NCBI GenBank assembly: GCA_041665025.1
Contig: JBAYJP010000007.1
Span: 1-37,028 of the forward strand
Source of the DNA: Candidatus Magasanikiibacteriota bacterium
Lineage (GTDB): Bacteria; Patescibacteriota; Patescibacteriia; Magasanikbacterales; UBA922
Length of the DNA: 37,028 bases
Reading direction: 5' to 3'
The notes under the pieces are model-generated. The model saw only the letters and a program-made list of their open reading frames with translations. It was not told where the DNA came from and did not search any database. Below are positions 1 to 37,028 of this stretch, piece by piece. Within the stretch, counting starts at the first letter, position 1; each line of letters opens with the position of its first letter. Both the position numbers and the translations under genes were made by a program.

Positions 1-163
1 TATTATTAATACTATTACCTTTAACTATTTACTATTATCTAATTCTACTTATTCATTCTTACTATCTATATCTATATCTTTCTTATTTCTTTTTCTTATT
101 TTTTCTTTTGAATTTTCTTGGTTGGAGAGTGGAGACCGGGTGAGAAGAAGGGTGAGGAGAGGG
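1..163. repeat. Left terminal inverted repeat (TIR/ITR)
   Basis: nt 1-123 are the exact reverse complement of nt 36906-37028. The match continues with mismatches at nt 124, 137, 146, 149 and 158-160, and ends after nt 163. The top strand has no G before nt 110, and a G/A-rich block follows at 121-163. Confidence 0.9.
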
Positions 164-199
164 CCAAAGTTTTTCTAAAAAACAAACAACAAATCCCTG

Positions 200-218
200 C
201 CCGCCGCAAAGCGGCGGG
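200..218. other. GC-rich hairpin between the left TIR and the first gene
   Basis: cccgccgc-aaa-gcggcggg forms a perfect 8-bp stem with a 3-nt loop. It is embedded in AT-rich DNA about 50 nt upstream of the coupling-ATPase ORF. Function unknown. Confidence 0.5.
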
Positions 219-268
219 ACCAATCGGGGTAAGAACATACTGACCATAAAACATATAATTACAATTGT

Positions 269-3007
269 ATGGATAACCAGGTCGGTTACAGCTTATGGGT
301 CGAAATGATTCACCAGATTCCTGACTGGGAATTAACCCTCGGGATTATCTTTTTGAGCCTCATTATTTTAACGATCTGTATATATTGGATCATCCGCAGT
401 AACCAGCTGCGGATTTTTCATGCCTTTGAAAAAATTAAGCTCAAACGCAAAGATATTGATCGGTCACTTAAAGACACCAAATACATTGAAATCATTATCC
501 CTAAAAACTCGCAAGCGACCGCATTTCAAGTACAACAAAAAATACTCAAATCTATCCACTCCACATATATTGACCCGATTGAAGGATCGCATTCCTTTTC
601 TCATACCTGGTATTTTTTCCAAAAACTGTTTCGTCTTCTTAAAGTCTACTTTACGCATCAAGTATTTTTTGGTCTACAAATTTGGGCGCAGTATCCCTTT
701 GTGTCGTTTCGTTTACAAATACCAAGTAGATATTTTGAACGCATTGAAAAAGCAATCTTTAATGCTTATTCTAATGCGGAAATTGTTGATTTAGATAAAC
801 AGGCGGTCGAGGCCGAGTTAGCCAAACACCATAAAAGCTTTTGGTGTTATGGCGAATCAACAATTGAGGGGAAATTTTATCATCGTGTAAAGACATTTAA
901 AGATGTTTCAAGCGATCCCGTCGATTCTATTATTTCCACTATGGAAGGCTTAGAAAAAGGCCAGTTCATGGCCTATAACATATGCCTTTCACCCGCCTCC
1001 CACTTTTTTAACCAGATTATCCACTACTTGCTTGAAGAGCAAGAACGGCTTCAAGCCCTGCCGGAAGAGAAAAAGTCTGGCGCATATAACCGGATGTATG
1101 TCTCGGAACTTATGACGTCATTAGCCACCGCCATGCTTGAAAAAATGAAAGCCTCACTGTTTCAAGTTATTGTCTCCTACTGGGCTATTGCGCCCACGCC
1201 CGACGAAGCGGAAAGCAAGGTAATAAATATTCAAGCGGTGCTGAACGAAGTTAACCAAAAGAACATGAACATGCTCAAGCACCACACTTTGGGCACGAGA
1301 CAAGTCGAGGATATTATTAACAAAAATGAGCTTTCAGGCGTTGTCGCCATGAGGCCAGTACTGAAGAAAATTAAATTTCGGTACTGGCCTTTTTCTTTAT
1401 ATAAAAATTATGGTCAGGTCGTGTCAGATGCTGAACTATATTCATTTTGGCATCTGCCGAATATTACAAGCGAAACCGTATCTTCAATTAAAATTATTAA
1501 ATTCAAAAAGTTGCCGATGAGTCACGAAATGCGCGAAATCTCGGAACGGTTTTTTGTCGGTCTTGGTCACTCTAACTTTCGGATGCAAGAACAAACCGCA
1601 ATGGGTATCCCGACTTGGGAAGACATGAAAAAGCATGTATATATTTTAGGCGGCACGGGGTCAGGCAAGTCCGAAACCCTGAAAACTATTTTGCACCACT
1701 TACTACATAAAGACGAAGAAGAACAAACCGCTTGCCTCATTGTTGACCCCAAAAATGATTTTGCGACCGACTTACTCACCATGATCCCGGAAGATCGCAA
1801 AGACGATGTCATATATTTCAACCCACCGACACAAAAAGAGAAACCCTTGAGCTTTCCCTTCTTTGCGCAGTTCTCGGGCAATAAAACGAATGATGAACGA
1901 ATCGAGTTCCTTATTTCCATTATGAAGCGGTTTGTGCAAATCGACTCAACGTATTCGTGGGGACCCGAACTCGAAAATATTTTACGCCAATTATTTGCGA
2001 CCGCCTATTTACTCCCAGAGCAGTCATTATCTGGATTAGATATTCTCCTCCATGAGCCAAACCAGATTAAAAATATCTTAAAGTACTTACCGCCTCGTTT
2101 ACAAAAATTTTGGACCAGTTCAATTTTAAAGCGCACAGATAATGATCTCGCTAAATATCTCGCAACGACAAACAATAAAATTGGTAAGATCCTGGATTAT
2201 CCAGAATTTATGAATATTACCGACCGGCTGGATACTAAAATTACCTTTGAAGAAATGATTACGACCAAAAAGATTTTCATTGCCAACTTAGGGTCGTGCA
2301 GCGAACAAATGAAAAAATATTATTCCGTCTATTTAACGGCGCATATTGCCGAAGCCATTTTTGGCCAAGCCAGGCTACCGGCCGAAGAGCGTCAGCGGGC
2401 GGTCTTTGTGGTTGATGAATTTCAGCGGGTCGCAAGCGATATCTTTGAAACCTTGTTTTCTGAAGTTCGAGCCTTTAATACTGCTTTAATAATTTCCAAC
2501 CAATTCATGGGACAACTCGATATAAGAATCCAAAAATCTATTGAATCGAATATTGCGACTAAGATTTTTATGCGCACGCAATCGGTCGATGATGCCGAAA
2601 TTGCGGAGAAAATACTAGGCGAAAAAATTAGCGCCGAAGATATTATTAATCTCCCGACTGGCACCGCCTACATTAAGACTCTGGTCTATGGCACGCCACA
2701 AGAAGCCATGTCTATTAACATTCAGCGGACCTTGCACCCGACTGACATTGCCAAAGATACGGAGCGGATATTTATTGAAGAAACTATGGAGCGGTACGGC
2801 ACGCCCTTAGAGGTAATTAAACAAAAGAGGGAAACCACTAATAACATTTATTACTCCTCGGAACGAGAACAGATTTTCTTTGAGCAGATGGGACGGCAGA
2901 CCACTTTTGAGGCAGTACCGGAAAACGAAGTTAAGGTAGAAGGGCCGGTAGCGACGGTAAACGCGTCCACTGTTTCCAATACTATAAAAACTATTTTTGA
3001 CTACTAA
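269..3007 (+). CDS. Type IV secretion coupling-protein-like ATPase (VirD4/TraG/TcpA-type, FtsK-HerA superfamily)
   Basis: 912-aa ORF with an N-terminal TM helix (LTLGIIFLSLIILTICIYWII), a Walker A motif (ILGGTGSGKSETL) and a Walker B-like motif (AVFVVDEFQRV). It is the first gene of a tightly packed operon containing VirB3/B4/B6-like genes. Confidence 0.7.
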   Translation: MDNQVGYSLWVEMIHQIPDWELTLGIIFLSLIILTICIYWIIRSNQLRIFHAFEKIKLKRKDIDRSLKDTKYIEIIIPKNSQATAFQVQQKILKSIHSTYIDPIEGSHSFSHTWYFFQKLFRLLKVYFTHQVFFGLQIWAQYPFVSFRLQIPSRYFERIEKAIFNAYSNAEIVDLDKQAVEAELAKHHKSFWCYGESTIEGKFYHRVKTFKDVSSDPVDSIISTMEGLEKGQFMAYNICLSPASHFFNQIIHYLLEEQERLQALPEEKKSGAYNRMYVSELMTSLATAMLEKMKASLFQVIVSYWAIAPTPDEAESKVINIQAVLNEVNQKNMNMLKHHTLGTRQVEDIINKNELSGVVAMRPVLKKIKFRYWPFSLYKNYGQVVSDAELYSFWHLPNITSETVSSIKIIKFKKLPMSHEMREISERFFVGLGHSNFRMQEQTAMGIPTWEDMKKHVYILGGTGSGKSETLKTILHHLLHKDEEEQTACLIVDPKNDFATDLLTMIPEDRKDDVIYFNPPTQKEKPLSFPFFAQFSGNKTNDERIEFLISIMKRFVQIDSTYSWGPELENILRQLFATAYLLPEQSLSGLDILLHEPNQIKNILKYLPPRLQKFWTSSILKRTDNDLAKYLATTNNKIGKILDYPEFMNITDRLDTKITFEEMITTKKIFIANLGSCSEQMKKYYSVYLTAHIAEAIFGQARLPAEERQRAVFVVDEFQRVASDIFETLFSEVRAFNTALIISNQFMGQLDIRIQKSIESNIATKIFMRTQSVDDAEIAEKILGEKISAEDIINLPTGTAYIKTLVYGTPQEAMSINIQRTLHPTDIAKDTERIFIEETMERYGTPLEVIKQKRETTNNIYYSSEREQIFFEQMGRQTTFEAVPENEVKVEGPVATVNASTVSNTIKTIFDY

Positions 3008-3009
3008 GT

Positions 3010-3906
3010 ATGTTTTTAAATACTATTGTCGTCTCTTTAACGCCCCGAACCAATAGCAAGGCCTACCATGTGCAGATGAATGAGGGCACACTGGAAATCC
3101 TGTCTCTTATTTTTGAATTTAAAATTGCTACCGCCTGGCAGATAACGAGATTTTTAAAACAAAAAGATCGTCTGAATTATATCTACCTAAAACTGCGCCG
3201 CTTGTGGCAGGCTGGTCTTTTAGAGAGTTTCAAAGTTTTTACTGGTTCACGCTCGGGCATGCCCGTCTATTATATGCTTTCAAAGTCTGGGCTTACTGCG
3301 CTCCACGAATATGCGAAGTATGACAAAAATCGTCTTAAAACTTACCCGCGCGCTCAAACCATTTTGTCTTGGAATTCATTCCGCCATGAAGCCGAAGTAG
3401 TGGAACTCGCGAGTCTCGAAGCTAAAAATATTGTGGGCAACTTAAACATATTTTTTAAAGGTGAGGGCGCATCTCTCGCTCGTGAGTTTAAAAGCGACAA
3501 AAACATTGAAGTGCTAACGCCAGATTACACCGTGTATTACTCGGCCTTTGGGGTCACTGAACAAGTCTTCAGTGAATATGAACGAACACCAAAGTCAATG
3601 ACAGCAATGATACGAAAAATTGAACGCTACGTGCAATATGCAAACCCAGACACAAGTGCCCACACGACGCTACGATTCATTTTTCAAACGCCACAAATGG
3701 AGCAAGGATTTTGGTTGGGAATATTTACGAACAAAGCGAGTTGTTTACAAAGATTACGAATATTTACCACGAACCTTAGCTTAATCCAGTCCTACACCCA
3801 ATTTGTTGAACCAATTTATGTGAGTGAGCAAACCGTGAAGGTAGAAAGACAAGGAAGATTAATGGCTGATTTAACGAAACGAATAAAACTATTTTCTTTC
3901 CTATGA
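3010..3906 (+). CDS. Replication-relaxation (Replic_Relax)-family-like protein with N-terminal winged-helix
   Basis: 298 aa, starting 3 nt after the coupling ATPase. The N-terminal pattern (LEILSLIFEFKIATAWQITRFL...LKLRRLWQAGLLESFKV...YYMLSKSGLTAL) matches my recollection of the Replic_Relax family, which sits next to T4CP genes on Gram-positive plasmids. Confidence 0.5.
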   Translation: MFLNTIVVSLTPRTNSKAYHVQMNEGTLEILSLIFEFKIATAWQITRFLKQKDRLNYIYLKLRRLWQAGLLESFKVFTGSRSGMPVYYMLSKSGLTALHEYAKYDKNRLKTYPRAQTILSWNSFRHEAEVVELASLEAKNIVGNLNIFFKGEGASLAREFKSDKNIEVLTPDYTVYYSAFGVTEQVFSEYERTPKSMTAMIRKIERYVQYANPDTSAHTTLRFIFQTPQMEQGFWLGIFTNKASCLQRLRIFTTNLSLIQSYTQFVEPIYVSEQTVKVERQGRLMADLTKRIKLFSFL

Positions 3907-4583
3907 GTAATCTCTACGCCGACATGGTCGAACAAATTATTTTAGAAATGAAAGAAAACTTACCTGAGAAAGAGGAGCTTGTGGTTAGTCATGAGTATTT
4001 TATGTGGTTGGATTTTTTAAAAAAGATTAAACCAAAAAGTACATTATTTATTGCTTCAACTGATTCACACAAAGAATATGACGACCTGAGAGAAATTATG
4101 CTTGTGGCTGAAAACAGTCATTATCCGACTTGGTATATTCAGCCACATTGCGGTGATTCGCTCCTGTCACTCATATATGAAAAAGGTGAATTGCAAAAAG
4201 TGGATTCAGCGTTAGAAATAGATTTGTCCGAAGTCTGGGCAGTACCACGGCACATTCCAGAATTTTCCGGAATAGTAAAAGGCATATTGAATGATAAGCA
4301 CTCATTTGTTGCGTATGATCTAAACACACCCATTAATTTTTTGCAGAAAATGGAATTATTAAAAAATTATGGCTTTACGCCATGTGAGTATGTATTATTT
4401 CCGACAGACAAAATTATGAGTATTACGAGTAGCACGCTCGAAGCGTCACTTCTTAACTTTATCTCCAAATCCCATGCAGCGGGGTTACCGGTCGATGGAG
4501 TAGTTATGGTAAGTGATATCCCACTTGCGCCGGGAAATTACACGCACATTATTTTTAAACCTAAATCACTTAATTCTAATTAA
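3903..4583 (+). CDS. Hypothetical protein; possible degenerate NAD+-DNA-ligase (LigA) adenylation-domain-like fold
   Basis: 226 aa with an ATGA overlap onto the upstream gene. It shows colinear resemblance to LigA nucleotidyltransferase motifs. TWYIQPHCGDSLLSLIYEKGEL resembles TW..ELKLDGLA.SLLYENG.L, IVKGIL resembles EVRGEV, LPVDGVVMV resembles DGVVIK, and IIFKPK resembles A.KFP. The catalytic KxDG lysine position reads H-C-G-D. Coding status is good; the fold assignment is tentative. Confidence 0.45.
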   Translation: MSNLYADMVEQIILEMKENLPEKEELVVSHEYFMWLDFLKKIKPKSTLFIASTDSHKEYDDLREIMLVAENSHYPTWYIQPHCGDSLLSLIYEKGELQKVDSALEIDLSEVWAVPRHIPEFSGIVKGILNDKHSFVAYDLNTPINFLQKMELLKNYGFTPCEYVLFPTDKIMSITSSTLEASLLNFISKSHAAGLPVDGVVMVSDIPLAPGNYTHIIFKPKSLNSN

Positions 4584-4588
4584 CCTCT

Positions 4589-4954
4589 ATGAAAAAATTA
4601 TTTGCCATACTTAGTGGCGTCATTGCTCAACTATTTCTAACATCAGTCACGTTTGCTCAAGCTTTACCGAAGCCAGACATGTCAGTCTGGGAGTCGGACA
4701 AAATGAAGCCGGTACGGGATTTTGCCAATATTGCGATTGGCGTCATCTTTGGCTTAGCAGTTCTTTACGCTGTCATTATGATTGCCTGGTACGGGATTAA
4801 ACTCCAATCAGCCGGTGGCGACCTTATTAAATCTCAGGAAGCAAAGCATGGTCTTAAAGCGACCATTGTTGGCGTCGCGATAACCTTTGGCGCGATTTTT
4901 GTGATCGGTATCATTTTGTATGTCTTAGGACTCGTGGGCATTAAAGATGCTTAA
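4589..4954 (+). CDS. Small secreted two-TM protein, VirB2/TrbC pilin-like
   Basis: 121 aa with a signal peptide ending TFAQA, followed by two hydrophobic helices separated by a short polar loop. Its size, topology and operon position fit a T4SS pilin-like subunit. Confidence 0.45.
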   Translation: MKKLFAILSGVIAQLFLTSVTFAQALPKPDMSVWESDKMKPVRDFANIAIGVIFGLAVLYAVIMIAWYGIKLQSAGGDLIKSQEAKHGLKATIVGVAITFGAIFVIGIILYVLGLVGIKDA

Positions 4955-4965
4955 ACATTAATCCT

Positions 4966-5907
4966 ATGGATGAACATAATATACAGAAAAAACCACCGCG
5001 CGGACCCTTGTTTTGGTTTGACAATATCATCAAAAAATATATTCCCAATTTTAATGCTCGGGCTATTATTTATTTGAGTATAATATTTGCCACGATCATG
5101 TATATCCAAATCTGGCGGTTTGGTGGAGACAAGAAAACTCCTATTCCTGAACAACCTGAGGAAACAGTGGTAGCTGATCAAAATTATTGGGAAAGCGCAG
5201 AATACAAAAATAAAATACAAAACCAGACAGTGGAATCATTTGTAACTGAACTACAAAATTGGCTCGAGGGAAAAGACCAAGAATTCACGAGGCGTAAATT
5301 TGAAGACATGTTATATATTAATGCTGGACTCCGATCAGATACGGGCGGGGACTTGGCTGAGGTGGTACCGGAGAGTTTTAACTATTTAGAAAACCATGCC
5401 AAAGCCCGGTATACCTATGCCAAAGAAAAAGGTTTCTCAAGCGACACGCCATCCCTTATTAAGCTCGGTACACTGGTCTGCAATATTGATGTCAATACTG
5501 AACAAGTAACAAGCGTCGATCTATATGACTGGCGTTATACAGACATGCAGGAGATTTCTGAATTTATAAGAACAAAGCCGGACTGGAAAATGCCAGTTGG
5601 CGATAAAATCTTAGACATTAGTGATCCACAAATAGAAAGCGCAGATATTCTGAAATACCGCAATGCGAATACCCAGCCAGCGGGATTGTACTCCTTCCTT
5701 ATTTTCCATAACACTAAAACTAATACGATGAGTGTGGCAGATAGCGGAATACTGAGCCTTAACGGCGTTGACGCTAAATTAACCTTAGCTCGTATTAGTG
5801 CTAAATGGGATAAACAGCCAAAGATGTATTTTCTGTATGGTTTTGAGGGTTGTAAACAATTGAATGCTTCAACTCCTCCTATTATTCCGTATGGACAATC
5901 TAATTAA
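4966..5907 (+). CDS. Membrane-anchored hypothetical protein (T4SS operon member)
   Basis: 313 aa with a single N-terminal TM helix (AIIYLSIIFATIMYIQIW) and a large extracytoplasmic domain. It has no motif I recognise. A VirB8/TcpC-like role is only a positional guess. Confidence 0.55.
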   Translation: MDEHNIQKKPPRGPLFWFDNIIKKYIPNFNARAIIYLSIIFATIMYIQIWRFGGDKKTPIPEQPEETVVADQNYWESAEYKNKIQNQTVESFVTELQNWLEGKDQEFTRRKFEDMLYINAGLRSDTGGDLAEVVPESFNYLENHAKARYTYAKEKGFSSDTPSLIKLGTLVCNIDVNTEQVTSVDLYDWRYTDMQEISEFIRTKPDWKMPVGDKILDISDPQIESADILKYRNANTQPAGLYSFLIFHNTKTNTMSVADSGILSLNGVDAKLTLARISAKWDKQPKMYFLYGFEGCKQLNASTPPIIPYGQSN

Positions 5908-7201
5908 TGCCGTATTACAACATTACGTTCCAACAATTATTGCCTTAAGTATTGTTATTGGTATTTTTGTCATTGCGATTGCGGGCGTCATTCGTAATTC
6001 CGGTAAGAAAACCGATGTTGCCCGCTCCAATTACATGATTCAAACGGTGATTGTGGGATTGGTTATGCTTTTTATTTCCGGGGCCTTTGTTTTTGCCTTT
6101 CACCAGGTATATGTGAGTCGGTTTTATTACAATGTACAGGAAGATTTGAGAAGTAAATTACCAAGCGAGGGGACCATAAATAACATAGATTTGTTAAGTA
6201 CGGATGTTAAAAATACCTCGATTACCATCAATGATCCCAAATGTCTTTTAGTAGTCGTGGATACGATTGATTGTGTTAAAAAAACCATTAATGACATTAT
6301 TGGGGTTATAATTAATAAACTAGTGCGCGGACTAGGGGTGGCCCTTTCAGATATCTTAGACAAGTTTCATTTTAACTTTTTATTCACCTTACCGACTCAA
6401 GTATTTGATACAGATGCCTCTGCGCCAGACGACGCTAATCAGGCCATTAATTTTGACCGTCTCTTAAAATTAAGCGAAATCATTGGCTTAGCCTGGGTGT
6501 ATCTTTTGATTGTCACCCATTATTTTAAATCCATCCTCTTTGCCCTGGATAATGATTATTCAGCGGATTTTGTGGGGGATCTTGGTAAAATGATTTTGGG
6601 TTTTGCTGGAGTATTTTTAGCGCGATTCATTGCCGAAGCGGTTATTAAAACTGCGGCTGCCTTTGCCACGTTTCTATTTAGTACCCCGGTTGCCAATGGT
6701 TTAATCATGGCTTTGAAATCCCTTTTGTCAGACAATCTTTGGAGTTCGTTTACGGGTTTTAGTATTTCTTTAATTGCGCTTGCACTCTTTGTTCTGGTCT
6801 TCATTATTCTCTTTGGGTTTGTAGTATTTAAAAATGCCAAACGGTATTTTATCTTGCTTATCATGATCCTGCTTTCACCCATTTTTTCTCCCATGCTTTT
6901 CTTTGACATGACCCGTACCATGGGCATGATTTTTTGGAACAAGTTTATTGTGACAAGTTTTAGTCTCGCGTTTGACTTACTCATTTTACTACTCGTTTTT
7001 GTCTTTTTAACGTCTGACGGATTATCTCTCGGCAATCTCATCCTTATTTTAGTTGGTCTGGCGATTGTTGCCGATAGTAATAACCTGGTCCAGCAAATTG
7101 CTTTGGCGTCCGAAGTCGCGGGCTTTCGCTCAGTTGTACGCCGCGGTTTTAGTAGTGGAGCCGGGACAGTTATGGCTTTAAAAAGATACTTTAAATTATG
7201 A
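5891..7201 (+). CDS. Polytopic membrane protein, VirB6/TrbL-like
   Basis: The ORF track starts at 5864, but I prefer the ATG at 5891 (MDNLINAV...). The protein has multiple TM helices in both the N- and C-terminal halves and lies immediately upstream of the VirB3/VirB4-like genes. Confidence 0.5.
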   Translation: MDNLINAVLQHYVPTIIALSIVIGIFVIAIAGVIRNSGKKTDVARSNYMIQTVIVGLVMLFISGAFVFAFHQVYVSRFYYNVQEDLRSKLPSEGTINNIDLLSTDVKNTSITINDPKCLLVVVDTIDCVKKTINDIIGVIINKLVRGLGVALSDILDKFHFNFLFTLPTQVFDTDASAPDDANQAINFDRLLKLSEIIGLAWVYLLIVTHYFKSILFALDNDYSADFVGDLGKMILGFAGVFLARFIAEAVIKTAAAFATFLFSTPVANGLIMALKSLLSDNLWSSFTGFSISLIALALFVLVFIILFGFVVFKNAKRYFILLIMILLSPIFSPMLFFDMTRTMGMIFWNKFIVTSFSLAFDLLILLLVFVFLTSDGLSLGNLILILVGLAIVADSNNLVQQIALASEVAGFRSVVRRGFSSGAGTVMALKRYFKL

Positions 7202-7668
7202 GCGAAGATAAAAAAACGAAAATAGATATTCCGGAATCAATTGAAGGGTATAAACTGACCTTGTTTTGGGGATTAACCACCAAACAAATTATCCTGGTCT
7301 TTATTGCCACCTTATTTGTTGGTTTTGGAATATTTACCTTAGTTTCAAAACAGGTTATTACGAGCATGGTGATGTTTCTTGTTACCGCTCTTGCACTCCT
7401 TGGGATTATTGAGCTTCGGGGCCGGAATTTTTATCGCCATCTACTCTTTATCTTGTCCTATTACCAAACCAAACCTCGTGTCCTTATTTACAATCATTTT
7501 AGCGCGAGCGGCGATGCCCGCGAGCAAAACAAACACCTTATTTATGAAGAAACCAATAACACCAAAACCTTTGTCAGTATTTTGATCGCCTTAGGCATTG
7601 GTCTAATACTACTCATTTTAATCGCTTTATATATCTACCATGTCGTACATACACAAACTACTGCTTAA
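7198..7668 (+). CDS. PrgI-family / VirB3-like small membrane protein
   Basis: 156 aa with an ATGA overlap onto the upstream gene. The N-terminus (IPESIEGYKLTLFWGLTTKQIILVFIATLF) resembles the PrgI-family signature. It is followed by TM helices and sits directly upstream of the VirB4-like ATPase. Confidence 0.55.
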   Translation: MSEDKKTKIDIPESIEGYKLTLFWGLTTKQIILVFIATLFVGFGIFTLVSKQVITSMVMFLVTALALLGIIELRGRNFYRHLLFILSYYQTKPRVLIYNHFSASGDAREQNKHLIYEETNNTKTFVSILIALGIGLILLILIALYIYHVVHTQTTA

Positions 7669-10039
7669 AAATAAACCGAGCTATGAGACGCTCGCCAATT
7701 TTTGGCAGTTCAAAGACATTAAGGACGGGATTATTATCATGAAAAGTGGCGCCTACCGCATGTGTTTAGAAATTTTTCCCGCTAACTTTAACCTCATGGA
7801 TGACGAAGAAAAACGGCGCGCGGTAATTGGCTTTGAACAGGTACTCCGGGAAATTGAGGTCAAATACCCACTTCGCATTTTAGTCCAAACCAGGAAAACC
7901 AATGCCAATGACTATATTAACCAACTTGAGCATGCATATAGCATTCGGAGCCTTGGCACCTATGATTTATTTAGTAAGCATGCCGATTTTATCCGCGAGG
8001 TCAATAAGGATTATGAAATTATTACCAAAAAGTTTTACTTAGTTTTGGAATTTAGCGAACTCAAATATACATTGTCCAAAGAAATCATTAGTCGGGAAGA
8101 AAAAGACATTAAGAAAAAGCGGGAAATTACCGAAGAAGAAATCTTTCAAGAAGTCAGGCAAAGCATGATGAGTATCTTGGCTACCTTTAAATCCCAATTT
8201 CAGGCGATTAATCTTAAAAGCAAGATTTTGTCCACGAGTGAAATTGTCCGGGTCATGATGAGTTATCTCGATGAGGAAAAATTTTTAAATAACCGTGAAT
8301 TTTACGAACACCTCGACGAACACCGCGAGCGCGCGGAAAAAGTTGGTTTGCCGTTTTCGGTCATCAACAAAGTCAGCCCGGATTTTATTGAAGACGAAAA
8401 TATTGACCTCATGAGTATTAACGGTAAGTTGTATTTGCGCTCCGAGTTTTTGAGCGAACTTGGCTCTCACGCCTATATCGATTGGTTTAAAGAAATGATT
8501 ATGTTTCCCTATGCGAGCGATCTCATGTTTACTTACACGAGTAAAGACCCGGCCGAGGCAGTGGTCAAGCTCTCGGACAAGCGCCAGCGGATTGAAGCGA
8601 AAATCTTTGATGAAAATACCCAGCATAGACCGAAAAATATTGCGGATAATCTCGTGCTTGAAAGCACGGAAAAAATTGAAAAACAATATTTGCGCTCAGA
8701 AATTAAGCCCATTGATTTAAAAATTGAAATGACTTTTCGGTCAGACACCATTCAAGCGTTAAATATGGTACACATGAATTTGGAACGATTGCTCAACCGG
8801 AAAATGATGCGTTCACGGATTTATCACTACGAACAGTTTGAGGGATTAAAAGGCACGTTTATTGCGGGTTATAGCGACACGAGTACGAGAAATCATCGTG
8901 ACATTAATACCGATGTCGCTGCCTTTACTTTTCCCTTTATTATCCCCCAAATCTCCTCGAGCACTGGCATACTCTATGGCGTGGATGAAATTAATCGTTC
9001 ACTCGTTACTATTGATAGAAAAGAATTAGAGAGTTATAACCGATCCATTGTTGCCTCAACTGGTGCCGGCAAGTCGTATTTTATCAAGCTTGATTTAATT
9101 CGCTCGCGCATGATTGGGTACCAGTCATTTGTCTTGGACGTAGAAAACGAATTTGAAATGGTCACGAGTTACCTCAAGGGAAAATATATCGAACTCAACG
9201 ACAAGTCGATTTATTACATCAACCCCTTTCATATTTCCGGACCAGAATACAAAGCGCAAAAAATTGAATTTGTGCGCGATCTGTTTAAAACCATGTACAG
9301 CAATGAAAAAATTGGCGTGACCGACTTAACTAAAATTGAAAAAGTGATTGGTAATGTCTATGAGCGGGCGTTAATGGATAACACCCAACCGGTACTCATT
9401 AATTTTATTCAAGCGATTGAAACGTTACCGCGAAACAGAACAACTGAAGGACTTTTAACCGTGCTTCGTTCCTACCACGAACCAAGCCATCCGCAGTATT
9501 ATTTGTTTAATAAACAACAGAACATAGACTTTGCCCACGATGATTTAATTGTCTTTGCGTTAAAATATGTAGACAAGCGGGATTTTGTCATTGCCGTCAT
9601 CTTAGAGAGCTATTGGAACTATATTAATCATCCCAAAAACAAAGCCAAATTTAAAAATTTAATTATTGATGAAGCCAGTCAGTTGTTTCAGTCAGGCTTG
9701 ATTGTAGAAAAATTGGCATCCCTGGCACTCCGCGGGAGGAAATATAACTCGGGCGTGACGACGATTGTTCAATCCATTAATCATTATTATGCCAGTGCAT
9801 ATCCCCGCACGAGCGACTTGTTTGACCAATCATCTGTCACACTAGTTATGAAACACAAAGTCAGCGACTCTTTTGATAAGCTCAACGAAAAGGTACATAT
9901 TAATAAACCCGAGCGGGCATATTTAGAGCGTCTGGAAGTGGGTAAGGGACTCCTTATTGTGAATGATTCCAAAATTCCATTGTCTATCAAAAGCAGTGAA
10001 GAGGAAGACCGAGTCTGCACGACTAAGCCACCGACCTAA
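7640..10039 (+). CDS. VirB4/TraE/PrgJ-like type IV secretion ATPase
   Basis: 799 aa with Walker A (VASTGAGKSYFIKL) and Walker B (NLIIDEASQLF). The N-terminal region (FKDIKDGIIIMKSGAYRMCLEIFPANFNLMDDEE) is typical of Gram-positive VirB4 homologues. Confidence 0.85.
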   Translation: MSYIHKLLLKNKPSYETLANFWQFKDIKDGIIIMKSGAYRMCLEIFPANFNLMDDEEKRRAVIGFEQVLREIEVKYPLRILVQTRKTNANDYINQLEHAYSIRSLGTYDLFSKHADFIREVNKDYEIITKKFYLVLEFSELKYTLSKEIISREEKDIKKKREITEEEIFQEVRQSMMSILATFKSQFQAINLKSKILSTSEIVRVMMSYLDEEKFLNNREFYEHLDEHRERAEKVGLPFSVINKVSPDFIEDENIDLMSINGKLYLRSEFLSELGSHAYIDWFKEMIMFPYASDLMFTYTSKDPAEAVVKLSDKRQRIEAKIFDENTQHRPKNIADNLVLESTEKIEKQYLRSEIKPIDLKIEMTFRSDTIQALNMVHMNLERLLNRKMMRSRIYHYEQFEGLKGTFIAGYSDTSTRNHRDINTDVAAFTFPFIIPQISSSTGILYGVDEINRSLVTIDRKELESYNRSIVASTGAGKSYFIKLDLIRSRMIGYQSFVLDVENEFEMVTSYLKGKYIELNDKSIYYINPFHISGPEYKAQKIEFVRDLFKTMYSNEKIGVTDLTKIEKVIGNVYERALMDNTQPVLINFIQAIETLPRNRTTEGLLTVLRSYHEPSHPQYYLFNKQQNIDFAHDDLIVFALKYVDKRDFVIAVILESYWNYINHPKNKAKFKNLIIDEASQLFQSGLIVEKLASLALRGRKYNSGVTTIVQSINHYYASAYPRTSDLFDQSSVTLVMKHKVSDSFDKLNEKVHINKPERAYLERLEVGKGLLIVNDSKIPLSIKSSEEEDRVCTTKPPT

Positions 10040-10050
10040 TACAATTTTGT

Positions 10051-10812
10051 ATGGGCATGGCTTATCTCGTGCAATTACTGTATGCAAAACGGCACCAATT
10101 AAAAAAATGTTGTGTTCTTCTTACAATTTTTATCCTCGGTTCAATTTTTATTGTGTATCTCATTTTTACCACGGTTATTTCGGTTATCCAAGGAACGGGA
10201 AAGGTTTCTGATACTGAACTTAAAAACCTGGCTAGATTCACCGAATTCCAAAGTTTTACCTACAAAACTATTTATGGTGATATGTGGTTTGATTTTGCTC
10301 ATCCATATGTATTCCCAACCCTTGGTGTCTTAACCCAAGGAGTCATACTAGACTCTTCGGCAGTCGTTGGTCTTAAACATGTGGCCTGGGACATAGCGGA
10401 TAGATCATCACGAGATACGGAAGTACGAGCTTTTGCCGACGGGACAGTGCTAGCAATAAAAGATAACATCCTAGAAAATACCACCCGACGGTGGAAGTTT
10501 TGTGATGAAAGTGAAAATGGTATTTGCTGGTATGAGGTAACTAAACCGGCTGACGTACAATATGGCTGTGGGTATGAGATTATTATTCAAAATGTTGATT
10601 CGCTCCAGACGCAATATTGTCACTTAGCCGAAAGACTAAGCCTGCAAGTTGGTGATAGTGTGACCATGGGACAAGTTATTGGTTACCAGGGAAGTACAGG
10701 CTGGGCCACCGGCAAACACTTACATTTTGTCCTGAGACGTGACGGCCAACCCATTGATCCATCGTATGCTTTGACACAGACGAGTTTGAGTAATTGGGAA
10801 GAAGAAGAGTAA
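10051..10812 (+). CDS. M23-family peptidoglycan metallo-endopeptidase with N-terminal TM anchor
   Basis: 253 aa. The C-terminal sequence GYQGSTGWATGKHLHFVLRRDGQPIDP is the classic M23 HxH region. It is the last gene of the T4SS operon, consistent with a VirB1-analogous cell-wall hydrolase. Confidence 0.85.
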   Translation: MGMAYLVQLLYAKRHQLKKCCVLLTIFILGSIFIVYLIFTTVISVIQGTGKVSDTELKNLARFTEFQSFTYKTIYGDMWFDFAHPYVFPTLGVLTQGVILDSSAVVGLKHVAWDIADRSSRDTEVRAFADGTVLAIKDNILENTTRRWKFCDESENGICWYEVTKPADVQYGCGYEIIIQNVDSLQTQYCHLAERLSLQVGDSVTMGQVIGYQGSTGWATGKHLHFVLRRDGQPIDPSYALTQTSLSNWEEEE

Positions 10813-10912
10813 AAATGTGGTATTAATAAGATTGACCATTGAGCTTCAGAGGAGTAAGATTAAGTAAATTATATTCATTATGAAAAGACTATTGTTTAGT
10901 TTTATTTAATAT

Positions 10913-11701
10913 ATGACAAGAGAAGAGATAAAAAATTCTATATTACAATTTTTTAAGGCTAGGGTTAATTGGATTGCTTCGACACCAGATAGAAACCAGC
11001 ATACTCAAATGGGTGATATTTATCAATTATTTAACCAAAGCCAAGAACAAAGTTGGAAACGTTACAGTACCTATTCAATAGCACGTGAAACTATACAGGA
11101 ATTAATAAATGCTGGTTTCCTTTACCCTGGAAATGAAAGTGATTTTAATAGTGGCTATCCGTGGCTAACCATCACGGAATATGGTAAAGAAGCATTTTTA
11201 AAAGACGATTGGCTGCCTTATGACCCAGAAGGTTACATAAGGGAACTTAAAGATAAAATTCCTACAATAGACGAAATTACATTGGCTTATGTCAGTGAGT
11301 CAATTACAGCCTACAATAGGCATCATCTTTTATCTGCCACTATAACGTTGGGAGTGGCTTCAGAAAATTTGATGCTTCTTTTAATTGACGCATACGCAAA
11401 TTGGATTAGAGATGAGTCACGTAAATCTAGTTTTCAAAAGAAGATTGCGGATAGATTCATATCAACCCAATACAGAGAATTTAAGAAAGATTTTGTCAAT
11501 GATGTAAAAATTTTGCCAAAAGAATTCCAAGCAGATTGGGAAACATATCTCGATGGTGTTTTCAATTTTATTCGTTTGAACAGAAATGACGCTGGACATC
11601 CAACTGGTAGAAAGTTTGATATAAAAGTTGTTTATGCAAATCTCCAAGTATTTTCTGAATATGCAAATTTTATTTTCAAACTCATACAAAAATTTAAGTA
11701 G
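10913..11701 (+). CDS. Hypothetical protein with candidate C-terminal HEPN domain (RNxxxH)
   Basis: 262 aa. The helical C-terminal half carries FIRLNRNDAGHPTG, which contains an R-x4-H motif in the RNxxxH form typical of HEPN RNases. Its stop codon lies 3 nt before the KAP NTPase start. Confidence 0.4.
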   Translation: MTREEIKNSILQFFKARVNWIASTPDRNQHTQMGDIYQLFNQSQEQSWKRYSTYSIARETIQELINAGFLYPGNESDFNSGYPWLTITEYGKEAFLKDDWLPYDPEGYIRELKDKIPTIDEITLAYVSESITAYNRHHLLSATITLGVASENLMLLLIDAYANWIRDESRKSSFQKKIADRFISTQYREFKKDFVNDVKILPKEFQADWETYLDGVFNFIRLNRNDAGHPTGRKFDIKVVYANLQVFSEYANFIFKLIQKFK

Positions 11702-11704
11702 AGT

Positions 11705-13756
11705 ATGATTCTACCAGATTACCCAATAGAAAATGAAAAGCAAGACCAATTAAAACGTTTTCCACTTGCTTTAAAAGTAGTTGATATGATTTCTACTTTT
11801 TCGGGTAAAGAAAGTTTTGTTATTGGTGTAGAGGGTAAATGGGGGTCTGGAAAAACATCCTTTATCAATCTTGCGCTTGGACAACTTGATAAGAATAAAA
11901 TTGTATACATCACCTTCAATCCTTGGAATTTTTCCGACGAGACGTCTTTGTTGCGAGATTTCTTTATTAAGTTTTCCGAAGCAGTTGAAAAAATTACAGG
12001 TAAAAAGACTGGCAAGCGAATGAAAGAATATGCTGGAAAATTATCTGAATTAGATTTGGGCATATCTTATGAAGGATTCTCTTTTAATCCGTTAAAATTG
12101 TTAAGGTTTTGGAGTCCAGACACTTCTCTTGAGGCTATCCGAAAAGAACTTGATGGAGCGCTGGCGGGCATTGAAAAAAAGATAGTAGTAGTCATCGATG
12201 ATATAGACCGTCTTGACAAAAAAGAAACAAAACTAATTCTTAAACTAGTCAAGCTTACAGCCGATTTTCCTAAAACAATTTTTGTACTTGCCTATGACAG
12301 AAACCGTGTAGAAGACAGGATAACTGAAAAGGAAAACGGTCTTGAAGGCGGTGAATACTTAAAGAAAATAATTCAAGTATCTTTTTCTCTTCCACTTCCA
12401 GATAAACAAGAATTATGGAATTTATTATTTAAGGATTTAGATATATCCTTAGATTCAGTTTATGGAAAAGCAGAGTTGTCGGACATAGAACAAAGTCGGT
12501 GGAATAAAATGTTTTACAGTGGTTTTAATGATTTATTTGAGACTATTAGAGATATCAAGCGCTATATAAGTTCCCTTAGACTCGATTGGTCTATAATGGG
12601 AAAAAGTGATGTCAATAAGATTGATTTTTTGGGGGTAGAAGCTATACGTGTTTTTGCTCCTAGATTCTATGAGGCAATTCCTGCAAATAAAGATGTGTTC
12701 GTGGAACTACCAGGAACTTTTCCATCGGATAAAGCAAGTGTTCTACAAACGAGGCATAAAAGGTACGACGAATTATTGAATATTATTTCAGACGAACGAA
12801 TTCGTAGATGTATTGATGGAATTTGTAAAGAAATATTTCCAGAATTAGATAATTATTCGTCATCTTCTTTCGAAGATTGGGAACGAGATTTACGCATTTG
12901 TTCCCCAGACAGATTTAACTTTTATTTCCAATTAGGAATACCCTATGGCGAAATTTCTGAAAGTGAAGTTGATGAGATTGTAACAAGCTTAAATAAATAT
13001 GTTTTATTTAAAGAAAAAATTTTACAGCTTAGTCAGGAAAAACGTCTAAGAAAAATTCTAGCAAAATTGTTACTTAGAAGAGACAGACTAAATAAGGAAG
13101 AAATTAAAATGGCTTTGTTGGTTTTGTGGGACGCAGAAAAAGAAATCGATGACGAGCCTCAGGCAGTTTTTGATTTGGACGATGTCGCTACTCAAATTCT
13201 TAGACTTGGTTTTAATTTTCTAAAGGTAACGCCTAAAGAAGAGAGAACCCAAATATTGATTGACACAGTGAGTAAATGTGTAAATATTTACCACGCTACA
13301 CATTTAGTTGCCGTGCTCAGACAAACACTCCAAGATAAAGGTGCTGGTTACGACGATGCTTTGTTGGATGACAATCAATTAAAAGAAATAGAAAATATTC
13401 TATTAGAAAGAATAAAGACACTCGCCCAAAATAAGTATTTGGAAAAAGAAAAAAATTTAGTAGCCTTTCTTTATAGATGGAAGGAATGGGGCGGGCCTGA
13501 AGAAGTAAAAAAATATATATCTCAACTCACATCAACTGAAACTGGACTACTCTCATTTTTAAAATCTTTCGTATCAAAAGTTCTTTCAACAAATGGAAAT
13601 TATAGTGATTTAAATAAAAAATCTATAGAGGGCCTGTGTTCAATTGGTGATATTTTGCTACGTGTCGGACAGTTTACTGACGAACAAATTTCGAAATTAT
13701 CCCCGCAAGAACAAGAAGCTATAAAATTATTTAATAACTCAGCTAGACACTGGTAG
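11705..13756 (+). CDS. KAP-family P-loop NTPase
   Basis: 683 aa with Walker A (VIGVEGKWGSGKTSFINL) and Walker B (IVVVIDDIDRLDKKE). It has a long helical C-terminal region and no obvious inserted TM helices. Confidence 0.8.
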   Translation: MILPDYPIENEKQDQLKRFPLALKVVDMISTFSGKESFVIGVEGKWGSGKTSFINLALGQLDKNKIVYITFNPWNFSDETSLLRDFFIKFSEAVEKITGKKTGKRMKEYAGKLSELDLGISYEGFSFNPLKLLRFWSPDTSLEAIRKELDGALAGIEKKIVVVIDDIDRLDKKETKLILKLVKLTADFPKTIFVLAYDRNRVEDRITEKENGLEGGEYLKKIIQVSFSLPLPDKQELWNLLFKDLDISLDSVYGKAELSDIEQSRWNKMFYSGFNDLFETIRDIKRYISSLRLDWSIMGKSDVNKIDFLGVEAIRVFAPRFYEAIPANKDVFVELPGTFPSDKASVLQTRHKRYDELLNIISDERIRRCIDGICKEIFPELDNYSSSSFEDWERDLRICSPDRFNFYFQLGIPYGEISESEVDEIVTSLNKYVLFKEKILQLSQEKRLRKILAKLLLRRDRLNKEEIKMALLVLWDAEKEIDDEPQAVFDLDDVATQILRLGFNFLKVTPKEERTQILIDTVSKCVNIYHATHLVAVLRQTLQDKGAGYDDALLDDNQLKEIENILLERIKTLAQNKYLEKEKNLVAFLYRWKEWGGPEEVKKYISQLTSTETGLLSFLKSFVSKVLSTNGNYSDLNKKSIEGLCSIGDILLRVGQFTDEQISKLSPQEQEAIKLFNNSARHW

Positions 13757-13856
13757 AATTAGTATGCCATCAATTCAAGAACATATTGCGATTTAAGAAG
13801 ATGTTAGTATCCGCAATGAGTCAGACTATCTTATCATATCTCGGGCAAAAAATAAT

Positions 13857-14759
13857 ATGAATAAAAAAGTTGGTCGTAATGACCCATGTCCGTGCGGTAA
13901 TGGTAAAAAGTATAAAAAGTGCCATATGAATAAACGTTTTGAAGTGGGAGTGTTGAAGAAATTATATCAATCAGACGTTGGCGATGACTTCTATACTCGT
14001 TTTATTATGGGGCATTGCAGTATCCGCAGTTGCGTATATGAAAAAAATGAACAGTTAGAATATGATAAAAGTTTTGGCCCAGTATTACAAAATTTAGTGG
14101 AGATGAAAATGGTAAAGGATAAATGTTTGAACCTAATTACAAAACACATAGATAATATACAAACTGGAGAAGATGGAAAATACCATGGAAATCAAATCGA
14201 CATTAATGAGCCAATCGATGATGATTTGAATATTTTTTTTAAAGATTTTTTTATAAGAGGCCAAATGGCTATTCAAGCTCTTATTAAACATTCCAGGTAT
14301 ATGGGCTCGAATATAGGTTTTTTATTTAGCGATGATCAAAAGAAATTTCGTAAAGGTTCAGAAAAATTTGTTTTAAGTGAGAAAGATGAACGATTTCAGT
14401 CATTAATTTCATTCATAAAAAACAATAATACAGTTTGGTATGCGTCTTTTCGTGAATTACGTCGCCAAATTGAACATGAAGGCTGGGCCTTACCAGAACT
14501 TCGTTATTCGCTTGATAAATCATTAAAGGTGAAGGTGGATATACCTTCCTCATCCTCAAAGTCTATTAAAGAGATACTAGAAACTTATTGGGATAATATG
14601 AATATATTTTGTGAAGAGGTAATAACATTTCTCTTAAGTCTTAAGTTAAAAGACGATATGGTTATGGTTTATATTCCAAAGGAAAAACGAGATCAACAAA
14701 TGCCCGTGAGATACATGGCAAGTCTAAAAGAATTTCCAGGCGTACCATTGCAGTGCTAA
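13857..14759 (+). CDS. SEC-C motif (metal-binding) domain protein
   Basis: 300 aa. The N-terminal GRNDPCPCGNGKKYKKCH is a canonical SEC-C Zn-binding motif. The remainder is unassigned, but it also contains an R-x4-H string (ELRRQIEHEG). Confidence 0.65.
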   Translation: MNKKVGRNDPCPCGNGKKYKKCHMNKRFEVGVLKKLYQSDVGDDFYTRFIMGHCSIRSCVYEKNEQLEYDKSFGPVLQNLVEMKMVKDKCLNLITKHIDNIQTGEDGKYHGNQIDINEPIDDDLNIFFKDFFIRGQMAIQALIKHSRYMGSNIGFLFSDDQKKFRKGSEKFVLSEKDERFQSLISFIKNNNTVWYASFRELRRQIEHEGWALPELRYSLDKSLKVKVDIPSSSSKSIKEILETYWDNMNIFCEEVITFLLSLKLKDDMVMVYIPKEKRDQQMPVRYMASLKEFPGVPLQC

Positions 14760-14789
14760 TAGCATAATTATAATTGGATTATTATATAA

Positions 14790-15230
14790 ATGTTTATGTC
14801 AATGATAACTAAGGCAACAACCAAAAATTATTCTGAGTTGTTAAAATTAAGCAAACTACTAGACGAATTCGAGCCGCAAAAAGAAGCCGAAATAAAAAAA
14901 GCCTTGGATAGCAATTTAATTTGGATAGTCAAAGATGATGATAAAATTGCTGGTTATTGTTTAATAGAGTTGTTTGATAGCAACCACGACCAATTACCTA
15001 ACTCGATTTTTATTTCAGAGCTTTATGTGGTAGAGCCTTACCGTCAAAAAGGAATAGGTAAAGAGTTAGTCCAGAAGATTTTAAATTCACACTTTCCAGT
15101 GCAATACACATACTTCTCATTATCACATGACCCAGAAGAAAAACATTTAACAGACTTTTACAAATCATTTGGATTTGAAGTGGTTGGCAAAACTAAAGGT
15201 GGGAATGTTAAGATGATTAAAAATATATGA
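14790..15230 (+). CDS. GNAT-family N-acetyltransferase
   Basis: 146 aa with the acetyl-CoA-binding motif A (YRQKGIGKELV) and a C-terminal FYKSFGFEVVG. Confidence 0.75.
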   Translation: MFMSMITKATTKNYSELLKLSKLLDEFEPQKEAEIKKALDSNLIWIVKDDDKIAGYCLIELFDSNHDQLPNSIFISELYVVEPYRQKGIGKELVQKILNSHFPVQYTYFSLSHDPEEKHLTDFYKSFGFEVVGKTKGGNVKMIKNI

Positions 15231-15763
15231 GGAAGGATAAAACCGGAGTTAAAATTTATAGTGCCATTCCTAACGATGGTAAGGGGTTAGTTAGGGTATC
15301 CAGAATAACCTGGCTAGCAACTTATCCCAACAAAAAGTTAGGAATCACGGTGAAAGACCTGGGCCAAAGAAAAGAATTCGAAAAGCAGAGAATTGAACGT
15401 TGGCGCAAAAATATTAAAGAAAATAAAAATCGTAAAACTTGGGTTGCCAAAACTGGCAGAGAAATAGTCGGCTTTTGTGGGGCAAGCAAAGAAGACAATG
15501 TCCATGAAATAGGGGCAATTTACGTTTTGCCAAAATATCAGGGTAAAGGTATAGGTAAAGAATTAATCAAAAAAGCTTTTGATTGGCTTGGTGATAGAAA
15601 GGACATACTGGTCCGAGTAGTAAGTTATAATACGCCGTCCATTAAATTTTATGAATCTGTTGGATTCCAAAAGGTGGGGATTGTTAAAAAGTCAGAATGG
15701 CATAAGTTGCCGTCTGGCAAATTACTTCCTGAAATTGAAATGAAAAAAATATCGTTAAGATGA
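15227..15763 (+). CDS. GNAT-family N-acetyltransferase
   Basis: 178 aa with a 4-nt overlap onto the previous GNAT gene. It carries motif A (YQGKGIGKELI) and a C-terminal FYESVGFQKVG. Confidence 0.75.
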   Translation: MRKDKTGVKIYSAIPNDGKGLVRVSRITWLATYPNKKLGITVKDLGQRKEFEKQRIERWRKNIKENKNRKTWVAKTGREIVGFCGASKEDNVHEIGAIYVLPKYQGKGIGKELIKKAFDWLGDRKDILVRVVSYNTPSIKFYESVGFQKVGIVKKSEWHKLPSGKLLPEIEMKKISLR

Positions 15764-15843
15764 GGTGATAACTCCGAGTAAACCAATTTTTAAAAATAAT
15801 TTCTTCTGTTACATCAGGTTAAAGAATATACCTTAGTTAATTT

Positions 15844-16611
15844 TTACCAAGGCTGACTCTTTTTATCTAAAGTGTCCGCAGGTAAATCAGGTGTACAAAT
15901 ATTAACAGCGGTACTCGGACAGCCATTCTCACCATGGATACATGAGCCACGACAGGAATAACCTTTACCACAATCTTCGTATGTAGTACATTTCTTAACA
16001 CATTTATTACCGCCTTGATTAAAAGCTCCGGGTTCATCACAGACCTCATCCTTGTTGCAGTCTTGATCTTTACTACATTTTTTAAAACTATAATTTGGCG
16101 TAGTAATATTAAATATTTCACCAGCTTTCTTTGTTAAAGAAGCACCCAATAATATCGCATCAAAATTGTTTTTAATATTTTCCGGAATTGTTTTTTCATA
16201 GTCTTTAACCCACTGCTTGGTAGTTTCCATTTTGAAATCTCTTTCATCATAATCGGTAACACCCCAGTCATTGCCTTTTCTGGTTAATTGATATAATTTT
16301 GCGGTTGCACCATAACCCGACGTTGAATATAAGTCGTCATTTTTAACCACAACGCTCATACACTCGCTTGAAGCGTAAACAACTAACTGGTCTTGTCCAG
16401 CCTCTTTTTGCCAGAGCGTCTTTACCGCACAAACAGGTTTGCCCTTGCTCTCCCATGAAGACATCAACTTTTCTTCAAATTGCGCTATTAGATTGTCAAA
16501 ATTCGTTTGTCCGCTGGTAATGGGGTTATAAATATCTATTGTTTTGTCACAACCACTCAATGAAACAGTGCCAACAAGTAATATGAAAAACAAAAGAGTT
16601 CTTTTAAACAT
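15844..16611 (-). CDS. Lipoprotein with Cys-rich C-terminal module
   Basis: 255 aa with a signal peptide and lipobox (LLVGTVSLSGC). The C-terminal ~80 aa contain about 14 Cys (CSKDQDCNKDEVCDEPG...CVKKCTTYEDCGKGYSCRGSC). Confidence 0.65.
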   Translation of the reverse strand: MFKRTLLFFILLVGTVSLSGCDKTIDIYNPITSGQTNFDNLIAQFEEKLMSSWESKGKPVCAVKTLWQKEAGQDQLVVYASSECMSVVVKNDDLYSTSGYGATAKLYQLTRKGNDWGVTDYDERDFKMETTKQWVKDYEKTIPENIKNNFDAILLGASLTKKAGEIFNITTPNYSFKKCSKDQDCNKDEVCDEPGAFNQGGNKCVKKCTTYEDCGKGYSCRGSCIHGENGCPSTAVNICTPDLPADTLDKKSQPW

Positions 16612-16748
16612 AGGTTTTTATTAGCAATTAACCTCTAAATTCTAGCAGATAGTACTTCTACTGTCTAATTATTACGAACTTGCTTAGTGTATCAAAAATG
16701 TGTATTATTACTGGCATATTCGATTTTTACGTTTTTTTACACAATCGT

Positions 16749-17969
16749 ATGAAAAAAACACTTTTATTTTTCCTTGCGTTAACTCTATTAACAGGAGTTG
16801 GCTGTAAACAAGTGCAAAAACAAAGTACTAGCGTTTCTACAAAAAATCCAGATTTTGGAATTTATTTGGTAAAAAACAACCAACTGCTTATTTCGCAAGA
16901 TGACGTAGTTTCTTATAACCCAGACACCTATACATTTAAACTTACAGATGAAGCAGTCAAGCGACTTGATTCATATTCCGTCTACGGAGAAAATCGCACG
17001 CCAAAAATGGACAACGGATTATACCAACAAGAATTTTCAATGATGTTAAATGATACGGTATTATATGCTGGCGTTTTTTGGTCCAATGTATCTTCACTTA
17101 GCCATGAAGGATTAGTTTTACTCGACTCAACAATGTTTCCAACAACCAAAGAATTAACAATCGCTGCCAGTTACCCCGTAGGCGGCGTTCTTTCTACTAG
17201 ACAATCAAGTTTGAGAGAGTATTTTAAAAGTATTGGAAAACTATCCAGGACTTCGGAAGTAACTACTACAACGAGCGCCGTTAAGGATGAAAAAATATTG
17301 TCTGAAAAAGATTTTAACGGCATGGGTTTGGCTTCAGGGAACCAAAATGGAAAAGAAGATTTTTTTAAAGTTCAAATCAACCCAACATTGCCAGTTTACG
17401 CATTTCATGTTGCGTCTTTTACAGCCACCACGAGAGGACATATTGAAGTATTTAAAGGCCAAGAAACTAAGCCTATACAAGTAATTAATCTTGACCCAAA
17501 CATGTGGTTATCCGATGAAGTGCCAGCATTTTTTAATGTTCAAGACATCAATTTCGACGGCGTATCTGATATGGGAGTGGTCGTTGAAGGCGGGGCGTTA
17601 TGGGGATCGTACCAATATTGGATTTACGATAACAAAACAGGCACGTTTATTACCGCTCCAATAACGCAGGACTTCAGGAAAATTACTTTTAACAGTATTA
17701 CTTTTGATACCAATAAAAAACAGGTTATTGCCAGCGGTCTTATTGGTGCGGTCGGCGGATATAAAAATATTTATCAATTTCAAAATGGACGTTTAAAACC
17801 AGTGGAAGAAAGCGAACATGAAAATGTGGTTGTAGAAGATGACGGGGTAAACACCCAAAATCCTACGATACATTGTAGTACTATAATCAAGAAGTATAAC
17901 GGCGATAAGGTTTCGACCACAACCCAAGTACTAGATCGTGAGTGCTCGCCGGTTTCTTTCGGCATATAA
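16749..17969 (+). CDS. Lipoprotein, function unknown
   Basis: The ORF track starts at a TTG at 16680, but I prefer the ATG at 16749. That start gives MKKTLLFFLALTLLTGVGC, a signal peptide with a lipobox. The C-terminal FNVQDINFDGVSDMGVVVEGG is FG-GAP/VCBS-like. Confidence 0.6.
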   Translation: MKKTLLFFLALTLLTGVGCKQVQKQSTSVSTKNPDFGIYLVKNNQLLISQDDVVSYNPDTYTFKLTDEAVKRLDSYSVYGENRTPKMDNGLYQQEFSMMLNDTVLYAGVFWSNVSSLSHEGLVLLDSTMFPTTKELTIAASYPVGGVLSTRQSSLREYFKSIGKLSRTSEVTTTTSAVKDEKILSEKDFNGMGLASGNQNGKEDFFKVQINPTLPVYAFHVASFTATTRGHIEVFKGQETKPIQVINLDPNMWLSDEVPAFFNVQDINFDGVSDMGVVVEGGALWGSYQYWIYDNKTGTFITAPITQDFRKITFNSITFDTNKKQVIASGLIGAVGGYKNIYQFQNGRLKPVEESEHENVVVEDDGVNTQNPTIHCSTIIKKYNGDKVSTTTQVLDRECSPVSFGI

Positions 17970-18117
17970 TTAAGCTGCCACACATTTTTTTGTCATGAAT
18001 TGCGATGATGAGAAATAGATATGTCCAAGCTTGGCCAAGAAGGTTAGAAACTCATTCTGCCGTGGGAGGGAAATACAGTAAATTAAAATAAAATATTCTA
18101 TACGAGTTAGCTAAAAT

Positions 18118-18459
18118 ATGGGTTACCAAGATACAATGCAGGTTTGTAAAAAACATGGTCATCAGATTAATGACATGACAGAAAGATTTCCTAGCCATAA
18201 TCAAAATTTTTGTAGTGTTTGCGGGAGTGAGACGACCATTATTTGTAGTAATTGCAGGTCTAAGATAAAAGGTTGTTATCATGTCGAAGGTTTTATAGGA
18301 CATATAGAGACAAAAGTTCCTCTCAACTGCCACAACTGTGGTAAAGCTTATCCGTGGCGAAATAAGCTTCTCTTGAAAAGAGCTGGTAAATCATTAATAA
18401 ATCCATTTAAGTCCTCGTTGAATTTTTTAGCCAGTCTGGTTAAAAAATGGTTGATTTGA
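18118..18459 (+). CDS. Zinc-ribbon protein (DUF2321-like)
   Basis: 113 aa with three CxxC pairs (CSVCG, CSNC, CHNCG), the pattern C..HGH...FCsvCG...C..C...I.G and a C-terminal CGKAYPW. This matches my recollection of DUF2321. Confidence 0.45.
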   Translation: MGYQDTMQVCKKHGHQINDMTERFPSHNQNFCSVCGSETTIICSNCRSKIKGCYHVEGFIGHIETKVPLNCHNCGKAYPWRNKLLLKRAGKSLINPFKSSLNFLASLVKKWLI

Positions 18460-18500
18460 AGAATAAAAGAAAGAGAAAAAATTGAAGTATTACTACACGA

Positions 18501-18540
18501 AAAAAGGACCGGATTCTCTCGAACCCGATCCTTTTTATTT
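18501..18540. terminator. Putative bidirectional intrinsic terminator
   Basis: The sequence aaaaaggaccggattctctcgaacccgatcctttttatttt has an imperfect stem flanked by an A-run and a T-run. It lies between convergent genes ending at 18459 (+) and 18612 (-). Confidence 0.45.
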
Positions 18541-18611
18541 TCACTCTAGGCCATAGCGGGCTCTAACAAGTATTCGTCCCGGCCACAATTGATCAAAGCA
18601 TTGCAGTGATA

Positions 18612-18902
18612 TCACAAACCGTCATCAGTGAGTTCAACTTCACTTCTAAATCCTTCTTCGCCACAGTCGCGGCAGGTGAGCCAGTTCTCTAGCTTATTGT
18701 CGCTATTCAACATAGCAACGTTATAGTCTTCATCGACCAAGAAGACATAGCCGCTATTGGGATTGAACTCCAAACTCACATTGTCTTCCAAGTGATCGGA
18801 AGGACTAGCCCAATCCTCGTTAGACCAGGCAATTAACAGTTCACCTGCCATATAATGCTCACGGCTTCCAAAAGCTGAAAGCGAGAAATCTGAGATTTCC
18901 AT
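18612..18902 (-). CDS. Hypothetical acidic protein
   Basis: 96-aa ORF with an ATG start and no competing ORF. I recognise no motif in it. Confidence 0.45.
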   Translation of the reverse strand: MEISDFSLSAFGSREHYMAGELLIAWSNEDWASPSDHLEDNVSLEFNPNSGYVFLVDEDYNVAMLNSDNKLENWLTCRDCGEEGFRSEVELTDDGL

Positions 18903-18948
18903 ATAATTAAAAAAACGGCCATTAAATAATGTCCGTGCGAAGGCCGTA

Positions 18949-19074
18949 TTTCCGCAGCGAACGGGCTTGTCTACAGCGGCTGATAGCTTGCCTTTGTCAA
19001 GGTGGAGACCTAAATAGGTTCTTACCTTTACAAAGGATAAGCTGCCGCTATAATACCTAGCCCTGATGCGGAAA
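18949..19074 (+). other. 126-nt rod-like imperfect hairpin (candidate structured RNA or ssDNA element)
   Basis: Nested helices fold the whole segment. The pairs are 18949-56/19067-74 (8 bp), 18963-66/19060-63, 18975-80/19044-49 (6 bp), 18985-97/19030-43 (13 bp with one bulge and one G-T) and 18999-19003/19024-28. G-T wobble positions favour the + strand. Confidence 0.5.
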
Positions 19075-19092
19075 AATGGAGGTCGGGAAATT

Positions 19093-19362
19093 TTATGTAG
19101 AGTTTAAATCGTAGTCGCCACCAAGCAACCAATAAGCATTTCGCAAATCATTTTCAATCTTAAAAGTGTCGCCGTGGGTAAGAAGTCCGAGATAGGACTG
19201 CATTACTTCTGGTTGTGGTCTATCCACTAATTTTCTAAACATTCTTTGCTTGGTTTTAACTCTCATTTTTTTGTAATAAGAAAAATGTACCCATCCGAGA
19301 AAATCCATTCCCGAAGCGTGGGTTTTTAGTAATATCTTTGTTGGATGAAGGGTAAGATTCAA
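19093..19362 (-). pseudogene. Reverse-transcriptase C-terminal remnant, DGR-type
   Basis: Only about 89 codons remain, and an in-frame TAA lies just upstream of the TTG codon at 19362. LNLTLHPTKI..GMDFLGWV...KTKQRMFRKL...SYLGLLTHGDT is colinear with the thumb/C-terminus of DGR RTs (L.LhpeK...g.~FLGy...SW.GH....dT). The fingers and palm, including YxDD, are absent. Confidence 0.6.
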
Positions 19363-19450
19363 CCTTGATTATATCAGCAGGTTAGATTGACTATTAAGCC
19401 AAAATTAGGTAAGCTCAAAGGACTTTATGAGAGAAAAATAATCAAAAATT

Positions 19451-20512
19451 ATGAAACGTATTGGTATTACTAAAACTATTCGATTTGAGGTTTTTAAACG
19501 AGATAAATTTACTTGCAATTATTGTGGGCGGAAAGCACCTGATATTGTACTCCATGTTGATCATATAGAGCCAGTTTCCAAAGGAGGTACAAATGATATT
19601 ATCAACCTCATTACCAGTTGCTATGAATGTAATTTGGGTAAAAGTGATAAAAAATTAGGCGATAATTCAGCTGTTGAAATACAGCGTAGACAATTAGAGC
19701 TGTTGCAAGAAAAACGTGAACAGATGGAACTGATGGTTAAATGGAGAAAATCACTCTCAAAGTTCGATGATCAAACCGTCAATATAGTGAAAGATTATTT
19801 AGATCCCAAAATTGTACACACACTTTCGAGTGAAGACAAAGAGGCCGTTATGAGTTTTTTGCCAGATTTCATTGCCTCTGAGTCTGTTGGATCAGTAAAT
19901 TTGCTTAAGGCAACAACTGAAATTAAGTCCCTCAAGGAACTTGCTGAGCACTTAGAACAAGGCATACAAACGAACCACACGGAATCATGGTGGCAAAATT
20001 TTATTCGCAAGAATATATTAATTATACAACAGGGATATATCAAATCAATTGAAAAATTGAATATTGGAATTGGCAATACTAAATTTCCAGATTTTTCATT
20101 AGTTACCCATGATAATTACTTAGATATTCTAGAAATCAAAAGACCAAATACAAACTTAATGAAATTTGATGAAAGTCGATCAAATTATTACTGGGATATT
20201 GAATTGTCAAAAGCTATAATTCAGGTTGAAAATTACTTATCGAATTTATCAACGCATCGTGACGCAGTAAGAACTTATCTAAAGGACAATCATGAAATTG
20301 ATCTCCAAGTTTTGAGGCCTCGGGGAATTATACTATCTGGTGATTGTAGCAAATTTAAAAATCAAAAAGAGAGGGATGATTTCCGCCTTCTCTCACATTC
20401 CTTAAAAAACATAGTTGTTATTTCTTACGATGAGCTGCTGAATAGACTTAGGAATTACATTAGGGTTCTTGAAAAATTTAGTGAGAGAATTGAGCAGCCA
20501 AAATCTTGTTAA
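19451..20512 (+). CDS. HNH endonuclease fused to a DUF4263/Shedu-like PD-(D/E)xK nuclease domain
   Basis: 353 aa. The N-terminus carries a clear HNH motif (CNYCGRKAPDIVLHVDHIEPVSKGGTNDIINLITSCYECNLGKSDK). The C-terminus (FPDFSLVTHDNYLDILEIKRPNTNLM...IIQVENYL...PRGIILSG...IVVISYDELL) matches the order of SduA (DUF4263) motifs as I remember them. Confidence 0.6.
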   Translation: MKRIGITKTIRFEVFKRDKFTCNYCGRKAPDIVLHVDHIEPVSKGGTNDIINLITSCYECNLGKSDKKLGDNSAVEIQRRQLELLQEKREQMELMVKWRKSLSKFDDQTVNIVKDYLDPKIVHTLSSEDKEAVMSFLPDFIASESVGSVNLLKATTEIKSLKELAEHLEQGIQTNHTESWWQNFIRKNILIIQQGYIKSIEKLNIGIGNTKFPDFSLVTHDNYLDILEIKRPNTNLMKFDESRSNYYWDIELSKAIIQVENYLSNLSTHRDAVRTYLKDNHEIDLQVLRPRGIILSGDCSKFKNQKERDDFRLLSHSLKNIVVISYDELLNRLRNYIRVLEKFSERIEQPKSC

Positions 20513-20525
20513 AACAATACTTTCT

Positions 20526-21782
20526 ATGTTTAAAAAGAGTCTGCTCGTCATTATATTGATTCTACTTTTATTTCTCCTTCCCCAAGCAATACTTAGATTG
20601 TATTTTGGTAAAAGCATTCTTAGTTCGTTGGATGATGTAGAGAATAAGGAGTTTGTCGTGGTGTTTGGAGCAAAAGTATATGCAGACGGCACGTTAAGTC
20701 CAATAGTTACTCAAAGAATTCTAGCAGCAATAGAACTATTTAAACAAGATAAAATTAAAAAAATTTATATCTCGGGCACTAATGAGAGTAATAATGAGGT
20801 AATTGTGTTAAAACAATTTGCCATAGACCACGGAGTACCAGAGGACAAAATAATCAGTGATTTTTTCGGTTTTGATACTAATGACACATGTAAACATTTT
20901 AGTAGATTGGGTTATAATGAAGCTATCTTTTTAACTCAAAGATTTCATTTGCCGCGTTCATTGTACATGTGCAAAAACCAGGGTGTAACGGGCCTCGGAG
21001 TGGCAGTGAATGAACTTGGCTTGATCCCAGCGGATCAGACAAAATTTTTCACCAAAATGTATATCAGGGCGGGTAGATTTTTACGTGAATCGACTTTGAC
21101 GTGGTCGTACATCTTAGGCTTATATGATCATATCTCTAGCCAGGCCGAAGATTTAAGTATAAAAGCAAAAAGTATCTTAAGCATGACTAAATTACAACCG
21201 GACGAATACACTGCCACACTGGAATACAATAGAGAGGCCAAAAAAATCTCTCAGTGGAAAAATGGAGGCGGAGAAATAATCATTAATGGCGGATATTTTG
21301 AGGCAGACTTCTCTCCCTCTGGGTATTTAGTTGTAAACGGCGAAAGAATCGGCGATAACATGTTTGACCGGGACAAGTCTGGATTATTAGTTATTAAAGA
21401 TGGTAAAATCCTAATTAGAGATACTATTGTGCAGCCGGTTACTTCGACAGAACATTTTCAATTCGCCATGCAGAGTTTCCCGTTTATTATTAAAAATAAT
21501 CAGCCAGGCATTAAATCCAATTCAGATAAGAAAGCACGTCGTACAGCAGTAGGAATAGATAACGATGATGTAGTTTATCTTATCACTGCGAATTCAGACA
21601 TTAGTCTTTACGAGTTTATGAATTATCTCTTAAGTTTAGAGATTGCATTTATTAATGTTCTAAATTTAGATGGGGGACCCTCTACCGGAATTTATTCTAA
21701 CTGGAACAATACTAATTTTCTATATGATAGTATGAGTCCTGTCCCAAGTGTTATCCGCTTCCAATATTTACAAAGTAAATAA
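20526..21782 (+). CDS. SanA/DUF218 (YdcF/ElyC-like) domain fused to a phosphodiester glycosidase (NAGPA/DUF2233) domain
   Basis: I prefer the ATG at 20526, which gives MFKKSLLVIILILL, a TM anchor. The N-terminal half (VVVFGAKVYADGTLSPIVTQRILAAIELFKQDKIKKIYISGTN...LTQRFHLPRS) is SanA-like. The C-terminal half (NGGYF, QSFPFII, RRTAVGID, LNLDGGPST) is phosphodiester-glycosidase-like. Confidence 0.6.
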   Translation: MFKKSLLVIILILLLFLLPQAILRLYFGKSILSSLDDVENKEFVVVFGAKVYADGTLSPIVTQRILAAIELFKQDKIKKIYISGTNESNNEVIVLKQFAIDHGVPEDKIISDFFGFDTNDTCKHFSRLGYNEAIFLTQRFHLPRSLYMCKNQGVTGLGVAVNELGLIPADQTKFFTKMYIRAGRFLRESTLTWSYILGLYDHISSQAEDLSIKAKSILSMTKLQPDEYTATLEYNREAKKISQWKNGGGEIIINGGYFEADFSPSGYLVVNGERIGDNMFDRDKSGLLVIKDGKILIRDTIVQPVTSTEHFQFAMQSFPFIIKNNQPGIKSNSDKKARRTAVGIDNDDVVYLITANSDISLYEFMNYLLSLEIAFINVLNLDGGPSTGIYSNWNNTNFLYDSMSPVPSVIRFQYLQSK

Positions 21783-21801
21783 CATAATAATCAATTGTAT
21801 T

Positions 21802-22281
21802 ATGATTGAAGTCAAATCATTTTTAACGCAAAACAATATAGAATTTACCGAACACAATCATCCGGCGGTATATACTTGTGAAGAAGCAGAACAATACTAT
21901 AAGGACATACCAGGAATGCATTGTAAGAATTTGTTTTTGAGAGATAAAAAAGGAGACAATTATTATCTCGTTGTTTTACCAGCTGCTAAACGAATGGACC
22001 TAAAGAAGTTTGGGGATATTGTTGGGTCAAGTAAAATTACGTTTGGCAGTAGTGAAGCACTAAAAGAAAAACTTGGTCTGGAGCCAGGTTCAGTTTCTAT
22101 CTTTGGACTATTAAATAATGCAGGTAAGGATGTTGGTCTTTACATCGATAGAGATGTGTATGAAGCTGAAATAGTAAACTTCCATCCTAATGTTAATACT
22201 TGTACGCTAGGGCTAAATAAGGAGATGTTTCATAAGTTTCTTCAGGTAGGCGGATATGAGATAAATATAATTAGCTTATAA
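21802..22281 (+). CDS. YbaK/ProX-family aminoacyl-tRNA editing domain protein
   Basis: I prefer the ATG at 21802 (MIEVKSFLTQNNIEFTEHNHPAVYTCEEA). HCKNLFLRDKKGDNYYLVVL..KRMDLKKF...PGSVSIFGLLN....FHPNVNT is the typical pattern of a prolyl-tRNA-synthetase-associated domain. Confidence 0.7.
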   Translation: MIEVKSFLTQNNIEFTEHNHPAVYTCEEAEQYYKDIPGMHCKNLFLRDKKGDNYYLVVLPAAKRMDLKKFGDIVGSSKITFGSSEALKEKLGLEPGSVSIFGLLNNAGKDVGLYIDRDVYEAEIVNFHPNVNTCTLGLNKEMFHKFLQVGGYEINIISL

Positions 22282-22288
22282 CTACCGT

Positions 22289-23176
22289 ATGCCCTGGTTT
22301 TTCTTCGCTTTTATCCCCGCCATTGGCGATGCGCTGGGTAATATCTTCGACGGCCATTTTTCCAATAAACATTTTAAAAATCCCTGGATACTTTTGTTTT
22401 ATTCCGGTATTACGGAGTTGCTATTTTTGCCGGTTGTACTTTTGTACAGATTACCGGTGATATTTTCTCCGAAAATTATTGCCCTTTTTGCCGTGGTGGC
22501 TCTTTTGGATTTTTTTACCCTTATTTTCTATTACCAAGCTCTTAAAGAGGACGACACTTCAATTGTTGCTTCTTTGTTTTCACTGGGCAAAGTCTTTGTA
22601 CCGGTTTTGGCATATTTTATGGTTGGAGAGCGACTGACTTTTGTCCAATACATAGCTTTTGTGGTCATTATTTTTTCTTCAACACTTCTGACCGTTTCCA
22701 ACCAGGGCGGTAAAATCAAGTTTAACAAATCACTTCTGCTCATGTGTGCGTCTTCTCTCATTCATTCGGTTGAAGGGGTGATCTACAAATATGCCTTGGA
22801 ACAAGTAGATTGGGTTTCAGGGTTTTTCTACGTGATTATCTTTTCAACCTTGGGTTTTATTATTATTGCCGCATTTAAATACAAGGACATAAAATCTCAT
22901 CTCATGAGTTACAAGAATCATTTTAGATTAATCCTTTTTAATTCCGGTGTTTCTTTTGGTTCTAATTTAGCCTCGGCCCTCGCTTTTTCCATGGCCCCGA
23001 TAACCCTCGTTAAAGGTATATTTGCCACTCAGCCCTTTTTTGTCATTCTTTTGACATATCTTCTACGACCCAGGTTTAAAGCTGAATACCGGGAAAGAAT
23101 GGACGCCGGGAATATGATAAAAAAGTTAGTCTTGTTTTCTGTTATTTTGGTGGCCTTACTATTTGTTGTCTATTAA
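22289..23176 (+). CDS. EamA/DMT-superfamily transporter
   Basis: 295 aa with about 10 predicted TM helices arranged as two similar halves. Confidence 0.55.
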   Translation: MPWFFFAFIPAIGDALGNIFDGHFSNKHFKNPWILLFYSGITELLFLPVVLLYRLPVIFSPKIIALFAVVALLDFFTLIFYYQALKEDDTSIVASLFSLGKVFVPVLAYFMVGERLTFVQYIAFVVIIFSSTLLTVSNQGGKIKFNKSLLLMCASSLIHSVEGVIYKYALEQVDWVSGFFYVIIFSTLGFIIIAAFKYKDIKSHLMSYKNHFRLILFNSGVSFGSNLASALAFSMAPITLVKGIFATQPFFVILLTYLLRPRFKAEYRERMDAGNMIKKLVLFSVILVALLFVVY

Positions 23177-23183
23177 TTTAAAT

Positions 23184-23462
23184 ATGGATCACTTGTTAAT
23201 AGAAAAATTATTACACCTTAAAGAAGGAGACAAGATTAAAATCAATGGCAGATTATTTACCATCCACCAAAAGTCCTTTCATTCAGCAGTAGGTGAATAC
23301 CATGGAGACATCACCACTTATGACCTAGAAAATAATTTTGTATTGGAGCTGGAAGGTGAAAGGCGGCACTTTTTTCAAATCATCGAAAAGAAACATTGGC
23401 TTGGTTTCACGAGTGCTCGATCAAGGGTTGAAAAGATAGAATCGATTGAGATAATAAAATAA
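23184..23462 (+). CDS. Hypothetical protein
   Basis: About 92 aa from the ATG at 23184 (the ORF track begins at a TTG at 23163). It is followed directly by an intrinsic terminator. Confidence 0.45.
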   Translation: MDHLLIEKLLHLKEGDKIKINGRLFTIHQKSFHSAVGEYHGDITTYDLENNFVLELEGERRHFFQIIEKKHWLGFTSARSRVEKIESIEIIK

Positions 23463-23464
23463 AA

Positions 23465-23494
23465 AACTCCTCAAAATCTGAAGAGTTTTTTATT
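23465..23494 (+). terminator. Rho-independent terminator
   Basis: aactcctc-aaaatct-gaagagtt forms a 7/8-bp stem followed by a T6 run, immediately after the stop codon at 23462. Confidence 0.65.
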
Positions 23495-23520
23495 CCTCAA
23501 TCACTTCTACCTAGGTAAAA

Positions 23521-23529
23521 AAGATATTT
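23521..23529. repeat. 9-bp direct repeat AAGATATTT at the left edge of the GC-rich island
   Basis: The identical 9-mer recurs at 28452-28460. GC content jumps immediately after 23529. Confidence 0.5.
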
Positions 23530-23637
23530 GGAAGGGGGATTGGTATCGCTGTCCCCAACAGCGGCCCCGCTTAGCGGGGCGATGCGCGTGCGTTAGTCAT
23601 CGCGCTCCTCCTTGTGTTGTCGCCAGTTGGCTGGCGA

Positions 23638-25092
23638 TCAGTAGTAGGTCGGCTCGAACGGCAGGTCCGGGAAGTTGCACGGACCCCAGCAGTTCGCTGT
23701 GTCGTCGCAATCCACGAACTCGTCCGTGTCGTCGCTCACGCCATTGGTGCAGTCCTCGAACCACTGGGGGTACCAGCAGTCCGGATCGTCACGTGGCGGC
23801 AGACGGTCGTGATCGCTGTCTTCGCTCGCGAACGTGGTGCCCCACTCCTCCGTGCAGACCTCGGGCGCGCGGCAGTACCCTTGGGTCTCGATCGTCACCG
23901 TGAACGGAGCCCACTCGTCGCGCGAGTACATGTGGATGACGAGGAACACCCAGCCTTCACGTGTGGAAAGCCACGAGGTGTGGTCATTGCCACTAATGCC
24001 ACGGTAGGCCGAGGACAGGTAGTGGTAAGCCCCGTTCGGTGGAGTCTCGAGGGCCAGCCAGAAGTCCACGTCGCCGTGGTCATCGCACCCGTTCGACGGG
24101 CACTCATAGGTGAGCTCGGCGTAGACTTCAAGGTTGTTGCACACCGGGATCCCGATGTAGATGTCCCCGTCGTTGCCGTACGGTCCGTCGTAGACGGCCA
24201 CCCCTTCGAGCGTGATCGAGTACACCTCGTTCTCGGGCTGGAGCCAGAGGGCGTTCTCGATGCTGTCGTGTGCGAGGATGGGATCGTTGGGGGCACAGGC
24301 CACGTGGATGAAACACTCGGGGTCGCCGCAGTCCGTCAGCTCGTCGCTGTCATTGTTGACGCCGTCGTCGCAGACTTCACCGCCCCCTTCATCCCAACAC
24401 GCGTTGATCACGTCCTCACCCCAGCAGTTCCCGCTCTGACAGACGGTGTTGGTGTAACAGGGGTCGGGCAGTTCGCACGCCTGTCCCTCGAGGGCCTCGC
24501 GATCGAACACGCAGCCACGCTCCGGGTCGCACATGTCGAGCGTGCACGGGTTGCCGTCGTCGCAGACGAGTTCTTCGCCAGGCACGCACGTGGCGAGGTT
24601 GCAGTGGTCGCCCACGGTGCAGCGGTCGTTGTCCGTGCACTCGATGTGGTCGTCAGCTCTCGGGACGGCGTTCCAGCACTTGTGCCACTCACACCGGTCC
24701 TCCGTGGTGCACGGGTTGCCGTCGTCGCACTCTGCGTCGCTGTCGCAGCAACCCTCGACGCGTTTGACGACACAGGCACCGCGCACGCAGGAGTTCTCGG
24801 TGCAGTAGAGGTCGTCCTCGCAGTCGAAGTCCGTTCTGCACTCGCAGAACGGAACCCACCAGCACTCGGGGTCGTCGCAGTCGATCGCGCCGTCCTTGTT
24901 ATCATCCTTGCCGTTCATGCAGTTCTCCTCCGGCACCGGGACTTCCGGTTCCGGGCAGCTCCTGACGTCTTCCGACATCTGCCCCTCCGAGGTGTCGGTG
25001 TTGCGGTACGGGTTGTACTCGCTGTTGATATCGCAGGCGGAGATGGCGAAGAGGACGAGGAACAGCAGGGCGAGCTTCACGAAACGCTTCAT
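23638..25092 (-). CDS. Secreted Cys-rich lipoprotein (high-GC island)
   Basis: 484 aa with an SD (gagagg) upstream of the ATG. It has a signal peptide and lipobox (LFLVLFAISAC). There are three C-x-[ND]-G-x-[DN]3-x-D-x3-DC-x-D-x2-3-C metal-binding-type motifs (ENCMNGKDDNKDGAIDCDDPEC, EVCDDGVNNDSDELTDCGDPEC, EDCTNGVSDDTDEFVDCDDTANC). There are two CDDGNPCTxDxC repeats and a central beta-sandwich-like region. Third-codon positions are G/C-rich. Confidence 0.8.
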   Translation of the reverse strand: MKRFVKLALLFLVLFAISACDINSEYNPYRNTDTSEGQMSEDVRSCPEPEVPVPEENCMNGKDDNKDGAIDCDDPECWWVPFCECRTDFDCEDDLYCTENSCVRGACVVKRVEGCCDSDAECDDGNPCTTEDRCEWHKCWNAVPRADDHIECTDNDRCTVGDHCNLATCVPGEELVCDDGNPCTLDMCDPERGCVFDREALEGQACELPDPCYTNTVCQSGNCWGEDVINACWDEGGGEVCDDGVNNDSDELTDCGDPECFIHVACAPNDPILAHDSIENALWLQPENEVYSITLEGVAVYDGPYGNDGDIYIGIPVCNNLEVYAELTYECPSNGCDDHGDVDFWLALETPPNGAYHYLSSAYRGISGNDHTSWLSTREGWVFLVIHMYSRDEWAPFTVTIETQGYCRAPEVCTEEWGTTFASEDSDHDRLPPRDDPDCWYPQWFEDCTNGVSDDTDEFVDCDDTANCWGPCNFPDLPFEPTYY

Positions 25093-25219
25093 GACCCACC
25101 TCTCGGTTTTGAGGACACGACTCCCGGTTCCTACTTAGGTTTCGGAACCTTCCAATTTCAGGCACGAATATTTTTCATGCTAAAAACAAGAAGGTTCCCT
25201 TGTAAAGAACGAACAGGAG

Positions 25220-25311
25220 AGTATATCATAATTTGGCTAATTTGTCAATCACTGAACTTTTATATGTGATCTTTTACACGAGATTGACAAATATAGTAGT
25301 AGTGTTATGAT
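25220..25311. promoter_or_regulatory. Divergent near-consensus sigma70-type promoters sharing an 11-bp inverted repeat
   Basis: Plus strand: TTGACA (25284-89), 16-nt spacer, TATGAT (25306-11). Minus strand: TTGACA (25248-43), 17-nt spacer, TATACT (25225-20). The two -35 boxes lie within atttgtcaatc (25240-50) and gattgacaaat (25282-92). Confidence 0.55.
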
Positions 25312-25398
25312 ATTGTGTTGTCCGATGCCCCTCTACTGGGTGTCCTTGGTTGGATTTCCTGACCAAGTCCATTACGGAGGCAACAAAAGGAGCAGGTC

Positions 25399-25920
25399 AT
25401 GGCACGGAAGAAGGCAAAGGGTCCGCAGAGTGTTCAGGATGAGTCCAGCTTCGTCCAGCGTGTATACTTCGCGATCAGCGCTGCCGATCCGAAGAGCCGG
25501 GATTGGGACTCGGTGCCGATCATCCAGCGCTGGATGTGCCCGGAACCGAGCCGTCCCATCGAAGAGCTGGAGCAGGACGAGGCCTGGCCCTCCTACACCG
25601 AGGTCGTGCTGGCCCTCTACAAGCTGGCGACGAGGGAGTACGTCAGCTGGCAGATGATGGAACAGATCATCCATACCCTCGGCCGCTGCAGTAACCACCA
25701 GTTCGGACCGTTCGTCAAGCTGACGAATCCCCGCCACAATCCGAACGAACCCTCGAGGCGCTGGGCCACGCACCGCCTGTATGCGGTCCTCAAAGGCCAC
25801 ACCGGCGGGGGCATGCGCAACTGGCAGCGCGGTGCGATGAAGCGACTGAAGGAGTTGGAATTCCCACTGCCCCAGGTGCTCGACCGCCTCTTCATCGAGA
25901 AGACCCCCGATAACGAATAA
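25399..25920 (+). CDS. Hypothetical protein (high-GC island)
   Basis: 173 aa with an AAGGAG SD 6 nt upstream of the ATG. Third-codon positions are G/C-rich. The antisense 232-aa ORF is judged a shadow ORF. Confidence 0.65.
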   Translation: MARKKAKGPQSVQDESSFVQRVYFAISAADPKSRDWDSVPIIQRWMCPEPSRPIEELEQDEAWPSYTEVVLALYKLATREYVSWQMMEQIIHTLGRCSNHQFGPFVKLTNPRHNPNEPSRRWATHRLYAVLKGHTGGGMRNWQRGAMKRLKELEFPLPQVLDRLFIEKTPDNE

Positions 25921-26027
25921 CCGCTGCTTTCCTACCAGGTGTAACCACGTGATTCCTTCGATCAACTGATCGAACGCGAAGCCGGGGCACCGACGAGTCT
26001 GGCGAGAGATACAATTCTCCTCGCCGA

Positions 26028-26066
26028 CTGACATTATTTCCTTAATACTTAAGGAAATAATGTCAG
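26028..26066. repeat. Perfect 18-bp inverted repeat with a 3-nt loop
   Basis: ctgacattatttccttaa-tac-ttaaggaaataatgtcag. It is AT-rich and sits inside the GC-rich island. Its left arm overlaps the first copy of the 11-bp direct repeat gccgactgaca (26023-33; second copy 26163-73). Confidence 0.85.
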
Positions 26067-26185
26067 GCAAGAAATACTTTAAAAAAATAATCTATATACA
26101 GATAGGGAATGGCTATTAGCCATCTAATCAGATTGCCCTTCTTGATGAGTCGACAACGGATTGCCGACTGACAAGGAGAACCCTA

Positions 26186-26377
26186 ATGGGATCTTGGCTG
26201 GAGGAAAAGTGGGTCAAGGAACCACGGAGATTTCGAGACAACTGGCGGAACGGAGGCGGTGAATTCTTCTCATGCCGTGCGCAACCCACGATGAATGGGG
26301 ACAAGAAGCCGGCGTCGCCGAAGGACATCCCGCCCTTGAAATCGCCGGTGTCCAAGGGACCCGGCCCCGCGGAGTAG
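26186..26377 (+). CDS. Possible small basic protein (uncertain)
   Basis: 63 aa with an AAGGAG SD 7 nt upstream of the ATG. An antisense ORF (26128-26406) shares the same third-codon positions, so composition cannot tell them apart. Confidence 0.3.
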   Translation: MGSWLEEKWVKEPRRFRDNWRNGGGEFFSCRAQPTMNGDKKPASPKDIPPLKSPVSKGPGPAE

Positions 26378-26692
26378 TCGCTCGCAAGCAGTATTTCGTC
26401 CGCCACCCGGCGTACGAAGCCACGCGAGCGGCGTGGCTGGTCGTCTTTCCGACGACTGGCCGCTCCATCCTACCAGAGTAGATAAGGTTACTTGTATATT
26501 CTGGAAGAACCATGAGTTGTTAGACTCGTGGTTTTTTATTTATGACCTTGGTAATAGTAAGTCCGAACACCTGAACTTCGTGGCAGACGGAGATGTCGAG
26601 AAAACGTTGTGATGTTGCATGGCTAGTGGTTTGCGTGTTACAGTATCCTGGACCACTTACCATTGCACGTGCCGGGAATTGAGAGAAGGACA

Positions 26693-26899
26693 ATGCCGAA
26701 AGGTTTGCTAGAAATGTTGAGGGCGGATGCGCGGTCTCTAGAAGACTGGGACCGCCTCGTACCCCCAACAGAAACTCCAAGCACGGTCTTCACCATCGAC
26801 AAAGAGTATGGAATCGAGGCATCGCGCCTGGTCCTGTCGTCGGATGCAGAACGGCGAAAGCGACTCGAAGCAATTCTTGGCCGAAAGGCCACTGTTTGA
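26693..26899 (+). CDS. Small hypothetical protein
   Basis: About 68 aa from the ATG at 26693 (MPKGLLEMLRADARSLEDWDRL...), with a purine-rich gagagaagga just upstream. The sequence is plausible and not low-complexity. Confidence 0.4.
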   Translation: MPKGLLEMLRADARSLEDWDRLVPPTETPSTVFTIDKEYGIEASRLVLSSDAERRKRLEAILGRKATV

Positions 26900-27022
26900 C
26901 CGTTCGGTCAGGAGTCAAAAATACATCAAGCATCGGCACTCTCTGTGGTGGTGGTCGGGTGGCGGAGTGTGCCCTCAAAGGCGCATTCTACCCGTGCTGA
27001 CGCGCAAGCGCCGGCATTCTCA

Positions 27023-27044
27023 GGAGCCGTGCGTGCACGGCTCC
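27023..27044 (+). terminator. GC-rich hairpin, possible terminator
   Basis: ggagccgtgc-gt-gcacggctcc forms a perfect 10-bp stem followed by a T-biased tail (tcttgatttcc). Confidence 0.4.
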
Positions 27045-27251
27045 TCTTGATTTCCGATGTTATTTTGTCTCAACCAGTTTATTGTTATAGCGACGAAGAT
27101 TACCCAGCGACCGGAAAAGTCAATTCTCTTCGTGCACTGACTTTCTGTGATAACAACAAATTTTCTCTCATTTTAATTGCTATCTTAAACAAGTGATAAT
27201 CAGAATCAGAGTAAATTAGTAAATTATTTTGCTTGTCATAACATTAAGGAT

Positions 27252-27330
27252 TAAAAAACCCTGCTCGCTAAAACCTCCTGACCAGAAGCCAATAAGCTGC
27301 TAATCAGGTGGAGCGAGCAGGGTTTCCTTT
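27252..27330. terminator. Bidirectional terminator-like long hairpin
   Basis: aaccctgctcgct (27256-68) pairs perfectly with agcgagcagggtt (27311-23). The 42-nt interior is partly self-complementary. An A6 run lies on the left and tttcctttt on the right. It sits between convergent transcription units. Confidence 0.55.
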
Positions 27331-27532
27331 TCTCCACCTATGGTCCATGGATCATAGCGACCTCCTTTGAAGACAGATCGTATCTGTCTTTTAGTTCTGA
27401 GGATGTTTGTCCTTCTGTTATTTGGGTCGTTGGCCGATCCTATGGATGAGCCAATTGACGCCAAGAACAAAGAGGACCGAACCACAGACGAAGCCTGCGG
27501 CCAAGACTGCCACAACGTGGGGATTTTCCACT

Positions 27533-28039
27533 TCACTTCTTCCTTGTTCTGTTATCACTCTCTCCAGGCCAGATGACCTTGCCGCTACTGTCGAGACAGA
27601 AACCACTATAACACGTGCCGGTGCCTTCTCCGCATGGCGACCCGTTATTAGCCCCTATGTTGAGACAATGGTCGGATGCTTTGATTTTCCAGGTGAAGAG
27701 ACCTTTTCTCCACCCGCAGACGTCGTGCGTGCAGGGGTTGTAGTCATTGCAGTCCCGCAACTCTTCATTCACCTGACCGTTTTCGCAGGTGCACCGCAGG
27801 ATGCAGAATTGGCTCGAGACATGTCGACAGTGTTCGCCGTCTGGCATCTCGAACCACAAGCACTCCGTGCCGGTCCAGAACCGAAAGTTACAGGCGTCTC
27901 CGAACTCGACGCAGTCTTGACGATCGCCTTCGCTGTGGTCGGCATGGGCCCAGGCCCAGCCGAACACACCGGCGACAATCACGAAGAGTAAAAACACATC
28001 AAACCTCGCCCAGCGCTTTTGCGATTTTTTCGCGTTCAT
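27533..28039 (-). CDS. Secreted Cys-rich protein (high-GC island), possibly frameshifted at the 3' end
   Basis: 168 aa with an SD (gagagg) and a signal peptide (FLLFVIVAGVFGWAWA). It contains CNDYNPCTHDVC, related to the CDDGNPCTxDxC repeats of the 484-aa protein. A TM-anchor-encoding frame (27418-27606) overlaps the 3' end. Confidence 0.7.
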   Translation of the reverse strand: MNAKKSQKRWARFDVFLLFVIVAGVFGWAWAHADHSEGDRQDCVEFGDACNFRFWTGTECLWFEMPDGEHCRHVSSQFCILRCTCENGQVNEELRDCNDYNPCTHDVCGWRKGLFTWKIKASDHCLNIGANNGSPCGEGTGTCYSGFCLDSSGKVIWPGESDNRTRKK

Positions 28040-28041
28040 TC

Positions 28042-28395
28042 CTACCTCTCTTCCCCTTTGTCGTCGTAGGTCTTTTTTGTTGTCTTACCTCTTGAGAAGA
28101 TCAGAGGCAGACCGATGCGCAATACGAACCAGAGGATTGCCAAGAGCACAGCCGTATAGATTATATACTCACAGCCCTTGATGACACTCTCGCGCGTCTC
28201 CGGATATTCTTCAGCCAAGTAAGCCGGGAATGCCACAGCGAGGAGCGCCGCGATGACGGCGACCAGCCGATCGAGGACCCTAGTGATGTTAGTGACGTTA
28301 ACGATGTTGGTGATGTGACTCTTGATCGCCACGGTCGCCAGAACCACAACCGTAAGGCAAACCAGAGCCGCGAGTGCAACCAGGTAAACCCACAT
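28042..28395 (-). CDS. Small multi-TM membrane protein (high-GC island)
   Basis: I prefer the ATG at 28395 (MWVYLVALAALVCLTVVVLATVAI...), which has a GGAGAA SD 6 nt upstream. It has three hydrophobic helices. Its stop codon overlaps the SD of the downstream Cys-rich gene. Confidence 0.6.
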   Translation of the reverse strand: MWVYLVALAALVCLTVVVLATVAIKSHITNIVNVTNITRVLDRLVAVIAALLAVAFPAYLAEEYPETRESVIKGCEYIIYTAVLLAILWFVLRIGLPLIFSRGKTTKKTYDDKGEER

Positions 28396-28451
28396 GTCCG
28401 TTCTCCAAGCCAGGCCGTCGTGGCCTCTTAGGTGGGGTTGTGAAAGGACTG

Positions 28452-28460
28452 AAGATATTT
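28452..28460. repeat. 9-bp direct repeat AAGATATTT at the right edge of the GC-rich island
   Basis: Identical to 23521-23529. GC content drops at this point. Confidence 0.5.
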
Positions 28461-28757
28461 TACCAGGCTTGAGATATATTAACAAATGATATAGCTAACT
28501 TGAATTTAGTAAATCTTATTTTAAAGTATCTCGCTTTTTCGATCGAGGTATTTTTATGTTTACTTTTTAAAACTCTATGTTACTATTAAAATAGGGTTTG
28601 CATTTCTTGGCTTGCCCAACCGGTAAGCCGTTCACACCTCTCACAAACTCAGAGCATGAGGAAGGAGCCACTCATACCTCTCTCAGACGAAAAAAGAAGA
28701 CACCCTGTTAATTTAACGAGATGTCTTTAGTTAGGCGTTATCTCACACCCAGACCTT

Positions 28758-28916
28758 TTACATATTGTCTAGAGCTATTTTCAAAATAAAAATTAGGGTA
28801 GCAGACAGCAGACTAAGTGCGATGCCGATATAAATTAGAGTTTGATCTTTTTTTGTGATACCAACTACCAAACATACGACTGCTGCTATTGCAAGAATGA
28901 GGAAGATTAGACTCAT
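28758..28916 (-). CDS. Possible 52-aa two-TM membrane peptide
   Basis: Hand translation gives MSLIFLILAIAAVVCLVVGITKKDQTLIYIGIALSLLSATLIFILKIALDNM. It falls below the ORF-track length cutoff. Confidence 0.3.
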   Translation of the reverse strand: MSLIFLILAIAAVVCLVVGITKKDQTLIYIGIALSLLSATLIFILKIALDNM

Positions 28917-29003
28917 AAAATAGTGTTTTAAAATTAAGTTAATAGTGTGAAACGCCGTTTTTCGAGCCAGATATGCCGTGTTAAGCGATGTTATTTACGG
29001 TTT

Positions 29004-29309
29004 CTATGCATCTTTCGTTCGAATATTAACTCCGCCTATTTTTTTATACTCACGATTTTTATTCTTCGCAACTTTTTTCAAAATTTCTTTTTCAATATCA
29101 ATGTCCAATATGGCAGAAAGTCCAAAAATATATATTGCCACATCCGCTAACTCTTCGCCTAAATCAGGCAACTTTTTGCGGTAGGCGTTAAATGCCTCAG
29201 CAAGTTCACCATAAGTTAGGCCAAACTCAAAATTAATATCTGTCGTGTTAAATCCTTTAGCAACCTTATTATCGTAAATATTTTTTTGGAGTTTTTTTAG
29301 GTCAATCAT
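29004..29309 (-). CDS. MazG-like nucleotide pyrophosphohydrolase (small, single-domain)
   Basis: 101 aa. The motifs GELAEAF...LGEELADVAIYIFGLSAILDIDIEKEILKKVAKNKNREY follow the MazG-like EExxE/D helix pattern. Confidence 0.6.
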   Translation of the reverse strand: MIDLKKLQKNIYDNKVAKGFNTTDINFEFGLTYGELAEAFNAYRKKLPDLGEELADVAIYIFGLSAILDIDIEKEILKKVAKNKNREYKKIGGVNIRTKDA

Positions 29310-29364
29310 AAGTTTTGAAAAAGAAATTTTGAAAAAAGTTGTTCGAGCAAATAATTTCGCTTAA

Positions 29365-30438
29365 CTATTCAATATACTTGTAGCAACGCTCCTGGCTAAT
29401 TTTTAGCTCTGAAGTTTGAGGAATAATTTTTTCTGGGTTATATCCACCATAGGACTGCAGACTTTTTTCCGCATAAACACCTAGCTGACCTTGTTTATCT
29501 AATTTATTAGCCAATGCAACCATTTCCGTCATGGGATATTTCTCAAGGTCAATAAACCAAACTACTGGCTCGTTATTCTCATAGGCTTGTAACAAAGGAG
29601 CATATTTTTTCATCTCTTCCTCGTATTTATCTTGTACAGCGGCTTCTGATCCGCCCACAGATGTTAATATTGGTTTTAGTAACTCGGCAAGCGGTTCGTT
29701 CGCAGTGTCCTTACCAAAGGAAGAATAGAATAAACTATTGAAATTAAGAGTAAAATAATCTCCCTTATTTTCTTTTTTTGCAATGACCATGAAACGGATA
29801 GTGAGATCATTTTCTTGGATTAGTTTTTGTATTTCGTGTTTGGAGAGTGGTTCTAAAAAGAAAAGTCTACTGTAAAATCCGTTTGCTTCATGTTCAGTAC
29901 AAAAATTCTGTTCAAAAGATAGAGACCTTGTCCAGGAGCGAGAAATAAATAGTGTGCCGGATAATAAAAAAATAAGGAGAGAGACAAGGATAACTGTTGA
30001 AAATTTCCACGCAGAAAAAAATCTTCGAAATAAGAAGAAAAGCAAGGCAAAACCAAATTGAATTAATAAATACTCAATGAGGTAAAGTTCCACGCTCGCA
30101 ACAATAAAAGCCCCGCCCATGCCTTCACCTCGGTATTGTAGTGCGTTATATAGACTGATCGTGGGAGATAACAGAAGCAAAATGAAGAGGCCCAAGGTAA
30201 ACAGTAGTAGGTACTTTCTTTTCATTAGTTGTTCTCCTAAATAGAAAATAGCAATGAGCGGAATTATAGGTAGGACAAAGATGGGTAATCCAATGCCTAA
30301 AAGTTTAAATATTGAATTACGGTCAGTGTGGAAATAGGCTGCTCCTAGGCCGCTATAAGTAATGGCAGCATAACTTCCAAACCATAAAATACAGGCTAAG
30401 AGAAAATACCAAACATGCTTTTTTAACAACATTTTCAT
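29365..30438 (-). CDS. Polytopic membrane protein with C-terminal soluble domain, function unknown
   Basis: 357 aa with about 6 TM helices in the first 170 aa, followed by a hydrophilic domain. I recognise no motif. Confidence 0.55.
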   Translation of the reverse strand: MKMLLKKHVWYFLLACILWFGSYAAITYSGLGAAYFHTDRNSIFKLLGIGLPIFVLPIIPLIAIFYLGEQLMKRKYLLLFTLGLFILLLLSPTISLYNALQYRGEGMGGAFIVASVELYLIEYLLIQFGFALLFFLFRRFFSAWKFSTVILVSLLIFLLSGTLFISRSWTRSLSFEQNFCTEHEANGFYSRLFFLEPLSKHEIQKLIQENDLTIRFMVIAKKENKGDYFTLNFNSLFYSSFGKDTANEPLAELLKPILTSVGGSEAAVQDKYEEEMKKYAPLLQAYENNEPVVWFIDLEKYPMTEMVALANKLDKQGQLGVYAEKSLQSYGGYNPEKIIPQTSELKISQERCYKYIE

Positions 30439-30527
30439 AGTATGAGCAATTATAGAAGTAATATTAATGGAGATAGAGCGTTTTGTCCAGCTAGAAGTCA
30501 GTTAGCGTCTTATACACATAAGCATAT

Positions 30528-30556
30528 TTGACATTTTTTGTTATTTGCATTAAGCT
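30528..30556 (+). promoter_or_regulatory. Candidate promoter of the thr leader
   Basis: TTGACA (30528-33), 17-nt spacer, TAAGCT (30551-56), about 15 nt upstream of the leader ATG. The -10 box is weak. Confidence 0.3.
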
Positions 30557-30570
30557 GACTTCAACACAAT

Positions 30571-30648
30571 ATGACTACTACATTTCGTCTAACAACTACC
30601 ACAACTACCACAACCACCCATAAGTGGCTGAAGTTTGTTGTGAAATAA
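30571..30648 (+). CDS. Thr-rich leader peptide (thrL-like) of the threonine operon
   Basis: Hand translation gives MTTTFRLTTTTTTTTTHKWLKFVVK*. Twelve of the 25 codons are Thr, including a run of nine. It sits directly upstream of an intrinsic terminator and thrA. Confidence 0.75.
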   Translation: MTTTFRLTTTTTTTTTHKWLKFVVK

Positions 30649-30668
30649 TATTTAATCATCACATCACG

Positions 30669-30697
30669 ACCGACCTCAGCCTAGAGGTCGGTTTTTT
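30669..30697 (+). terminator. Attenuator terminator of the thr leader
   Basis: accgacctc-agccta-gaggtcggt forms a perfect 9-bp stem followed by a T6 run. It ends 14 nt before the thrA ATG. Confidence 0.75.
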
Positions 30698-30710
30698 AAT
30701 GTTTAACATT

Positions 30711-33164
30711 ATGAAGGTACTTAAATTTGGGGGTTCATCTGTGGCTAACGCAGAAAATATCAAAAAAGTAATTGATATAATTCAGAACTCTATCAAGAAA
30801 GATAAGCAGTCCATTGTCGTCGTGTCTGCTCTTGGTGGTGTAACTGATAACCTCATAAACCTGGCCCATCTTGCATCTAAAGGAGACCGCACGTATAGAA
30901 AGTTAATGAAAGAAATTTTTGAACAGCATGATTTTGTGGTGCGTAAACTTGTCAGCAAAAAAATACAAAGTCTTATTTTAGTAAAAATTAAAGAGAAATA
31001 TGATGAACTTAGTGATGCGTTGAGAGGAATATATCTATTAGGAGAACTGTCTGCTCGATCATTAGACAAAATAATAAGTTATGGGGAACAATTATCCTCG
31101 TACATTATCTGTGAAGCGATAAGAGACAAGGGCATTGATTGTAATTTTGTAGATGCCCGTGAATTAATTAAGACTGATGACAATTTTGGGTCCGCACAAG
31201 TAGATATTGAAAAAACATGCAAGCTCCTCTCAGGCTATTTCAAAAAATATAACGGTCTTTCTATTATGGGTGGTTTTATTTCTTCAAGTACGGATGGAAT
31301 TACCACCACACTTGGACGAGGTGGTTCTGACTATACTGCCTCTTTGGTTGGTGCCGCGCTTGATGCTCATATAATTGAAATATGGACCGATGTTGACGGG
31401 GTACTTACCGCAGACCCTCGAAAAGTACCGCATGCTTTCCTACTCGCACAAATATCTTATGAGGAGGCGGGAGAACTTGCACATTTTGGGGCAAAAGTTA
31501 TACATCCCAAAACTATGAAACCCGCACGGTTTAAAGGTATACCTATTGATATAAAAAATACGTTTAATCCTACAGCTCCAGGCACTAGAATATGCAAAGA
31601 TACCCTAAAACAAAATTTCGCCATACGAGCGATATCCTCACTCAGTAATGTCTCACTGTTGCACATACAATCAAACAATGGTAGGGTCATTGGAGAAATT
31701 GCCGCAAAAATATTTCATTCGTTATCCCGATCTGACGTCGAAATTTTACTCATCACACAAGCATCGCACGAGCAGTCGCTTTCTATTGCAGTTCCAGAAG
31801 ACCAGGTACAACGAGCAAAGGAAGGTATTGAGAGGGAGTTTGAGTTGGAATTACAAGCTAAGTATATATCGCCAATTTCTATTAAAAATAAATTATCTAT
31901 TGTCGCGATTGTTGGGCGACATATGCAGGGCGTACCAGGTATATCAGGGAAACTATTTAGTACCCTTGGGAAGAGTGATATTAATGTTGTTGCTATAGCG
32001 CAAGGGTCGTCTGAGTTAAATATATCTATAGTAATAGATTCACAGGATGAAAAGAAGGCTTTAGGGGAAATTCATAAAGCATTTTTTGAAACGCAAGATA
32101 ATAGCATACATGTATTTCTTGTCGGGACTGGACTTATTGGTTCCACCCTCTTAAGACAAATAAAAGAATCCAAACTTCCTGTAAGGCTATGTGGTATATC
32201 TAATAGTCAGCGTATGATCATAAATGAAAGCGGGATACTGCTGCAAGATTGGGAAACATCACTGGGTGGAGGACAGCAGAATGACTTGTCAGATTTTATT
32301 TCAAACATGATAAACCTTAATCTTCCCCATACCGTCTTTGTAGATTGTACAGCAAGTGAAGATGCCGTTTCTTTTTATGAAAATATTCTTAAGTCTGGTG
32401 TTGCTATTGTCACCCCAAATAAGAAAGCAAATTCTAATTCGCTTTTGAAATACAAAAGGCTTAAGCAATTATCCAAGGAAAGGTATACACCATTTTTCTA
32501 TGAAACCAATGTCGGTGCAGCTCTCCCCATCATACGTACCATACAAGATCTTGTAGCAAGTGGCGACCAGATTATCAAGATAGAAGCCATACTTTCGGGA
32601 ACTCTAAGTTATATATTCAATACATTTTCACGTGCCAATAAAGCATTTAGTAGCATCGTTCGGGAGGCACAGGAAAATGGCTATACTGAACCTGATCCGA
32701 GAGATGATTTAAATGGAAAGGACTTTGCGCGGAAAATGCTTATCTTAGGTCGAGAAATAGGCATGCCCATGGAACTTTCCAACGTACATGTTGAAACATT
32801 GCTATCAGATGAATGTATGCAAGCAGAGTCAATTACAGAGTTTTATAATAAGCTCAAAGAAATGGATTCAATATTTAAAAGACAGAGAGATAAGGTACAA
32901 GCATGTAATAAAGTTTTACGATATATTGGGGTATTGGAAAAAGACAAATCAAAAATAATGCTTAAGGAGGTAGATAGTACAAGTCCATTCTACTCACTTG
33001 AAGGTAGTGATAACCTCATTTCTATTACCACAAAACGGTACTGCACTACGCCGTTGGTAATCCGAGGTCCTGGTGCCGGGGCTGAAGTTACTGCCGGTGG
33101 GGTACTCGCAGATATTATTCATTGTTTACCTAATCAAAATATATATGAACAAGCTCACAAATAA
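30711..33164 (+). CDS. thrA: Bifunctional aspartokinase / homoserine dehydrogenase
   Basis: The start is taken at the ATG at 30711 (MKVLKFGGSSVANAENI). It has an aspartokinase N-terminus, ACT-like middle regions, a homoserine dehydrogenase Rossmann motif (VFLVGTGLIGSTLL) and a C-terminal RGPGAGAEVTAGGV. Confidence 0.9.
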   Translation: MKVLKFGGSSVANAENIKKVIDIIQNSIKKDKQSIVVVSALGGVTDNLINLAHLASKGDRTYRKLMKEIFEQHDFVVRKLVSKKIQSLILVKIKEKYDELSDALRGIYLLGELSARSLDKIISYGEQLSSYIICEAIRDKGIDCNFVDARELIKTDDNFGSAQVDIEKTCKLLSGYFKKYNGLSIMGGFISSSTDGITTTLGRGGSDYTASLVGAALDAHIIEIWTDVDGVLTADPRKVPHAFLLAQISYEEAGELAHFGAKVIHPKTMKPARFKGIPIDIKNTFNPTAPGTRICKDTLKQNFAIRAISSLSNVSLLHIQSNNGRVIGEIAAKIFHSLSRSDVEILLITQASHEQSLSIAVPEDQVQRAKEGIEREFELELQAKYISPISIKNKLSIVAIVGRHMQGVPGISGKLFSTLGKSDINVVAIAQGSSELNISIVIDSQDEKKALGEIHKAFFETQDNSIHVFLVGTGLIGSTLLRQIKESKLPVRLCGISNSQRMIINESGILLQDWETSLGGGQQNDLSDFISNMINLNLPHTVFVDCTASEDAVSFYENILKSGVAIVTPNKKANSNSLLKYKRLKQLSKERYTPFFYETNVGAALPIIRTIQDLVASGDQIIKIEAILSGTLSYIFNTFSRANKAFSSIVREAQENGYTEPDPRDDLNGKDFARKMLILGREIGMPMELSNVHVETLLSDECMQAESITEFYNKLKEMDSIFKRQRDKVQACNKVLRYIGVLEKDKSKIMLKEVDSTSPFYSLEGSDNLISITTKRYCTTPLVIRGPGAGAEVTAGGVLADIIHCLPNQNIYEQAHK

Positions 33165-34236
33165 AATTCCGGTAGGGGTTTTGGGTGCAACAGGTATGGT
33201 TGGACAACGTTTTATTTCTTTACTTGAGGACCATCCTTGGTTTGAGATAGTCTGTGTTGCTGCTTCGCAACATTCGTCTGGTAAATCGTACCACGATGCA
33301 GTTAGCAATCGGTGGGTACAAAAAACTCCCATACCACCACGCATAGCTGAGTTAAACGTATATTCAGTTGAACATGATATAGAGACTATTTCGAAAAAAG
33401 TTCATTTTGTATTTTCAGCGATTGACGCAGAAAAAGAATTCATCCAAAGAATAGAAGAAACTTATGCCTTGGCTGGAATCCCCGTTGTCTCAAATAATTC
33501 TGCGCATAGGTGGACAGAGGATATTCCTATGATCATGCCGGAAATCAACCCACATCATCTAGATATGATAGACATACAGCGCAAGAAACGTGGCTGGAAA
33601 AATGGTTTCATTGTCACTAAACCGAATTGTTCTATCCAATGCTATGTTCCACTTGTACACGCGTGGAAACAGTTTGAACCAACATCTATTGTGGTCTCAA
33701 CATATCAGGCCATCTCTGGCGCTGGAAAGACGTTTGAAACGTGGCCGGAGATGGTTGACAATGTTATCCCTTTGATTGGTGGCGAAGAAGAAAAATCCGA
33801 GCAAGAGCCATCTAAAATTTGGGCTGAAATCAGAGATAATTCATTTGCGCTATCCTTGACACCAATCATATCAGCAAATTGTATACGCGTTCCTGTTTCC
33901 GATGGACATATGGCTGCTATTAATATTCAATTTGAAAAAGATGTAGAAAAACAAGAATTAATTAATGCCATACATAACTTTCAAAATCCTTTAGATGAGC
34001 TAGACTTACCTTCAGCACCCAGACCATTCCTAACATATTTCGAGGAAGAGAACCGACCACAAACTAGATTGGATCGTAATTTACATAATGGAATGGGCAT
34101 AAGTATTGGGCGCATTCGCAAAGACTCAGTTTTGAGTTGGAAGTGTGTATCTCTATCACATAATACTATCCGTGGTGCTGCAGGCGGGAGTATTTTGAAT
34201 GCGGAGCTACTGTACAAAATGGGGTATATAAATTAG
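33145..34236 (+). CDS. asd: Aspartate-semialdehyde dehydrogenase (archaeal/fungal-type branch)
   Basis: The start is taken at the ATG at 33145 (MNKLTNKIPVGVLGATGMVGQRF). The active-site region is VTKPNCSIQC, and the C-terminus carries SLSHNTIRGAAGG. It overlaps the thrA 3' end by 20 nt. Confidence 0.85.
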   Translation: MNKLTNKIPVGVLGATGMVGQRFISLLEDHPWFEIVCVAASQHSSGKSYHDAVSNRWVQKTPIPPRIAELNVYSVEHDIETISKKVHFVFSAIDAEKEFIQRIEETYALAGIPVVSNNSAHRWTEDIPMIMPEINPHHLDMIDIQRKKRGWKNGFIVTKPNCSIQCYVPLVHAWKQFEPTSIVVSTYQAISGAGKTFETWPEMVDNVIPLIGGEEEKSEQEPSKIWAEIRDNSFALSLTPIISANCIRVPVSDGHMAAINIQFEKDVEKQELINAIHNFQNPLDELDLPSAPRPFLTYFEEENRPQTRLDRNLHNGMGISIGRIRKDSVLSWKCVSLSHNTIRGAAGGSILNAELLYKMGYIN

Positions 34237-34241
34237 ATAAT

Positions 34242-34913
34242 ATGAAATTATCACGATTACAGTTTCAGGAATTATTTGATGAGAATAAACTTTTACTCAG
34301 TTTCATAGGCATGTCCAATATCGGGAAAACATATTGGTCAAAGAAATTGCATGAAATAGGATTCAATCATATTAATTGCGATGATTTAATCGAAAAAAAA
34401 CTCGAGCCAGCCCTCAAAGGACTGGGGCATTCGGGAATTGCAGATGTTTCCCGTTGGATGGGGCAACCATACGATGAAAGATTTTCTCTTAACCAGGCAC
34501 AATATCTTTTGTGCGAAGAAATTGTTATGAAAAATATCTTGCAGGAGATGAGTAATGGAGTCTCACAAAATACAGTAATAGATACCACCGGAAGCATGGT
34601 CCATACTGACAGGGGAATATGTCGACAACTTAGAGAGTATACAATGGTTATATACATTGAAGAATCAGAACACGCAAAAGAAAAAATGTTTAGGCAATAT
34701 CTTGAGGAACCAAAGCCAGTAGTGTTTGGAAATGTTTATAAACCTCATAGTAATGAAACTTCCACTCAGACCCTACAACGATGCTATCCAGAATTATTGA
34801 ATCTACGTCATGCATTATATATATCTTGCGCTGATATAATAATTCCACGCGATGCCATAGACATGAATATGACTGCACATCAATTCATCTCACTTATACA
34901 ACAATCATTATGA
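34242..34913 (+). CDS. P-loop kinase, shikimate-kinase-like fold, unknown substrate
   Basis: 223 aa with Walker A (FIGMSNIGKTYWSKKL), a downstream Asp-containing CDDLIEK and VIDTTGSMV, reminiscent of the shikimate-kinase GGG region. It has an ATGA overlap with thrC. Confidence 0.5.
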   Translation: MKLSRLQFQELFDENKLLLSFIGMSNIGKTYWSKKLHEIGFNHINCDDLIEKKLEPALKGLGHSGIADVSRWMGQPYDERFSLNQAQYLLCEEIVMKNILQEMSNGVSQNTVIDTTGSMVHTDRGICRQLREYTMVIYIEESEHAKEKMFRQYLEEPKPVVFGNVYKPHSNETSTQTLQRCYPELLNLRHALYISCADIIIPRDAIDMNMTAHQFISLIQQSL

Positions 34914-36208
34914 AGTTTTATAGTACACAACAAAACAGTCCAATTGTTGGTTTGCAAGAAGCAGTTATGAACGGGCTTGCTCCAGACGGAGGGCTGTACA
35001 TGCCAATTCACATACCCCAGTTGTCGTCTAATTTTTTTAAAGCAGCACGTACATTATCATTTCAAGATATTGCTTTTGAAGTGGGTAAGCATTTTTTCAT
35101 GCCAGACATTGGAGAGGAGATGTTGCAGTCGATTATTAAAGATGCATATAATTTTGAAATTCCATTAGTTGCGCTTAATGAAAGATTGTACGTAATGGAA
35201 CTATTCCACGGTCCAACAGGTGCTTTTAAAGATTTTGCCGCACGTTTTATGGCGCGTCTGTTTGGTTTTTTTGTAGAGAAATCAGGACGAAAAGTCACTA
35301 TTCTGGTTGCGACATCCGGAGACACTGGTAGCGCCGTTGCACATGGATTTTTAAATATAAACAATATCAATGTAGTCATTTTGTATCCCAGCGGTAAGGT
35401 AAGTCCATTACAAGAAAAACAACTCACCGGAATGGGGGGAAATATAAAAGCATTGGAAGTAAAAGGGACTTTTGATGATTGTCAGAAATTGGTAAAACAG
35501 GCATTTCTTGATATGGAATTGAAAGAGAAAACAACTCTTGCTTCAGCCAACTCTATAAATATCGCACGCCTTTTACCACAGTCATTCTACTACGTATATT
35601 TGTCTATACTTCTTAACACCGGTGGTCGTCCCATTGTTGTTTCAGTACCAAGTGGAAATTTTGGTAATTTGACTGCGGGGATTATAGCTAAGAGAATGGG
35701 CGTGCCCATAGATAAATTTGTGGCTTCCACTAACGTTAATGATGTGATACCATGTTATTTACAGACTGGCAAATTTGAACCAAAGCCCTCTATTGCTACG
35801 ATTTCTAATGCTATGGATGTGGGGAATCCAAGTAATTTCGTACGTATGCTCGAGTTGTATGATCACGATGTCAAGAAAATGAAGAGCGATGTGTTTGGTG
35901 CGAATTTTTCTGATCAAGAGGTTCGAGAGGCAATCTCTAACGTATATGAACAGTTTAGTTATATTATGGATCCACATGGTGCTGTAGCTTATCTGGGACT
36001 AATAAGGTATATGTCAAAAAATCCAGAATGCCAGGGTGTATTTTTAGAAACTGCTCATCCAGCTAAGTTTTTGGATGAAGTAGAAAAATCTATTCATGAG
36101 CCTGTAGCAATTCCAAAACAGCTCAAAAAATATCTAAAGTGCAAAAAAGAAGCAGTGCTTATAGAAAATACATTTGATGATTTAGAAAATGTTCTTTTAA
36201 GCATTTAA
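34910..36208 (+). CDS. thrC: Threonine synthase
   Basis: 432 aa. LFHGPTGAFKDFAARF contains the PLP-lysine motif, and the N-terminal domain resembles long-form ThrC (MKFYSTQ...GLAPDGGLYMP). Confidence 0.9.
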   Translation: MKFYSTQQNSPIVGLQEAVMNGLAPDGGLYMPIHIPQLSSNFFKAARTLSFQDIAFEVGKHFFMPDIGEEMLQSIIKDAYNFEIPLVALNERLYVMELFHGPTGAFKDFAARFMARLFGFFVEKSGRKVTILVATSGDTGSAVAHGFLNINNINVVILYPSGKVSPLQEKQLTGMGGNIKALEVKGTFDDCQKLVKQAFLDMELKEKTTLASANSINIARLLPQSFYYVYLSILLNTGGRPIVVSVPSGNFGNLTAGIIAKRMGVPIDKFVASTNVNDVIPCYLQTGKFEPKPSIATISNAMDVGNPSNFVRMLELYDHDVKKMKSDVFGANFSDQEVREAISNVYEQFSYIMDPHGAVAYLGLIRYMSKNPECQGVFLETAHPAKFLDEVEKSIHEPVAIPKQLKKYLKCKKEAVLIENTFDDLENVLLSI

Positions 36209-36303
36209 TTTTGCTTTAACTCGCATTGATTTATGACACAAAATAACACAGCAGGAAAAAATATGGAAAATGATCCAGAAAAACTCTATTTTTATTGAGG
36301 AGA

Positions 36304-36320
36304 TCACGCGATACGCGTGA
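36304..36320. other. Short GC palindrome downstream of thrC
   Basis: tcacgcg-ata-cgcgtga forms a 7-bp stem. No T-run follows it. Confidence 0.4.
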
Positions 36321-36345
36321 ATGAGTCTAACAAACTGATATACCT

Positions 36346-36582
36346 ATGAGGAACTTCATCATCATGATTGCTCTCGTCTTAGGGGCTGGCCTGTCAGGCT
36401 GCGCCCTATCGCCCGAAAGTGGTTCAGCCGATACTCCCGAAAGCATCGAGAGGTACTGCGCCGCTTTTGGAGAAGTCTGTCCGGGCAATGAGATAGACTG
36501 CGAAATTTGCCCGAAAACCAAGACGTCTAGTTTTGCTAGTTGCCATAGCAGGATCTTCTGCCACAGTACGCCCATTGAGTGA
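36346..36582 (+). CDS. Possible small Cys-rich lipoprotein
   Basis: 78 aa. MRNFIIMIALVLGAGLSGC is a textbook signal peptide with a lipobox, and the mature part has about 6 Cys. It overlaps plausible antisense reading frames, so it is uncertain. Confidence 0.4.
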   Translation: MRNFIIMIALVLGAGLSGCALSPESGSADTPESIERYCAAFGEVCPGNEIDCEICPKTKTSSFASCHSRIFCHSTPIE

Positions 36583-36799
36583 TAGCGTCGCGAAGCCACT
36601 GGCCGCACTCCGCTGCTCCGCGGGATGCGAATTGGCATACCCATTGAGTACTTCCTGAAGATTGGCCAGGATGATGCCTGGCTATCCGATCGACTTCTTG
36701 AAAGGCTCTTTGTTCGCTTTGCAATAATTCTGGTTTAGTTGTTTTTACCAATGCGTGTAATCGTTGCAGTTGTTCTTTTGGGGTAAGTGTTTCAGGCAT
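36536..36799 (-). pseudogene. Possible frameshifted ORF next to the right TIR
   Basis: The N-terminal ~45 aa (MPETLTPKEQLQRLHALVKTTKPELLQSEQRAFQEVDRIARHH) look protein-like, and then the frame degrades. A second minus-strand frame continues with plausible sequence (IILANLQEVLNGYANSHPAEQRSAASGF...) down to about 36423. Confidence 0.25.
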
Positions 36800-36865
36800 A
36801 AAAGTATAAATTGTCTAAATTGGTCTGTACCCTTCAAAGTTAAATTCACAGGTCATCACTCGCCA

Positions 36866-37028
36866 CCCCACCCTCACCCCTCCTCTCACCCAGTCTCCAC
36901 TCTCAAACCAAGAAAATTCAAAAGAAAAAATAAGAAAAAGAAATAAGAAAGATATAGATATAGATAGTAAGAATGAATAAGTAGAATTAGATAATAGTAA
37001 ATAGTTAAAGGTAATAGTATTAATAATA
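36866..37028. repeat. Right terminal inverted repeat (TIR/ITR)
   Basis: Mirror copy of nt 1-163: perfect over 36906-37028 and degenerate over 36866-36905. The arm ends at exactly the last base of the window. Confidence 0.9.

What the first reader, a model, noticed from the sequence alone, without database searches (positions are those of the whole stretch)
23510..28467. 4.9-kb high-GC island inserted into a hairpin, bracketed by a 9-bp direct repeat and using a different translation-initiation style
Spot counts give about 60% GC inside the island (for example line 24301) and about 33% in the backbone (for example line 12001). The transitions are abrupt and coincide with identical 9-mers AAGATATTT at 23521-29 and 28452-60. 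Deleting the island plus one repeat copy joins cctaggtaaaa to ttttaccagg. That forms a 10-bp hairpin (one bulge) in the convergent intergenic region, which would be a plausible former terminator. Island genes have clear Shine-Dalgarno sites (gagagg, aaggag, ggagaa, gagagg). Backbone genes, including the T4CP, VirB4, KAP, thrA, asd and thrC genes, have essentially none. The island encodes no recombinase and has no terminal inverted repeats. The evidence points to acquisition from a distant high-GC donor by an unknown mechanism that generates a target-site duplication.
Basis: partly seen in the sequence, partly recalled or inferred. Interest (0 to 1): 0.7.

Follow-up and report, generated by a model that had tools for sequence, protein, structure and literature searches.

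The report
Foreign high-GC gene islet, CPR bacterium
A 4.9-kb stretch of GC-rich genes with ribosome-binding sites really is embedded in the AT-rich genome of an ultra-small groundwater (CPR/Patescibacteria) bacterium; it is a genuine, mosaic, horizontally acquired gene islet, an ordinary kind of event, and how it inserted cannot be settled from the available data.

Summary
GC jumps from 31-42% to 44-67% at 23530 and about 28440. The 9-mer AAGATATTT occurs on the + strand only at these two borders (chance about 0.4-2%). All 6 island genes have Shine-Dalgarno sites and GC3 of 0.55-0.86. None of 30 backbone genes has one, and their GC3 is 0.26-0.48.

It is not an assembly chimera. A second assembler reproduces both junctions exactly. 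The left junction also recurs, 92-97% identical, in another groundwater dataset.

The host is a Magasanikbacteria-like CPR bacterium. The island is mosaic: the related locus lacks the 1.7-kb lipoprotein module. The 173-aa gene belongs to a CPR-resident family. In a Nomurabacteria genome that family sits beside a T4SS coupling-protein gene, is again GC3-rich and SD-led, and shares the promoter and a structured leader. So a "distant donor" is only partly right. Only the cysteine-rich lipoprotein points to Myxococcota-like bacteria, and only at domain level.

No empty site exists in any collection searched, so a target-site duplication is unproven. The "hairpin" is weak, lacks a U-tract and is not conserved.

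The most likely mechanism is stepwise illegitimate (short-homology) integration without an island-encoded recombinase. Interest is modest.

The parts
23530..28451 (.). High-GC, SD-using gene islet (mosaic)
   Evidence: GC profile and change points; GC3 and SD; tetranucleotides
23521..23529 (+). Left copy of the 9-mer AAGATATTT
   Evidence: also present in L007/L008 from another dataset
28452..28460 (+). Right copy of the 9-mer AAGATATTT; it overlaps the -10 box of the leftward promoter
23458..23494 (+). Intact intrinsic terminator of the backbone gene 23184-23462 (16-nt arms followed by a T-run)
   Evidence: -12.8 kcal/mol, z -6.1; 100% conserved in L007/L008
23541..25280 (.). Lipoprotein module, present in the window and replaced by 100 nt of AT-rich DNA in the related locus L006/L008
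23638..25092 (-). 484-aa secreted cysteine-rich lipoprotein (lipobox ISAC; Dicty_CTDC and acidic double-disulfide repeats), GC3 0.86, SD GAGAGG
23564..23580 (-). GC-rich hairpin (GCCCCGC-TTA-GCGGGGC) 3' of the lipoprotein gene
   Evidence: read from the sequence
25220..25311 (.). Back-to-back near-consensus sigma-70 promoters (TTGACA-17-TATACT leftward, TTGACA-16-TATGAT rightward; 11 of 12 matches each)
   Evidence: the rightward one is conserved in L008 and in the Nomurabacteria locus L185
25312..25398 (+). Conserved structured 5' leader of the 173-aa gene (GATGCCCCT-N5-GGGTGTC hairpin, a covarying hairpin, an outer stem)
   Evidence: no Rfam match
25399..25920 (+). 173-aa all-alpha protein of a CPR-resident family; GC3 0.83, SD AAGGAG; under purifying selection
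   Evidence: (dN/dS 0.25)
26028..26066 (.). Perfect 18-nt-arm palindrome after the 173-aa gene; contigs L006 and L008 end inside it
26186..26377 (+). 63-aa ORF with SD AAGGAG (unverified gene)
26693..26899 (+). 68-aa ORF with SD GAGAGAAGG (unverified gene)
27533..28039 (-). 168-aa cysteine-rich protein with an N-terminal hydrophobic segment (weak Dicty_CTDC match), GC3 0.67
28042..28395 (-). 117-aa membrane protein, SD GGAGAA, first gene of the leftward operon
28457..28485 (-). Promoter-like site TTGTTA-17-TAAAAT straddling the right junction (-35 in the backbone, -10 in the 9-mer)
23507..23516 (+). 10-mer CTACCTAGGT. Its second exact copy (CTACTTAGGT) lies at 25131-25140, so the two bracket the lipoprotein gene. 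This motif is the only altered part of the left flank in L008

Best explanation
The segment 23530-28451 is a genuine, horizontally acquired, mosaic gene islet. It sits in a variable region of the AT-rich, Shine-Dalgarno-free genome (or large genomic element) of a Magasanikbacteria-like CPR bacterium from groundwater.

The islet was assembled in at least two steps. One part is the promoter, leader and 173-aa gene, and probably also the right-hand small-gene and membrane/Cys-rich operon. This part comes from the GC-richer gene pool that circulates among CPR bacteria near their type IV secretion genes. The other part is a 1.7-kb module that encodes a secreted cysteine-rich lipoprotein of Myxococcota-like type.

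The islet carries no mobility genes. Integration was most likely recombinase-independent illegitimate recombination at short homology. The foreign DNA would have arrived through competence or the neighbouring conjugation-type machinery. The 9-mer AAGATATTT would then be the crossover microhomology of a single-crossover (Campbell-type) integration, which leaves one copy on each side.

Shown: foreign composition, continuity, mosaicism, purifying selection, and the absence of a recombinase and of inverted repeats. Inferred: the donor identities, the number of events and the integration mechanism. I give the mechanism itself about 0.35-0.4.
For: - Composition, codon and SD contrast.
- Both junctions are identical in the MEGAHIT and Logan assemblies.
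- The left junction, the promoter and the 173-aa gene recur at 92-97% identity in L006/L007/L008 from another groundwater dataset.
- The 173-aa gene has dN/dS 0.25 and dS 0.22 between the two lineages, so it is functional and has long been retained.
- The lipoprotein module is absent from the relative.
- The 173-aa family is found in a complete Ca. Nomurabacteria genome beside a T4CP gene. There too it has AGGAGG and GC3 0.71, against SD-less neighbours at 0.38-0.48, and it shares the promoter and leader.
- The lipoprotein's named best hits are Myxococcota, Deltaproteobacteria and Bradymonadales MAGs.
- The backbone is assigned to CPR by EamA (63-71% to Magasanikbacteria) and by the thrA operon (61-75% to Patescibacteria MAGs).
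- The 9-mer occurs on the + strand only at the two borders, P about 0.004-0.02.
- No integrase or transposase domain and no terminal inverted repeats.
- Genomic islands, competence and conjugation are documented as HGT routes in groundwater Patescibacteria (PMC12455944).
Against: - No empty site was found, so neither a duplication nor a crossover core is demonstrated.
- The right GC change point is 14 nt inside the right 9-mer.
- The donor of most genes is unsampled: the best lipoprotein hit is 38-44% identical over under 33% of the query.
- The 87-nt 'backbone' flank seen in L008 could itself belong to the transferred unit. No EamA relative above 71% exists anywhere, so L008's wider context is unknown.
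- Only two independent datasets exist.
- Short-homology illegitimate recombination has not been studied in CPR bacteria.
Confidence: 0.55

Rival explanations
1. The 9-mer repeat is a coincidence. The islet was built piecemeal by several unrelated illegitimate insertions, replacements and deletions in a recombination-prone intergenic region, with no single integration event and no defined ends.
For: The islet is mosaic: the module at 23541-25280 is replaced by 100 nt in L008, and the two halves differ in GC. The right GC change point (28438) does not coincide with the 9-mer. The 9-mer is AT-rich in an AT-rich backbone, and its right copy doubles as a -10 box. The hairpin is not conserved.
Against: The 9-mer's only two + strand copies in 37 kb are at the two borders, and the left one abuts the change point exactly. 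The chance probability is 0.4-2%.
Confidence: 0.22
2. Site-specific integration by a tyrosine or serine recombinase supplied in trans, such as a host Xer-type (IMEX-like) enzyme or the integrase of a neighbouring element. It would act on an imperfectly palindromic attB, CCTAGGTAAAA-AAGATA-TTTTACCAGG. The 9-mer would be the shared core of attL and attR.
For: The reconstructed site has the architecture of two 10-11-nt inverted arms around a 6-nt spacer. The islet has no recombinase of its own and no inverted repeats, as in IMEX elements. The site lies between convergent genes. The 26 nt GTAAAAAAGATATTTGGAAGGGGGAT are 100% conserved in L008, whereas the gene has dS 0.22.
Against: The reconstructed attP (right end joined to left end) has no dyad symmetry (read). 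The site matches canonical dif sequences at only 12-14 of 28 positions. The left arm is not conserved in L008. The window encodes no recombinase.
Confidence: 0.1
3. Non-autonomous transposition. A transposase acting in trans made a 9-bp staggered cut, as IS4/Tn5-, Tn10- or IS1-type enzymes do, and inserted the segment, duplicating AAGATATTT.
For: There is an exact 9-bp direct repeat at the borders. A 9-bp duplication is the hallmark of several DDE transposon families (my own knowledge).
Against: There are no terminal inverted repeats of any length at the ends (GGAAGGGGGATT... versus ...GAAAGGACTG). There is no transposase gene or remnant in six-frame ORFs. No other copy of the ends occurs in the window or in any collection.
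Confidence: 0.08
4. Assembly or amplification chimera: reads of a high-GC organism were wrongly joined into a CPR contig.
For: This is metagenomic data, and the composition switch is abrupt. Another public contig met during this work (L007/L098) is indeed chimeric, joined through a 19-21-nt overlap.
Against: MEGAHIT (k=141) and Logan (k=31, my own knowledge) assemblies give identical sequence over 19053-33176. The topology leaves and re-enters the same backbone with a 9-bp repeat only, which is too short to mislead either assembler. The left junction recurs in a diverged sequence from a different dataset. A promoter spans the right junction.
Confidence: 0.03

Closest known systems
Genomic islands and individually transferred genes in groundwater Patescibacteria (mSystems 2025, PMC12455944)
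   Same: The host phylum and habitat are the same. The island is compositionally deviant and carries no core functions. Competence and conjugation are the suggested routes, and donors are both other Patescibacteria and unrelated groundwater bacteria.
   Different: This is a very small (4.9 kb) islet with an extreme contrast: GC3 up to 0.86 against about 0.3, and SD-led genes in an SD-free genome. It has an exact 9-bp flanking repeat, and a second lineage gives direct evidence of mosaicism.
IMEX elements that use host XerCD at dif (CTX-phi, TLC, the gonococcal genetic island)
   Same: There is no self-encoded recombinase and no inverted repeats. The islet is flanked by short direct repeats derived from a palindromic core site with a 6-nt spacer.
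   Different: The site is not dif-like (12-14 of 28 matches). It is not known to lie at a replication terminus. The reconstructed attP lacks dyad symmetry. No evidence of excision was obtained.
DDE transposons with 9-bp target duplications (IS4/Tn5, IS10/Tn10, IS1)
   Same: An exact 9-bp direct repeat flanks the inserted DNA.
   Different: There are no terminal inverted repeats, no transposase and no additional copies.
Short-homology-dependent illegitimate recombination and homology-facilitated illegitimate recombination in transformable bacteria
   Same: Foreign DNA is integrated without a dedicated recombinase, with junctions at microhomologies of a few to about 13 bp. This is compatible with a competent, DNA-scavenging CPR host.
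   Different: These processes usually give two different junction microhomologies, or need a homologous anchor. An identical 9-mer on both sides requires a circular intermediate and a single crossover, which is not shown here.

Membership tests
Horizontally acquired genomic island/islet | Composition and codon usage deviate from the host replicon | tested here: met
   GC is 0.44-0.67 against 0.31-0.45. GC3 is 0.55-0.86 against 0.26-0.48. Tetranucleotide r is -0.06 to -0.22, against 0.91 among backbone segments
Horizontally acquired genomic island/islet | Presence/absence polymorphism among related genomes | tested here: inconclusive
   The lipoprotein module is absent in L006/L008. No relative with a fully empty site was found
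Horizontally acquired genomic island/islet | Gene phylogenetic affinity differs from that of the host | tested here: inconclusive
   The lipoprotein's best hits are Myxococcota/Bradymonadales MAGs, at domain level only. The 173-aa family is CPR-resident. The other genes are orphans
Horizontally acquired genomic island/islet | Integrase and/or tRNA gene at a border | tested here: not met
   There are no tRNA genes in the window and no recombinase domains
DDE transposon / non-autonomous derivative | Terminal inverted repeats | tested here: not met
   No inverted repeat pairs the two ends (ends read)
DDE transposon / non-autonomous derivative | Target-site duplication of fixed length | tested here: inconclusive
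   A 9-bp direct repeat is present, but there is no empty site to show that it was single before insertion
DDE transposon / non-autonomous derivative | Multiple copies, or the same ends at other loci | tested here: not met
   No other copy was found in the window, plasmids, phages or IMG/VR. The junction-flank 31-mer is absent from the JGI collection
IMEX (Xer/dif-integrating element) | Integration site is a dif-like 28-bp XerC/XerD site | tested here: not met
   The best ungapped match of the reconstructed site is 12 of 28 to E. coli dif and 14 of 28 to B. subtilis dif. The dif sequence of CPR bacteria is unknown to me
IMEX (Xer/dif-integrating element) | No element-encoded recombinase | tested here: met
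Integron gene cassette | attC recombination site and a nearby intI/attI | tested here: not met
   No integrase was found. The hairpins between genes (25144-25198, 26028-26066, about 27255-27325) share no common sequence
Assembly chimera | Junctions not reproduced by independent assembly or data | tested here: not met
   The Logan contig is identical across both junctions. The left junction is present in L006-L008. Read-level support could not be examined

The most novel reading that the evidence does not exclude
The islet may represent a family of recombinase-less, non-autonomous integrating modules that circulate among CPR bacteria. These would be GC-rich, SD-led cargo genes, some preceded by a conserved structured leader RNA. 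A host or T4SS-element recombinase would insert them in trans at short palindromic sites, leaving a 9-bp core repeat. If so, this would be a new mobilisation route specific to ultra-small symbiotic bacteria, and a marker of gene flow between CPR lineages and their hosts.
Probability: 0.1. Interest if true: 0.65.

Novelty: new member of a known kind. Interest (0 to 1): 0.33.

Why it matters
CPR/Patescibacteria have tiny genomes and depend on other cells, so any foreign gene they keep is informative about their partners and their gene flow.

This islet is an unusually clean case. The foreign genes still carry their donor-type GC3 and their Shine-Dalgarno sites inside a genome that uses none. One of them has been kept under purifying selection in two diverged lineages.

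The islet shows two things:
- SD-led genes are tolerated, and presumably expressed, in an SD-free CPR host.
- A small gene family, with its own promoter and structured leader, moves among CPR genomes near type IV secretion genes.

The secreted cysteine-rich lipoprotein of Myxococcota type hints at contact with such bacteria.

As a phenomenon, genomic islands in Patescibacteria are already documented.

Tried and rejected
1. Empty site. I looked for one in four ways and found none:
- Exact-protein look-ups of the flanking genes found only this sample.
- thrA-anchored scans of GTDB genomes and JGI metagenomes found nothing closer than 61-64% amino-acid identity, and there was no synteny upstream.
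- EamA homologues are at most 71% identical and sit in different gene neighbourhoods.
- A 31-mer from the flank, scanned against JGI contigs, gave 0 hits.

2. L007 as a donor or larger island. I first took L007, a 12.7-kb contig at 62% GC that starts with the window's left junction, for a larger island or the donor genome. I rejected this. It is the L008 sequence fused, through a 19-21-nt overlap, to a high-GC organism whose operon normally lies next to a peptidase S41 gene. It is most likely a low-coverage SPAdes chimera.

3. Contig start positions as a sign of heterogeneity. L007 and L008 start exactly 76 nt before the island, which could be read as a k=77 graph branch caused by population heterogeneity. 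I dropped this idea. L006, L007 and L008 are 100% identical and probably derive from one dataset, so the shared ends may only reflect read coverage.

4. Terminal inverted repeats as proof of a linear replicon. The perfect part of the repeat is exactly k nt long (141 for MEGAHIT, and k-1 = 30 for Logan), so the contig ends are graph breaks, not proven molecule ends.

5. Searches that found nothing informative:
- Rfam gave no family hits.
- PHROGs and NCBIfam gave nothing for the island proteins except a repeat model.
- Pfam on six-frame ORFs of the ORF-poor region 26100-27400 gave nothing.
- The plasmid, phage and IMG/VR collections gave no matches.
- The ten IMG/VR matches to the leader motif are chance matches with no adjacent homologue.

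6. Fold of the 173-aa protein. The model is good (pLDDT 84), but the Foldseek search against PDB found only non-significant helical-repeat matches.

7. dif-likeness of the reconstructed site. It is weak.

Full report
**1. The observation**

The composition profile confirms an abrupt island. The backbone is 31-45% GC in 500-nt windows, and the stretch 23501-28500 is 44-65%. At 100-nt resolution the coding parts reach 58-67%. Three intergenic patches drop to 30-35%: 25100-25390, 26000-26130 and 27100-27300. The right half, beyond 26500, is only about 51% GC.

AAGATATTT lies at 23521-23529 and 28452-28460. These are its only two + strand copies in the window. A likelihood split places the GC change points at 23530, exactly after the left copy, and at 28438, 14 nt before the right copy. 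Random pairs of 30-60-nt backbone windows share a 9-mer in 0.35-2.0% of trials.

None of 30 backbone genes has a Shine-Dalgarno-like motif, and their GC3 is 0.26-0.48. All six island genes have one (GAGAGG, AAGGAG, AAGGAG, GAGAGAAGG, GAGAGG, GGAGAA), with GC3 of 0.55-0.86. The island's tetranucleotide profile correlates at -0.06 to -0.22 with backbone segments, which correlate at 0.91 with each other. No recombinase domain and no terminal inverted repeats were found.

The 'restored hairpin' exists but is weak. It folds at -8.1 to -9.9 kcal/mol with z of -2.4 to -3.1, and 4-6 of 200 shuffles fold as well. It has no U-tract. The real terminator of the upstream gene is intact 25 nt to its left (23458-23494; -12.8 kcal/mol, z -6.1).

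**2. It is not an assembly artefact**

The window is ENA contig ERZ27249449:k141_1648349. A Logan contig of run SRR6484324, made by a different assembler, is 100% identical over 19053-33176, which includes both junctions. A 9-bp repeat cannot mislead either assembler. In addition, the path leaves and re-enters the same backbone.

Independent support comes from the only close homologues of the island's 173-aa protein (90% amino-acid identity). They lie on three short contigs from another groundwater dataset: L006, L007 and L008. L007 and L008 start at the equivalent of window 23455 and match 23455-23540 at 96.5%. That stretch covers the backbone terminator, the 9-mer and the first 11 island bases, GGAAGGGGGAT. 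After 100 nt of unrelated AT-rich DNA they match 25281-26053 at 92%. The left junction therefore exists in a diverged lineage.

**3. A false lead resolved**

L007 continues for 12 kb at 62% GC through HEAT, GT9 and radical-SAM genes. This looked like either a much larger island or the donor genome. Cluster look-ups and further contigs show otherwise. That operon normally lies next to a peptidase S41 gene in a high-GC organism common in the same aquifer samples. L007 equals L008 (positions 1-756, 100%) plus that organism (from position 736, 99.96%), joined through only 19-21 shared bases. I treat L007 as a low-coverage chimeric contig. Only its first 756 nt are relevant.

**4. Who the host is**

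The thrA-asd-223aa-thrC operon to the right of the island is 61-75% identical in protein to MAGs labelled Ca. Kerfeldbacteria or Patescibacteria. The next best matches are Pedobacter, at about 47%. The EamA transporter just left of the island is 63-71% identical to Ca. Magasanikbacteria proteins.

The left part of the window carries a conjugation-type module: T4CP, Replic_Relax, PrgI, a VirB4-like ATPase and an M23 peptidase. It is followed by a KAP NTPase, acetyltransferases and a Shedu-like HNH/SduA_C gene. The backbone is therefore a Magasanikbacteria-like CPR bacterium, and the islet lies in a flexible region. In all relatives found, the gene order around EamA or upstream of thrA is different. 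No empty site is available anywhere.

**5. What the islet contains and where it comes from**

(a) Gene 23638-25092 (-) encodes a 484-aa lipoprotein. It has the lipobox ISAC, Dicty_CTDC repeats and acidic double-disulfide repeats. Its best database hits are 35-45% identical over 20-40% of the query. Where named, they come from Myxococcota, 'Deltaproteobacteria' and Bradymonadales MAGs. This is a domain-level affinity only.

(b) Gene 25399-25920 (+) encodes a 173-aa all-alpha protein. The model has pLDDT 84 and no significant PDB fold match. Between the window and L008 it has dN/dS 0.25 and dS 0.22, and GC3 is about 0.83 in both. It is therefore a functional gene that has been retained for a long time.

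An exhaustive HMMER search found 16 remote homologues of 146-207 aa (plus one 1107-aa protein with repeated short matches). One cluster includes a protein of the complete Ca. Nomurabacteria genome CP060223.1. There it lies 1 kb from a T4CP gene. In that genome too, the gene has a perfect AGGAGG and GC3 0.71, among SD-less neighbours with GC3 of 0.38-0.48.

The -35 region (AGATTGACAAA) and a roughly 70-nt leader are conserved between the two phylum-level relatives. The consensus fold has 26 pairs, 6 of them with compensatory changes. At least this module therefore belongs to a gene pool that circulates within CPR bacteria, not to a distant phylum.

(c) Two small SD-led ORFs (63 and 68 aa) and a leftward operon (a 117-aa membrane protein and a 168-aa Cys-rich protein) have no informative homologues. 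The stretch 26100-27400 shows no pseudogene remnants.

(d) Near-consensus sigma-70 promoters lie back to back at 25220-25311. A promoter-like site, TTGTTA-17-TAAAAT, spans the right junction, with its -10 box inside the 9-mer.

**6. Mosaicism**

Relative to L008, the window has 1740 nt (23541-25280, the lipoprotein module) where L008 has 100 nt of AT-rich DNA. The sequence on both sides is collinear. The 10-mer CTACYTAGGT occurs exactly twice in the window, at 23507 and 25131, and the two copies bracket the lipoprotein gene. The left copy is the only part of the 87-nt flank that differs in L008. I could not turn this into a mechanism. Together with the GC difference between the two halves, it shows that the 'island' is not one insertion unit.

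**7. Mechanism**

What is shown:
- an exact 9-bp direct repeat at the compositional borders;
- no mobility gene;
- no inverted ends;
- an imperfectly palindromic reconstructed target.

Transposition in trans is unlikely without terminal repeats and without other copies.

A recombinase acting in trans on a palindromic core (IMEX-like) fits the target architecture. It also fits the complete conservation of GTAAAAAAGATATTTGGAAGGGGGAT in L008. Against it, the reconstructed attP has no dyad symmetry. The site matches dif at only 12-14 of 28 positions. The left arm is not conserved.

I therefore favour illegitimate, short-homology integration of DNA that came in through competence or the adjacent conjugation-type system. 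In this model the 9-mer is the crossover point of a circular intermediate. I give it about 0.35-0.4 for the mechanism itself. The main alternative, at about 0.2, is that the repeat is coincidental in a locus built by several events. All of this is inference. The decisive data are reads showing an empty site or a circular junction.

**8. Comparison with what is known, and verdict**

Genomic islands, individually transferred genes, competence and conjugation have been described for groundwater Patescibacteria (PMC12455944). This is a new and unusually sharp member of that kind, not a new kind.

It is correct that the islet is foreign, real and recombinase-less. It overreaches on a single event, on a distant donor, on the target-site duplication and on the former terminator.

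Interest is modest (0.33). The more original by-products are listed under 'noticed in passing':
- the SD-led, GC3-rich gene family with a conserved structured leader next to T4SS genes in two CPR lineages;
- the inverted repeat that bounds the whole 37-kb contig.

Noticed in passing
window 1-157 and 36872-37028: The two ends of the contig are inverted repeats of each other: 123 nt are perfect, followed by 4 mismatches in 34 nt. The perfect part plus the 18 nt trimmed from each contig end equals 141, which is the MEGAHIT k. The Logan contig (k=31) ends 30 nt into the perfect part. The 36.7-kb segment (T4SS module, defence genes, islet, thrA operon) is therefore bounded by an inverted duplication of at least 175 nt and unknown full length. 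It could be a linear replicon with long terminal repeats, a composite element or an invertible chromosomal segment.
   Followed up: partly
window 25312-25398; L008 219-310; L185 9788-9883: This is a candidate structured 5' leader RNA upstream of the 173-aa gene family. It has an invariant hairpin (GATGCCC/GGGTGTC), a second hairpin and an outer stem with 6 compensatory pairs between the window and a Nomurabacteria genome, and then the SD. There is no Rfam match. Only 3 sequences are available (2 of them close), and no further hits were found in the loci held.
   Followed up: partly
L185 (Ca. Nomurabacteria CP060223.1, 533257-553655), genes at 5708, 8355(-), 9881 and 11026: In this roughly 48% GC, largely SD-less CPR genome, four small genes around the T4CP gene have strong SD sites (GGAGG, GAGG, AGGAGG, AGGAGG) and raised GC3 (0.56-0.71, against 0.38-0.48). 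The pattern resembles the window's islet but is dispersed. The deposited start of the 173-aa homologue (132 aa) appears to be too far downstream; the true start is at 9881, giving 172 aa.
   Followed up: partly
L007/L098 (ENA ERZ5996431 NODE_3593), positions 736-756: This public SPAdes contig (coverage 3.8) appears to be chimeric. An L008-like CPR sequence is joined to a 63% GC organism through a 19-21-nt shared string, GCAGCGCGGTGCGGTGAAG. A second switch, at 11062, separates it from contigs L095-L097.
   Followed up: yes
window 29069-29095 and 29315-29341: A perfect 27-nt inverted repeat brackets 219 nt that contain the 5' end of the MazG-like gene (29004-29309, - strand). One arm is inside the coding region and the other lies just upstream of the start codon. 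It could be an invertible switch or a long-range mRNA pairing.
   Followed up: no
window 30711-36208: A complete thrA-asd-(223-aa kinase-like)-thrC threonine pathway operon lies in a CPR genome. It is shared with a few Patescibacteria MAGs (61-75% amino-acid identity), and the nearest non-CPR relatives are Pedobacter/Bacteroidota (about 47%). This suggests an older acquisition of amino-acid biosynthesis by this CPR clade.
   Followed up: partly
window 269-10812 and 11705-20512: A Gram-positive-type conjugation/T4SS module is present: T4CP, Replic_Relax, PrgI, a VirB4-like ATPase and an M23 peptidase. It is followed by a KAP NTPase, a SEC-C protein, two acetyltransferases, DUF2321 and a Shedu-like HNH/SduA_C gene. 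The islet therefore sits at the edge of a mobile/defence region.
   Followed up: partly
window 23614-25269 (+), 27407-27991 (+): The public gene calls on this contig chose long antisense ORFs (551 aa, 181 aa) across the GC-rich genes and missed the real 484-aa and 168-aa genes on the - strand. This is why the exact-protein look-up of the 484-aa product found nothing.
   Followed up: yes
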